A stretch of DNA of 64,000 nt from Chrysochromulina tobinii (Eukaryota). The position numbers and the translations under genes are program-made. The stretch covers positions 1 through 64,000 of the forward strand of contig JWZX01003399.1 in NCBI GenBank assembly GCA_001275005.1, in the 5' to 3' direction. A model generated the notes under the pieces. That model did no database searches. It was not told where the DNA came from and saw only the letters and a program-made list of their open reading frames with translations. Positions 1-64,000 of the stretch are shown piece after piece. Each line of letters starts with the position of its first letter. The first letter of the stretch is position 1.

Positions 1-110
1 GCCTCAGCGGCGGCGGCGGCGACGGCGACGGCGGCAGCGAGGGCGGCGGCGACGGCGGCGGCGCAGTCGTCAGCCACGTCCGTTTTGGGAATTCCTAGGG
101 ACTTCGCGCG

Positions 111-305
111 ATGTCGTACCATGGGGAGACGGGGATCTCGTTGCCGCGCCACACCTATCGCTCGCCGACGGCGCTGGAGGGCATCGCGATGCTCAAGCGC
201 GGATGCATCGCCACCAAGTACGGCCGCGCGGGCAAGCCGCACAAGGTGACGTTCACGCTCTCAATTGATGAGCGCACGCTGTCATGGAAGGGAATGAATT
301 CCTAG
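111..305 (+). pseudogene. Truncated PH-domain fragment (PRAF/RLD-type PH N-terminus)
   Basis: LKRGCIATKYGRAGKPHKVTFTLSIDERTLSW resembles the LKKG..L.KYGRRGKPK...F.LS.DE..L.W start of this PH subfamily. The ORF stops at 305 inside a GAATTCCTAG motif. Confidence 0.5.
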
Positions 306-326
306 AGCGACTTTTCACTTTTCGTA

Positions 327-643
327 TGTCGGCTGCTGCTATTCCTGCGCCGCTGACGTGGGCGCACACGGATCTGAAAGTGGACATTTCCGAGGAGGAG
401 CTGCCCACGCTGGAGGCTTGCCGCGAGCTTAGCATTTCTGGCGGACGTGCTGCGCTGCTCCTTTACCTGCGCGAGGCTGGAGTCAAGAGCTTAGGAGTGC
501 GGCGCAAGATCGCCGGTGCAGTGGAGAAAATCTCAGCCGTGAATTCCTACATGAAATTCATAGGACGAACTTGGACTCGCACCTCGTCGCTCCCGAGCTC
601 ACCACACTCCGTCACAAAGCTGCCTCGTGGGCAACTCAAGTGA
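327..643 (+). pseudogene. Gene fragment with SAM-like helical motif
   Basis: ATG at 327 (MSAAAIPAP). GRAALLLYLREAGVKSLGVRRKIAGAV resembles a SAM-like motif and the N-terminus of the 20277 gene. Coding character fades after ~541. Confidence 0.3.
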
Positions 644-1097
644 GGACGAGCGGAGGTCGTCGTGCACTGGAGCACTCACGAGTCAACGTGCAGTGCCCTG
701 TTCCCGAGTTAGTCCCAGCAGCACGCGCTAGCTCCAGCGCGGCAGCATGTTGAGCGGCAGCACCATGGACCATGCCACCCATCCTCAACACACATCCGAG
801 TCATCACACTCTCCTCGGAACTCGGGTCTCGCGCTGCCGCTCTTTCACCCAGTCCCAGAGCTCTCACCTTTCAAAGCACAGAAACCGGTCGGTGAACACG
901 AAAGAAATCTACTGTAACTAGCCGCTCCTTCGCACGACCAAGGCTTGAAGCATGAAGGCAGGGGCGCGTCGGGCGAGGCAGAGTCGCAAAATATTGGACC
1001 GACTCAGTCTGGGTTCTGGCGGGCTCTGGGTCGGGCCAAGTTGAAAGGACTACCTGTCAACTTTCCGCGAGCGAGCCGACAGCACCAGGCGGCCCGC

Positions 1098-1828
1098 TCA
1101 TCGCACGCCGAAGACCTCCATGGGCGACATGTAGCGCGTCTTGTACACGCTCGCACCCGCCTCCCAGTTGGGCACGTCCTTCATGAGCTCCGCCTCGTTC
1201 TCAAGCATCTTGCTCTTGATGAACGCCGCCCTGCACACGCGCGTCACGCACCCACGCGAGAGAGGAGGTGAGTGCAAAGGAACTCAACTGAGCTCCGACG
1301 CAGCCGGGCTCCTGTGACGCCGCCGCGGCCGAGCCAAGCGACGCGCGGACGCGGACAGCGCGCGCGCGGCGGGGCGCGCGCGCGCGGCCTGCATACTTGA
1401 CGTCCGACTCAGCAGTCAGGAAGGGCAGCACGGCCATGCGAATATCCAGCTCCTCGCGGTTGAACGCCCTGCGCATCGAAGGCGAAGGTCACCCGTGAGT
1501 CAGTGGGCTGGCTGGCGCACAGGTAGCACTCGATACAAGGCAGGCGACTCAGCAGCAGCAACAGCGCTCTAAGAAGCTGCAGCGCGCTGCCAGCCTCGAA
1601 AGCTCGGCGCGCTTGCCTGCGCTGGCGGTTGGCGGCGATGATCTGGTACATGCCATATGTGAAGGTGAGCACAAGCCCCGACATGAGCGCGACCGAAGAC
1701 AGGCCGCCGGCGGGCAGGCTGCGCTGGATCTTGACAGCCGGGAAGCCACCGGGCGGAGGGCCATCCTGCACAAAATTGCCGGGCGTCTTGGGCCCGGCTG
1801 AGGCGAAGAGCGGTCGGGTCCAGCGCAT
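1098..1828 (-). CDS. NDUFA13: NADH:ubiquinone oxidoreductase subunit A13 (GRIM-19/B16.6); exons 1828-1617, 1468-1397, 1230-1098
   Basis: Spliced product has VQDGPPPGGF, a TM segment, AVLPFLTAESD and EAELMKDVPNWEAGASVY, all GRIM-19 motifs. Introns 1469-1616 (GC-AG) and 1231-1396 (GT-AG) keep the frame. Confidence 0.93.
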
Positions 1829-2239
1829 GGTGGCAGACCTGCCAGGACGCACTCGCACAGGCACTCGTCAAGTGGGAGCCGACAGTGCTGTGGAGACACT
1901 GCATTTACACGGACTTTGTTTTAAGAGCCTGTTCACACTGGTCTAACTCTCAAAGAGTCAAAGACAAACTTCTAACTTGTGATGTGCACCGCGTACCCTT
2001 TGACGTTAACGGAGTGCTGAACAAATGCCTACTCTTCCGTTCGTTTCCAAAATACGACAAATAACGGGAATGCGAATCGCGGTCCGGGACGTTGGAAACG
2101 TGGAAGCCCCGGCCCCCCTTCGAGGCCCGAGGGAGACACGTGGCACCAGAGTCCGCTCATAGAAGCGCCGGCCACACGAGGACACGAGAGGACACGAGAG
2201 GATACGAGAGGACAGAGCTCTGCTCCCCCGAGTGCTTGG

Positions 2240-5200
2240 CTAGCGCCGAATCTTGTACATGCCCGCGCTCAGCTCGAGCTTGCCGTCCTCGACGAGGCGC
2301 TGAAGGAAGCGTTGCAGCTCGGCCTCGGAGCGATCATACCCGCGGTCGCCGCCCGAGGCGGGCACGAACATGCGCAGCATGTTGTTAATACGCGCCAACG
2401 GCAGCTCCGTCAGGTTGGTGAGCATGCCGATGACGTACTGCTCGTACACGCGCATCTCCGCATCGAGCTGTGCCTCGGCCGCGCCGCCGCCGGCGCCCTC
2501 CTCCTCGTCGTCCTCGCCGCCCGGCCGCCCCTCGCCACCCTTGCCAAGGTGCGTCGGCGCCTCATAGTTGACGTCGCCGTCGGCGGAGCGCCCCTTCTCG
2601 AGGATGAAACCACGGTTGATCCAGAGAGCCAGCCGCTTCTTAAGCGTCTGAGCGTCCACCTTGAGCTTGGCGCTGAGCGTACGCAGCGACCATTGGGGCT
2701 GCGTGCCGAAGGCATCGAGGATCGTGGCATGCAACGGCGAGCAGCGCACGTTCTTCACGGTACGGTCGGCAAAGGTCACGTCGAGCGTCACCATGCCCAG
2801 GGCAGGCTTCCAGACGAGCTTGCGAGGGGCCTTGATGTGCATGTACCTGATGAGGGGCGCCATCAGAGGGGATCAGCGACGCACTCGGGGGCCATTCGGG
2901 GAGGCAAGCAGGGGCCTGATGAGGGGCGCCATCAGAGGGGGTCAAGGACGTAATCAGGGGCCCTCGGGGAGGCAATCAGGGCCCTCTGGGAGGCAACCAC
3001 GGTCCGTGAGCGTACTGCTTCTCGTAGCGCGCCATCTCGCTCACGAGCGCCGCGGGCAGCTCAAACGTCTCATTGGCGAGCGCGGGCCAGCACAGGCGCG
3101 ACACGATCGTCGCATCGAGGACGCGAGCCGAGCCGTCGTCAAAGTGCTGCTGGATCGCGCGCGTGTTGCGCTTGGACTCGGCGATGTCCTTGAGCATCAC
3201 CTCGCATTGCGACAGGGCGGTCTCGCCGAAGCGCTTCTTGAGCAGCTCGAGGTTGCGCACCTGTGGATGAGGGAGGCGACATGGGAGGCACTCAGCGGCA
3301 ACCCTTGGCAATCGGTTAGCGTCGGGAAGCCATCCGTGGCATGCGCACCTGTGGATGAGGGAGGCAATCAGTGGCAATCAGTGGCAATCAGTGGCAATCA
3401 GAAGCGCTTCTTGAGCGTCGGGTAGCCATCCGTGGCATGCGCACCTCGCGGTCCGTGTCGTAGTCCGAGGCGGTGAGCAGCTTGTCCGCGAGCATATTGC
3501 GGAACTCATTGACGAAGAGCGCGCGGGAGCCATAGATGTTGACGAGTCGCGAGAGCACATCAGCGTTGCGCCGGGCACTCGGGCGAGACGGGTCTGCCTG
3601 GATAGGATCGGGCTGCCACGCAAGCATCGTGGCTTCGTCCGCCTTGGCCTCCTCGGCATCGGCCGCGTCGTACAGGCTGCCGTCCGCGCCGCCATCGTCC
3701 GTGAGGAGCTCGGCTTCGCTTCCCGTATTCTCAAGCAGCTCTGAAGTCTCCGGGTCCGTGAGGGAGGTGACGATCTGCCGAATCGTATCGGGGCGCGCCT
3801 TGAGGTACGCACGCACGCGCTCGGAGACGGCCTCGAGCTTGACGCCACTCGGGTCCAGGCAACTGAGCGCCTTGATCGCGGACACGTACCTGTGGGGACG
3901 CGGGGCGCCGTGGTGAGCACGTGCATGCACGGCACGCGTGCAGGCTCCGGCGTGGGTCGTGGACACGTACACTTGGATGATGTTGGCCGTGTCGACGCCT
4001 GGAAGGAGCAGTCGCGCCTCGATTGCCGCGGAGAGGGCCCTCACCTGTGGGGAAGAGGGCGCGCCGTGGTGAGCACATGCATGCAGTCGCGCCTCGATTG
4101 CCGCGGAGAGGGCCCTCACCGCGTCCGAGTGCTGCTGGGTGTGGCTCAGGCACTCCCTCAGGTCGAGGATCGCGGGCATTGAGTCGGGGAAGTCGACGAT
4201 CAGATCGAAGAGCTCTCCGATGCGCAGCGAGCCGAGCGCCTGTCGAAGGAAGAACTGCAGCCGCGAGCCACGCAAGGGTGTGAACACGCCTGGGTATGAA
4301 CAGTGACCGTCCTCAGCAATCAGGGGCAATCACGCAAGGGTGTGAACACGCCAGGGTATGAACAGTGACCGTCCGCAGCAATCAGGGGCAATCACGGGTC
4401 TTCCGAGGGGGCATCAAAGGGACCACCCGACGCAACCCGACGCACTCCGACGCAACTCGACGCACTCGTCCGCGCACCTGGAGCCGCGCGAGCCAACGGC
4501 TCATCTCGGGCGTCTCTGGCGCCATCGGCGGCGCGTTGGGCATGAGCACCGCGCGCAGCCAACGCGCGACGCTTGAGTGGACCCAACTGAGGATGTGCTG
4601 CAGGTACGGCGTGTCGAAGCGCTTGGCGCACGTGCGCAGCAGCGCCGCGTGCAGCCGCCCGTGGAGCACAGTCGATAGCGTAGGCTCCACCAACGGGAGC
4701 CAGCGAAGTTGGTGCAGCTGGGCGGAGCACGCGCGCAGCGCCTCGGCGGCGGCGGCGGCGTCGACGCCCATGTTCTCGTCCTCGTCCTCGTCCTCGCCCT
4801 CAGCGCGCTCGTCGGCGTCCCACGCAACCACCTCCTCTTCGCCCTCCTCCTCGCCCTCCTCCTCGTCGCCATGCGGAGCGCTATGCTGAGCGCCCCCCAC
4901 AGCGCTCGCGGGCGGAGGGGGCTCTCGCATGTCGATCACCGAGCGGTGCCAGCAGACCGTCAGCCACCAGGATAAGGCAGCTTGCGTGGGCGCGCGAGAG
5001 AGCACGAGCGCGTGCAGCGTCTCGAGCACCTCGTTGAACATAATCTTCCTCGGCGGAACGGCACCGACGGCGACGCGGGCGGGAGGGGCGCCGCCGGGCG
5101 CCATGCCGGGCGCCATGGACCGCCAACCGTACTCCTCGAGCACCGAGACCATCGTGAGCTGCGCGCCCACGTACGCGGAGAGCTCGTGCGTGGCGGCGAA

Positions 5201-5605
5201 GAAGGCGGCCTGGATGCGCCGCTGCACAGCGGCGGAGCTGCGCACACCCGGCGCCACAGCCGGCAGCTCGCGGTAGTGCCGCCAGAAGCGAGGCACAGCG
5301 TGGTTGAACAGCCGCTCGCGCACGCCCTCCATGAACCACGCCTTGAGCAGCCCGTACATGTTGCGATCGACGACCAGGTCGAGGTGCGCGCGCATCGCAG
5401 GCTCCTCGGCGCAGCGCCGCACGAACGCGGGTGATGCCGTCGGGCTGGCCATAATCTCCTGCTGCGACTGCACGATCGACCGCACGATCACGGTCCAGGA
5501 GGCGGTGGTCTCGATCAGCTCGGGCGTCCACTGCTCCGGGTGCTCGCGCTGGTGCTTCTCGGCGTCGCCCCAGGGCTGGGACGGGTTGAAGACGGCAAGA
5601 GGCAT
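2240..5605 (-). CDS. APC2: Anaphase-promoting complex subunit 2 (cullin homology); introns 4255-4477, 4045-4119, 3890-3970, 3261-3444, 2847-3015
   Basis: After splicing: LRIGELFDLIVDFPDS, RAYLKARPDTIR, WQPDP, LVNIYGSRALFVNEFRNMLADKLL, LELLKKRFGE...CEVMLKD, IKAPRKLVWKPALG and C-terminal winged helix YVIGMLTN..LPL.RI.NML.MF. Confidence 0.93.
2847..4477 (-). mobile_element. Cluster of five introner-like repetitive introns in APC2 (two cassette families)
   Basis: Introns 3890-3970 and 4045-4119 share GCATGCAyGTGCTCACCACGGCGC..CCCCACAG. Introns 2847-3015, 3261-3444 and 4255-4477 share CTGATTGCC-type repeats. Several copy neighbouring exon sequence. Confidence 0.7.
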
Positions 5606-5662
5606 CGCTTCTCTCCCGACACACTCCGAGTAGACGGCGCTGCTGCTGATCCCGCGAGGCAA

Positions 5663-5700
5663 ACCCCACAGGCCCCAAAAAGGCGTGCGTGGGAGGCGCT
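5663..5700 (-). mobile_element. Partial, diverged copy 3 of the SINE-like element
   Basis: AGCGCCTCCCACGCACGCCTTTTTGGGGCCTGTGGG on the minus strand matches the element core. Confidence 0.6.
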
Positions 5701-5804
5701 TCTATCCCTTCGCCGACTTCAACTCCTGTTCATCGAAAAGAAAGCATCGACATAATGTGTCGCACGGATCTCCTCGCGGAACGAAACTCAATTCCTCAAA
5801 CTCG

Positions 5805-7304
5805 ATGTCAGAGGCGCCGACTGACGAGATCACCCGCCTGCAGAGCACGGTGAGGTCGCAAGCCGCGGAGCTGCGCTCGCAAGCCGCGGAGCTGCGCCGC
5901 GCCCGCATTGAGGCCACCGCCTCCGCGGCGCGACTCGAGGCGCTCGGCACGCTCATCAAGCAGCAGCAGCAACTCGCATCCGAGTTGCAGATCCGACTTA
6001 TGGGTGCCAAGCTGCCCCAGCCCGCGCTCGCGATGCCGGATCCACCGAAACCAGCCGATGTCGCATCCACCGCTTCGGCGCACCTCGATGCTGCCCAAGC
6101 CTCGCTCGCGCAATGCGTGCTCTCGCTCGCCGCAGGTGGCACATCTGACAGTCCAGCATCCGTCAGCAAGCGGCTACCACCGCCGCCGAGCGATGCGGAC
6201 GCCTCGGACAGCGAGGGCGTCGACGAGGTCGACGACTTGAGCATACGCCTCGTCGCTGCGCTGCGAGCGTGCTCGTCGCTCAAGCAGATGGTGCCGCTCG
6301 CCGAGGCGGCGGCCGTGCAGCGATGTGACGAGCAGCGCGCTAGGCATCAGGCAGCTTCTGAGCGAGTGAGCCGCTCGGAGGCGGAAGCGCGCCGGCTGCT
6401 CACAGAAACCCATCAGCTGCGCGCCTCCGTGCGGTTGCTGCGCGAGCAGCTCAAGGCCGCCGCCCAATCACACGCCACCGAGCTCACCGTGGTGCACTCG
6501 GAAATGCGGCAGCTGAGGCTCGCCCTATCGACGGCGTTGCGGCGACCGAAGCCCAACGGCCTGGTGACGAAGCCCAACGGCCTGGCGACGCCGGCGACCT
6601 CGCGGCAGCACTTGGCGTCGAGGAGCACGCCCGCGGCACAGTTGGCCGAAGACGACGACACGGGCGCCTCCGCAGCAGGCCTCGAGCAGCCCGCAGCAGC
6701 AATGAGCACCCTGGACTTCCTGGACTCGCTCGCAGACGACCAGCCGGAGGACGCTCAGGAGGACGCGACCCTCCTCGCGCCCAAGGGCCGGGGCGGCGGC
6801 GTCGGCGCGCTCGGTGGTGCCCCTGCCGGCCCTCGTGATGAGGGTGAGCTGAGCCATGCGGAGGACAAGACCGCGGACCTGGAAGCGTTCGAGAACGATC
6901 GATTACTGGGCGCCGAGCTGACGTGGCACATCGCGGACGAGGAAGGCCTGGTGGGCGCCATGTTGGGCGCTTCGGTGGGCGCTATGGTGGGCGTGGAGCA
7001 CATGCAGTCGCAGGCGCAGGCGGCCGCCCTCGCCAAGGCCGTCCTCGTCATGAGGGCGGCTGTACCTCCGGTGCCAGCACCGCTGGCTCCAGCACCGACG
7101 GCGCCCTTCTCGGCCGGTCGTCGAGCAGCGAAAGCGCCGCCATGGCGAGGGCCGCCTGATGTGATGCCCACGGGTGGCTCGTGCTTGGGCTCGGACACCC
7201 GCTGTGCGGGCGACGCGATCGACGTGATCGCGTCGCGCGATCCCGCCGTCGGGGTCTCGCGCCGGCTGCTGCACGGCGCCAATCTGTGGGGCGCGTCCTC
7301 GTGA
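5805..7304 (+). CDS. Hypothetical coiled-coil/low-complexity protein
   Basis: ~500-codon ORF from ATG 5805 with two heptad-rich segments; no recognisable domain. Confidence 0.6.
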   Translation: MSEAPTDEITRLQSTVRSQAAELRSQAAELRRARIEATASAARLEALGTLIKQQQQLASELQIRLMGAKLPQPALAMPDPPKPADVASTASAHLDAAQASLAQCVLSLAAGGTSDSPASVSKRLPPPPSDADASDSEGVDEVDDLSIRLVAALRACSSLKQMVPLAEAAAVQRCDEQRARHQAASERVSRSEAEARRLLTETHQLRASVRLLREQLKAAAQSHATELTVVHSEMRQLRLALSTALRRPKPNGLVTKPNGLATPATSRQHLASRSTPAAQLAEDDDTGASAAGLEQPAAAMSTLDFLDSLADDQPEDAQEDATLLAPKGRGGGVGALGGAPAGPRDEGELSHAEDKTADLEAFENDRLLGAELTWHIADEEGLVGAMLGASVGAMVGVEHMQSQAQAAALAKAVLVMRAAVPPVPAPLAPAPTAPFSAGRRAAKAPPWRGPPDVMPTGGSCLGSDTRCAGDAIDVIASRDPAVGVSRRLLHGANLWGASS

Positions 7305-7388
7305 GCACAGCGCCAATCTGTGGGGCGCGTCCTCGTGAGCGCCCTCGTGAGCGTCCTCGTGAGCGTCCTCATGAGCGTCCTCGTGAGC
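7276..7388 (+). repeat. Tandem repeats at the 3' end of the ORF
   Basis: GCGCCAATCTGTGGGGCGCGTCCTCGTGAGC occurs twice, followed by about five 12-bp GTGAGCGTCCTC units. Confidence 0.85.
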
Positions 7389-7971
7389 CCCAAAAGGCCG
7401 GACTGAAGTGAACCCGACAACGGCGAGAAGGTCAGATAGGTGCGGATGCTGCGCCGCGCGAGGTGTCTCAGGCCGGGAGGTCCTCAGGTCAGAAGCGCGG
7501 CGGAGGAGTGAACTGCTGAATTTCGTTGATGACACGCGGGCCCCGCCGACGCCACCTCGGTCCTCGCGGGTCGATCGAGAACAATATATCTCATGTAGCT
7601 CGGATAGCCGCATAGGCCGGCAGTCATAGCCATAAGCCGACCGCCGCGGGCGACGGTCCGCCAGACCCTTTGACGACGACTCAACGGACAGTAGACACCA
7701 CACACAGGCCCGCCCGGAGCACCACAAATATTGTTAAGTACACCAAATTGAAAATTTTATACAAGAGCTGACCGCGCGCCATCGCTCTACTTGCATACTC
7801 ACGGCCTCACCCGCAGATACTGTTCGGTTCTGTTCTCTGGACACAGTATGCCGCACGTCCCCGCGCCGCTCTCGGGCGTCGGGCACGCACAGAGTCCACA
7901 CATATCGCGGCCGCCACGAACCTTGCGGGTGCCATATCGGTCCGCAATTCCACAGCGGCGCCATCACGTAC

Positions 7972-8729
7972 TCAGTTGATGATCCGCGAGTCGGGCGCCA
8001 CGGTGAGGCCGCTGAAGGTCATCATCTCAGGGCTCTGCGACTCGTGCGGGTGGCTCGGGCCCTTGTACACCTATGCGGCATGGAGGGCGAAGGGCGGTCG
8101 GGGATGAGCGCCGAGGGGCGGGAGGGAGGAGGGGAGGAGGGGATGGGGGAGGAGTGTGGGGCGGCCCGGTTCGATCGCCTCCCGAGAGAAGAGGCCTGAG
8201 CACGCACCTTGAGGTGGCGGAAGAGGTTGCGGCCGTGCGAGTTCTTCGGCAGCATGCCGACGATCGCCTTCTCGACGATGCGTTCGGGAATGCGCGCCTG
8301 CAGCTCTTCGAAAGTCTCGATCGTCATGCCGCCAGGCCGACCCGAGTGCCGCCGGTAGAACTTATCCTTCGCCTTGTTGCCCGTCACAATGACCTTCTCA
8401 CAGTTGACAATGATGACGGCATCGCCCACGTCCGCGCCGTGCGTGAAGGTGGCCTTGTGCTTGCCGAGCAGGAGCTTGGCCGCCTCCGACGCCATGCGAC
8501 CGAGGCGCAGCCCCTCGGCATCGATCACCACCCATTTTTTGTTGGCGACCACCATGTCGGCCGCCTTGGGAAACCACGTCTTCTGGGCAGCGGTGGGCTC
8601 GAGCGAAGCGACGCCCTCCTCCATGGTGACGCGCGCGTCGCGTGTCTGCTGCTGCGGAACGGACGCGCACCGCGGCGCGACCAAGGGCGTCGGCGCGAAC
8701 GCCAGCATCGTGTAGGCGAGAGCCAGCAT
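7972..8729 (-). CDS. rpl13: Plastid-targeted 50S ribosomal protein uL13; intron 8071-8207
   Basis: [56 protein letters not shown]; spliced tail [17 protein letters not shown]-terminal signal peptide [11 protein letters not shown] plus a transit-like segment. Confidence 0.93.
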
Positions 8730-9231
8730 GGGAGACGGAAGGGACAGGACGTGTCGACGGAGAGCGCTGCTCGTCAGCGAGATCGCCCATTTTCCCACAG
8801 AGTGCAAACCTTGACCTACTCGCCCCGACGAACAACGACAATAGTCTGCACTAATAAGCACTACTTTGAATGCCTGTCTAGTAACTCTGTATCCAAGATT
8901 TTTTGTGATGAGCGCTAAAACGAATTCCGAAACGACCTCGCCAATTCGCAACGCGAAAAAGTTGTGTTGGAGAGACCAAAAGGTGCCCACTCCCGCTGCC
9001 CATGCTGCTGCTGACGCGCGGCCTGGTGGAGGCGCGATCGATCGCTCCCGCAGGCGGCGTGCACGCACGACGCTCTGCTGAGGACTATTCTCGCAGCAGC
9101 CGCCAGCTCTCGCGCCCCGGAGACGCTGCTCCGGCACACCGCGCCGCACGCCGAAAGCGCTACGAAGGCTCTGCGCTGACTGTGTTGCCTGCCCTGTCAC
9201 CTCGCGCGCAGTAACCTAGCTTACTACAACA

Positions 9232-12200
9232 ATGGGTCGCGCTCCGAACCGTCGTGATCTTGGCGCTGAGCCCGGCCCGTATCCCACCGTGGGCGCCGCT
9301 GGAAAGGTGCAGTCGCGCAAGCCTCCGCCGCTGCCGCACGGCAAGAAGCCTCTGCCTGAGCCTATCTATGAGACTTCCTTCAAAGTGACGGGCATCGCCC
9401 CGTCCGTTCCGGACAAGCCGACGGTGCCCCCGAAGAAGAAGTCGATTGCGGGCAAGCAGACGCCAGGCATCTCGGAGGATGTGGCTGTTGGCGTTGCCTT
9501 CCTGCCGGGCAAGAAGCAGATTGACATGTCGCACGCGCAGACCGAGGGTCTCGTGCAGAACGGCAACCCTGGCATGCCGGCGCAGGTGCCCGTGCCCATG
9601 GACGCCGCGGGCAACTCGTCCGTCTCGCTCGCCGCGCACCAGGGTGTGCCGCTCGCGCAGATTGCCGACACGAGCAACTCGCGCAAGAAGAATGTCTTCA
9701 ATGGCAACCACTCGACCGTCGACTCGGTCGTCTTCGGCTGCGACATTGATGATACCAGCCACGCTGACAAGCGCGACTTCACTGGCGCGGCGGGCAACCT
9801 GTCGTCGACCGCCGACTACCACGGCATCTTCGCCGAAAACCAGTCCGAGTACGAGACGAAGAACAAGGCGTTCGCCATGCGCTCGGTCGCTGACACGCTC
9901 ATCTTCAACCGCGACACCGACGGCATGGACGCCTTCACCGACCCCCGTGACTTCGAGGGCGCTGCGGGCTCTCGCTCGGAGTCACAGGCACTCTCGGGCC
10001 TCTTCTCGGAGAAGGTGGACAAGGTGTCCTTCGAGGACATCCCGCACGCCAAGTTCGCGCCCCCCGGCCTCCGCAAGGTCGACTCGATGGGCTCGCGCGC
10101 TGAGGAGATCATCTACTGCCGCAAGGAGTCGCTGGAGGACACCGACTACATCGAGAAGCCCTACTACCAGGGCGCCGCGGGCGAGTCGTCGGTCCAGGCG
10201 GACAAGCGCCTCGCGCGTGAGCTGCTTGCGAGCAAGGTGAAGCTGAAGTCGGGCACCTCCAAGGCCGACAAGCTCATCTTCGGCCACGACCTCGACAACT
10301 CCGAGGCGGACGACGCGTACGAGGCCATGCTCTATTCGGGAGCGGGCACGCGCTCGGACATTGGCTTCAACCCGTACGACGTGACCACGCGCACGACGTC
10401 CAAGCTCACCGACTCGCAGGTGTACGGCTTCAACTGCGTCGTGGGCACCGACATCGACGGCGACAAGGTCGACGACCCGCGCGACTTCACCAACTATGCG
10501 GGCAACTCGACCAAGTACCTCTCCGAGCGCGAGATGTCGACCTTCGACATCACGAAGCGCGAGTCGGCCGTTGGCGCGGGCTCCTCGGTGGTCAACCCGT
10601 CCGAGGCGGATGAACTCATCTTCGGCGGCCGCAACCTCGACAAGTCGGGCGAGGACAAGCGCGACTTCGAAGGCGCTGCCGGCCACGGCGCGCGCCTCAA
10701 CCTGCGCAACCCATACGACATCACGACCAACCCGCCCAAGCGTCTGGCCAACCCGATCATCTCGAACCAGTCGATGGACGCGACGGCCGACAAGGTCATC
10801 TACAACCACGAGGTGGGCGGCAAGGACAAGATTTCGGTCCCCTACTCGGGCTCCATTGTCGACATGCGCTCCATGGAAGGCGAGTTCGCGGGCAAGCGCG
10901 GCGCGCTCCTCGACAAGAAGAGCGAGCAGGAGCGCCAGGCGGAGCGCGTGTACAAGCACCTCGTCGCTGAGAAGGGCTTCGACCTGATCCGCGGCGAGCA
11001 CTCGTCCATTGTGCCCGGCCTGATCGCGCAGAACGCGTCAAAGTTCATTGGAACGGCTGGTGTTACCTCGGCCGATCTCGACTACCGCAAGGCCGAGGAT
11101 CACAAGCGCGCGGCTGAGCAGATCCGCGACATGGTGCCCGACCCGAACCAACCGCCGGGCGAGAAGGAGATCAAGCCGGCGCGCAAGGCCGAGTACGCTC
11201 GCATGCACAAGTCCACAACCGGCCAGGTCGTCTTCATGCGCAAGATCTCGGACAAGGACGACGGCCAGGGCAACATCGAGCTCGACAACTCGTTGTACGA
11301 GGGCCACGCGGGCCTCACCTCGGACAAGCTCGCCAACCTCAAGATGGCGGACATCTCTGCCGCGGAGGAGTGGGGCCTGGGCCACGTGCCCGAGGGTGTC
11401 CACATGGGTGCCGCAGGCCGCATCGGCTCGACAGCCGAGTACGAGGCCAAGTCTCGCCGCGCGATCGTCGAGAATGCCCACGGCGACGAGGTCGCCGGCA
11501 TCGACAAGGCCGCGCTCGCCTTTGACTACACGCACATTGAGGAGGATGTGGCGCAGAGGGCTATTGCCAAGGACGCGAAGCTGCGCTCGATGGGCACGGT
11601 CGCCGCGCGCGCCGCCTTCCGCCACCACTCGCAGTCCGAGCGCGTCGGCCAGGTCGTCTTCGGCCAGAAGCCAATGGCCGACCCGAGCGGCGGCTTCGGC
11701 AACGCGTGGGGCGTGGGCGAGCACGACCGCCTCACGGACGCGTCATACCTGCGCGGCACGATCACCGCGGCGAACGAGGAGCACTTCGAGACTGCGGCGG
11801 GTCTCTCGTCGCCCGATGTGTACCACGATCTGCAGCATAAGCTCGACGACAAGCCGGCTAAGCCACGCCTGCACATGATGTCCGACGTGGACGAGGTCGT
11901 CTTCGGCCACGACGTGGACATGTCGTCGCAGTACGAGCACATCCGCACCAAGATCACAGGTGCGGGCAAGAACTCGAAGGCCATCGTCGAGGACAAGCAC
12001 TGGCGCCGCCGCGATGTGGCGCGCGCCGACAACGCGGGCACTGTCGACGACGTCGTCTTCCACCACGATGTCGACTACACCGACAAGATGTCCTCGGCCG
12101 CCTCGCAGCACTTGTACCAGAACGCGGCGGGCGCCTCGTCGGCGGCCATCCTCACCAACCTGCACCTCAACGATCCGGGCTCGCGCATGCACTACCCGAT

Positions 12201-13530
12201 CGAGTTCACCAAGCCCGGACAGCACTCGACCGGCAACGAGGAGTCCGTGGACGAAGTGGTCTTCAACCACGACATGGACCTCTCTGGCTCCGACTCGGCC
12301 GACGGCGTCGTCTTCAAGATCACGGACGAGAATCGCCACCTCGTCGAGGGCGCGTCAGGCAACAAGTCCGCGCAACTCGCGGCGCACAAGATCGAGATGC
12401 AGCGCAAGCTCAAGGTGCCCGTGTACGACCAGACCCGCGCCCAGGTCGACGAGATCTTGTACGGCAAGGACCTCGACCCGCGCACCTACACGGAGGCGGA
12501 CATCGAGAAGCTGCAGCTCGGTGCGGCCGGCAAGTCTTCGGTCACCAAGGAGCTTGAGGTGCGCTCCGAGTCGAAGAAGATGGTCCCGCACGAGTACGGC
12601 TACGCGGTGAACCTCGTCTTCCCCGAGGACGAGGGCCTGCAGACCACGAAGATCTCGGAGGTGCAGGGTAACATCGACCACGACGCGTGGCAGTCGATGC
12701 AGATGTCGGCCGGCAATTCATCAGTGCACAACGCGCACCTCAAGCACCGCGAGCTCGAGTACGTGGACGGACAGAAGGGCTCTCGCAAGGCGCGCGGCTC
12801 ACCCCGCGACGCCCCCGGAGCCGCCGGCAAGAAGATTGGCAAGGAGTCGGCGCTCATGCAGACCAAGAAGTCGGCGGCTGCGGCCGCCTCGGGGCCCGGC
12901 ATGAAGGAGGCTCGTCCCTTCGGCAAGGCCTCGGGCCTGCGCTCGCAGTCCGATTCCGAGGGCGTTGCGTCCGTGCTAGGCTCGCCAAAGAAGCAGCCGT
13001 CGACCGCGTACGAGCTCGCGCTCGCCGAGGGCCGCGCGCTGCTGACTAACCCGTACACGCACCAGTCCGCGGTCGAGGACGGCTTCGGCGGCGGCCTGGA
13101 CGGTGGCCTGGGCGGCCCCAAGCTGTATACATCCGAGTACCGCGCGGCGACGCTCGACGACACGACAACCGGCCTCGATGGCGGCGTGGCCGCGGGCAAG
13201 ATGACCAAGAGCCGCACGGGCTACACGCCGCCCAAGTACGGCGTGGGCGACGCGGCGGGCAACTACCGCAAGGAGCGCATGTTGGTGCACAAGAGCCGGC
13301 CCGAGGCGCAGTTCGGCGCGCCCCCACCCTTCGGCGTCGACCCGGTGGTTCCGGCGGCCACCCAGGCCCGCTTCTCGATCTCATCGGCCACCATTGGCGG
13401 CAACAAGCAGGAGCGCATCATCGACTACCAGGTCCGCGAGGAGCCGCCGCGTTTGGGCGCCCCTGCCGCCAACGCTATCGTCGCCGCCGGCCAGCGCCCC
13501 CTCATCCCCGTGGGTGCGCGCAAGATCTAA
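9232..13530 (+). CDS. 1432-aa intronless protein with ~13 degenerate [ST]xxDxx[VI]Fx(H/R)DxD...GAAG repeats; function unknown
   Basis: Long ORF with strongly C/G-ending codons; the repeat motif is visible in the translation. Confidence 0.85.
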   Translation: MGRAPNRRDLGAEPGPYPTVGAAGKVQSRKPPPLPHGKKPLPEPIYETSFKVTGIAPSVPDKPTVPPKKKSIAGKQTPGISEDVAVGVAFLPGKKQIDMSHAQTEGLVQNGNPGMPAQVPVPMDAAGNSSVSLAAHQGVPLAQIADTSNSRKKNVFNGNHSTVDSVVFGCDIDDTSHADKRDFTGAAGNLSSTADYHGIFAENQSEYETKNKAFAMRSVADTLIFNRDTDGMDAFTDPRDFEGAAGSRSESQALSGLFSEKVDKVSFEDIPHAKFAPPGLRKVDSMGSRAEEIIYCRKESLEDTDYIEKPYYQGAAGESSVQADKRLARELLASKVKLKSGTSKADKLIFGHDLDNSEADDAYEAMLYSGAGTRSDIGFNPYDVTTRTTSKLTDSQVYGFNCVVGTDIDGDKVDDPRDFTNYAGNSTKYLSEREMSTFDITKRESAVGAGSSVVNPSEADELIFGGRNLDKSGEDKRDFEGAAGHGARLNLRNPYDITTNPPKRLANPIISNQSMDATADKVIYNHEVGGKDKISVPYSGSIVDMRSMEGEFAGKRGALLDKKSEQERQAERVYKHLVAEKGFDLIRGEHSSIVPGLIAQNASKFIGTAGVTSADLDYRKAEDHKRAAEQIRDMVPDPNQPPGEKEIKPARKAEYARMHKSTTGQVVFMRKISDKDDGQGNIELDNSLYEGHAGLTSDKLANLKMADISAAEEWGLGHVPEGVHMGAAGRIGSTAEYEAKSRRAIVENAHGDEVAGIDKAALAFDYTHIEEDVAQRAIAKDAKLRSMGTVAARAAFRHHSQSERVGQVVFGQKPMADPSGGFGNAWGVGEHDRLTDASYLRGTITAANEEHFETAAGLSSPDVYHDLQHKLDDKPAKPRLHMMSDVDEVVFGHDVDMSSQYEHIRTKITGAGKNSKAIVEDKHWRRRDVARADNAGTVDDVVFHHDVDYTDKMSSAASQHLYQNAAGASSAAILTNLHLNDPGSRMHYPIEFTKPGQHSTGNEESVDEVVFNHDMDLSGSDSADGVVFKITDENRHLVEGASGNKSAQLAAHKIEMQRKLKVPVYDQTRAQVDEILYGKDLDPRTYTEADIEKLQLGAAGKSSVTKELEVRSESKKMVPHEYGYAVNLVFPEDEGLQTTKISEVQGNIDHDAWQSMQMSAGNSSVHNAHLKHRELEYVDGQKGSRKARGSPRDAPGAAGKKIGKESALMQTKKSAAAAASGPGMKEARPFGKASGLRSQSDSEGVASVLGSPKKQPSTAYELALAEGRALLTNPYTHQSAVEDGFGGGLDGGLGGPKLYTSEYRAATLDDTTTGLDGGVAAGKMTKSRTGYTPPKYGVGDAAGNYRKERMLVHKSRPEAQFGAPPPFGVDPVVPAATQARFSISSATIGGNKQERIIDYQVREEPPRLGAPAANAIVAAGQRPLIPVGARKI

Positions 13531-13892
13531 GCCGTGGCGCCGCTTATCGTATTGGACGGCGCGGGTGCGCCCTCGGACGCATGACGAGACGCACACGCGC
13601 TGTGCAAAGTGTGACCAGCATGAGATGACAGAGGTGTGTCGATGGACGGCTCTCTTTGTGTCTGGGGCGCGGGTGCGTCTCGCGTCTACATGGGTGGTTG
13701 CGTGAGAGAGTTGAGATTCGTTCTTGTGTGGCTAGCGCGCGTGATGTGCATACTTAATCAGTCAGTGTGGAATCAGTCAGTCTACTGAGTGCATCCACGA
13801 CGCACGCGAGCAACCCCCTTAGCGCCCCCACCGCCCCCATAGGAACTCAACTCAACGAGAGACTCCCCCGAGCGCACCGGAGCAGTCCATTC

Positions 13893-14813
13893 ATGCGCGA
13901 CATCACGGACACGAGCGGCTGCGCGACCCGCGCGAGCGCCTGTATCGCGCGAGCGCACCAAAGCACGCATTCGCGTTCGCAGTGGTCGCGAGCCGGCTTC
14001 CGTGCCGCGAGGCGGTGCACAGTGGCGGCAGAATTTCCCTGGGATATCGAGCAGCTTTTGCGCCGATGCGCGAAGCCTGAGCCTCTGCCTATGGGCGGCA
14101 AAATCCTTCGCAATGCACTGACGGAGTCCGAACAGCGCTGCTTATACGCGCTCCTGCTTGCCATGGCCGTGCCTGACTCGGGCGAGGTCATGGGGCTGCG
14201 TTTGACCGCCCAGCCCGCGGACTTTGAGGCACACAACCCCGATAACCGGCCACAACCACTATTGACGTGGGTGCACCCATACACGAGAGAGAGTAATGCG
14301 CGCGAGCGGCCGACGCGTCTCCTCGCATGGGCTGAGCAGCTCATGCATAAGCTCGCGCCGGCGAGCCGAGCGCAAGTCGTCGATTCGATGCTGGCGCAAA
14401 TGTACGCAATTGGGGGTAGCTTGCTCAAGCATCGCGATGAGGACCTGAGCTGGGGGCTCGGCGTGTCTCTGGGCTGCGCAGCCGAATTCGACTGCCTACC
14501 CGACGAGGATGAGGCGCAGCGCATCATCATCCGGTCGGGTGACATCCTCATCGGCGACTTCGGCCTTTTGCCACATGCTGTGCGCGTGCCAGTGTCGGCG
14601 CCGCCCAGCTGGTGGCGCAATGTGGATCACTTTGGCAACAAGATGCGCTGCAATGTGCTCTTCCGCCAGGCTCTTACCGCGGAGCAGCAGGTAGCGCTCA
14701 CCGAGCAGCGCGCTCGCGCTGTGTACGGCATGTCGCTCGCCGAGTTACGCGAGCGCACAGGCCACGACAACGCGTACCTCGCTGTGCATCTTCGACATGC
14801 AGCCGTTGAGTAA
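13893..14813 (+). CDS. 2OG-Fe(II) dioxygenase, AlkB-like fold (start uncertain)
   Basis: LAQMY..GGSLLKHRD (HxD), GVSLG, IRSGDILI, distal PHAV histidine and R.NVLFRQ. Confidence 0.72.
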   Translation: MRDITDTSGCATRASACIARAHQSTHSRSQWSRAGFRAARRCTVAAEFPWDIEQLLRRCAKPEPLPMGGKILRNALTESEQRCLYALLLAMAVPDSGEVMGLRLTAQPADFEAHNPDNRPQPLLTWVHPYTRESNARERPTRLLAWAEQLMHKLAPASRAQVVDSMLAQMYAIGGSLLKHRDEDLSWGLGVSLGCAAEFDCLPDEDEAQRIIIRSGDILIGDFGLLPHAVRVPVSAPPSWWRNVDHFGNKMRCNVLFRQALTAEQQVALTEQRARAVYGMSLAELRERTGHDNAYLAVHLRHAAVE

Positions 14814-15220
14814 GAGAAGGAGTTTTCCGGCTCTTAGGCAGCGGAAACGACATGCGTATTTTTGGCAGCACCTGAGACTTCCCAGAGTTTAAGATTCCAG
14901 TCTGTTCTCGTTCACCGTCAACGAGATGTCCTCGACGCGTGAACAGGGGCATGGACCATGGTAATCCTCGCTTAATCCGTCGCGTGATCCGTCGCCGGGT
15001 CCAGGCTCCAGCGCGCCACGGTTCAATACATATTCAATACTTTTTTTAGTACTTTTTAGCTCGATAGTCCGCAATGAACGCGTCTGTGCGGAACGTGTAC
15101 GTCGGTGGGTGTTGTGAGATTCTTCCTCTGAAGCGTTCTGTGTCGGAAGTTTCATGAGATCATGACCCACCCCTCTTGTGACTTGTCGCGCTGCGCTAGT
15201 ACGGGCACATGTAGTATTCC

Positions 15221-15270
15221 TACGCGTTCACATCGCGAGCATGAGAATGAAGCGGTTTGTGTGAACGTGT
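15221..15270. repeat. Dispersed repeat, inverted copy of 33059-33114
   Basis: Reverse complement ACACGTTCACAC..CGCTTCATTCTCATGCTCGC..GAACGC matches 33059-33114, including a 20-bp exact core. Confidence 0.7.
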
Positions 15271-15371
15271 CCTTGGAGTTTGTGTGAACGTGTGCGTGGT
15301 TGTGTTTTTGTGTTTTCTTGAACGTGTGATTGTACATGATGTATGAATGTGAATGAACGCGTGGGCCTGAG

Positions 15372-15996
15372 ATGGTAGGCGTCGTGGCGCGTGAGCTCGC
15401 GCTTGCAGCGGTTCAGCCGCCGGCGCCCGCGGCGCGCTTAAACATGGTGTTGCGCTGCCGAGGCGGCGGCGGCAACGATCGCATCCCCGGGCAGGAAGAG
15501 GTCCTCGAGTACACATCGACGGGCCGCCGCCCGCGCATCCAATACAATTCCGATCCAGGCCGTCAAACGCCCTTCTGGCTGTGCCCTGAGTGCGGCAATA
15601 TGCTTTATCCCAAGGAGAACGCTGCGACCAAGACGCTCCAGCGCGTGTGCCGCAACTGCCAGCACACAGACGCGGCCGAAAGGAACCTCGTCTTCGTTAA
15701 CGACCAGCGGCCACCAAACGTCTCCGCAGAGGTGACCGCCGATGTGACGAAGGACCCGACGCTGCCGCGCACCCACCAATGCCTCTGCACCAACTGCCAG
15801 CACACCGAGGCGGTCTTCTTCCAGGCAGTCACACGCGGTGACGAGGGAATGAAGCTCATCTTCATGTGCACCAAGTGCGCGAACACATCCCCCCTGCCCC
15901 CAACCCAACCTTCGCCCGTGGCGATGAATGGCACGCTGCTGACGCGAGTGTTCCTGACGTGTGCCCTGCAGGTGTGCGTACCGATGGGTGCAATAG
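15372..15996 (+). CDS. RPB9: RNA polymerase II subunit RPB9; intron 15875-15971; start may be 15372 or 15444
   Basis: CPECGNMLYPKE..CRNC zinc ribbon, DPTLPRT, CTNC.H.EAVFFQ, MKLIFMCT. The splice gives KCAYRWVQ*. Confidence 0.9.
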
Positions 15997-16471
15997 CGCG
16001 CGCGTTGCGACCTGACTTCACCTTGTCTAGGTGACACGCAAGGAACACTTGGCGAGCACGTCCGATCGAGCTCGCGTGCAACTGCGGACCCTCGCCCCGC
16101 GTGCTTTTCGCGTACCATGGAGTTCTCGTCACGTGTCACTCAGTTTGAACTCAGGGTATGAGGATTGTGTGGAAATCCACATAGTAATCCCTCCCCTGGA
16201 CCCTCCCGTCGTCCCGTGGGTCATAGGAATAATCACTATTATCGACTACCATGAAAGTAAGAATGGGATTTAGTTTCCGTGGGCCAACGCGGCTCGACGT
16301 GTTCTGTAGAGTGCCGCCTTCGTTGCCTGCATTGTGTTGTGTGAGGTACATGCAAGCGAAGGGGGGTGACCCTATGTGGGACTTGTCTCGCCCCCGCGGG
16401 TCGCTTTGTTCGCTTGCAGCCCGCGCGGCGGCGGAGATCCGAGCGCGCGCAGACCGACGGCAAAGCTTAAG

Positions 16472-19400
16472 ATGATCCCAGGGTTTCAACGCAAGGACCA
16501 TGCATCAGTGCCAGACCCAGCGCCTGCGCACTGGCGCTGGAATTTTGCGTCTTTGGCCTCAGCGCCTGTGCCAGTGCCAGTGGCGGCACTTCAGCCAGCA
16601 CCTGAGATGGATGCCACTGCTAGCAGGCCAACGTCAGAAGCCGCCATCGTCACCGCCGCCGCCGCCGCTGCCGTAGCCCATGCCACCGTAGTCGCCGGAA
16701 TCGCTCATCATTTCGCCGACCATCATCCCGCCGAGGAATCCCATGCCGGACCCCATCGCCACCGAGCCGACAGTGTTGCAGCCGCGGTCGTAGTACCCCG
16801 GGAGCACTTGGTCGCAGCGGGGTCGGACAGCGATGAGGATGAGCTACCCCTCAACAGCAGCCGCTCGCGACCATGCATGAGCTTCTCACCGCCTGCCCAG
16901 ATCGCCGCCTCGAGCGTGGATCCCAGGGCCAACGGGTCCCCTGTCCGAGCTCACGACTCCGGTTCTGATTCGGACGACGTCGAGGACGACGGCGACATCC
17001 CGCTTAGGACGACGATCACGCCCCCGCTGGGGGTGGAGGAAGAGAAGCGCAAGCGAGCAGCAGCGGCAGCACCGGCGGTGCCACCTGCTCCCGGGCCCAA
17101 TGTGTCCCCTGTCCGAGCTCACGACTCCTGTTCTGATTCGGACGACGTCGAGGACGACGGCGACATCCCGCTTAAGACGACGATCACGCCCCCGCTGGAG
17201 ATGGAGGAGAAGAAGCGCAAGCGAGCAGCAGCGGCAGCACCGACGGTGCCTCCTTGGCGCAGCGGTGGCGCTGCGGCGGTGGTGGAGATGCTGCGCCAAG
17301 GGAGTCCCTCGGTGCGCGGCAAGAAGGCACGCGTGTCCTCCAGCCTGCAGCACGCCGGCGGGCTTGGCATCGGCGACGCAGCTTCGGCCTTGAAGTTGAC
17401 CGCTCCAACGAAGCTAGTCGAGGAGGTCGACTGCCCGGAGCTCGGGTGCCCGGAGCTCGGGATGGGCTGGCGGTGCATCTTGAAGAAACGCACTGGCGAA
17501 AAGCACGTAGACAAGTACTACATCGGACCGGACGGCACGCAGTATAACTCGCGCGTCAAGGCTTCCCAGCGCGCCTCCGAAGATGTTGCGACCTGGGTTC
17601 AGTGTGATAAATGTGACAAGTGGCGCTCGATGCCGACGGGCTGGAAGTGCCCCGCCGTATCGAGCTCAAGGACGCTCTCCTTCGAGTGCAAGCAGCACCC
17701 GAACAGAGAGCTTGCCTCGTGCGAGGCGCCAGAGGAGGAGTTCGAAGGCGCATGGAGCTACGGCGCCGATGAGCTCGACAAGCGCGCGGCGAGTGCGCGC
17801 GCGCAAGCTGAGGCTGAGGGTCTCGTCCTTAAGCCCTCGCCGGGTGCAGCGGCTGGCGCCAGCTCGACTTCGAGTCGCTTCCTTCACGTGCAGCTGGTGC
17901 GCAGCAAGAGCGGCGAGCCGTTCCGTGCAAAGGTGCCGCTCGGCGCGAGCCTGCCCGCACAGACCCTCGGCCACTTTCCGAGTGCAGACGAGGCCGCCCT
18001 CGCGGTCGCGCGCTTCCAGCAGCTTCTCGATCCAACAGGCGTGCATGCGGCCAAGCTGGTCGGCACGACGATCGAGGTCTATTGGCCAATGGATGCGATG
18101 TGGTATTCGGCGGTTGTGGAGCGGGTGCTGTCCGACGGCGCGGTGGACGTCAGCTACGTGTCCGACGGCATGAGCGAGGCGCTCTACCTGTGCAGCGAGT
18201 GCTGGCACCGCTCGTGCGACGCGCGCGAGGACACTAAGCAGCGGGGTGGGGCCAATGGCAGCGGGATGGGTGCCACTAAGCAGCCCCGCTGCGGAGTCTG
18301 CGTCGGCTGCAATGCCACGAATTGCGGGAAGTGCAAGAATTGCCTTGAAATGCCGGAACTCGGTGGCACTGGCAACCTGCGGCAGGCCTGCATTGAGCGC
18401 TGCATTGAGCGCAGGTGCGTGGAGATCTCGAGGACCAAAGCGGCCAAGGTTGTGATCGACCAGCTCAAGACTGCAGCCGACGTCCATGCGCAGGCGCTGC
18501 TCGAGGGGCTCGAGCTGCTCCGCGACAACAAGCCGAACAGCAGCAGCGGCTACCTCAACGTGTCACGCCATGGCAAGACGTCCTTCAAGGCGACCGTGAA
18601 CATGCCGATGGAGGAGGAGAAGAGTAGCGAAGGGAAGCTTGTGGGGAAGGTGAAGACGCTTGTACGGAGTGAACTGGGCAGCTTTCGAATGGCCGAACAA
18701 GCGGCGCTTCTAGCCGCGCGCTGGCGGGCCGCCAGGCTTGAGGTCGTCAGGATCGCCGCTGCGGCAGCGCTGCAGACCATGGAGGAGCGCGAGCTGTTGC
18801 AGGCGGCGTGGGAGGAGGCGCGGGCAGCAGAGGCGCGGGCGGCAGAGGCGAGAGCAGCGAAGGCCAAGGCACGGGCGGAGGCAGAGGCGAAGGCCAAGGC
18901 GGAGGCAGAGGAGGCAAAGGCGGCAGAGGCACGGGCGGCAGAGGCAAGAGCAGCGAAGGCGGCAAAGGCGAAGGCGAAGGCGGACTCTTCCGAGCGCTCC
19001 GATAAGTTACTCGCGACACTCATTGAGTACCTCGAGAACTGCGGCGGCTCGGCGGAGATGATCGCTGGCTGGTACATCAAGACCGAACTCCGGAAGGAGG
19101 GCGCAACTGGACGCACCTGTGACTCGTACTTCATCACTCCGCAAGTGAGCGGGAGCGCAGCGCCGTCGTGCGCACAGCCCTCGCGCGCACAGCCCTGCAG
19201 GCCAAAATCAAGCCTCACGCGCCGCCCAACCCTGCCCCCACCTGCGCAGGGCAAGCGCTTCCGCTCTCGCGCAGAGGTCGCGCGCTATTTCAACCTGGAA
19301 GCCGCTCCCGGTTCGACGCTGCCGCCGCCGATGCGTCGGCATGTGCCGCCGCTAGGCATCGAGAAGACCGACGTTCACATGCCCACCTCGTCAAATGAGG

Positions 19401-19855
19401 ACATGGCGCGCTCCGTTGGGTTCTCTGCGGCGGCCGTGCAGCCCGTGCAGCCCGTGCACCCGGTGCAGGGGCCGGTACAGGGGCAGGAGGGGCCGGGGGC
19501 CGCGCAGCCGGTGCAGGGGCTCTCTGCGAGGGGCGCCGTGATGGGCGCGCAGCTGTTCGGACCCATGCCTCACGCATCGGCGATGTCCATTTCCGATCCG
19601 CCACAGCCCTCACAGGCAGACCCCATGGTCAGCGCATTCGACGGGCGCGAGGACATGGCGCGGATCCGCGAGGTGCTCACGCGGATGGGCCTCGCCATCT
19701 ACGCCGACCAATTCGAGGATCAAGGGTACGACGACTTCGAGTACCTCATCAAGATGTCGGAGCAGGGCCAGCTGGCCCGGGTTGCGGACGACGTCAACAT
19801 GAAGCCCGGCCACAAGGCCAAGTTCGTGCAGCGAGGCTTCCACGCACAGTGCTGA
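16472..19855 (+). CDS. Multidomain chromatin/DNA reader: MBD, zf-CW, AP2-like, Tudor, zf-CXXC, AP2-like, MBD, SAM; probable in-frame intron 19145-19249
   Basis: GW..KKR...DKYY.GPDG..YNSR (MBD); WVQCDKCDKWR (CW); LGHFPSADEAALA (AP2); IEVYWPMDAMWY (Tudor); RCGVCVGC..NCGKCKNC..MPELGG...QAC (CXXC); DSYFITPQ|GKRFRSRAEV (MBD); LAIYADQFEDQGYDD..MKPGH (SAM). Confidence 0.82.
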   Translation: MIPGFQRKDHASVPDPAPAHWRWNFASLASAPVPVPVAALQPAPEMDATASRPTSEAAIVTAAAAAAVAHATVVAGIAHHFADHHPAEESHAGPHRHRADSVAAAVVVPREHLVAAGSDSDEDELPLNSSRSRPCMSFSPPAQIAASSVDPRANGSPVRAHDSGSDSDDVEDDGDIPLRTTITPPLGVEEEKRKRAAAAAPAVPPAPGPNVSPVRAHDSCSDSDDVEDDGDIPLKTTITPPLEMEEKKRKRAAAAAPTVPPWRSGGAAAVVEMLRQGSPSVRGKKARVSSSLQHAGGLGIGDAASALKLTAPTKLVEEVDCPELGCPELGMGWRCILKKRTGEKHVDKYYIGPDGTQYNSRVKASQRASEDVATWVQCDKCDKWRSMPTGWKCPAVSSSRTLSFECKQHPNRELASCEAPEEEFEGAWSYGADELDKRAASARAQAEAEGLVLKPSPGAAAGASSTSSRFLHVQLVRSKSGEPFRAKVPLGASLPAQTLGHFPSADEAALAVARFQQLLDPTGVHAAKLVGTTIEVYWPMDAMWYSAVVERVLSDGAVDVSYVSDGMSEALYLCSECWHRSCDAREDTKQRGGANGSGMGATKQPRCGVCVGCNATNCGKCKNCLEMPELGGTGNLRQACIERCIERRCVEISRTKAAKVVIDQLKTAADVHAQALLEGLELLRDNKPNSSSGYLNVSRHGKTSFKATVNMPMEEEKSSEGKLVGKVKTLVRSELGSFRMAEQAALLAARWRAARLEVVRIAAAAALQTMEERELLQAAWEEARAAEARAAEARAAKAKARAEAEAKAKAEAEEAKAAEARAAEARAAKAAKAKAKADSSERSDKLLATLIEYLENCGGSAEMIAGWYIKTELRKEGATGRTCDSYFITPQVSGSAAPSCAQPSRAQPCRPKSSLTRRPTLPPPAQGKRFRSRAEVARYFNLEAAPGSTLPPPMRRHVPPLGIEKTDVHMPTSSNEDMARSVGFSAAAVQPVQPVHPVQGPVQGQEGPGAAQPVQGLSARGAVMGAQLFGPMPHASAMSISDPPQPSQADPMVSAFDGREDMARIREVLTRMGLAIYADQFEDQGYDDFEYLIKMSEQGQLARVADDVNMKPGHKAKFVQRGFHAQC
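16936..17250 (+). repeat. 168-bp-period tandem duplication within the CDS
   Basis: SPVRAHDS.SDSDDVEDDGDIPL.TTITPPL..EEKRKRAAAAAP is encoded twice with near-identical DNA. Confidence 0.9.
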
Positions 19856-20276
19856 TTCTGGCGAATACATCCACACCGACACGCACCACCCGGGCAGCCG
19901 CCCTAGGTTTCGATGATTGTGATCACTTTGCGATCGGATCGCTCGACAGTGACGAAACTGCTTCGTGGACCAAGGAGCGCGGAGCCGTCCCCCGAGACGG
20001 CGCCGTGTGGTGGGCGTGTGTGTTTGGCCCGCGGAACAACAAGTGAACGACGTGTTCCTGACCGCTTCGCTTGACGTGAGAAAAACGCAACTTCGCTGAA
20101 AGACCGTACATTCAGAAAAAACGGCGCGCTCCGTTTGGGTTTCGTAAGTTTCGTCAAAGTGATGAGATGAAGCGCCTTCATACCAAACTTCTGTAACTTC
20201 ATAACAACAGGTGCTCGGAAACGAAAGACGCTCGCCACGCTAGCAGCAGGCTCAGCATTTCCGCGGAAGCGAGCCA

Positions 20277-22373
20277 ATGCCGGCGGAGCAGTCCGATACG
20301 CTCGCTCAGGTCGTGGCCAAGGGTGGCGACCTCGCCGCGCTGCGAGCGCTCTCCAAGTCCGAGCTGCAGCAAGCGCTCAAAGAATTGGGATACGCCAAGC
20401 TCGGGGAACGCGTGCGCCTGACGGCAGCCATTGCAGCAGCTGAGGTGCCTGCAGCATGGTCACCAGAGCCTCCGGCTGACGAGGAGGCATGCGACCGCAC
20501 GATGATCGTGCATGGGGCAGTGCAGGACATTTTTGACGACGGTGGCCTACTGAAGACGACGCTGCGTAAGGGCGACGCATCCACCAGCATGCCGCCGCTG
20601 TTCAGCAAGGTCAAGGTGCGATACATCGCGTCGCTGCTGCCAGAATGCCGCAGCTTCGAGGCGGCGGTGCGCGAGTTCGTGCTGGGCGAGCACGAGGTGC
20701 CAAAGGGCCTCGAAAAGTGCGTCGGAACAATGCGCCGCGGCGAGACGTGCGAGCTCATCTGCAGGGCCGAGTATGCCTACGGCGCCGTCGGTCGGCCTCC
20801 GGATGTGCCGCCGGGCACGTCGATCCGTTACGAGGTGGAGCTGATCTCGATGGTGCTGCCCAAGAAGGATCGGTCCGAGTACACCGCCGCCGAAAAGATC
20901 GCGCTCGCGCAGGCGCTCAAGGCCAAGGGCACGCGCGAGTTTGGCTCTGGCCTGTGGCTCGAGGCCCAAGTGAGCTATCACGAGGCGAGTAGGCTGCTGC
21001 TGACAGAGTACGAGGAGCTCGTGGCGGAGCCGGGAGCCGAGGCGGCAAGCCGGCAGTTGCTCGTCGCGTGCCTGCTCAACATCGCCCAGTGCGCGCTCAA
21101 GCGCAACGAGTGGTCGGCGGCTGAGCGGGCGTGCACAGAGACGCTCGAACGACTGACCGACCCGCTCGGACTCGAAAAGGAGAGCCACATCAAAGCGCTG
21201 TACCGGCGCGCCAAGGCGCGCACGGGCCGCTCCGAGTTCAGCGACGCGCGCGCGGACCTAAAGGCAGTGCTATCGCTGCAGCCGAGCTCGCGCGAGGCGC
21301 GCGAGCTGTGGGAAAGTCTCAAGGACAGGGAGCTGAGTGCGAGCAGGAGCGAGGGGAAGGTCTACGGTCTCATGACGAGCAAGCTGCTGTACCGCGAGTA
21401 CAACGTGGGGCGCCGGCGGCTCTCGACCTACCCGCGTGCGTTCTTCGAGCTGAGCATCGACGGAGTGCGCATGCCGCGTATCGTCTTTGAGCTCTTTGTA
21501 GATCGTGCGCCCAAGACGTGCGAAAACTTCCGATGCCTGTGCACAGGCGAGCGCGGCGTCTCCACGAGGGGCACGCGGCTGCACTACAAGGGGACGAAGT
21601 TCCACCGCGCGGTGCCGACGGACGACCTGCCGTCCGAGTACATCAACGAGAGTGCGGACGGCACCGGACGCAATTTCGAGATTTGGAAGGGCTTTCTGGT
21701 GCAAGGAGGCGATATCAGCCATGGCGACGGCTCAGGCGGCGAGAGTATCTGGGGGGGTCCGTTCGAGGACGAGCTGCCGCTCGACTACGTGTGCCACAGC
21801 GGCCCTGGGCTGCTCTCGATGGCCGGGAGCTTACCGATGCGCGACAAGGCCTCCGAGGAGATGATGCACGTGCCCCACCGCAACACGTCGCAATTCTTCA
21901 TCACGACCAATGCTAAGAATGCAGCGCAGGGAGGCAGTGCGATCCGTCATTTTGATGGGCATCACGTGTGCTTTGGGCGCGTCGTCGAGGGCATGTCGAC
22001 AGTCAACCAGATCCACAAATGCCTCGTCGACCCGACCGCGTTCCATGCGATCGATGAGCGCCACTCGGTCGAGATAGTCGACTGCGGCCATTTGAAGTCC
22101 AAAGAGGACGCCGAGCTTGAGCGAGATGAGGCCGAGATCCAAAAGCTCCACCCTGCCTCCAGGATCCTCGACAAGAAGGAGGCTGACGAAGACGAGGCCG
22201 TCGAGGTCATCACGCGCGCGACGTGGGCGGTGCTTGGCGCGGGCGACACCGACCGAGCCGCTCCGGCCGCTCAACCGCCAGCCCCGCCGCCCAAGCTGGA
22301 GCTGCCCAAGCCCACGCCCAAAGATGACGGCGCCATCACCTCGGCCGAGATCGATGAAGATGCGGATGCCTGA
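20277..22373 (+). CDS. Dual-family immunophilin: FKBP-TPR-cyclophilin (FCBP-like) with N-terminal SAM-like segment
   Basis: FKBP: FVLG..EVPKGLE.CV.TMRRGE..YAYG..G.PP.VPP...YEVEL. TPR: KALYRRAKA. Cyclophilin: FELFVDRAPKTCENFRCLCTGE..LHYKGTKFHR, QGGD, GGESIWG, SQFFITT, DGHHVCFGRV. Confidence 0.9.
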   Translation: MPAEQSDTLAQVVAKGGDLAALRALSKSELQQALKELGYAKLGERVRLTAAIAAAEVPAAWSPEPPADEEACDRTMIVHGAVQDIFDDGGLLKTTLRKGDASTSMPPLFSKVKVRYIASLLPECRSFEAAVREFVLGEHEVPKGLEKCVGTMRRGETCELICRAEYAYGAVGRPPDVPPGTSIRYEVELISMVLPKKDRSEYTAAEKIALAQALKAKGTREFGSGLWLEAQVSYHEASRLLLTEYEELVAEPGAEAASRQLLVACLLNIAQCALKRNEWSAAERACTETLERLTDPLGLEKESHIKALYRRAKARTGRSEFSDARADLKAVLSLQPSSREARELWESLKDRELSASRSEGKVYGLMTSKLLYREYNVGRRRLSTYPRAFFELSIDGVRMPRIVFELFVDRAPKTCENFRCLCTGERGVSTRGTRLHYKGTKFHRAVPTDDLPSEYINESADGTGRNFEIWKGFLVQGGDISHGDGSGGESIWGGPFEDELPLDYVCHSGPGLLSMAGSLPMRDKASEEMMHVPHRNTSQFFITTNAKNAAQGGSAIRHFDGHHVCFGRVVEGMSTVNQIHKCLVDPTAFHAIDERHSVEIVDCGHLKSKEDAELERDEAEIQKLHPASRILDKKEADEDEAVEVITRATWAVLGAGDTDRAAPAAQPPAPPPKLELPKPTPKDDGAITSAEIDEDADA

Positions 22374-22715
22374 AAGGAACTGAAAGAGATCTAGATAGTT
22401 CTATAGCGTTACCTCGACTCGGACTCTATCGCGCCTCATTCGATTCGTATTTGTAAGTGCGGTGATAAGCGCGCGCCACGTTCCGAGCAAGCGAGCTTGA
22501 GTAGTAATTATTCGTACTAGCCCGTACCGCCGACCGACGATTTCGAATCCGCGCGCGCGGTATTTCCGCGGCATATTTTCCAAAAGAGTCCCTACGCGGC
22601 ACAAGGCATCAGGGCTGACTGCAGTCCGCGCCCCTTGGTCATGCCGTGTCGGATTAATTGGCAATTGGTGCGGTGCATGTCCCCGGGTCACTCGAGGCGC
22701 GAGGGGTCGCGGGTG

Positions 22716-23780
22716 CTACTGATGAGTTTGAGAACTGCTCGACGTACTTGAATCTTTGGTATGAGGAGCCCATCGCTCCGGCCGACCGTAGCCCTCAATA
22801 ATCTCGTACGAGTCGACGCGGATTTGGAAGAGGCCGACGCCCTCCGACGCGAGAAAGTTGGCCATGTTCGGATTGCGCGCGAGAAAGCGAGCACTCGCCC
22901 ACGGGAGCGCGTCCACCTCAGCTTCGGCCGTTACTTCGGCCGCCTGACCGACGGCGGTGACGAGCAATCCGTCTGCGTGGTCCCGGAGGTTGCCGGTGCG
23001 GTTGTCCCAGAGCAGCGAGACGGCCGGCCGCTCGCGCATCTGCTGCGCCTTGCGCGCTCCCCCATGCGTTGCGACGACGACGAAGCGCAGGCACGGTGAG
23101 ATGGCAAAGGCCATGAGGAACGTGGCAGGTCTGAGGTCGGCCGTTGTCGTGGCGAGCACGCACTGCACCTGCGACGTCAGGACGGCATCGATGCGCCCAG
23201 CTACGTGCGCATCCCCTCTCGCACTGGCTTCTGCGGATGGCTCGGGCTTGCGCATGCGGGCTTCTGGCCGGCCAGCAGGCCTTGACAAGGCGACAAGGCG
23301 CTCCATGTCGGACTCGAGCTTCGCAACGCGCTCACGAAGCTTGCGGACCGTCGAGCCCATCTCAGAAGCGTCGCGCAGCATGACGATCGACCCACCACCA
23401 TCGGCCGTGTGCAGGTCATTTACTGTAAACTCAGCCGTGAACAGCGTACCATCTGCTCGAAGAGCTGGCGCACGCCGCAGGTGTCGACGGTCGTATTGCT
23501 GCTTCACATCAAGCGGTCGTATGTGCCGGACGTGCTTGGGCATGATTAAATCGTTTAGAGACGAGCCCACCGCCTGGCTCGCGGTGATTCCAAACACCTC
23601 GCGTGCTCCACAATTCCACGACTGAACCCTTCCGTCGGGGCAAACGTGAATTATTGCGTCCGCAGCCGTCTGCACCGCGTGAAGTGCGAGCATTGGAGAC
23701 ATGCGGCCATCGGGAACGCAAAGTTGGCTGCTTCTCCGTAGCCAGCGCCTCGAGCAAGATCGGCGGGCGAACGACAACAT
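22716..23780 (-). CDS. PAS domain + pyridoxamine 5'-phosphate oxidase-like FMN-binding split-barrel fusion
   Basis: PAS: ADAII..DGRVQSWN.GA.EVFG....VG..L, RADGT.F. Split barrel: CVLAT, T....RK..M.ERP.VSLLWDNR. Arg/Ser-rich N-terminus. Confidence 0.8.
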   Translation of the reverse strand: MLSFARRSCSRRWLRRSSQLCVPDGRMSPMLALHAVQTAADAIIHVCPDGRVQSWNCGAREVFGITASQAVGSSLNDLIMPKHVRHIRPLDVKQQYDRRHLRRAPALRADGTLFTAEFTVNDLHTADGGGSIVMLRDASEMGSTVRKLRERVAKLESDMERLVALSRPAGRPEARMRKPEPSAEASARGDAHVAGRIDAVLTSQVQCVLATTTADLRPATFLMAFAISPCLRFVVVATHGGARKAQQMRERPAVSLLWDNRTGNLRDHADGLLVTAVGQAAEVTAEAEVDALPWASARFLARNPNMANFLASEGVGLFQIRVDSYEIIEGYGRPERWAPHTKDSSTSSSSQTHQ

Positions 23781-23930
23781 GAATTTTCCATCCCAGGTCC
23801 GGGTCCGATGTGGGAAAATCGGGTGTGCAGAAGTTGGTGCAGAGGTGCTACCGCACTGAGGAACCCCGCCGTGTGGTTTGCCGCGGCGGTGCCCACCAAA
23901 GCTGTTCGGACATCAGCGGCAGCACCAGCC

Positions 23931-25057
23931 ATGGGACGCGGTGTAAATCCGAATATCGTAGAGCGCGACGCCAGCGGAATGAAGTTCTTGTGCGTCGTGC
24001 GCTTGACAGACCGTGTGTCGGTCGCCCACTACGCTCACCATAGCACGCCCAGCGATCAAATTGAGCACAAGATCAGTCAGGTGCTGCTCGCCAACGCCGC
24101 AACGATTCACCCACGGCTATCGGTGGCCGATAAGGAAATTGGCACGATGCACTATGAGACCGATCGGTATGCCATGTACCTCGCCGTGACAATCGCCGAC
24201 TACCCGCAGCGCATAGCCTTCAAGTGCCTCGCCGAGCTGAAGGAGCGGTGGGCGGACGCCTTTGGCGAAGTGCTGCACAAGGCGGAGCAAGGTGGGCTGA
24301 GCAAGGCCGCCAAGCCGGTGATGACCGAGCTATGCACCAAGTACGCCGACGCGGGCTCGATCGACAAGACACTCGGCCTCATCCGGGAGGTTGACAGCGT
24401 CAAGGGCATCGTGAGCGAGACGGTGCATCGCCTCCTCAACACGCACGAAAATCTCGAGGTGCTCGAGGACAGATCGGAGCAGCTCAAGGCGCAGACGCAG
24501 ACTTTCCAGAAGGTCGCTCGAGAGACCAAGAACATCCAGAAAAAGAAGAACAATAAGCTGTGCCGCATCTTCTGTTGCGTGATTCTCTTCGGCATCGTAG
24601 GGGCGGGATTGCCGCTGGCCATCACGGCAAGCTCACCCTCGAAGACCCTTCGCCTCTGCTGCGTGCCCTGCTACGTGCCCTGCTGCGTGCCCTGCTGCTC
24701 GGTCCGCGGAGCTGTGCTGCTCTCTCCCTACCTCCCACCTCGTTCACACGTGTTCTCATCGTCGCTCGCAACTGGTCCTTCGCTCAGAACTGGGACACGA
24801 TCAAAGCGTTCCTCTTGTCCATGTTCCCGCCCGAGGAGCCGGGCAGCGGCGACTTTGGTAGCGGCAGTGGCGAATGGGACTGCGGAAACTGGACGAATGG
24901 GACTGACTGGCGACTCGGCAACGTTGATCTATCGAATTATACGGGCAACTGGTCCTGCGCTCAGTATGTACGAGACAGCACTCCCGATGACGACTGGTTC
25001 GACTTTTTCGAATGGAGATTTCCGTGGTCAAGCGGTGGTACGGGGTTCGGGCGGTGA
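23931..25057 (+). CDS. VAMP7-like longin SNARE; GC-AG intron 24627-24787
   Basis: Longin domain (DYPQRIAFKCL.EL), synaptobrevin-like coil (EVDSVKGIV..NLEVLEDRSEQL..Q...F), basic stretch and TM. Phase-0 ACG|GCAAGC...CTCAG|AAC splice. Confidence 0.8.
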
Positions 25058-25285
25058 CCCGCCTCCGACCCATATTCACATGGCATGTACCTTCCTCTTG
25101 CCTCAGAGTCGACAGAGCCCTGGGCGCGGTTCTTCTCTGCGCGTGAGCGTGTGTCTCCAAGAAAGCTGTGTACGTGCGCGTGTAGAAATAGTGTTAATGC
25201 AGGGGTCGACCCAACCTGGGGATACGCAGTAAACCAGGTCAGTAAGTGAGGAAGTTCGGACCGGACGAAACTTGCCAGAAAAGCA

Positions 25286-27031
25286 ATGCCGTCATCCGTT
25301 TTTGTCAACACAGCCTCTCCATTGCCGCCATCGCCGCCTGCATCGCCGCCCTCCTTCAAGTCAGCCATGAAGAAAGTGCAGATGGCCACCGCCGTCACCT
25401 CTCCGCGGATCGCTGCTCAGGTCCTCTCCATCGCAGATGACTCTGATGACGCCGACGACGATGATGGCGTAGTAGCGGTCGTCGTGAATGCGCGTGTCAC
25501 ATCCCTCACCGATAGCGAGGCGCAGGCTCACGCCAGTCTCACCGCAATCTCAAAGGCTGATCAAGGCGCTCAGGCGACAGGCGAGGGGGCCAGCACTTGT
25601 GACAAGGCGACAGACGCGGGGGCCGGCGCTGATGGCCTTGGCGGCGGCAGCATCAGCAGGAGAAATAGCTTTGCTATCAGCGACGAAAACGTCACAAACT
25701 GGTTCGGGCATGGGCCAGTTGATGCTCCTATTGAGAGTGGCAGTCCGCCAGAGCCACGAACGAGCAATGGCGTGCAGGCACCCACCTGGCTCGCGAGCCT
25801 CCTATGGCAGCTGGCCCTGATCGCTGCGTCTTGGTCGCCTCTGAAGGTGTCCTCCAGGATGATAGCAGTACGCACGCTTTGCTGTGCATGCACGTGCACG
25901 TGGGCATGTAATGGTCAATACTCTTCGTCCGGCTCGACGCCGCCCGCTACTCTCGAGGCAGTGGCGGCGCTGCCGACACAGGCGGTGGCGGCGCCGACGA
26001 AGGTTGAGGCGCTGCCGTCGAAGGCTGTGGCCGTGGCGATCGGCCCGCCCGGCGGGTCGACGATGGCGGCCGATTCGGACGGGCTCAAGAGAGCACCATC
26101 CTTTTCACGGCCCCCTCTCGTACATGCCGCTGAGGCGGCCAGGTCGGACGAGCTCAGGAGGGCGCAATCCTTTCAAAGGTCCCCGCTCGTACCTGCTGAT
26201 GAGGCGGCCAGGTCGGACGAGCTCAGGAGGGCGCAATCCTTTCAAAGGTCCCCGCTCGTACATGCCGCTGAGGCGGCCAGGTCGGACGGGCTCAGGAGGG
26301 CGCAATCCTTTCAAAGGTCCCCGCTCGTACCTGCTGATGAGGCGCGGCACCTGCCATCGATTCCTGGTATGAATGGGGAACGTGTTCGCAAAACCAGTAT
26401 ACCCGACGGCATGCCTCCGATTCTGAGCCCGGTCGGCCACGAGACAATTTCCCTGGGCTCCGACTCGATGCCAGCGAGGGATGCCAAGTCGTTGGCGAAT
26501 GCGAAACCCTTCCTCCCTTCGGAGAACTCGATCTCGGAGATGACGAAACCCTTCCTCCCTTCGGAGATCTCGATCTCGGAGATGACGAAACCCTTCCTCC
26601 CTTCGGAGATCTCGATCTCGGAGAACTCGATCTTGGAGATGACGCCGGCGAGTCATCGTTCGGCCACGACCTCCGACACAGACGCATATTGCTCAGCCAA
26701 CTCCAACAACACCAGCGCTAAGAACGGCGCCTGCGCCTCCACCAGCGCTCAAGACTACGCATACTACTCGGCCAACTCCAACACGCCCGAACGATTGAGA
26801 GCAGCACGTGTGCGTGCCGCAGAGCACGCAGCCGCAGCATTGGTAGCCATTGACCCAGGAGGCCGCGGAAATCTGATGCAACAGATTCAGGAGGCCGCGG
26901 AGCCAGCTGCTGTGGAAGCTTCAACAGACTCCGCCGAGGGAATGCCTCCGCCGGTCTCGGCGCTCGGCGCCGAGATCTACTTGCAATCCTACCGCGCGAT
27001 GAGCCGTGCCGAGGCCGATCTGAGGATCTAG
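25286..27031 (+). CDS. Hypothetical disordered protein with internal repeats
   Basis: 581-aa ORF with 66-bp repeats (AARSDELRRAQSFQRSPLV..) at ~26110-26345 and KPFLPSE.SISEMT repeats at ~26503-26643. Confidence 0.6.
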   Translation: MPSSVFVNTASPLPPSPPASPPSFKSAMKKVQMATAVTSPRIAAQVLSIADDSDDADDDDGVVAVVVNARVTSLTDSEAQAHASLTAISKADQGAQATGEGASTCDKATDAGAGADGLGGGSISRRNSFAISDENVTNWFGHGPVDAPIESGSPPEPRTSNGVQAPTWLASLLWQLALIAASWSPLKVSSRMIAVRTLCCACTCTWACNGQYSSSGSTPPATLEAVAALPTQAVAAPTKVEALPSKAVAVAIGPPGGSTMAADSDGLKRAPSFSRPPLVHAAEAARSDELRRAQSFQRSPLVPADEAARSDELRRAQSFQRSPLVHAAEAARSDGLRRAQSFQRSPLVPADEARHLPSIPGMNGERVRKTSIPDGMPPILSPVGHETISLGSDSMPARDAKSLANAKPFLPSENSISEMTKPFLPSEISISEMTKPFLPSEISISENSILEMTPASHRSATTSDTDAYCSANSNNTSAKNGACASTSAQDYAYYSANSNTPERLRAARVRAAEHAAAALVAIDPGGRGNLMQQIQEAAEPAAVEASTDSAEGMPPPVSALGAEIYLQSYRAMSRAEADLRI

Positions 27032-27689
27032 AAATGGGCTGCTGCCGTCGTCGAGCAGCCATCGAGATCTGACTCGTCATCCCCATTCCCTCCTTCGGCA
27101 TGGCATGAGTCGAGGGACTTGTGCGCAAGCTTCGCGTGCGATTCAGTGTGTGGACTGTGGCCGGGAGCGCGGACCGGACGACGATCGTCGTACCCTTTTG
27201 CATGCTGCGCTTTTCGTCAGCGCAACCGTCTCACAAGACTCTCAGCGGTCGACATCACATCGCAGTGTTGTCCGGTCAGGTCCGCCTCCAACGTGCAGTG
27301 CAGTTCTGCCACGCGGCACGCGGTCGGAGATGTGGCGCCTGCGCTGGAGTTCCGCAGTTCGGATTCGGTATATATGTCGTCATTGGGGTAACATTAGGAA
27401 CGGTTCCCAATTGTATACAATTTTTGTTAATCGTGGCTCCATTAAGCACCAACCGAACTGTGCAACGCCATGCAGGCGACCCGCCGCGACCGGATACCGT
27501 GCCCGCCGGCAGGGTGCATGGCCGCCGACCGGTGCGCGCCCGGTGCGGCTTCGGGCAGGCGGCACGGCAGGGCCCCCCCAAAGCGGCTGCGAACACGTCG
27601 ACGTTTTTGACCGCAGTGCGGCGGTCGGTAGCTCGGTACAGTACTACTTGTGTCGCTTTCTTCTTCCGGCTCGGCCCCCATCAGCGTCT

Positions 27690-28743
27690 TCACTCGTCGT
27701 CGCTGTCGCACAAGTCAATGGGCGCCTCGGCCTTCGGCCGCTTGCGCGCCAGCGCCTCGCGCGTCTCGCGCTCTCGGACGACAGAGGCGCGCAGTGCGTG
27801 CACCTGCTGGCCGCCGCCGTTGCCGCTCGCCGCGAGCGTTTCCGCCTTCTCCCGCAGCGTCGACGCCGCAGCCGGCGTCGCCGCGCACTCGCCGTTGCAG
27901 CACGTATCCTCACGCAGTGCCATGAAAAACGAGTCGCGGAAGAAGCACTCGAGAGAGCTCACGATGGGAGCGCCCGGCGCTTCGGTCACGTAGGACTCAC
28001 CCGCGCGCCAGGTGGTTTCGGAGCTGAAGCTCGTCGCACCCGCCCCGACGGAGACGGAGAGCCCCGATTTGACCATCGTCCTGAGCGCGCAGCCACGTCG
28101 CGGGGGGGGTGAGAGGTCGCAAGTGGTGCCGTGTGTGTGGTCGCGTGTGGTCGCGTGTCGTGTGTAATCAGCAGCGTGGGACCACCGGGGAGAACCACGG
28201 CAGAGCGATGGCACAGTGATGCACGGGCAACGCAGATAGGAGGAAGCGGCAGCGCACTTCTCGTCGACTCGCAGGCCCCATGCGAGGGTCGGCTCTGTCC
28301 GAGGTGCTGGTCGTGTCCTGCCCAAGGACGGCGGCCATACCCTGAATGATTTTGATCTCGATCTTGCCGTGCTCCCACGAGGTGACTACTGGGCGGGAGG
28401 AGCCGCCCTCGTCGTCATCATCGTTGACGGCAGATGCGCCCGCAAACTTGAAGCGGCGATTAACCATGTGGCCATCCTGCGACTTCGTCCAGTACTTGAA
28501 GACGACGCCGCGAGCACCGCCGCGGCTTGTCTGGCGTGCCGGGTCGAGAAAATAGCGGCCTGTTCGCTGCCCATCAATGTAGCATTCCACCAGGAAAAGC
28601 CCATCAAAGCTGGAATAGTCCACTGCCACTTCAAACTCTTCGCCCGGCGCTGCGGTGATCACCTTGCGCCCGTCGATTGAATGCTCCTTGATGGCTTTAC
28701 CGTTGATGCGCACCTCGAAGCTCCAGTCACCACGGCAAGGCAT
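27690..28743 (-). pseudogene. Beta-rich conserved hypothetical protein, apparently frameshifted near 28275, with probable intron ~28082-28257
   Basis: FEVRINGK.IKE..I.A.PGEEFEV..YIDG..F.F..GKIEIK continues best as VDEK|TMVKSGLSVSV, which lies in another frame. Confidence 0.4.
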
Positions 28744-29352
28744 GGGTTTTGGGAGCTGAGTAAGTGGGTGCTGGGTAAGTGGGTGCGGTGACACTTGCGT
28801 CGGCCCGGCCTTTTTGGCGGGAGCTCCGAACGCAAGAGTGAATATCTAGGAAAAGCCTGGGTGGACTGGGGGGGAGGTGCTGGGGGCCGTCGTGCGTGTT
28901 AGAATTCACAGAATCGAGAATGTGGTGCAATGGGTCCCGATTCGCGATTGCCGAAGGATGACGACGCGCACCGATCTCAATAAACCACAAAACCACACGA
29001 CACACTCAGCACACACTCACACCCACTGCACCCCGCGGCGTGAGTCCACAAACTGACACTGATCCGCCCGACGAGCCATGAGCACGACGCGACGACGACA
29101 AACCGAAGTAGGACGAGAGAGAGCAGAGTGAGGCGACGCCGACATGAACGTCCAAGCACTGTATGATTGTCTCAAGAGAGTCGGGCAGGTGCCGCGCCCG
29201 GAGAGACCGCGGAGCTCGCTAATAGCTCGGTGGCGGTTCACGCGACGAGGAGCCGCTACGTGGCGGAAACGACGGCAACGGCGGCGGCGGCGGTGGCGGC
29301 GGCGGCGGAGGAGGAGGAGGAGGAGGAGGAGGCAGTGCCATTCTCATGCCAT

Positions 29353-30645
29353 TCAGGAAGCAGAGAGCTTCGCGAGCTGCTCAGGGAGGCTTGACCTCGA
29401 CGACATCATCGCCTCATTCTCGGCGATGATGCGCAGCGACGCCAGATTGTATCCCACACGCACCCCCTCGGCCTCTGGCGCCTCGAGTAGCGTCAGCAGG
29501 TGGCGCGCCGATGCGATCGTCTCCGAATGGCCGCTCCCATATCGTGCTGTGCACGCATGCAACTCCTCTCGGAGTAGCTTAGCGGCGCCTTCGAGGTCAC
29601 CACGCTCCTCGAGCAAGATGCCGAGGTTGTACAGTGAGCTGAGTGTGTCCGGATGCTCGTCGCCGAGCTCCTCGCGGCAGCTCGCCAGCGCCTCCCGCAG
29701 CAATGGCTCCGCGCCCTCAAGGTCGCCTCGAGCTTTGAGGAGAGTGCCCAAGTTATTGAGCGAGGTGATCGTGCGCGGGTGGCGGTTACCCAACGTGGCA
29801 CGGCGCGCGGCGAGCGCTTCGCGGTAGAGGGCCGAGGCACCCTCGAGCTCGCCCGTCTCCTGCAGCAGCGACGCCAGGTTGTTGATCGAGATCAGCGTGT
29901 CCGGGTGCATGTCGCCGAGCGCCGTCCGACGCGCAGCCAGGGCCTCTCGATACAGAGCGGCTGCTGCGTCCACGTCCCCTAGGGCCTGCATGAGGCCGCC
30001 CAGGTTGTTGATCGAGATGAGCGTGTCATTGTGCGTGTCGCCGAGCAGACGGCGGCTCGCCGCCAGCGCCTCCACGTACAGCGGCCGCGCCGCCTCGAGC
30101 TCGCCGCGCGTGTGCAGCAGCATTGCGAGCAGATACAGCGAGGCGAGCGTCATGTGGTGGTCGTCGCCGAGGGTCTTGCGCGCGCCGTCAAGCGCCTCGC
30201 GATAGAGCTTCTCGGCCTCCTCCAGCTCGCCCGCGTTCTTGTACAACGAGCCCAGATTGGTCATGCTTACGAGCGTGTGCTGGTGCATCGGGCCAAACGT
30301 CTCCCTGCTCGCGTCCAGCGCCTCACACAGCAGCTGTCCGGCCTCCTCGAGCTCGTCCTGCGCCAGCAGGAGCATCGCCAGATTGTTGATTGAGGTGAGT
30401 GTATCCTCGTGCCGGTCGCCGAGTTTCTCGCGGCACTGCGCGAGCGCCTCACGGTACAGAACCGCCGCCGTCTCCAGGGCGTCCGCATCCATCTGCGCTG
30501 GCTGCAGCCGCACCGACTTTGGCCGCTCTGGTCGCGAGAGCGGTTGCGGCTGTGCAAAGGCTGGCATGAAATGCTGCATCGTCGCACGCATCGGCGACGC
30601 GGGCCGCGCTGTGCCCTGGTAGGACCAGGTCATCTTGATCGGCAT
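29353..30645 (-). CDS. Kinesin-light-chain-type TPR repeat protein
   Basis: About seven 42-aa repeats LYREAL..RR..LGD.HPDTL.SINNL..LL...G.LE.A. Confidence 0.9.
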   Translation of the reverse strand: MPIKMTWSYQGTARPASPMRATMQHFMPAFAQPQPLSRPERPKSVRLQPAQMDADALETAAVLYREALAQCREKLGDRHEDTLTSINNLAMLLLAQDELEEAGQLLCEALDASRETFGPMHQHTLVSMTNLGSLYKNAGELEEAEKLYREALDGARKTLGDDHHMTLASLYLLAMLLHTRGELEAARPLYVEALAASRRLLGDTHNDTLISINNLGGLMQALGDVDAAAALYREALAARRTALGDMHPDTLISINNLASLLQETGELEGASALYREALAARRATLGNRHPRTITSLNNLGTLLKARGDLEGAEPLLREALASCREELGDEHPDTLSSLYNLGILLEERGDLEGAAKLLREELHACTARYGSGHSETIASARHLLTLLEAPEAEGVRVGYNLASLRIIAENEAMMSSRSSLPEQLAKLSAS

Positions 30646-30801
30646 TCGGAAGAGATGGCGACGATTTTCGGCCTTCGCTCGCCGACCAACATGTCCAAAA
30701 CGCTGTGTTCAATTTGCGCGCGTCGTGACGGGCTTTTCGTCCGCAGCCTATACAAGTATTCATATGGGTTTTATTTTACAGCGGTCCACGGGGCGCGTGG
30801 C

Positions 30802-32799
30802 CTATTCAGAATTCGTGGCCACCGATCTCACCTTCCAGTTTGAGATCGCAATGGCAATCGTGGGAAGCCGCGCCGCGCCGCGCCGCGGAGAGAGCAGAGA
30901 GCGCTCCGGAGAGCGCGAGGTTTGGGACCGTGGCGTAGTCCGTGGGATGAGGGCACCGTCGCGTGCGCCGATGCTGCTGCTGCTCCCAAGACCGCTGCGG
31001 CGCGCTGCGCGCAGACGGAACGCGCGCGCCGAGTGCTGCCGCCACAGGCGCAGCGCGGTGCGCGCCCACTCTCGCCTGGCGAGTGACTCAACCACGAAGC
31101 GTCTAGCACGCTCGCTGACGCCGGGGTTGCCGTCGAGGATGATGGCCGTGCACGCGCATAGCCCCCATTGCTGCAGTACCTTTGCGAGCGCCACCGCGCC
31201 AGCCTTCCCGATCGTATTCCTGTACAGGTGCAAGCGGCGCAACTCGGGCAGCGCGCCCGGCGCCTGGCACGCAGCACTCAGCGCAAGGCAGCCATTCGTC
31301 CCGATGCGGTTGCCGCCAAGGTAGAGGGAGCGCACAGTGCGAAGCGCACCCTTGGCCACCTCGTTTGCGAGGGCCGTAGCACCATCATCTCCCATGGAAT
31401 TGCCAAACAGATTGAGCTCGGTCAGCGCGCCGAGCGCCTGCTGCCATGATCGGCTAGCGGCCGCGAGCACGGCGACGCCCTCGGCTCCGATGCGGTTGCT
31501 CCCGAGCGAGAGTGTCGTGAGCGTGCGCAGCGCGCCTTGCTCGGCGGCTCCAGCGAGCGCAGCCGCTGCCCGATTCGTGAGAGCATTGCCATCCAGACTC
31601 ATCACCTGGACGCGGTTGGCCAGGCGGCCGTGACGCGAGGCGGTTGCTGCTATGCTCGTGCACAGCTGCTCGACGGCGGCATCACGTAGCCCTGCGACGC
31701 GCGGCAGTTTGAGCTCCTGCAGCCGTGGACACCAGCGGAGGGTCTCGCCGAGCAGCTTGGCCGTCACCTTATCAAGAGGCTGCGATGCATTCAATGAGAG
31801 CACGTCGAGCGCCGCGAGGAGGCAGGAGGCCTGCTTCCGGTACAGGCTGCGCACGAGCTTGACGTCGGCCTTGCGCTCAAATGTTGTCTTCTCAAGCATC
31901 GCATCGAACGTGTCCGGGTCGATGAGCGCCCAGGACGGCGCTTGGCCTTCGGACCTGTCCACGTCAAGAACGAGTTGCCACGCGGCACACTGCGGATCGC
32001 GCCGTGGCCTGCAGAAGTGCGAGAGCGCCGCGGCAGCGCGCTCGTACGTGCACCAGCCGGACTTGTCGTATGGGCGCCTCTTGCGTGCCTTGGGCGCCGA
32101 CGCCGGCATTCTCGAGAGAAGCAACACTACCGTGCCTTGGTGCCCATACCACAGGTCCATGTCCTGCCGTGCTGACTCGAAGCGCGCGTGCTCCATGGAT
32201 GTGCGCTTGCCTGTCTTCGGCTCGGGCTGGTCAAGTGAGAGCCAGTCCCAGAAGACGCCCACGTCGCTGAAGCCGGGTCGACCGTCGGGCGCGGGCGCGC
32301 GGTACTTTGTGCACTCCACCTCGAGCACGGCCGCAATCGCCTTCAGCTGCTCACCCGTGGGGTCGGCATGCTCGGTACGCACCCAGCAAGCTGATACGGC
32401 GACGATGGGCACGAGGCCGTCGAAGCTGGGCGAGGTGAGCATGTTCGAGGCGTTCGCGTGGATGGCGCGCAGCGCGGGCACCGGCATGAAAGCGAGATCG
32501 GGCAGCTCCTGCCGCCGTGGCACGACCGCGGATTCTTTTGCGACCGCGACTAGGTAAGAGGCGCGCACTAGCCGCACGGTGCCGCTCTCGAGCACGCGCC
32601 ACAGCTCGGCGGTGCCCCGGTAGCGATCGACAGGCACGATGTTCGCAGCGCGTTCGTCAGAAGCGTGCTCCGCGCGGCGTGCCTCACCCTTCCAAGACTC
32701 CCACCATACGACCGGATCGTCCGTGTTGGCTTCAGAGATGGAGGACTCCGCCTCATCGTCCACATCGTCGTCATCGTCGTCCTCATCCTTGCGCGGCAT
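30802..32799 (-). CDS. HET-like domain + RI-type leucine-rich repeats
   Basis: VSACW...HADPTGEQL, GVFWDWLSLDQ, MDLWYGH, YDKSGWCTYE; then L..L.L.GN.IG..G...LA repeats. Confidence 0.75.
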   Translation of the reverse strand: MPRKDEDDDDDDVDDEAESSISEANTDDPVVWWESWKGEARRAEHASDERAANIVPVDRYRGTAELWRVLESGTVRLVRASYLVAVAKESAVVPRRQELPDLAFMPVPALRAIHANASNMLTSPSFDGLVPIVAVSACWVRTEHADPTGEQLKAIAAVLEVECTKYRAPAPDGRPGFSDVGVFWDWLSLDQPEPKTGKRTSMEHARFESARQDMDLWYGHQGTVVLLLSRMPASAPKARKRRPYDKSGWCTYERAAAALSHFCRPRRDPQCAAWQLVLDVDRSEGQAPSWALIDPDTFDAMLEKTTFERKADVKLVRSLYRKQASCLLAALDVLSLNASQPLDKVTAKLLGETLRWCPRLQELKLPRVAGLRDAAVEQLCTSIAATASRHGRLANRVQVMSLDGNALTNRAAAALAGAAEQGALRTLTTLSLGSNRIGAEGVAVLAAASRSWQQALGALTELNLFGNSMGDDGATALANEVAKGALRTVRSLYLGGNRIGTNGCLALSAACQAPGALPELRRLHLYRNTIGKAGAVALAKVLQQWGLCACTAIILDGNPGVSERARRFVVESLARREWARTALRLWRQHSARAFRLRAARRSGLGSSSSIGARDGALIPRTTPRSQTSRSPERSLLSPRRGAARLPTIAIAISNWKVRSVATNSE

Positions 32800-33058
32800 G
32801 ATCGCGAAGCTTCCTCCCCTTGGCGGGGCCGTTCATTCCATTCATGTACTTCATCATCAAATCATCGAATTCACACCAACTTCACACCACACGTAAACAG
32901 CATTCACAGCAGGAGCGAGATGCTGAGAAGGACCCTCGAAATGAAACACATGCGGACGGAGAGCTGAGAAAATTCACAACTCAAAGTCACAAACACGTAC
33001 AACGCAATCTCAAATACAATATACATGTACATGTACGTGAAAGGCACCACCTCGACGT

Positions 33059-33114
33059 ACACGTTCACACTTTCACACTCGCTTCATTCTCATGCTCGCA
33101 AGGTGGAACGCATA
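33059..33114. repeat. Dispersed repeat, partner of 15221-15270
   Basis: Shared CGCTTCATTCTCATGCTCGC core inside an AC-rich intergenic tract. Confidence 0.7.
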
Positions 33115-33403
33115 CCGCGCTCACAACGGTTCAGAGTCGCCATACTCCGGCGTCCGGGTCAACCCAGGGTCTGCACCCGTGCAAGGTGCCTTGCAAGGTG
33201 CTTAGGTGCAACAACGCCCCACACCATGCCCCACACGCACAGTCGAACACGACTGCGTTCACATCTAAGATGTACAACACACCCATACGAACAAATTGAC
33301 GGATGGCAACCCGCGTGAAATGCCGGCCGGGACCATAGGAAGACCTTCCCCGTGGACACGGTAAAGAGTTTCGTCAATTCCCGAAACTTTCGCCAGGAAA
33401 TAA

Positions 33404-34477
33404 ATGCCGACTTTGTTGCTGCTCGCAGCTGTGGCCATGACCATGCCCGCCACGAGCCCAACTGGCGTGGCGAATCGACTGTGGCAGTGGCGTGGTTTCC
33501 AAATCCGCTACCAATGCCTCAACGAAGAAGCGACAGGGCCGGCTTGTCTGCTCGTGCACGGCCTTTTTGTAAACGCTGACCATTGGAGACGAAATCTCCC
33601 AGTGCTCGCCGATGCCGGATTTCGCGTGTACGCGATTGACCTTCTCGGATCTGGCTACAGCAGCAAGCCTTACCCGACCTCGAGCGAGGCGCGTGCCGCC
33701 AGTGGTGAAAACGGGCGGCCGCTGGGCGCGCCTGAGCAGGTCATCGGCAGTGCAAGCGGCCAGGAGCTGCTGCCAAGGCCCGTGCCGCTCGCACATCCCG
33801 TTGAGGGCAGCGTGTACAACTTCTACACATGGGCCGAGCAGCTCGCCGACTTCACGTCGGAAGTGATCGGCGCGGAGGGCGGCGCTACCCTCGTGGCCAA
33901 CTCGATCGGCACGATCAGTGCGCTGCAGGCGGCCATCGATCGGCCCGAGCTGTTCCGGGGCGTGTTCGTGGTGAATCCCAACTTTCGCGAGTTGCACGCC
34001 GCTGAGCAGCCCGGCTGGCTGCGCCCGTTGGCCATGCCCCTGATCGGTGCCGTGCAGCGCACGCTGCGCGAGCGAGGCCAGCCTCTGTTCGACCTGTTGG
34101 CCAACCCATCGACTGTGAAGACCATCCTCAAGGAACCCTACCACGACGATGCGCAAGTGACGGACGAGCTGGTCGACGTGCTCCTCGCACCGCTGCTCAG
34201 CAAGGGCGCCGCCGACGTCGTCTTCGACACGCTCTCCTATTCTGCAGGCCCTCTGCCCGAGCCTTTGCTGTCTGACGAGCGCCTTGCGGCCCCCGTGATG
34301 GTATTATTTGGAGAGGAGGACCCGTGGACGCCGCCCGCACGCGTGCGCGCCCTCGAGCGCTACCGCTCTGTCCGGGGCGTCATCGGCCTTCCGGGCGTTG
34401 GACATTGCCCGCACGACGAGGCGCCTGAGCTCGTCAACCCGCTCATCATCGACTTCGTCAGGCGGGTCGCGTCGTGA
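33404..34477 (+). CDS. Alpha/beta hydrolase (pheophytinase-like clade), signal peptide, probably plastid
   Basis: LLVHG, HWRRN, VYAIDLLGSGYS, ANSIG nucleophile elbow, GEEDPW, GHCPHDE. Confidence 0.88.
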   Translation: MPTLLLLAAVAMTMPATSPTGVANRLWQWRGFQIRYQCLNEEATGPACLLVHGLFVNADHWRRNLPVLADAGFRVYAIDLLGSGYSSKPYPTSSEARAASGENGRPLGAPEQVIGSASGQELLPRPVPLAHPVEGSVYNFYTWAEQLADFTSEVIGAEGGATLVANSIGTISALQAAIDRPELFRGVFVVNPNFRELHAAEQPGWLRPLAMPLIGAVQRTLRERGQPLFDLLANPSTVKTILKEPYHDDAQVTDELVDVLLAPLLSKGAADVVFDTLSYSAGPLPEPLLSDERLAAPVMVLFGEEDPWTPPARVRALERYRSVRGVIGLPGVGHCPHDEAPELVNPLIIDFVRRVAS

Positions 34478-34797
34478 GTCTCGAATGATTATGAACACTG
34501 CGTGCACGCCTGTTTTTCCTGGGCGACCCGCCCTCGAGCCTCGTTACGTGAGACGTGGACACTGCCATTCGGCGTGTTTTATACTTACTGTAACTAACTT
34601 AGAGGCCTCCTTACACGAATGAGTATGATAACACACGGAGTGGAGTCATGTTTTATGCGTATACAATCATACCGGCGTCGCCTGGGCTCCCGCGCCCGCC
34701 GGCATCGCGTCGGGTCTGAAGGGGCACAGCACAACGGGTGTGGAGGAGCAAGACGCACGCAAGACTCCCGACGGCTTCGTGCGCTCTCGAGGGCCGC

Positions 34798-35455
34798 TCA
34801 CTCCTCCAGGTTGATGTTCTTCCCAAATCGACCTGAGAGCACACAAAAGAGTGGCGCAAGGCAGGGCTTGTCAGCACAAGAGGCGCACCCACGCGAACGG
34901 CGCGTGACGGTGGGGACCCGCCATCGAGATGCGCACCGTAGAGTTTCCCCTTGAGGTCGGCCAAAGTCTCCCTGATGGTCAGCAGCTCTGCCTTGTGGCT
35001 GTCGATCTGCTCCTGCACCTCCGATTTCTGCTTTTCGAGCATCTCGTCCGTCGAATCCTTGGACAACTCGAAGAAGCACTCGCCAAACAAGTACCTGCGG
35101 CAATGGTGGCAGCGGCAGAGCCTCATGATGAGACTGCTGAAGTGATAGCTCAAGGCGCGATGGCGAGACAGTCGGCCGGGGCGCACCTGACTGGCACGTC
35201 GTCGTCGGCGAGGATGATCTCGTTGGACGCATCGTCGAGGAGCTCATACTTTGACTGTGCCGCCTTGAGCTCGTCCTCGATATCGTGCATGCGACCATTG
35301 AGCCTCCCAAACTGGTTGATGCAGTCCTGGTCCTCACGCCGGACCTCGACGTCCTTATCTTCGTTCCTGCGCGCGTGGGAAAGTCACGAGCGTGAGAACT
35401 AAAGGTGATGTGGGAGTGCGCGCGCGGGGAACCAACGTCGGTCGTACGTCGACAT
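34798..35455 (-). CDS. PFDN4: Prefoldin subunit 4; introns 35367-35447, 35095-35186, 34833-34936
   Basis: Spliced MSTNEDKDVEVRREDQDCINQFGRLN..LDDASNEIILADDD..RYLFGECF..LKGKLYGRFGKNINLEE*. Confidence 0.92.
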
Positions 35456-35726
35456 TGGAGCTCCTCTGCTTGCTGTGAATTCACGCCTTTGCCTCGAGGA
35501 ATACGTGGAGCGAGCATGGGCCCCGATACGGGGCAGACGAGAGTAAATTTTGCGTCGGGTAGCAAACGGGAACCGCCTCGCTAACTTCTCCTCGCTCTAT
35601 AGAACATCCCATTGAGAACATCCCATCCGCACCGAAAAGGATGGCAGTGGTCGACTGCTCTACAACGAACAGCCCCGGGGAGCACGGCGCATACCTCGAG
35701 ACAAAACGTTGTAACTGCCTCTCTCA

Positions 35727-37196
35727 TCATGTGTCTGTTAGTCCGCGCGCGAGCACGAGCGCGCCCACCAACCCCACGAGGCCGGCAACACCGCACTCGA
35801 CGCCCAAGACGCCCGGCAGGGCGTCGCCCACGAGGCCGAGTAGAAAGGGCGCGAGGATGTACGCACCGTCCCCGACCGCTCGCGGCAGCGCGAGCGCGGT
35901 CGCCTCAGAGCCCTTGGGCGCAAGTTCTTGCCCGATGGCCGTGAGCGCCGGACCGAGCGCCGTGACCCCAAGTGACCAGAGGAGAATGAGGGCGCTGAAT
36001 ACGAGGCCCGCGTCGAATGGCGGGCCTTCCTCGAGAGCGCCAGCCACCCGCGCCTTGTTGAGCACCAGTGGCACCGCCATCAGGCCAAGCGCCGAGATGG
36101 TGGCCGCTCCCACGGCGACGCTGCGAGCGCCTTGTCGATCAGCAAGCCATCCCCCGAGGGGTGCGCCGACAAGCCCAGTCAGCGCGGCGGCGGAGAGCAG
36201 CGAGCCAGCGGCGAGGGCGCCGCCGGGGAGGAGTGCCGCGGCGAGCAGCGGCACGCTCGTCACCTTCGCTGCGAATCCTACCTGCAGGCCCACTTGGCAG
36301 GCCGCGAGACCGCGCCACTCATCGCGCTGAGCGAGCGTTGCCCACAACTCCGTACTGCCTTCGCCCTCGGCCTCGCCGCCCACCGGAGATGCGATGGCGC
36401 CGCTCGCGCGCGAGCGGCGCGCGAGCGGCGCGCGCGCAGGCAGCGCCGCGGCGTCGAGCGTCTCAGGCAGCAGCGCGTACAGGCCAAGGGTGACGAGAGC
36501 GGCAGCAACGACGCAGAGGAACGCGGCGCGTGGGCCATAGGCCTCGACCGCATAGCCGCCGAGCGGGGAGCCGACGGCGATGCCGAGGGCGCAGACGGCC
36601 TGCTGCGCGGCGGCCAGCTCGCCACGGTATTTGGGCGCGCGGGATGCCAGGTCGGCCAAATATCCGCGTTCGCCGCACTCCGAAACGCACCGGCCGGCCC
36701 CAAGCCCGAGCCTCGCGAGCACGAGCACCGGAAGCTCAGTAGCGAGCGCGGTGGCGAGGTCGCTCAGCGCGATGAGGCCCATTCCGGCCATCATCGCCGG
36801 CTTGCGGGCTTCGTCCGCGAAGCCTCCAGATGGGCGTGCGAGGACCAGCAGCGCAATCGCAGGCGCGCCGATGACTATCCCGTTGGCGGCATTCGAGAGC
36901 CCGAAGCTCTCCTTTGCGAACAAGGGCAGCGTGGGGATCACGGCGCCCACGCCTATGAATAGAATGAATTGTGCTAGCAGCAGCAATGCAAAAGGGACAA
37001 AGGTGTCACGCGGCAAGCCGAAGACTGCACCGCTAGCATGGGGCACGGTGGCACGGGCTGCAGAGCGCTGAACAATCCTACATCCTATGGCAGGCGATCT
37101 GGAGGCTGTGGTCCAATGTCGTACTGCTGGCGTGGTCCTAAATGCTGCGTTGCACGTCGCCACCACTGCGAGCAGAAGAGAGACACGCACGCGCAT
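35727..37196 (-). CDS. Major facilitator superfamily transporter with bipartite plastid-type presequence
   Basis: About 12 hydrophobic segments; MFS motifs GGFADE.RKP, LARLGLGAG, GGWLADRQGAR. Signal peptide ends CNA-AF. Confidence 0.88.
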   Translation of the reverse strand: MRVRVSLLLAVVATCNAAFRTTPAVRHWTTASRSPAIGCRIVQRSAARATVPHASGAVFGLPRDTFVPFALLLLAQFILFIGVGAVIPTLPLFAKESFGLSNAANGIVIGAPAIALLVLARPSGGFADEARKPAMMAGMGLIALSDLATALATELPVLVLARLGLGAGRCVSECGERGYLADLASRAPKYRGELAAAQQAVCALGIAVGSPLGGYAVEAYGPRAAFLCVVAAALVTLGLYALLPETLDAAALPARAPLARRSRASGAIASPVGGEAEGEGSTELWATLAQRDEWRGLAACQVGLQVGFAAKVTSVPLLAAALLPGGALAAGSLLSAAALTGLVGAPLGGWLADRQGARSVAVGAATISALGLMAVPLVLNKARVAGALEEGPPFDAGLVFSALILLWSLGVTALGPALTAIGQELAPKGSEATALALPRAVGDGAYILAPFLLGLVGDALPGVLGVECGVAGLVGLVGALVLARGLTDT

Positions 37197-37729
37197 GGCG
37201 CGACGGCGGCCTTTTCAACAAGTCGAATGCCAAGCGCCTCCGGAAGGGAGACCCAGGGTGACGAGAAGTCCAGCGTCGCCATGCGATGTCGAATTTGGCT
37301 GTGAAATCGGGCGTAAACAATGTTTGCGAATGAGGAGTGAGTCAGTGAGTGTCGCTGCCCCCTGGTAGTCTTGTTCGGCCTGTGAACAGCACGCGTCCGC
37401 TTGCGCGTCCGTTCATTTTAATGAGCCGTTTCCGGCTCCGATTTCACGATTTTTGTCAACGAAAATAGCCGTTTGATGACCAATTAATGTGAACAGAACG
37501 GCGGGGTGTTGGTGTTCACCACCCTCGACCCTGCACCCACCGAGGGTTCGGGTCCCCTCTTCGTCGGACTTCCAACTCAGGAATTCTTGACCTGAGAACA
37601 CTTCAATGCAGTAGCTCGAAATTTGAGAATTGCGTCCCGTGGCACAGTGATGAATCGACAGTGACGAGCGGAGCGGAGAGACACGCGGGTACAAGAACCT
37701 AATGCTGATGGTGAAGTCCTTGCCGCGCA

Positions 37730-38980
37730 CTAAGCCGCGGGATCCTCTGCGGGCGGCAACCAGTCGATGCCGCTGATGTCGGAAGCGGAGCTGGCATCGG
37801 ATGCCGCCGAGTTACGGCGCGCGTGTTTCGAGGGCAGCGGCGAGAGGTCGCACCAGCGCCAGTTCTGGCAGCAGTGCTCGAGGCGCGCGACCAGCTGGCC
37901 GCCGCGCCGGATGCGATACTTGCTTGCCATCGTCGCGCAGCGCGGCCGTGGCTGCGGACTCTCGAGAGGCTGCAACAGCTGCGCACGCCGCTGGCGCGCG
38001 TACTCCCAGCGCTCCGGGCGCTTGAGCCTATGGTATACGTCCGCCCGATACAGCGCTTGACTGCCACGCGCAACGACGTACTCGGAGAGCGTGAGATGAA
38101 CTAGCGTGAGCGACTCGTTGCGCATCGCCCGGTAAAGCAGATGCATGTAGTACACGTCCTCGGTGAGAACATTGTTCGCCGGGTGGTTCGGATGCGATGT
38201 TTTGAGCTCCTTATTATAGTAGGGGTGCATGATCGCGCGACGCGCCCGCGGCCCGAGTGCATAGGCCTCATCGCCGCAGCAGTCGAAGAGTGTGACGAGC
38301 CGTTGCACCATCGGGCGCGAGTAGCCGAGGAAGTGGCCCTTGGCGTACGGAAATGGGCCGACGGCCTGTGGCCGCAGGCACTCCTGCTTGCTGCGACTAA
38401 GCATCGCGATTGTGCTCACGTTCCGCGCAGACTCCTGTGCAAGCTCCCAGCGTCGGCTCGAGTACGCGAAACAAGTCGAGATCATGGCGACCGGATCCCA
38501 CATGAACCACTCCTCGACGTTGCCGAACACGAGCGAGGGTAATCGTGCGAACGGCGCCATGCGCGCGGCGATCAGCGTCGCGTTGAAGAGCGTGTCGTCG
38601 TCGGCCAGCACGACGAGCAGAGGCGTGTCCTTGCGTGCGGCGGCCGTGCGCAGGAATCGATTGCTCAAAAGGTACTTTTCGAGGCCATACGTCTTCTTTG
38701 CCCGCCGCGCCGCGGGCAAGTCGAAGAGCCACACATCACTACGATTGCGATCAACATCGGCTTGGTCCTGTGCCATCACAAAGCGCAGGGTAATGGCCGT
38801 CGACGCCGCCGATGACGAGGCCGCTGCACCGGCCTTAGTGTCAGCCGAAGATGGGCTGATGACGCCGCTGGTACCTACGCCTGCGCAGAGCTCGCGAATG
38901 GCCTCACGACGCTGCAGCGCGACAGCGTGTCGGTGGCTAGGCACGCCGACGAGCATCGCAATTCCACCCTTTGCGCCCAA
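37730..38980 (-). CDS. Glycosyltransferase, GT31/galactosyltransferase-like (first ATG 38956)
   Basis: LRFV, LADDDT (DxD), GPFPYAKG...YS..V, EDV, YHRLK. Confidence 0.62.
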   Translation of the reverse strand: MGAKGGIAMLVGVPSHRHAVALQRREAIRELCAGVGTSGVISPSSADTKAGAAASSSAASTAITLRFVMAQDQADVDRNRSDVWLFDLPAARRAKKTYGLEKYLLSNRFLRTAAARKDTPLLVVLADDDTLFNATLIAARMAPFARLPSLVFGNVEEWFMWDPVAMISTCFAYSSRRWELAQESARNVSTIAMLSRSKQECLRPQAVGPFPYAKGHFLGYSRPMVQRLVTLFDCCGDEAYALGPRARRAIMHPYYNKELKTSHPNHPANNVLTEDVYYMHLLYRAMRNESLTLVHLTLSEYVVARGSQALYRADVYHRLKRPERWEYARQRRAQLLQPLESPQPRPRCATMASKYRIRRGGQLVARLEHCCQNWRWCDLSPLPSKHARRNSAASDASSASDISGIDWLPPAEDPAA

Positions 38981-39284
38981 TTCACGGTCTCTTCACGCCA
39001 GGTGAATTGGATGTTACTACTCGAGAGGGAACGACGACGAGCGAACCGTCACCAACCGCGACTCTCCGCATGCGGGTCCGCATGACCGCAAACGCGCGCA
39101 CGACGTTATGTCAGCGTACACGGAACAGTAGGGACTGCGGCTTCCCGCTCACTGTCTTCGTGTGTACATGGGAGGTCGTTTCTCAGCACCGCGTGTGCAG
39201 CACGACACGGAATTTCTGTTACAAAACTCAAACTTCAATGTATGTCTCGTCCGCACGAGTGCCGACGACGACGGCCGCACAACC

Positions 39285-39902
39285 ATGATGTCTCCGCCGG
39301 CCGTGCACCGCGTCTCGAAGGGGACCTTCCACGCGGCGCGTCATTCGGTGCTCGATGAGATCGTCTTCAACCGCGACTTTGACAAGTCGCGCTCATCCTC
39401 GATCAACCGCGGTCGCGACACGTGGACCTTTCAACCCAGTTACTCGGGCTTCCAGTCGCTGGCGCTGCAGATGCGGCCCGATCAGTCGATCGGACGCCTA
39501 CCGGCCATGATGATGGATGGCACGGTGTCTAGCCACGCCTCCTTGCCGCAGATCGTCGCGCACGGCTCGAGGGCGAGCAGCATCCAAATCAAGCACAACC
39601 CAGCTCTCTGCGGGTTCGTGACCGAGAAGGTCACGAAACTTCCGTTTGCGCCCGGGCTGCGTCCGGACGCGAACTTCGGGCGGCTGAAAAACCACGTTGA
39701 GCTGCGCAACCACGAGAGCGACCTCATCATCAACCTCAACACGCCCAACCAGTACCCGCCCTCCCCATTCACACCAATGTTTCGGCCGCTCGGCTCCGTC
39801 CAGCCGAACGTGCAGCCTCCGGGACGGCCAGTCACCACTCATCAGCCCGGCCGTCATCGCTTCTTCATGTCCGACATCACGCCCAAAATTGGCTCGGTGT
39901 AG
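39285..39902 (+). CDS. Hypothetical protein with one copy of the DxxVFNRDxD motif
   Basis: HSVLDEIVFNRDFDKS matches the repeat unit of the 9232-13530 protein. Confidence 0.6.
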   Translation: MMSPPAVHRVSKGTFHAARHSVLDEIVFNRDFDKSRSSSINRGRDTWTFQPSYSGFQSLALQMRPDQSIGRLPAMMMDGTVSSHASLPQIVAHGSRASSIQIKHNPALCGFVTEKVTKLPFAPGLRPDANFGRLKNHVELRNHESDLIINLNTPNQYPPSPFTPMFRPLGSVQPNVQPPGRPVTTHQPGRHRFFMSDITPKIGSV

Positions 39903-40307
39903 ATGCTTTTACAACGAGATCAACGCAGCTGCGACACCGGAGAGAGAGCAAGCGCAGCGTCCCGTACCACACCACAGGTCGCTCATGCCGACTCGCGCGC
40001 CTGCGCTTGCATCCTCCGAGTCGGCACTCCAGTGTCAATACAGTGTCCCTTGCGCAGATATTGCTCTCTCCGGTGGCTGTGTCGTATTTCTGTTTCCTTT
40101 GCGCGCGCGCGAGGAGCTCGTGATTCGCTCTTTCATGTGTGTGTGTCCCGCGCTCCGCTCTGTGACCTCTTTGAGAGAGTCTGAGCTGGATGTAACGACG
40201 GAGGACATGGGGGGACCAAAACATTACGGCTCCAACTCTCACGAGTGTGAAACGGCTGTGAGCCGGAGCTTGACACGGGAAGGCCAGAACGCGGGCAAGC
40301 AAAGAAG

Positions 40308-42119
40308 ATGGCTTTGGACTCGCTCCGTGAGAATGCCGCGGACCGAGCCGCTGTATACTTTGGTGAGCAGCAGTTGAGCACACCGTACAGTGATAGAAGA
40401 GTAGCTGTGCAAATTCTGGAGCAGCTCCGAGACGCACCGGAGCACGAAGAACTGCGGCGGCGGGCCCACGAGTTGATCAACGGTGCGGCGGCTGAGAACC
40501 CGCCGGCTGGTCTCAGTATCGATCCAAAGGAAGCCAAGGAGCTCGCCGCGTGGATGCACGATTTTCTTCCGGAGCCGCACGTGCTGCACTTGTGCAACTT
40601 TGCACGGACTGGCCGTGGGCTTGCCTCCGGCCCGGCAGGCCTTGAGGCGGGCGAGGTGGCGCTGCGTATTCCGGAGGAGCTCGTGCTGACGGCCGACCAT
40701 GCGCGTATGCACGCGCTTGCCGGCCCATGTCTGGCGCACTGCGGCGCTGAGGTCCATGAGGACGTGCTGCTCTCTTTCGCGCTTCTTCTCGAGACGAGGC
40801 CGGCGTGGGTGAGGTATCGCACGATGATGCCTAAAAGGCCGCCGTGCGCATTGATGTGGAGGCCGGCGCAGCTGCAGCGGATGCGTGGCACCCCGTTGGC
40901 TGATCAAACTGAGGCATTGCGCGACGCCCTTATCGAGCAGCACAAGATGCTCCTCAACCTCCTCCAGAGGGCCTTTGTCACCGAGCCGCAGCTCGAGCAT
41001 CAGATGATGTGGGATCACTTCATTTGGGCCTACTGCATCGTCGAGAGCCGCGGTGTGCGCCTAGCGCTCGGGCCGCCAGGGAGCGAGAAGTGCACGTGCC
41101 TGGTGCCCATCCTCGACATGTGTAATCACTCGCCCTCCGCAGCTCTCGGATGGCCCGCACGCGCCGCAGCCGAAAGTGGCGCCGTAGCGGGCGCCCCCGA
41201 TGGAACTGCGGCAGCCGTCAGCTCGAGCGCCGTCGCCGCTATGGGCATCTCGACCTTAACGGCCGGAGCGATCGGTTCAGGCGGCGTGCTCGAGGTGCGC
41301 ACGCTGCGCCCCCTCGCGCCAGGCGAGGAGGCATGCCTCTATTACGGTCCGCTCGCCTGCTTACAGACGCTCCAACACTATGGTTTCATCGACGCGCCGA
41401 TGCTCGCACACGAGGTCACGCAGATTGACCTCGAATATCCGGACGAGGAGGAGGAGGACGCGGTGGGTGCGGCGGCGCTGCACGCACTGCGTGCTCGGCT
41501 GCTAGCAGAGCACGGCCTGTCCACCTCGCCCCACTTTCTGCGCGCGCACGGCGAGATCGCCCCGAGATTGCTCCGAGCGCTTCGCATACTGACCATGGGA
41601 GCTGCGGACTTGAGAGCCTGTGCGGTACTGGATCCTGAGCTGCGGGCGAGCGCACTCGAAAATGCCTCGGGGATGACCGACGCGGCGGGCGCGCTCAGGT
41701 CCATTGCGGAGGGTATGGCCGAATCGCTTGTGATGGCCGCGGCGGCAAGCGCGGAGGCGGCAGCGGCGGAGGGCGAGGGCGCCGTGCCAGGCGCTGTGCC
41801 CGACGAGGCTGACGCTGACGTGGATGCCGCCATCGAATCGTACCTCGGCTTCCAGCGCCGCGTTCTTTGGCACACTCTGGGCGCGGCGGATGCGCTCGAG
41901 GCTGGCCATGGCGCACACGATGAGGCAGCAGGGGAGGTGGACGAGGACGAGGGTGCAGAGGAGGAGGAGGACGACGACAACGATGACGATGACGACGAGC
42001 TCGAAGTCAAAAATACTGTTGGCAAGGAGCCTGCGGCAACTGCCGATAGAGTCGGGAAGAAGCGTGCGTATGAGGATCGTCAGGCTGCTGCACGGAGTTC
42101 ACAAGCCAAGGGTTTTTAA
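40308..42119 (+). CDS. SET-domain lysine methyltransferase (Rubisco LSMT/SETD3-like)
   Basis: GRGL, LRIPEELVLT, FIWAY..VESR, LVPILDMCNHS, GEE....YG, LQHYGF; acidic tail. Confidence 0.88.
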   Translation: MALDSLRENAADRAAVYFGEQQLSTPYSDRRVAVQILEQLRDAPEHEELRRRAHELINGAAAENPPAGLSIDPKEAKELAAWMHDFLPEPHVLHLCNFARTGRGLASGPAGLEAGEVALRIPEELVLTADHARMHALAGPCLAHCGAEVHEDVLLSFALLLETRPAWVRYRTMMPKRPPCALMWRPAQLQRMRGTPLADQTEALRDALIEQHKMLLNLLQRAFVTEPQLEHQMMWDHFIWAYCIVESRGVRLALGPPGSEKCTCLVPILDMCNHSPSAALGWPARAAAESGAVAGAPDGTAAAVSSSAVAAMGISTLTAGAIGSGGVLEVRTLRPLAPGEEACLYYGPLACLQTLQHYGFIDAPMLAHEVTQIDLEYPDEEEEDAVGAAALHALRARLLAEHGLSTSPHFLRAHGEIAPRLLRALRILTMGAADLRACAVLDPELRASALENASGMTDAAGALRSIAEGMAESLVMAAAASAEAAAAEGEGAVPGAVPDEADADVDAAIESYLGFQRRVLWHTLGAADALEAGHGAHDEAAGEVDEDEGAEEEEDDDNDDDDDELEVKNTVGKEPAATADRVGKKRAYEDRQAAARSSQAKGF

Positions 42120-42286
42120 TTGAGCCGACTATAGAGACAATAAAAGGTTCATCAAAGTATTTTCACAGCAAAAAGGTATTTTCACAGCCCATCCAACGAA
42201 ATCATGAACGAAATCGGCGAGTGGCTCGACCCCTGTGTGGCTCCGGCTTCAGAAGCACTGAACACGAACGTTGCACGGGTCCGCGC

Positions 42287-42667
42287 ATGCTGCGGTCATC
42301 GCTGGGACCCAGATCAACGATACTACGTTCGTCGACGCTCTCTTCCTGTGCACGACTTTTGTGCTCGCGACCGTATGCTCTCATGGTGACGGTGAACGTC
42401 AGCCCTGAAAAGAAGGATGAGTTCCTCGCAATCATGGCCGCCGATGCCGTCGGAACACGTAACGAAGCTGAAAATCTGCGCTTCGACCTATTGGCCGACG
42501 AACAAGACAGCTCAAAGTTCTATCTGTACTCCGTTTACAAAAGCAAGCAAGGCCTGGATGCCCACCGCAAAACGCCACACTATAAAGCGTGGAACGACTT
42601 TCGTGCCTCGGGCGGTGTTGTGAGCCAGGAGGCCTCTAAGGCGTATGCCATCGAGTGGACGGGCTAA
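42287..42667 (+). CDS. ABM/LsrG-like cofactor-independent monooxygenase-fold protein, likely mitochondrial
   Basis: V.V.PEKKDEFL....TRNE.ENLRFDLL....KFYLY.VY......AHRKTPHYKAW; Arg/Ser-rich presequence. Confidence 0.8.
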   Translation: MLRSSLGPRSTILRSSTLSSCARLLCSRPYALMVTVNVSPEKKDEFLAIMAADAVGTRNEAENLRFDLLADEQDSSKFYLYSVYKSKQGLDAHRKTPHYKAWNDFRASGGVVSQEASKAYAIEWTG

Positions 42668-42917
42668 ATCGTTTGAACCTACTCGAATACGCCAAAATTT
42701 CGTCACGCACTGAGGACTATGGCGAACAGCCGCACCTGGGCGCCAAGGGCCTATGGTCGTTTCGTGTGAATACAGGATTCTCTCAGTGCTATAAATCACC
42801 ACGAGAAAGCTCAAATTAACGTGAACGTGAACCGCGAGAAAGCTCCTTCGTAGAATTCGACACTATTCACATCTGCAGACCGTGAGGTTACATGTAACTT
42901 CATTTGTGCATGTGGAG

Positions 42918-44513
42918 ATGGAGATTTCTCTGGCAAAGAGGACGGCTGCGGGGCGGCGGGGTGCCCTCTCCGCCGGCTTGAAGGAGGCGCAAAAAGAAAA
43001 AGCCAGTGCCAAAGCGACCGTGTCACTCGATGACCTTTCAGATGATGACGACGAGACCAACCTATTGTGTGCCGCTTGCCTGAGCGGCCGTGTGCCCGTC
43101 GTGCGTAAGGCGCTGAAAGCGACATGCACAGACGTTAACGCTGTGGGCAGTCAGGGTACGACACCACTCTTCATCGCAAGTCAAGGGGGCCACAGCGAGA
43201 TTGTCTCAATCCTACTCGCGGCGCAGGCGGATCCCTCGCAGGCCTGTTTTGGCGGCGCCACTCCGCTTTACATGGCGAGCTCGCGCAACCACGCCGAGGT
43301 CGTGCGGCTGCTCGTGCGTGCCGGCGCTCCCGTGGACGCCCTCGCCAACGGCTACTACACGCCACTGCTGGCAGCCGTGTCACACGGCTGCGATGAGGCG
43401 GCACGCACTCTACTCGCCGAGGGCGCGGACGTGCACGTTCGCTCGGACAAGTGGGGTACCTATGTGCATGCGGCGGCCAAGAGCGGCAAGGTGGACATGC
43501 TCAAGATACTCATCGCCTTCGATGCCGATCTCGAGGCGCTGTTTGATGGACTCGCGGCGCAGGCGCTCGCGGAGCGTCGCGGACACACTGAGGCGGCCAA
43601 CCTGTTGCGTAAGGCCATTGAGCGCCGCGCGCAGCGTGTGGCGGCGCAGGAGCTGGCTCGCGATGCGGCGCACGCAGTTTGCGACAACTCGACCCCCGAA
43701 GCACTTGCTGCCGCCTACGCCGAGGCCGTCGAGCGCCGTGATGCAGAACGCTCGTCGAATGCGTTGAACGCAGCCGCCTCTGAGCTCGAGGGCGCTTCAG
43801 CGCTGACGCCCGAGGAGGCGGAGGCAGCGCGGCTGGCGGCCGAGAAGAAGGCCCAGAAGCGTGCGAGGCAGAAGGCGCGCAAGCAGGAGGAGGCGGCGGA
43901 GGCGGCGCTGACGGCCGAGGCGGCAGCGGCCGCAGCTGCTGCGTCGACAGCAGCCGCGGCCTCTGCGACGCCGGGCTACAACAGCAGCCTCGGCGATGCG
44001 GCGGTGATGAGCGCTAGTCCCTCCCTCAAGTCACCGTTGCAGCACGCGCGTGCCGCAGAGGGCGAGTATACCACACGCGCCTCGCCGCCGATGTCCGTGG
44101 ATGACATGCGCCGCGCAGACGTGCGGCTTGCGGAACGCACCCTAGCGGAACTCTCGATGGGTGCGGCGAGGAGACTGGCGCACAGCGTGGCCGTCGAGGA
44201 GGTCGCGTCTGGGCTGCACAAGGAGGAGGTGCAGAACCAGCTGCGGATGCTGGCCGGCGGCGCCGCACGGCGCGAGGCCGCGGCGCATGCTGTAGAGGAG
44301 GTGGTGGCTGCGGCTCAGAAGGACGAGAAGAGAAGCAAGCTACGCGCCCTCGTGGGCGCGGCGATGCGGCGCGACGCGACGACGCAGGCGCTCGCCATCC
44401 GAGCGAGGCTCGAGGGAGGTGAGGACGCCGAAGAGGCAGAAGAGACGCCGTCCGTGGCGCCGGCGGAGGACTCCGAGCCACAGCGAGCTGGTGGCTGTGT
44501 GGACGTCTCTTGA
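42918..44513 (+). CDS. Ankyrin repeat protein with coiled-coil C-terminus
   Basis: G.TPLFIASQGGH.EIV..LL, ATPLYMAS..NH.EVVRLL, TPLLAA..G; 5-6 repeats. Confidence 0.88.
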   Translation: MEISLAKRTAAGRRGALSAGLKEAQKEKASAKATVSLDDLSDDDDETNLLCAACLSGRVPVVRKALKATCTDVNAVGSQGTTPLFIASQGGHSEIVSILLAAQADPSQACFGGATPLYMASSRNHAEVVRLLVRAGAPVDALANGYYTPLLAAVSHGCDEAARTLLAEGADVHVRSDKWGTYVHAAAKSGKVDMLKILIAFDADLEALFDGLAAQALAERRGHTEAANLLRKAIERRAQRVAAQELARDAAHAVCDNSTPEALAAAYAEAVERRDAERSSNALNAAASELEGASALTPEEAEAARLAAEKKAQKRARQKARKQEEAAEAALTAEAAAAAAAASTAAAASATPGYNSSLGDAAVMSASPSLKSPLQHARAAEGEYTTRASPPMSVDDMRRADVRLAERTLAELSMGAARRLAHSVAVEEVASGLHKEEVQNQLRMLAGGAARREAAAHAVEEVVAAAQKDEKRSKLRALVGAAMRRDATTQALAIRARLEGGEDAEEAEETPSVAPAEDSEPQRAGGCVDVS

Positions 44514-44897
44514 TGTCTTGAACACGTTACTTGCGGCACGCAGCACGGCCACCGTGCAGACGCCCATTAATATTTTGAGTTTTGTTGGTTTTCCAAGAGA
44601 AGCCTTGGGTCTCGTGGTCGAATGCTGTCGTGCTCGGCGAAGACAAGAGTGACCCGAAGCCATTGTGAAGCTCTTCGGAAAGATAGACGAAGACAAACAC
44701 TAGCGGTTGCATTGAGCCGTCAGAGTCGTGCTCGCCGCAGAGCTGAAGGAACCGTGAACACACCCGGAATAAAAGTGGAAGGAAAGAAGGCGGCTGAGGT
44801 GCTCGAAAAGCAGGTCAAGGAAAAGCGCCGCGCTTCCACAAAAGATTCGAGAGTCTCCGCCGGTTCTTTGCTCTCTGGTAGGAACCTATGTGCTCTA

Positions 44898-44981
44898 GTG
44901 AGCGCCTCCCACGCACGCCTTTTCGGGGCTTGTGGGTGTGTGTCTGGCCGAGAGGGCCCTGAAACGAACGAACGAACGAGA
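44898..44981 (+). mobile_element. ~80-bp SINE-like dispersed element, copy 1
   Basis: Near-identical to the reverse complement of 63684-63760; (GAAC)n tail; flanked by AGGAACCTA direct repeats at 44880-44888 and 44982-44990. Confidence 0.7.
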
Positions 44982-44995
44982 AGGAACCTACATGT

Positions 44996-46507
44996 ATGTG
45001 CATGCAAAGTGTGCGACGAAAAAAAAATATTAGAAAGGAATCATATGTTCGTATCCGGATAGAGAGCTTCATCCAAATGGTCACGGTCGAGCAATGCTTG
45101 GAGCATGGCTCATGGCATCCCGCGTCGGGAAAGCATGCCATGCGAAACCTTTCCATTCTTCTCTCCAAGGAATCCAAGTACTTGTGCAGCGATCGGCGGC
45201 AGGAGCGTCTCAGCCTCCAACGGCACCAGTGGACGGGTGACTCAAACGAGTGTGCACAGCTTCTCATCGACCCACTCTCACCTGAGCTGCGGCTCGGTAA
45301 TCTTACAGCTGGAGACAAGAGGCTCGGCACGAGCCTGGCAATCGCTCCCGTCCACATCGCCTTCCTCGGCGACTCCGTTGGCGCTCAGGCGATTGCGGCG
45401 CTTTCAGCTGCAATCAACATCAAAGCTAGTCTGCGACGAGTGCGCTTCGTGGACAAGTCATCGTCATTCTGCAGGCTCAACTGCCATCTGGCGACGATTC
45501 CGTCGAGCCAGGAGGGCTGTTTGAGCCTCCTAGACTCGATCGACTGGCCAAGCAGTGGACGAGGCTCCCAGGCTCGACAGAACGGCAAGCTGCCACCTGC
45601 TGACGCACAAAAGGGCAACTCGCCTGCTGCTCGGCGTGTCCTCCTCGTCGGCGCCGGCATGTGGTACAACCTGAAGCCGTACTGCAACGGAACAGGTGGC
45701 AGCTTATTCGGGAACGCGGCCGGCACGCCTTGCCAGAAAACTGTACTTGGACACCACGTCAAGCCCGAGGACCTCTCCCTCGACCACACCGACCCGCTCC
45801 ACACACACCCTCGGCAGTTTTGGCGGCAGTACCACCGTCACTTTGGCATGCCGCCGTGGGGCTGGTACAGCTGGGGGCGGCGGCTGCAGGGCACCGCGAC
45901 CATCGCCGAGTATGAGAGCGACGTGGCCTCCTTCCTGGATGCGGCGCTGCCCTGGGCGCGCAATCGGTCCGTCCACCTCATATGGATGGAGTCCACCCCT
46001 CAGCACTTTGGCACAGAAGCACGATGCCAGGAGGTGCCGGCGTCGCCCATGGAACCTGGCCCGTGGCCCGTGCAGCTCGAGGCGCTGTGCCGCCGCGCTC
46101 GTGGCCCTAGCAATCGCGGGGATGGGCTTAGGGATGGGCGCGAGCTGATGGCCACCGAGTGCCAGGGAGATTGGCGCAATCATATGGTTCGGCCGCTGCT
46201 CCGTGCTCGTGGAGTCCCTTTTGTGCCCCTGGCGGCCGCGCTGAGCACGCGCTCGCATCTGCACACGGGCGGTAGCGGCGACTGCACGCACTGGTGCGAG
46301 GGCACCGAGGCGTCGCTCTTCATGGCAACGGCCCTACTCAATACCATTGCAAGCGTGTTGGCTGGCCCGCAGGCCCGGGGGCTGACTGAGCCACTGTGTG
46401 GGGGGCGGGTGGCGGGGCGGGGGTGCAGGATGCGCCAAGGGGCTGGGATGCGCGGAAGCTACGCGGAAGCGGAAAGTGAAAACTTCAAGTCCGGCATTGG
46501 TGTGTGA
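44996..46507 (+). CDS. SGNH/PC-esterase (TBL-like O-acetyltransferase/esterase)
   Basis: IAFLGDS, G.GMWYN, W.E.TPQHF, WRN, GDCTHWC (DxxH). Confidence 0.8.
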   Translation: MCMQSVRRKKNIRKESYVRIRIESFIQMVTVEQCLEHGSWHPASGKHAMRNLSILLSKESKYLCSDRRQERLSLQRHQWTGDSNECAQLLIDPLSPELRLGNLTAGDKRLGTSLAIAPVHIAFLGDSVGAQAIAALSAAINIKASLRRVRFVDKSSSFCRLNCHLATIPSSQEGCLSLLDSIDWPSSGRGSQARQNGKLPPADAQKGNSPAARRVLLVGAGMWYNLKPYCNGTGGSLFGNAAGTPCQKTVLGHHVKPEDLSLDHTDPLHTHPRQFWRQYHRHFGMPPWGWYSWGRRLQGTATIAEYESDVASFLDAALPWARNRSVHLIWMESTPQHFGTEARCQEVPASPMEPGPWPVQLEALCRRARGPSNRGDGLRDGRELMATECQGDWRNHMVRPLLRARGVPFVPLAAALSTRSHLHTGGSGDCTHWCEGTEASLFMATALLNTIASVLAGPQARGLTEPLCGGRVAGRGCRMRQGAGMRGSYAEAESENFKSGIGV

Positions 46508-46854
46508 ACGATTTGCTCAGCACGGTAGTTCGCGCGTGCGCTAGCGGGGAGCGCCGGCCTGTGCGCTGTGCCCCACCTTGGTGCCCCACCACTTCGCGAG
46601 GGTGGGCTCGCAGACTGCAGGTCGCTCTAACTCTCCTGCAGAGCTCCTGCAGCTAGATTACCGATCCAGGTGATGGGTCCCTCTATGTATTTTCTCTCAG
46701 TCCCTCAAGAAGAAAAAATCCAAAAGCCCCTTGAAGAAAGCCCAAGAATGACTGTTTTTCTTGCGTTTTGTAGGATGCGCCACGAGCGCTCGGTTGGCTT
46801 GAGCTGATCTTTCTGAAAGAATTTCCCAGAGACGCTGCTCCTTAGGCGTACACG

Positions 46855-47514
46855 GTGTGCGAAATTAACGTGAACGTGAACACGGTGTGCGACGACCTGA
46901 CTTTTCGTGAGAAAAAAAGTTTCACACGAATTGTTGTTCACACGGGACGGGCGCGCGCGCGCAATGTATACGGAGTTGCGCATCCCGCGCGCGCGCGCGC
47001 GCGCCGCTTGCTTGTGGCCGCGCTTGTGAGCAGCTCCTTATCGAGGCTCAATCCAGCATTCGCAGCGCCAGCTTCTCGATTCGAGTCGCTGCTGGTAGCA
47101 CAAGCAAAGCTCAAACTCGTGAACGAGCTGGTTGCAGATCCGGCACGTTGGCCAGAGGTTGAAGCTATGCTCAAGGCGCCACCGTTGGAAAATTCGGCAC
47201 TTTCCAAAGCATTCGAAGCCGTAGTTGATCCTCCAACTGCCAAGGATCGTCTCATGGATCAAGCCGCCTTCATCGTGTACTATGAGGAGGTGCGCTACAA
47301 TGACAGGAGGTTAGAGCCACAGACACCAAGCCGTCGAGCGACCCAGAACGGGCTCAAAAGGGAGGTCCTGCGCGCAGTCGCCGACGAACTTGCTGAGGTG
47401 AGCTTCTTGGTCCAACAGAAGGCTGGCATTGCAGACGCCGATGACCTGCGCATGTACTTGAGCACGGCACAAAAGGCCCTGGATGACTTTCTAACATTGA
47501 GCGGCGCCAAGTAG
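46855..47514 (+). CDS. Hypothetical helical protein, possibly thylakoid lumen (start unresolved)
   Basis: RR-hydrophobic-AFA Tat-like signal followed by a helical domain; no in-frame upstream ATG. Confidence 0.5.
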   Translation: MCEINVNVNTVCDDLTFREKKSFTRIVVHTGRARARNVYGVAHPARARARRLLVAALVSSSLSRLNPAFAAPASRFESLLVAQAKLKLVNELVADPARWPEVEAMLKAPPLENSALSKAFEAVVDPPTAKDRLMDQAAFIVYYEEVRYNDRRLEPQTPSRRATQNGLKREVLRAVADELAEVSFLVQQKAGIADADDLRMYLSTAQKALDDFLTLSGAK

Positions 47515-47722
47515 TCTGTTCACATGCATGTAATAAAATAGGGCGCCCGTGCGTGCAGCCTTTTAGGAACCAGGCTCACCTTCATACAGTGAATATTCTG
47601 GTATACGACGGAGGTACCACTCGCAGTCGCTTGGTAGACGAGGCTCTGCCGTCTGCGACGTCAGTCGCGGGGCGCACTGGCGGACTCGACTCGCTCGGCA
47701 GCGGCGGCGAATCGGGCAGCAC

Positions 47723-48549
47723 CTAGGCGCCGCCGCCGCTGCCGCTGCCGCCGCCGCTGCCCTCGCCGCCACCCTCGCCCTCGAGCACCTCGCCCGTCGG
47801 CCGAAGGTCGGCCACGCGAATCCTGCTGCCGCCCGCGCCATCGAAGCTGGCCTCCTCGAGGGCGGCAACTGCGGCTGCCGAGGCGGCATGCGCCTTTTGG
47901 AAGCGATGGCGCGAGAGGGCCTCGGCGACGAGCTCCTGCTTGGTGCGCCCTTCGAAGACGCGCTGCATCACCAAATTGCGGTACCTGGCCACGCATGCAG
48001 GCGACGCGCAGAGATGTGGGGCGATGCGCAGAGGTGAGGCAAGGAGGACAGCCACGCGAGCGGGTGTGCGCGTGCGCGGCATGGGAGGCGGAACGGAAAA
48101 GGCGGCACATTAGGCGCAGGCTCGGCGGCGGGCAGACGAACGTACTCCCATTTCGCCCGCTCCGTCGCGTCGGCCTCGAGGTCGATGGCGCCTTCTGGCC
48201 GCTTCGGCAAGAACGGGTTGCGTGCCTCTTTGTCAAAGGCCGGCAGGCTCGACTTCTTAAAGGTGAGGTAGCGCAGCACGTGCGGGCTGGTGCGCAGCTG
48301 GCCCTCGAGCTGATGGAGCGTGGGCGGCGAGCAGTACACGTCCATCGACACGTATTGCGCCGAGTAGTGGTTCTCAGACTGCTTTCGGATCCGGTAGGCC
48401 AGATCGCGTGCACCCCACGGCCGTATGTCGGCGAGCACGGCGCCGCGCGACCAGAGCGACTTGGCGCAGTTCTGGAGCAAGCTCGTAAGCTGGACGGTCG
48501 CACCCTTGCCCGACTTGGTCATCATGACGACCTCGTAAAGCGGGGCCAT
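47723..48549 (-). CDS. rps6: Mitochondrial ribosomal protein bS6m with C-terminal extension; intron 47985-48145
   Basis: PLYE.V..., GAVLADI..WG.R.LAYRIRK..ENH...Y, L.TSPHVLRY; the splice gives KWEYRNLVMQRVFEGRTKQE. Confidence 0.85.
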
Positions 48550-49022
48550 TGCGCCGCGCCGCGAGACGCTTCTACAAACTCTTCTACACACCTCCGCTGC
48601 GGCTGCTGTGAAACATTGGCTGTGAAACACAAACGCGCACACTCAGAAGCCAGTCAGTCAGTCAGTCAGTTTCGTCGCGGTCCCCCCGCGCGCAGATGCC
48701 AAAATCACAATGGTCTCACTTTGTCCGTTCATTCAACACAACGCGAAACCGAACACTGACCCTCGCACACAGACAGAGCCAGAGGAAGACGAGGTTTATG
48801 TCTCTACAGATGGACGTGTGACCGACGGGGCCCGTCTACGACAACACATCGTAACAGGACCACGCCATCGGTGGTAGATACGCTCACTTGGCCCCAGCAT
48901 TCAGCCTTTGCCGGTTGATAACCGGAATAGCGTGGAGGCCACTCACGTGGCACCAGCGTCGAGCCCTGGCGCGGGCTCGAATGCACCATGTCACGTGTAG
49001 TAACTCAAACTCCTATCCAAAC

Positions 49023-52000
49023 TCATTCCTCCTCATCCTCTTCCGCAATCGCAAGCTTTGCCCTCTTCTTGGTGTTCTTCTTGTAGGTCTCTCCCGCTTT
49101 ACCGTTAGAGCTTTTCGGCGTTGGGGGAGCAGGCGTGGTCCGACCGGAAGCTTCTCCTTTATTGCGAGAGCTGTCTTTAGGGCTGTCCTTAAAGCTTTTT
49201 TCGAGTTTTCGGCTCGATGGAATCGAGCGCACCGTCGGCGGTCGAGAATCAGGCTTCTTGCCCAATGGGTTCTTTCGGTCCGTCGCAAGATCCGCCGCTC
49301 CGTCGTCACTGGGCGGTCTTTGCTTTCCTGGCGATTGGACAGCCGCCTGCTTATTCGACATAGTCAATCGGGTGGGGGATGCTGCGTATGGCGTTTTTAA
49401 AATATGCTGGATCTTGTCGGGCCTGAGGAAGCTGCCGTGGCCGGCCTCGCACGTAAAGTAACGCGTACCACCCAAGGAGCCATCGTTCTTTCCGTTGGCT
49501 TCCGCAAACTCCACGCCTATCCAGAATCCCGGAGCGACCTCAGGCGCTTTGCCGACAAATCGAATGGTCGCTTTGCGCAGCATAGGTTCACCCTCTGGTG
49601 ATTCCGTCGTCACTTGGACCAGTTCGTTTACCTTGAACTGCACAGCCAGATCGGCCATGTACAAATCTGTCACCTCTTCAGGTTTCGTGACCTTTCTTGT
49701 GATCATCCATAGCTCGGGATTGGCTTCGAGTTTGTCTCGGAAGCGAGCGAGCAGTACCTCGCTCGCACCCTTCGTTGGGCTCGTTCGCCGCCCCGGTAGC
49801 AGGCTCGTCGGCATCATGACCATCGGGGCGCAGTAGTCGATCAAGGGAGCGGGATTGCTCTTTATGCGCGGGCTAAAGACTCGGGGCGACTGGAATGGCA
49901 ACGACAGCTGCAGCGGTCCAACTGACGTCGTCTCAGATGAAGGTGTGCTGATCAGATTTAGAATCTCCTCCACTTGCGAGCGCATGAACGCGTCTTTCAT
50001 AAATCGAAGCATCTGCAACGTATCCACAGCTGAAGCTCTCGGCGCATCGAAAGCATTTTTGCCGGGTCCGGAAGACTCAGGGATTTCCCCTTGTGGCCTG
50101 TTAATCGCGGCGAGCATCTCCGCACGTGCGCTTTGAGTCTTCCCAAGAGTCACAAGTGTCGTCGCTGCCAACTTCTGCATCTCACCCGTCGTATTCACGA
50201 GCAGGTCCACCAGCTTGATGATCAACCCTTCGCGCCGAGCAATTTTGGTGCGGTACCTGGTCTCTTGAGAAAGACCCCACAGCCCCTTGAGCACGTGTTC
50301 CACAACGGCATTAGAGGGGCTGTGGTCGCACAAGATGTCCATGAAGACAATCAGGCCGCCAGCGTCCACGATCAACGCTCGATTCGCACTCTGCGTGCAC
50401 GCAAACTCCGAGAGGACGGTGGCCACCGCCTCTTGCACTGATTCTTCCTGTGCTTCGTCCGCGTCCTGTCCAGCTCCGGTGGGTGCCGCTCCCGGGGCCG
50501 CGGATGAAGCAGGACGCGCCTGTGTTTGTGTTGTTGCGTACTGAGAGGACTGTTTTGCCCCCGAGGGCGGAGTAGAGTTTGATGGAGTCAGAGTCACCTT
50601 TGACTTGCTGTTCCGGCGCAGGCAGGTGACCAGAGACTGAATTCCGTTGAGCTGCACGAAGAGCACCTTGGTGTCTGTCGACGAACAGAGCTGCCATAGC
50701 GTGCGTGCGGCACATTTTTGCGATTGAGCTGAGCCATGCGTGAGTAACTTGACCAGCGGTTGGACACTATTCATGCCAACGATCATCGGTTTGTGCTCAG
50801 CTACTACCGAGAGGTGCCAAAGTGCACATGCTGCGTGAGCTTGCGACTCCCTGCATGAGCTCGATAGCATGACAACTAGAGGCTGGAGCCCGCCCTCCCG
50901 TACGACATCAATCTTGCTCTCGGGCAGGCGCACCAGCTCAGAGAGCACTAGCGCTGCACGCTCAGGCGGCGTGTGAAGGTCAGAGCGCTGGCCATTGCCA
51001 AGCAGTTGCACCAGCGGCGGGATGGCCCCTGCTGACGCAATGGTCGACCGTGCGGCTGGACAGCGCTCCAGAAGCATTGCCAGGCACTCTGCCGCCTTGA
51101 GCTGCGCCGATGTGTTGCGGCCGGAGAGCACGGCAACCAATGGCTTCACGACGGTGGCACGGTTGCTTGGATTGAGGCCCAAGCGGAGCATAGCGAGCTG
51201 CGCCCATTCCTGAGTTTCGGACAACTCGGAGGAGAGGAGATCAGCCAGCGGGATGGCAGCATGAATGAGAGCGAGCTGGTTCTCCTCGTTCTCGTGCGCA
51301 AGCAAGCTCACGGCACGGGCCGCAAACATCTTCGCCGCCAAATTGCCTGTAGAGAGAAGCGTGATGAGTGGTTTGATGCCTCCGTGATTCGCAACGAGCA
51401 GCTTGTTGTCGGCAAGGTCGCTCAGCATCGCCACGGCAAGCGCTGCGTTCTCGCATATGGCGGGCTTCGTATCCTGAAGCAATCGGATCAGTAGCGGGAT
51501 CGCGCCCTTTTGTGCTATCTCTGCCTGGTTGTTCGGATTGTCGACGGCAAGCGTGGCGATCGACTCGCAAGCCGCCTCATATCCTTCTGGGCTGGCGTGC
51601 TTCTCCAGCATGCTCACCAGCGGCGCAATGGCTAGGGCTTGCGCCACGCGCACCTGAAGAGGCTTGTTACCGCGACAGATAGCCGCGAGGGCGCGCGCCG
51701 CGCCCAGCCTCAGTGCATCAGTTTTCGAAAGCCATTTGACAAGTGGTTCGATGGCTTCGCAGACCAGTTTCTGGCGATCGACGTCGTCGGCGGCCAGATG
51801 GGCCAGCCCGGTCGCAGCCGCGCGCATCGCCGTCAGCGAGAGCGTTTTCTCTGCGCTGAGCGCCTCGATGAGCAGTCGAATACCCTTCGCTTTGATGATC
51901 TCATTGTGATTCTCATTATCCTCCGCAATGAAGGCGAGCACGCAGATGGCGTGCTCCTGTGATTGAGGACTGATCTTGCCGAGGGACAGCGACTGAATGA

Positions 52001-55000
52001 CAGCAGGAATGCATCCCTCCATGACCAGACCGCGGCGTTGATTGCGGTCGTTGATCACCGTCAAGCTTGACAGGGCATACTCTTGAGCCTCGACACGATC
52101 ATCGTTCAAGCCTGCCTTGAGAAGGTCAACTAGCGGAGCCACGCCACCCTGCGTAGCCGCCTGCTTTTGATGTCGCTTGGCGTCGCCCCCACTGGCATTG
52201 TTATTGCGCAGAGTGGTGCCGGCACGCTGACGAACATCAGCCTTGTTGCTGCTCAGCAGCTTGACCAGCTCTGTGGTCACTTGGACACGCAAATCAGCCG
52301 AGACTTGTGCAAGATTCGAGAGTGCGTCCGAGGCCATGGACTGCGCTTCTTCAGACCCGCTCTTGAGCTGCCGCACGAGCTGAACGGCACAGCTCGTGCG
52401 AGTGAAAGCGTCCCGATTTTCAGCATTGAAGGACATAGTGTACAATACGCGCGTGGCGTGAGTCTGGGCTTCCAGTTTCGACACTTGTGCGGCCGTTTGT
52501 TGTGACACTTCTGAAGTTTCCTCACCTGCGCTGGCGAGCATGGCAACCAGACCCGAGCATACAAAGAACTGGTTTGACGGGTTATCTTTTGTCAAGGCCA
52601 ACAGGGCGGCGTTCACGTGCTTCTTGGTTCCGGCGGAGCCTCCATCAAAGAGCGGAATGAGCAGATCCACGCCATTGGAATCTGCAATTAGGACGCGGTT
52701 ATCGGCATTCGCCGCAAGCCGTTCGAGGGCGCCGCTCGCTGTCTCCCGGGCAGCTTTGTTGACCGCGACGTATTTGAGAAGGCCGCAAAGCTTCGGAATG
52801 CCCCCGGCTTCGGCAATGAGCTCCTGATTGGTAGGCTCCTCCGAGAGGCTCCAAAGGGCACCGGCTGCATCATAGTGGATGTCGGGGTGATCATCGAGCA
52901 GAGCGATGAGCAACGGTATACCTCCCTGGTGAGCAATCAACTTCTGGTTGCGCTCGTGGCCCTTTGAGAGACTCCAGAGAGCTGAGCAAAGCTCCTGCTG
53001 CGTCTTATGATGCTCGCCCCTGTGTATACCCTCGTCATCTTCATTCGGATCATACTTGAAGGAGGCTAGAGTGGGCTGCCTTGTCAAATTGCCTTTAGAC
53101 GCATTGTCAGATTTATGCAGTGTGTGCAGCTTGGGGGTAAGAAGAGAGACCGTGAGCTCGATGCATCCGGCAAAAGCGAGAGAATCCTGGTTGCGCCGTC
53201 CGACCACGTCGGCGAGATCAGCGCTTGCGAACCTCGAGATGGCACGCGCGGCTTTCTCCTGGGTATCACTCGACGGACTCGAGTCGCGAAGAAGCTGGAC
53301 CAGAAGCTGTGAGATCTTCGTCTGGTTCTGTTCGTGATTCAGTGCTAGACTGTGGAATGCGCCCGCTGCCTGTTCTTGACCTCGCGGTGTTGTCCGTCCC
53401 ACGAGCTTAACGAGGGATTCCATGCCTCCTGCGCCTGCAATTAATGTCTGAATTTTAGTGTTCTTCGACGCGAGACACCATAAGGCTCCAGCAGCTTCTT
53501 CTTTTGGTGATTCCGTCGGAGCACTGTTCACTAGAAAGATGAGAGGCTGAAGCGCTCCATGGTCGGTGAACGCTCCCTGAGTCAGCTTGTTGTCGCGGGC
53601 AAGCTCGGCAATGGCTTTAGATACATTTGCAAGGACCTGGACCTGTAACTCATCGATCGTTTCCTCTGTCGAAGGGCTTCGATTCGGTCCCACGCTCTTG
53701 GCCATCGCCGACACAGTCTTCTTGAGTAGCTCAACGAGAACGTTGACTCCATTTGCTTTCTGGACTATATCCTGGTTCGCCGGTCCGCCTGCTGCAATGC
53801 CTGAAAGAGCATACGCCGCCGCTTGTTGAGCTGACTTATTCTCCGTCCGCAGAAGAGTGATGAGTGGCTCCGTGCAATCCTTCTCGGCAGCGTCCGTGGA
53901 TGACTTGGGATCCAACCATGCGATGACTCCAAGAATGCTTGAGGCCTTAGCCTTGCATTCTATGGCTTGCTTTGATTTCAAGAGCGCGATCAACCTTGAG
54001 ATGCCGCCTTCATTGGTCACAACGACGGCATGCTCTTTGTTGCAGCGGGTCATGTCATCAAGTACAGTTGTGGCACAGCTCTGAGCTTCCTTACCAAGGT
54101 CCGTGCCGTCAGAGTCGAGAATTTTCACGAGCAGGGGAACACCACCGTGAGCCGCAATCGTCTTCACGTTCTCATCCGAGTCACCGGACAAACGCGACAT
54201 AACAGCTGCAGCGAGCATCCGGATCTTTGCATTAGCACTCTTGAGCTGATGGCAAAGCATCATGAAGGGCCCCGCGTTCGCAATAGCATGGCGGTTGGAG
54301 ATATCTGTTTCTGAGCCGGACGACAGCGTGAGGAGAAGGCCCGTAACACACTCTTGAGCAAGGTCACTTCCAGCGCCGAGCAGCGCCACGAGTCCAATGG
54401 CGAGGCCGGTCATGATCTCAGCGTCACCACTGTTAGCTAGCGTGTAGAGCGTCTTAGACGCCGCTGCCCGTCCCTCTTCAGTTGCGCCGTTGCTCAACAC
54501 CGACACCAACGGTGAGATGGCTCCAGCGCCCACAATCACCAAGGGACACTTGGGGTGACTCTGGGCGAGCGCTTGAAGGTCGTGCGCAGCGCGCGACACG
54601 ACACTTGCGTCGGTGTTATCGAGCAAGCCGACGAGGCGCTTAGCAATCTGAGCCTGGTTATCGCTATTTTCAATTGCAAGTCGCGCCAAACCCTTGGAGG
54701 CGTACCGGATCCCCTCTTCATTGCTATCAGAGAAGAGGGATACAAGGGGTCTGATGCCGCCGTTAGCTGCGATCGCCCTCTGCAATTCTTTGTCCATGGC
54801 CAGGTGCCAAAAGCACGCGGCAGCTTTGATTTTGCCTTCCATGCGACCGTGCTCACACAGCTTCACTAAAGGTGGCACTCCACCAGCGTCGAGAATGGCC
54901 AGGATCACGTTGTCGCGCCGTCGGTTTTTGAAGGTTTCATCTGAGAGACTCGTGCTGTGGGTGGCATCTGTTTCGAGTCGGCTCGACTCATCTGGATCCT

Positions 55001-58000
55001 CTTCCTTCGACTCTCGGTGAGTTCTGTTGTGCCCCGAAACATAGCCATCGAGCAGCTCCGCTATGGCGGCTGCACATGCGTTCTGAGCCTTTGGCGTGCC
55101 GCTTTTCACGAGAGTGACTAGATCCACCAAGAAAGATGGGTAGCGAATCAACTTCTTCTGATTACCAGTATCATGGCAGAGCGACCAAAGCGTTGACGCG
55201 GCAGCCTCTTGAGCAAGTTGACTGCCGTCGCGAATGAGCGATAAGAGGGGCGGCACGCCGTTTTCCTGTAGGACGGCATCCTGCATGCACTTATTGCGTG
55301 ACGTAAGACGTGCGAGGGTGCTTGCGGCCTGCTCTTGCATGCCAATTCGTGCTTGAAATGCAACTCCGCTTCCCACGAATAACTCTGGGATGTCGGTGCA
55401 GCCCTGGATGCCTACACCAACCACGGACCAGCCTCCGATGACTGCAGGTTTGAGGATCTCCCCAGGATTGAGGTTTGATCCGTCTAGCATCGCGATAAGC
55501 GTCGGAATTCCACCAGCCTCTTTGATGTGCATGCGCCTTTGCTCAGAGCCCACCATCGAAAAATGAAAACCTTCATCATCAGAGGCGAACTCGATGTCGT
55601 CGACGTTGAGTTCATCGTCATCGATTTCATCCCCTGCATCCACTCCAGCTGCACTGTCATCAAGTGCATGGGGATCCGCTTCCTCAGCCTCCACCTTTGC
55701 ATCCTTCGCTCCCGTCTCCTTCTCGTGCATGTGTTCGTCTTTGTCATCGTCGACGGCGAGGTGAGCAAGGGCACGCGCGGCTGTCTCCGGCGTGCCAAGA
55801 CCCTTATCGCTCAGGAGCTTGACCAATGGTTCGATCGCTCCAGCGTTCGCAATAATGTCACGATTCCTGGTGACAAGTGCTAGGGCGGCGAGGGCAGATG
55901 CAGAAATCTGTTGGGTGCCGGGGGAACCTTTGGTGAGGAGGCGTACCAGTGGCTTAATGCTACCTGCTTTCGCAATGCTCGCTGAAGCCGAAGGGCTACC
56001 CTCCGCCAGCCGAACCAGTGTCATCGCTGCAAGCTGCGGGCCGCTGTCGCTCTCGGCACGCAGAAGCTTGACTAGAGGCACAATGGCGTTGGCTTGAAGG
56101 ATCTTTCGACGGTTCGCAGGCAGCGTTGCAAGGTGCCACAGCGCACACGTAGCTTTCTCCTTGGCCTCTAGAGAACTCTTTTTGACGATTTCCACAAGAT
56201 TTGGGATGGCACCAAGCCTCCCAACGATCGATTGCGTCGCGGCGTTATTCCCAACGATCGCGAGCAATGCCTTTGCGACTGGCAGTTGGACCGTCTCGTC
56301 AGCCATGGCCACGCCCATCCACGCAATTAGAAACTGTATACCACCGCCCTTGGAGAACGCGTCCTGATTCGGGCCATCATCCTCGCACAATGTGCCCACT
56401 GCGAGCAAGAAGCGCCTCGCGCGAGCTGCAGATGTGTTTGTATCCAGTGAAGCAATCATCTTTTTTGTGATGATGGCACGATTCTCGTTGTGACTTGTCG
56501 CCAGGGCGGCGAGCGCTCCAGCTGCGTGTGCTGACGATGCATCTGAAGCGCCGAAGGCCAACATGCTCAGCAGCGGGTCGATACCTCCTAGTTGCGCGAT
56601 CATTGTCTTGATGGGAGTGTTGTCTTTCGCGAGCGACCACAGAACGGCTGCAGATTCCTCCTTGGTCTCTGCTGAGCCATCACGCACGTTGGCGCATATG
56701 GGAGGAATCGCTCCAGCCTTCTGAATCGCAGACTGATTATCTGGATGGTCCCTGGCGAGAGCAGCGAGTGCGCCAGCTGCATTTGCTTTTAGCTTGCTCA
56801 CCGGGTGGCTCAGCAGACTCACCAACGGAATATGAGCGCCTTCGTTCAAGGATAGAGTCTGTATGTACTTATTCTCGTTTGCTAGGTTTCGGATTGCTTC
56901 AGCCGTCAGCTCACAGAGCTTGACGCCCGTAGCTTCCTTAAGATAGACGGTGAGAGTCTGCACGAGGATGGCTACGCCCTGGGCTGCAGCAATGGCCGCC
57001 TGCGTCTTCTTGTTCTGATAGGCGAGCTTTGAGAGGGCGCTCACCGCATTCTCGAGCACAGTTGTTGACTTCTCCTTGAGAAGCTCGAGAAGCTTCGGAA
57101 TGCCGCCAGCCTCGAGAATACTGATGCGGTTCTCCGTGGACTCGCGTGCCAGGTTGACAAGCGCAGCAGTTGCTTCCTCCTTTGCCGACATCGTTTGGCT
57201 AGCTTCCAACATACCCACGAGGCGTTGGATGATGATGACACGAGTAGGTTTCTCAATCGAGAGCTTCACGAGCGCAGCCTCCGCATGCCCACGTGAGACC
57301 TGGTTTGAACTGCCGAGGAGCAGCACCAGGGGAGCGATGCCTCCCGACTCGGTAATGAGGATGCGGCATTTCTCTGTCTGAGCAAGTGCGACTAGCGCAC
57401 CACCGGCCTCCTCCTGAGCCTCGCTTCCCATGGTACCGTTCAGCAGGCTGACGAGGGGTGGAATCGCGCCAGCAGCGGCGATCTCGTTGGCCTTCTCTAT
57501 GGTTGCCCTTGGCGGCGCGATCGGCGCGATCGGCGTGGACGTCACACTTTTCTTATCGGGAGACGGAGAGATGATATCTTTCCTGTCCACATCTTTCTTT
57601 TCCTGCGATTCGACATCGTAAGCGAGTCGGGCAAGCGTCGCAGCAGCATATCGTTTCGAAGCCTTCAGAGAGGTCTCCGCAATCCACTTCTTCATATCCT
57701 CGGTTTGCTCTAGCCGGTTTGCGGTACTCGCTTTCGCAGTCTCTATGATCGCTTTGAAGTCAGCTGCTTGGTGGTGGTTTATCTTAGTCGACATCATGGT
57801 TGCTTGCCGCAATCGTTCTTTCAAGCTGAGTTTTGGCTGAGATTTCACTTCACCGAGTAGCGCGACGAGAGGAAGAATGCCCCCGCCCTGATCGATGGCA
57901 ACCTTGTTGGACGGAATGCAGGAGAGCTCGGAAAGACAGGCAGCGGCGTACTCCGGTGAGCGGCCCTCCCCGCTGCTGAGCAATTTGATCAGCGGCGTGA

Positions 58001-59681
58001 TTGCTCCTTGCTGGGCAATCGCCTGCTGCGTGGTCTCGTTACCAATCGCTAGACGGTGCAGGGCGCACGCCGCTTGCTCACATACTTTGGGATCGCCCTG
58101 GGCGCTCAGCAGCTCTACTAAAGGTGCGATACCTCCGGTGTCAGCCACTATCTGTTGGCTCTCCGAGTCGATGGACAAGGAGAGGCTCCATAGTGCGTAA
58201 GCTTGCGCCGCTGGCTTCTTGGTGATCAGAAGGCGCACTTGAGGCTCAGTTCCACCCGCCTTGGCTATCATCATCTCCTGCCCTGGGTTCTCCCCAACCA
58301 TTCGCCAAAGAGCTTGCGCAGCCCGATCTTGGGTTCCACCACTAGCTTCCTCGAGGAGACGAACGAGCAGGCTTGCGATCTGCGCTTGATTACTATTGTG
58401 GCCAAAAGCTAGCGATGAGAGAGCGTTTGCTGCGTTGGTTTGAGCGCGCTCACCATCCGATGCCAGCTGCGTGATCAGGGGAGGGATGGCCATGGCTTCT
58501 GCGATGGCGTCTTTGTTCTCAGGATGATCCTCGGAGAGCGCCCAAAAGGCCCCCCCGACCTCAGCCTCAACCTGGGGAGAGTTGGACTCCGTCAGCAGCA
58601 AGACGAGGTTTACGACGGCCCCGTCCTTGACGATCGCAGTCTGCAGCTCCTTGTTGTGTCGAGAGATCTCCGCGAGGGCCAGTACCGCCTGCGCCTGCAC
58701 GTCTGCCGAATGTCCCTGTCCAAGGTCGGTCAGTTTCACCAACGGGCCGATGCCACCCATGCGAGCAATGCTGTCTTGATTGGCGCGGTGTTTGAGCGCC
58801 AGCATGGCGATTGCGGTCGCCGCGTTTCGCTCACAGGACTCGTGACGAGACTCCAGCAGCACCAGCAGAGGTCTGATGACTCCCGCCTTGGCGATCACAT
58901 CCTGCCGCTCTCCCGTGGAGACAGCCGCGAGCGCAGATGCCGCCTGCGCCTGCGCTTCTCTATTCATGACAGTGAGCAACGCAATCAGCTTGGGTATACC
59001 ACCAAGCTGGTGGACCTCCGCCTGGTTGGCCTCGTTGTCACGCGACAGCTCAGCGATGGCGTGCGCTGCTGCCTCCTGAGCCTTTCCTTGGCCGAGGAGC
59101 CCAACGAGCAAAGGCAGTGCGCCCACTTTGGCGACTGCGTCTCGAGCCATCGCACTCGCCTCGGCAAACCGCGCAAGTGACTCACAAACGTGCACCTGCG
59201 TTTCCACACTGCCATTTTTGAGCAGGTTCACAAGTGGCGCCACAGCCCCAGCTTTGATGAAGGCTGCGCGAGAGGGCTTCAGTATTGATATAGTCTCGAT
59301 GGCAGCCGCGGCCTGCTCTTGGAGCGCGGAATCGCCCGCTTTGACCGCATTTGTCAATGCCAGCACCACGCCAGCGTCGACAATCTGCATCCTGGACTTT
59401 TCGGGGCCGTTTGCGATCTTCGAGATTGCAACGCAGGCGTGTGTTTGCGCAGACGAGCTCCCATTCGCGATGAGGGTCACCAACGGCTTGATGGCGCCCG
59501 CCTCCGCAATTGCATCAGCATTCCCTTGGTTCTGCTCGGCCAGGCTGCGAATCTGCCCGGAAGCTTTTTCCTTGGCCTCCATGCTGCCAGCAGTCACCGC
59601 CTCGACGAGCTGTCTGATGAGTTCCTCGAGACTGCCTGCGATCTTGATGTCCCTGTCGGTGACCCGCGATAGCTTGACCAT
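49023..59681 (-). CDS. Giant armadillo-repeat protein (3552 aa) with C-terminal CAP-Gly domain
   Basis: Dozens of IA.AG.I.PLV.LL...E.AA.AL..L repeats; CAP-Gly IRFVG...GFWIGVE...GKNDGS..G.RYF.C...HG.F.RP. Confidence 0.9.
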   Translation of the reverse strand: MVKLSRVTDRDIKIAGSLEELIRQLVEAVTAGSMEAKEKASGQIRSLAEQNQGNADAIAEAGAIKPLVTLIANGSSSAQTHACVAISKIANGPEKSRMQIVDAGVVLALTNAVKAGDSALQEQAAAAIETISILKPSRAAFIKAGAVAPLVNLLKNGSVETQVHVCESLARFAEASAMARDAVAKVGALPLLVGLLGQGKAQEAAAHAIAELSRDNEANQAEVHQLGGIPKLIALLTVMNREAQAQAASALAAVSTGERQDVIAKAGVIRPLLVLLESRHESCERNAATAIAMLALKHRANQDSIARMGGIGPLVKLTDLGQGHSADVQAQAVLALAEISRHNKELQTAIVKDGAVVNLVLLLTESNSPQVEAEVGGAFWALSEDHPENKDAIAEAMAIPPLITQLASDGERAQTNAANALSSLAFGHNSNQAQIASLLVRLLEEASGGTQDRAAQALWRMVGENPGQEMMIAKAGGTEPQVRLLITKKPAAQAYALWSLSLSIDSESQQIVADTGGIAPLVELLSAQGDPKVCEQAACALHRLAIGNETTQQAIAQQGAITPLIKLLSSGEGRSPEYAAACLSELSCIPSNKVAIDQGGGILPLVALLGEVKSQPKLSLKERLRQATMMSTKINHHQAADFKAIIETAKASTANRLEQTEDMKKWIAETSLKASKRYAAATLARLAYDVESQEKKDVDRKDIISPSPDKKSVTSTPIAPIAPPRATIEKANEIAAAGAIPPLVSLLNGTMGSEAQEEAGGALVALAQTEKCRILITESGGIAPLVLLLGSSNQVSRGHAEAALVKLSIEKPTRVIIIQRLVGMLEASQTMSAKEEATAALVNLARESTENRISILEAGGIPKLLELLKEKSTTVLENAVSALSKLAYQNKKTQAAIAAAQGVAILVQTLTVYLKEATGVKLCELTAEAIRNLANENKYIQTLSLNEGAHIPLVSLLSHPVSKLKANAAGALAALARDHPDNQSAIQKAGAIPPICANVRDGSAETKEESAAVLWSLAKDNTPIKTMIAQLGGIDPLLSMLAFGASDASSAHAAGALAALATSHNENRAIITKKMIASLDTNTSAARARRFLLAVGTLCEDDGPNQDAFSKGGGIQFLIAWMGVAMADETVQLPVAKALLAIVGNNAATQSIVGRLGAIPNLVEIVKKSSLEAKEKATCALWHLATLPANRRKILQANAIVPLVKLLRAESDSGPQLAAMTLVRLAEGSPSASASIAKAGSIKPLVRLLTKGSPGTQQISASALAALALVTRNRDIIANAGAIEPLVKLLSDKGLGTPETAARALAHLAVDDDKDEHMHEKETGAKDAKVEAEEADPHALDDSAAGVDAGDEIDDDELNVDDIEFASDDEGFHFSMVGSEQRRMHIKEAGGIPTLIAMLDGSNLNPGEILKPAVIGGWSVVGVGIQGCTDIPELFVGSGVAFQARIGMQEQAASTLARLTSRNKCMQDAVLQENGVPPLLSLIRDGSQLAQEAAASTLWSLCHDTGNQKKLIRYPSFLVDLVTLVKSGTPKAQNACAAAIAELLDGYVSGHNRTHRESKEEDPDESSRLETDATHSTSLSDETFKNRRRDNVILAILDAGGVPPLVKLCEHGRMEGKIKAAACFWHLAMDKELQRAIAANGGIRPLVSLFSDSNEEGIRYASKGLARLAIENSDNQAQIAKRLVGLLDNTDASVVSRAAHDLQALAQSHPKCPLVIVGAGAISPLVSVLSNGATEEGRAAASKTLYTLANSGDAEIMTGLAIGLVALLGAGSDLAQECVTGLLLTLSSGSETDISNRHAIANAGPFMMLCHQLKSANAKIRMLAAAVMSRLSGDSDENVKTIAAHGGVPLLVKILDSDGTDLGKEAQSCATTVLDDMTRCNKEHAVVVTNEGGISRLIALLKSKQAIECKAKASSILGVIAWLDPKSSTDAAEKDCTEPLITLLRTENKSAQQAAAYALSGIAAGGPANQDIVQKANGVNVLVELLKKTVSAMAKSVGPNRSPSTEETIDELQVQVLANVSKAIAELARDNKLTQGAFTDHGALQPLIFLVNSAPTESPKEEAAGALWCLASKNTKIQTLIAGAGGMESLVKLVGRTTPRGQEQAAGAFHSLALNHEQNQTKISQLLVQLLRDSSPSSDTQEKAARAISRFASADLADVVGRRNQDSLAFAGCIELTVSLLTPKLHTLHKSDNASKGNLTRQPTLASFKYDPNEDDEGIHRGEHHKTQQELCSALWSLSKGHERNQKLIAHQGGIPLLIALLDDHPDIHYDAAGALWSLSEEPTNQELIAEAGGIPKLCGLLKYVAVNKAARETASGALERLAANADNRVLIADSNGVDLLIPLFDGGSAGTKKHVNAALLALTKDNPSNQFFVCSGLVAMLASAGEETSEVSQQTAAQVSKLEAQTHATRVLYTMSFNAENRDAFTRTSCAVQLVRQLKSGSEEAQSMASDALSNLAQVSADLRVQVTTELVKLLSSNKADVRQRAGTTLRNNNASGGDAKRHQKQAATQGGVAPLVDLLKAGLNDDRVEAQEYALSSLTVINDRNQRRGLVMEGCIPAVIQSLSLGKISPQSQEHAICVLAFIAEDNENHNEIIKAKGIRLLIEALSAEKTLSLTAMRAAATGLAHLAADDVDRQKLVCEAIEPLVKWLSKTDALRLGAARALAAICRGNKPLQVRVAQALAIAPLVSMLEKHASPEGYEAACESIATLAVDNPNNQAEIAQKGAIPLLIRLLQDTKPAICENAALAVAMLSDLADNKLLVANHGGIKPLITLLSTGNLAAKMFAARAVSLLAHENEENQLALIHAAIPLADLLSSELSETQEWAQLAMLRLGLNPSNRATVVKPLVAVLSGRNTSAQLKAAECLAMLLERCPAARSTIASAGAIPPLVQLLGNGQRSDLHTPPERAALVLSELVRLPESKIDVVREGGLQPLVVMLSSSCRESQAHAACALWHLSVVAEHKPMIVGMNSVQPLVKLLTHGSAQSQKCAARTLWQLCSSTDTKVLFVQLNGIQSLVTCLRRNSKSKVTLTPSNSTPPSGAKQSSQYATTQTQARPASSAAPGAAPTGAGQDADEAQEESVQEAVATVLSEFACTQSANRALIVDAGGLIVFMDILCDHSPSNAVVEHVLKGLWGLSQETRYRTKIARREGLIIKLVDLLVNTTGEMQKLAATTLVTLGKTQSARAEMLAAINRPQGEIPESSGPGKNAFDAPRASAVDTLQMLRFMKDAFMRSQVEEILNLISTPSSETTSVGPLQLSLPFQSPRVFSPRIKSNPAPLIDYCAPMVMMPTSLLPGRRTSPTKGASEVLLARFRDKLEANPELWMITRKVTKPEEVTDLYMADLAVQFKVNELVQVTTESPEGEPMLRKATIRFVGKAPEVAPGFWIGVEFAEANGKNDGSLGGTRYFTCEAGHGSFLRPDKIQHILKTPYAASPTRLTMSNKQAAVQSPGKQRPPSDDGAADLATDRKNPLGKKPDSRPPTVRSIPSSRKLEKSFKDSPKDSSRNKGEASGRTTPAPPTPKSSNGKAGETYKKNTKKRAKLAIAEEDEEE

Positions 59682-60253
59682 TTCGCCAATCTAGGAGCCC
59701 CCACGCTGGGCGACTCCTGTTTGCGTCTTCCAGCCAGCGCGCGCGCTCACGAGGCGAGCACGCGACGAGCGAAAGAACTCCTGGATTCAGCCAAATCGAT
59801 GGGCTTCTCCGAAACTTTCTGTACCCAAGTTTATAGTTTTTGGACGGATTTCAGCAGATTTTGTTCTATTTCTTCCCCGACGCCCCGCGAGTGTACGGGA
59901 TTTATGTCAAGAGTTTCTTAAGCGTGTCTGAATACCGACTGTACTTGAGAGCCGTGTGCCACAGACGGCATTAAGGCTCAAGGGCGGTGGCCAGCGCCTA
60001 GTCCTCTCTCAGATTCACTTCCGACTCCGTGCGCTGCGTGCTCAGTTCTGTCCGCGCTCGAACCTCGATTCGCTCGCGCCCTTCGCGTCACGCGCCAACG
60101 GCTCTGGTCCATCCTTCGGTCCACCAAAATGCCGGCTGCTGCAACGACGTCGACACCAACTGCCAACTCTTCGAGCCTGGCTCTGCGCTCCGCCACCTCT
60201 GGAGCCCACGACACCAATGACCACTGGTGACTCCGCCGCCGTCCAGTCCATGG

Positions 60254-63200
60254 CTACACAATGCTGCGTACGTCGTGGCGGAATTGAGATAAATTCTGCG
60301 TAAACTTGTCGCGCGTCTTGACGTCAAGGTTGGCGTGCTCACCGCGCGGCACGCCAGCCATGAGCTTCTCGAACGCCTGCGCGAGCTTCTGCTGCCTGCC
60401 CGGGTGGGCTGCCATCGAGCCGAGCGCCTGCGCCTGCCATTTTTGGTATGCGTCCTCGTTGATCAGGATGAGCGCCAACAGGGGGCGCGAGAGCGACCAC
60501 TGGTTGGTGCACTCCTCGAAGACGATCATATGCAGCAGCACAGCGAGCTGGAAGGCGAAGAGCTCTCGCTCAGTGCCCAGCTTGCTCACACCCTTGGCGC
60601 CGTCCTCGTCCCGCTCGGCCAACTCTTGGAAGTGGAACGCCGCAAGGTGGTCGAGCGCGGCGGCGCACTGCGACGAGATCGCGACCTCGTGCGACTTGAG
60701 CCCCTCGCTGAGCGAGTTGCACAGGTGGCGAAGCACGGGCGGCTCGAGCTCGGCGATCACGGTGGTGTGGTTGCGCATGAGCAACTCCATGAGTGTGAAG
60801 TAGGCGCGGCTCAGCTTCGGGTAAGCGAGGATGTCCTCGAGCTTGACGCGCAGGCACATCTGGATCATCACTTCGAGGCAGTCGGAGAGAGCGCGGTCTC
60901 CATAGAGCGCGAACACACCGAAGTTGACGTAACTACCCGAGAGCGCTCTCGTGAGCATCGTCATGCATATGTGGATGCCCTTGAACTTGTGCGTGTACGG
61001 GTCGGCGCCCACGGGCAGCTCCGACTCGATGCACTGGCGGCCATACGCGACGAGCATCGCGGATGCGTCGCGAAAGAGCAGGATACCATTGGGTGAGGAC
61101 GAGTCGAACGTGAGCCGTTGCGCCTTGTTATAGACCAGCTCGGCGTAGAGCTTGAGCAGAGGTGTCGTGAATTCAGGCACGGCGTGGAAGGTGAGCACGG
61201 CTCGGTGCAGCAGGGGAGTGAACTCGGGGTACAGCCAATCGAAGAAGAGGCCGTACGTGCGCCGGTTGGAGCACGCGCACACGATGCCACGCAGATCTCG
61301 GAGCATCCCGATGAGCGCTGTCCTCACGTGTGGCTCGGCGAAGGCGCGCTCGCTCTGCGCCTTGAGGGAGCGCAGCCAGCGTGTGAACGGCTCCATGAAC
61401 GCCTTGAACTTGACGCCGATGTCGTCGAGGAAGAGCAGCTTGCAGAGCGTGCTGTAAAACGAGGTGCGCTGCCGCAGGTTCTCAGGAACGAGCAAAAAAG
61501 GGAACTCCTCGGCGGTGTGGTGCAGCAGCATGTAGCGCACCGAGTCGAGCTTGAGAAGCAGCTTGGACGAGCAGTAGCCGCTCGCCAGGTCCGAGAAGAG
61601 TGCAAGCGTCTTCTCGATCACCTTGAAGCAGTCGCAGCGCAGCTTGAGGTTGGCCACGATCTTGTTCACAAAGACGCCGAGCACAGCAAAGTGGTCGCCC
61701 AGATTCACCCGCTCGGCGAGGCGCGAGTACACCTTCGTCGAGGCGGTGGCCTGGTCACCCACATAGACCTTCCGAAACTGCTGCAGGAAGAAGAGCACCG
61801 CGCTCTGCAGGTGCTGATTGCTCGGGCAATTGCAGCGCTCACGCGCCACGTCGGGGTCGTCGATCAGGGGAATCAGCTGCAGAACCACGCTCGTCAGCTC
61901 GCCGTCGATGAACTGCTGCGTCTCGGCGTTCGAGTTTGGCGTCAGGTGAGATCCGAGGATCTGCCCAATGATGTAAATGAGCCACGAGAGCTCGCCCTCG
62001 CTCTGCGCGAGCCGCATCTGCACCTCGGGATTCCCCGTGCGATCGCCGATCGGAAGGGTAAGTGCCTGCTGGTAGAGGCGCGCCGACGGCTCAAACAGCG
62101 AGAGCACGTATGAGGAGACCTGCTGTAACTGGAAGCGGCAGAGCGACGGGAAGGTCTCGAGCTGCTCGGTGAGCTGCTCGTCGTCATCGAGCGGGTCGTC
62201 TAAGTCCGCGTCAGCCGAGCGCAGCAACGTCGAGACCAACTCCATGCGCGAGTTAATGAAGGCCGTAATGATCTGAGGCACGTAGTTCTCGAGCTGCGAG
62301 GGCGTCTCGGGCTTTAGGTAGGGCATCGAAGCGACGAGTCGTGACCACACGGAAAGGAGGTAGTACACGCTGTTTGACGCCCACTCCCAGTGCTTAAATG
62401 AGTCCACTGTGAACGTCGCCACCAGCGCTATCCATGCCTTGTAGTCGTCGCACTGCACGAGCTCGGACAGCTGAAAGTTGGCCTTTAGTCGCGAGAGCAG
62501 GCGGCAGAGCTCGTGGTAGTTGTCGTGATCGGCGAGCCCGCACTGTGTCTGCAGGATCAACAGGCTGCCGCGCACCATCCGCTGCAAGAAGCTCTGCCGC
62601 TCCTCATCGGAAGAGAACAACGAGCGTCGCAGCGAGCCAAGCAACACGAGCACCTGGATCGTTAGCGACTGGATCGGCGGCTGCGTTGAGCGATACAGGT
62701 CGAAGAAGAGCGCGCTGGTGGCGCTATCCTCCATGGTCCCGCGCCAGGTCGAGGGCACCTGGATCGTGCCGAGCTCCTCGGACGCCTCGTCCAGTGTCGT
62801 CCCTATGAAGTCATAGCTCAAGCACGCGAGCGCTAGCTGAAGGGAATGCTCGCGGATGCGCGCGAGCTCAGGCTCCGAGGCGGGGATGGCGTGCGTCTGC
62901 AACTGCTGCAGCGTTTGCAGCGACATCTTGAAGATCTGGTACAGGCACACGTCGCGGAAACTCCCCGCGATCTTGCGGTGCTGCGTGAGCGAACGCGTGT
63001 TCGCCGTCGAGTTCATCTCCGTCACCAGCGCCTCGAGCAGCTGCAAGCCGAGCACCAGGTGGCCAGGCGTCGCGTGCAGGAAGCGGCCAACCTCGTGCAT
63101 GACCTGCTGCTGATCCTCCATCTCGGCCCAACCAAACTTGGTCGCGCACGCCACCAACTGCACCAGCAACGCCGTCACAAAATTGGTGCACATGATCCCG

Positions 63201-63496
63201 TTGGTCGCCAGAAAGTTGAGCGTGTAATTGCGGTACTCAGCGCGCTGCGCGGGCGTGAAATGGTTCCACGACTGCACGATGAGCTTCTTGAACGCGTTGG
63301 CGGCCACCAGCTGCGCTTGCGGCATCGTCGAACTGGTGAGCACAAATTGGCATTGCGGGATATGCTCTGGATTTGACGCCAGCTGCACCAGTGCCGCCTC
63401 GGCCTTGGTGCGCTCCTCCGCGCTGGGCGAATTGTACAGCATGTGGCAGTAGCCCTCGAAGGTGGCTAGACTTGTCGAGTGGGCGGACGACGCCAT
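60254..63496 (-). CDS. XPO7: Exportin-7 / RanBP16-17 family
   Basis: TKFGW, HRKIAGSFRD..L..IF, CLSYDFIGT..DE.SEE.GT.Q.P..W, NYHE.CRLL.RLK.N.QLSEL, NK.QRLTFDSSSPNGILLFR, NQWSLSRPLL. Confidence 0.95.
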   Translation of the reverse strand: MASSAHSTSLATFEGYCHMLYNSPSAEERTKAEAALVQLASNPEHIPQCQFVLTSSTMPQAQLVAANAFKKLIVQSWNHFTPAQRAEYRNYTLNFLATNGIMCTNFVTALLVQLVACATKFGWAEMEDQQQVMHEVGRFLHATPGHLVLGLQLLEALVTEMNSTANTRSLTQHRKIAGSFRDVCLYQIFKMSLQTLQQLQTHAIPASEPELARIREHSLQLALACLSYDFIGTTLDEASEELGTIQVPSTWRGTMEDSATSALFFDLYRSTQPPIQSLTIQVLVLLGSLRRSLFSSDEERQSFLQRMVRGSLLILQTQCGLADHDNYHELCRLLSRLKANFQLSELVQCDDYKAWIALVATFTVDSFKHWEWASNSVYYLLSVWSRLVASMPYLKPETPSQLENYVPQIITAFINSRMELVSTLLRSADADLDDPLDDDEQLTEQLETFPSLCRFQLQQVSSYVLSLFEPSARLYQQALTLPIGDRTGNPEVQMRLAQSEGELSWLIYIIGQILGSHLTPNSNAETQQFIDGELTSVVLQLIPLIDDPDVARERCNCPSNQHLQSAVLFFLQQFRKVYVGDQATASTKVYSRLAERVNLGDHFAVLGVFVNKIVANLKLRCDCFKVIEKTLALFSDLASGYCSSKLLLKLDSVRYMLLHHTAEEFPFLLVPENLRQRTSFYSTLCKLLFLDDIGVKFKAFMEPFTRWLRSLKAQSERAFAEPHVRTALIGMLRDLRGIVCACSNRRTYGLFFDWLYPEFTPLLHRAVLTFHAVPEFTTPLLKLYAELVYNKAQRLTFDSSSPNGILLFRDASAMLVAYGRQCIESELPVGADPYTHKFKGIHICMTMLTRALSGSYVNFGVFALYGDRALSDCLEVMIQMCLRVKLEDILAYPKLSRAYFTLMELLMRNHTTVIAELEPPVLRHLCNSLSEGLKSHEVAISSQCAAALDHLAAFHFQELAERDEDGAKGVSKLGTERELFAFQLAVLLHMIVFEECTNQWSLSRPLLALILINEDAYQKWQAQALGSMAAHPGRQQKLAQAFEKLMAGVPRGEHANLDVKTRDKFTQNLSQFRHDVRSIV

Positions 63497-63683
63497 GGCA
63501 GATCGCGCGCGGTCGAGAAGACGGCGTCGACGACCGGCGATGTTCAGTACTGTACTGTGTGCCGCGCGCGCGCGCCGTCGCCGCGCCGAACGAAATACCA
63601 TGGTGCTGCCGAAATTGAGATTTCGAAGCCACGTCGCACTGTTCTGCAGCACAGATCATAAATGATGACTCTACAGCCGTGCC

Positions 63684-63760
63684 TCGTCGTTCGTTCCAGG
63701 GCCCTCTCGGCCAGACACACACCCACAAGCCCAGAAAAGGCGTGCGTGGGAGGCGCTCAC
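63684..63760 (-). mobile_element. ~80-bp SINE-like dispersed element, copy 2
   Basis: Same sequence; flanked by CAGCCGTGCC direct repeats at 63674-63683 and 63770-63779. Confidence 0.7.
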
Positions 63761-64000
63761 ATGTTGACTCAGCCGTGCCACCGGGCTGTGGTTTGTTTCT
63801 AATAGGCTATCCTCTTCCACTCTTAGCCGCGCGCTTGGCGCGTGCACCGCGCGGCGACGAGACGGCTCCCGTATCCACCTCGGGCGCGCGCTGAACCACC
63901 ACGGTCGAGGCGGCCTCGGCAGTGGCCTCGCCGTCAGCGCCCGCATGATCGGCGTCGAGCTCGTCGGGGGCGCTGCGCTCTGGCTCCTTGCGCGCTGCTT

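Follow-up and report, generated by a model that had tools for sequence, protein, structure and literature searches.

The origin of new spliceosomal introns is a long-standing question, and surveys credit most mass gain to transposon introners that resemble one another from end to end. The window analysed here, a 64-kb stretch of Chrysochromulina tobinii DNA, brings this question down to a single site in the gene APC2 (ANAPC2), where the coding sequence at 4008-4045 recurs at 4083-4120 with 38/38 identity around 37 unique nt. Is the segment between these copies a spliced intron, is it young, and what made it? A first-pass annotation of the sequence had described this exact direct repeat and its insert correctly, and had read them as an intron caught at birth through insertion of a discrete 37-bp cassette. 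The follow-up below supports the intron and its probable youth, and leads to another view of how it was made.

The APC2 gene and its introns

The 877-aa product of the gene matched the Pfam families ANAPC2 and TPR_ANAPC2, and the nearest named relatives of its last exon are haptophyte sequences (Prymnesium parvum 58%, Calcidiscus leptoporus 56%). The 877-aa frame is obtained once 4045-4119 and four other introns are taken out (Table 1). GC content is 62% at the present locus, and passages of the Chrysochromulina report PMC4580454 give 63.4%, with roughly one intron for each gene. All ends of two recurring intron-tail families found in the 64-kb window, here called family A and family B, fall in APC2, and many of the genes around it take the form of long open frames.

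Table 1. Features of the APC2 gene, in positions of the window.
Feature	Position	Strand	Description and evidence
APC2 (ANAPC2) coding gene, haptophyte type	2240..5605	-	six exons, 877 aa; RNA contigs
Intron 1, 223 nt	4255..4477	-	internal 62-bp tandem duplication; RNA loose end at 4265
Upstream repeat copy	4083..4120	-	last G of exon 2 (4120) and first 37 nt of intron 2; gives the GT donor
Intron 2, 75 nt, GT-AG	4045..4119	-	5' half is the exon duplicate, 3' half the family A tail; RNA joints
Family A tail of intron 2	4045..4086	-	invariant core from 4084; pyrimidine tract; CAG
Downstream repeat copy	4008..4045	-	final G of intron 2 (4045) and first 37 nt of exon 3, VRALSAAIEARL
Intron 3, 81 nt	3890..3970	-	second family A tail; joint skipping 81 nt in three RNA runs
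Intron 4, 184 nt	3261..3444	-	tails of family B (10-nt tandem repeats) and an internal tandem unit; RNA pieces
Intron 5, 169 nt	2847..3015	-	two family B-like tails; RNA pieces

The donor of intron 2 comes from the duplicated exon start, as had been proposed, and 4119..4045 reads GT..AG on the minus strand. The other proposed splicing signals, a branch-like motif (4075-4069, a putative branch point), a pyrimidine tract and the AG, are supplied by the inserted part, which proved to be a repeated sequence free of terminal inverted repeats (TIRs). The edge of the 37-bp insert, by contrast with the earlier description, is not the edge of the repeated sequence: the core starts at 4084, 2 nt inside the repeat (4 nt with the common leader), and 4086-4083 belongs to both tail and exon duplicate as a 4-nt microhomology. 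The 5' end of intron 3 holds a 14-nt remnant copy of the exon-4 start with one mismatch, and a 16-nt exact copy of exon-5 sequence lies near the 5' end of intron 4; no significant exon duplicate remains in intron 5. The 3' end of intron 1 is weakly like the end of the upstream exon (a 9-nt exact match).

Intron 1 also contains a 62-bp tandem duplication at 4269-4392, in which CAG|GC of the downstream unit corresponds to CTG in the upstream unit; the acceptor in use, 4255, belongs to neither unit. A candidate acceptor at 4290 was rejected because it breaks the frame, which 4255 preserves. The stretch 4255-4386 was kept in one RNA contig (run X16), from which intron 1 may be slowly spliced.

Several other features of the window were recorded. 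A 69-bp unit is present about three times in frame at 26131-26330 within a 581-aa ORF that gave no Pfam match, and an uninterrupted 3552-aa ORF at 49023-59681 carries armadillo repeats and a C-terminal CAP-Gly domain. A 1127-aa protein at 16472-19855 has zf-CW and zf-CXXC domains, a weak MBD match and an internal repeat spaced 168 nt (16962/17130), and at 22716-23780 a PAS domain is joined to a pyridoxamine 5'-phosphate oxidase-like domain.

The 75-nt intron in DNA and RNA contigs

DNA unitigs cross both junctions (4016-4089 and 4061-4112) at single-copy depth, with values of 49 versus 45-49 in run X12 and 93 versus 69-82 in run X1, and the unitig of the 38-mer in X1 stands at about double depth (172); both runs are contigs and not raw reads, and either may be the window's own source. 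Among the matches listed for the window, two other groups of exact 38-mer repeats lie less than 500 nt apart, both within tandem coding repeats.

RNA contigs of four of the six runs skip the segment 4045-4119; being contigs, they give no retention rate. The joint, scored as a skip of 75 nt with CT..AC ends, occurs in X18, X19 and X20 and is missing from DNA run X1, while record 14 of X16 spans the region with exactly 47 nt, the expectation after loss of introns 2 and 3. The contig of X15 breaks at 4091, as the DNA does, which hints at some unspliced form, and run X17 has no listed contig over 4045-4119. There are 39 equivalent placements of the joint, two of them canonical (GT-AG at 4119/4045 and GC-AG at 4092/4018). 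Retention of the 75 nt, which are in frame and stop-free, would add 25 residues; these are present in none of the 12 spanning orthologues (15 aligned, three non-spanning), although orthologous proteins, which depend on how their genes were called, cannot show that an intron is absent.

The 75-nt APC2 intron is therefore real and spliced, and its excision restores APC2 exactly, as claimed at first pass. An assembly artefact, or an in-frame insert retained in the mRNA, is scarcely credible: it could appeal to the use of contigs, to DNA runs that are possibly the window's source, to the stop-free frame and to the break of X15 at the repeat, but the junction unitigs are single-copy beside a repeat unitig of double depth, the skip is found in RNA only, the insert is missing in orthologues and the identical build recurs in many independent assemblies. 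Retention in mRNA, duplication during assembly and tail copies without exon duplications, the three outcomes named beforehand as fatal to the claim, were all examined, and none overturned it.

Family A tails across metagenome contigs

An exact-pattern scan of metagenome contigs for the family A tail, with a pattern that itself required the CAG ending, gave at least 123 loci, with about 740 estimated. Among the matches listed, 133 reduced to 101 distinct sites with enough flank, and 75 of the 101 carry upstream of the tail a copy of the downstream exon start, 15-51 nt long. The same test found an exon-start duplicate in 5/1000 mismatched pairs and in 2/98 same-locus shifted windows. The long target duplication predicted from the APC2 copy is thus found widely; the 26 listed sites of the 101 that have no duplicate count against a reading in which introns are made by templated copying. 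Within the same 75 listed sites, 64 duplicates begin at exon base 1 and 67 have GT as their first bases, the implied introns measure 57-94 nt in 73, and intron lengths modulo three (25/26/24) do not favour multiples of three.

Family A behaves as a multi-copy family inserted into unrelated exons, and splicing was observed for the two copies in the window. The tail is sense-oriented in 79 of 93 scored loci (33 were skipped for repeats), which is consistent with an all-sense orientation given that the classifier scored 222/247 on known sense genes. The only clear antisense candidate among the both-strand loci is a diverged antisense tail beside a sense copy at L032 and L066, near 308. L018, L048 and L074 were each hit more than once at a single site, the events differing in duplicate length or in family. 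The pattern had no match in the prokaryote genomes. In the viral collection it had a single match, L124 (4496-4554), where a contig ends in a family A tail; this is probably host DNA.

What moves

A G precedes the core in 126/127 tails and the core ends at CAG, whereas its 5' side is ragged. Among the 75 ungapped sites, 49 junctions have a spacer of 1-28 nt; few of these spacers could be traced to a source, a point against templated copying. With one tandem case also dropped, 25 direct joins are left. Microhomology of at least 2 nt (2-6 nt) is present in 19 of these, compared with 0.21 expected in simulated joins (p 5.5e-9).

Three loci or pairs indicate what was carried along. Locus L022 holds 25 nt of the leader of L093, 18 nt of which are the exon-derived duplicate of L093 itself. 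Locus L020 consists of the L018 tail plus 7 nt of the downstream exon of L018, with 6-nt target matches on both sides, and L097 and L099 share one 70-nt intron in unrelated exons. These parent-child pairs have no other aligned sequence in the flanks examined, though members of a pair may lie far apart in one gene. L073 was considered as a parent for the leader of L097/L099 and set aside as ambiguous, for at both loci this leader is also partly similar to the exon start of the locus itself.

The same geometry occurs with an unrelated second family. Family B ends in 10-nt tandem repeats plus CATCAG, and its set of 35 ends (27 distinct, six dropped for repeat DNA) gave an exon duplicate in 10/21 sites compared with 11/420 controls. 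Eight of the ten duplicates start at exon base 1-2; L039 and L062 may be one site. A looser scan for further families yielded for the most part tandem repeats and shifted views, and the family B test took its place. A mirror build was found in sense orientation at L025 (near 731) and L096 (near 355), in which a repeat-rich sequence carries the donor and the end of the upstream exon is duplicated at the 3' end of the intron; at L025 this duplicate measures 40 nt.

Models with a TIR or a hairpin were rejected, as the ends are unpaired and the window cassette folds no better than shuffles (z +2.8 and +1.3). Duplicate length is spread continuously over 15-51 nt, unlike the short fixed target-site duplication (TSD) of TIR elements or MITEs. 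The ragged 5' end, the copied flanks of other copies, the carry-over of exon sequence and an unrelated family of identical geometry point away from one discrete element and towards the copying of intron ends, and the self-contained 37-bp cassette of the first-pass annotation is not supported.

Presence/absence alleles and possible local copying

Allelic pairs in which one member is empty, a comparison that had been suggested for APC2, were found exactly at other loci. The 85-nt and 78-nt introns of L111 are missing from L048, with exons identical at 273/275 positions; the 92-nt intron of L083 is missing from L055 and L088; and the second tail unit of L048 is missing from L098. The empty alleles lack duplicate plus tail exactly. 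Gain is the simpler reading of such alleles, and precise loss between repeats or through cDNA is also possible; that L048 is without two adjacent introns is what cDNA-mediated loss would give, and weighs against templated copying. The 75-nt APC2 intron is probably young and one of a large polymorphic class. Its supposed capture at birth is plausible from the 38/38 identity, though undated; the empty alleles belong to other loci and none was found for APC2, to which the one lake run searched gave no match. The only difference between duplicate and exon in the 92-nt polymorphic intron of L083 is one block, a perfect 10-nt palindrome of the kind that fold-back synthesis would leave; it is a single case.

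The mean distance between tails is no smaller within genes than between them (5.9 versus 5.6, p 0.77). The nearest tail lies in the same gene, however, at nine of 33 sites compared with 0.7 expected, and in the same locus at seven of 30 compared with 0.5 expected (p 0.0005; no manual merges, permutation within source class), a post hoc statistic that was picked after the mean-distance result and after near-identical pairs had been seen. A minority of copies look locally derived, and gene conversion between neighbours, contrary to templated copying, could mimic this pattern. Exon starts are common to near-identical tails in 7/119 compared with 195/8009 (p 0.03), and the result for identical tails is not significant.

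How the introns may be made

With slightly better than even confidence, we read these introns as products of short-homology template switching, in which the 3' end of an existing intron is copied into an exon, and not as insertions of a transposon with fixed ends. A nick, break or stalled strand would free an antisense 3' end at an exonic G|GT, and the freed end would pair with the exon that follows an existing intron, at its GT-starting edge; the intron used would often belong to the same gene. About 40-70 nt of the parent intron's tail would be copied, sometimes with the parent's flank, and these copied stretches are seen directly in the sequences. The strand would return to the target 15-51 nt downstream via 2-6 nt of microhomology, a step for which the junctions display the geometry, and as a consequence the 15-51-nt target stretch would be copied twice. 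The GT of the upstream copy and the AG of the tail serve as splice sites, and splicing, as observed, restores the reading frame exactly. Finally, the new downstream exon would itself start with GT, so that the new intron could act as both template and target and the process would feed itself.

The proposed annealing step draws mostly on the L020/L018 pair and on the GT bias, because the sharing of exon starts is weak. Selection for splicing would account for the GT start and the 57-94 nt length of the survivors, and the GT bias, to the disadvantage of templated copying, is also explained by donor selection. Insertions made by polymerase theta or template switching have microhomology at their junctions and draw on templates near the break. 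Both features are found here, with the 3' junction less well supported than the 5' junction. DNA repair by polymerase theta or fork switching and reverse transcription on unspliced pre-mRNA would leave equal geometry, and we incline mildly to DNA repair. The broader proposal is that intron gain here is element-free and self-feeding, with introns before GT exons as templates, G|GT as targets, a preference for the same gene and no transposon identity; to this we give a little less than an even chance.

The best-surviving alternative makes the tails 5'-truncated SINE-like or non-LTR copies, produced by target-primed reverse transcription (TPRT) from a few master transcripts, with a 3' end that happens to be a splice acceptor. 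A fixed 3' end, a ragged 5' end and a variable duplication are the standard geometry of TPRT. This geometry is found here, with microhomology at the ragged end and the fixed edge abutting the 3' end of the element; subfamily leaders are common across genes (7/25 identical tails compared with 354/8103), and the strong conservation of the tail core across strains is what a master element, in preference to templated copying, would lead one to expect. Long variable duplications, more than half of them over 50 bp, are described for Dualen LINEs of Chlamydomonas in parts of PMC9977147, and non-LTR introners make up 5% of the classified families in the text available of PMC12130899. The copies, however, have no poly(A) or simple-repeat tail and end in CAG against the exon (an ending set by the search pattern), and apart from short leaders and 10-nt tandem repeats no long upstream sequence is common to the 124 short loci with flanks of 300-600 nt. 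No reverse transcriptase domain was found among the 19 long ORFs of the window, and neither these ORFs nor the 124 short loci yielded a full-length master copy with a reverse transcriptase or a Pol III promoter. The same-locus bias, the parental exon sequence carried on both sides and the all-sense-compatible orientation also speak for templated copying over this origin, which we consider unlikely while giving it more weight than any other alternative.

Less probable still, and in our view decidedly doubtful, is a Replitron-like HUH transposase that moves minimal non-autonomous units by copy-and-paste. Replitron-1, as described in sections of PMC10288648, inserts in an orientation-specific manner and has a fixed end, a fuzzy end derived from the parent flank and variable-length duplications, three signs that recur here, and one Replitron protein was recovered from the C. 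tobinii genome according to the same sections. The present tails nevertheless lack a hairpin and any short direct terminal repeat, and a complete tail falls short of the 52 bp that each end of Replitron-N1 has in common with Replitron-1. The target does not correspond to RG in the matching orientation, and the existence of two unrelated families and of mirror builds, together with a 'fixed' end that in L020 extends 7 nt into the parent exon, fits poorly with a transposase.

It is very improbable that these are older introns whose tails were homogenised by gene conversion, with duplicates made by tandem duplication of 50-100 bp and empty alleles by deletion between the repeats: tandem duplication of splice-site or coding DNA is common here (4269-4392, 26131 onward, L005) and deletion between direct repeats is a route proposed for intron loss in portions of PMC3296678, but a plain tandem duplication would leave an acceptor remnant before the upstream copy, whereas the sequence upstream at 4120 is conserved coding sequence, and both the start at exon base 1 in 64/75 and the foreign exon-derived flanks would go unexplained.

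If the element-free route of templated copying is true, introns beget introns, and their products escape introner screens in which both ends are compared. With many young polymorphic introns, intact birth marks, traceable parent-child pairs and a culturable alga, the mechanism is directly testable.

Comparison with known systems

The introner screen described in parts of PMC9860276 demands similarity at both the 5' and the 3' boundary of an intron. The 5' halves of the present introns are locus-specific exon copies, with L097/L099 as the exception, and published screens would therefore miss them because both intron ends must match, which implies that introner censuses undercount processes in which half of the intron is host exon. 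Clean empty sites, which mark introner presence/absence, were found here. Sections of PMC9860276 report introners whose TSDs are short, among them families of marine Chrysochromulina in which a 4-bp TSD carries the 5' site, and the portion available of a 2025 survey lists no introner family for C. tobinii (PMC12130899). The same portion describes family fam24 of E. huxleyi as unclassified, with '10bp terminal direct repeats', co-opting the 5' site and carrying the 3' site, and this may be a related case. The 16-nt core motif gave no match in parts of the PMC9860276 and PMC12130899 supplements, tables that may hold no sequences. Other routes of intron gain are treated in parts of PMC3296678, PMC8469720, PMC11282704 and bioRxiv 10.1101/051292, and no description of the build of exon duplicate plus intron tail was found in the literature covered, mostly papers outside subscription.

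According to excerpts of bioRxiv 10.1101/2020.10.14.339549, dinoflagellate introners work alike in that the repeat gives the acceptor, the duplicated target gives the donor and the mRNA is unchanged. Those elements have a fixed TSD of 4-8 nt, TIRs and the whole intron in common, whereas the present introns have no TIR, share only the tail, and consist for about half of their length of a variable duplicate of 15-51 nt. Replitron-1 and Replitron-N1 (parts of PMC10288648) are similar in one fixed end, an orientation-specific target, a fuzzy end from the parent flank and a variable TSD, and differ from the present tails, which have no direct terminal repeat or hairpin, a size of 40 nt and two unrelated families. 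Coding sequence and introns are places in which Replitron insertions are under-represented (PMC9977147), and the sections concerned describe no intron-making by them. The TPRT insertions of non-LTR elements such as Dualen-4b, with long TSDs (same sections of PMC9977147), match in the precise 3' end, the truncated microhomologous 5' end and the variable TSD; here, in contrast, no poly(A) and no long element were found, and a local and all-sense bias is present.

The repair of staggered double-strand breaks in Daphnia, as given in parts of PMC4202315, likewise yields new polymorphic introns in which the neighbouring exon is repeated at the far end. The Daphnia repeats measure 4-12 bp; those found here are longer, at 15-51 bp, and have a recurring intron tail as filler. 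Tandem genomic duplication also turns a duplicated exon into a splice site, but without a foreign insert, and introns of Oikopleura also spread nearby, but as whole short introns (both in passages of bioRxiv 10.1101/051292 and PMC3296678). The present intron works like an acceptor-carrying introner, yet as far as tested it belongs neither to the TIR elements, nor to the end-to-end introners, nor to the Replitrons.
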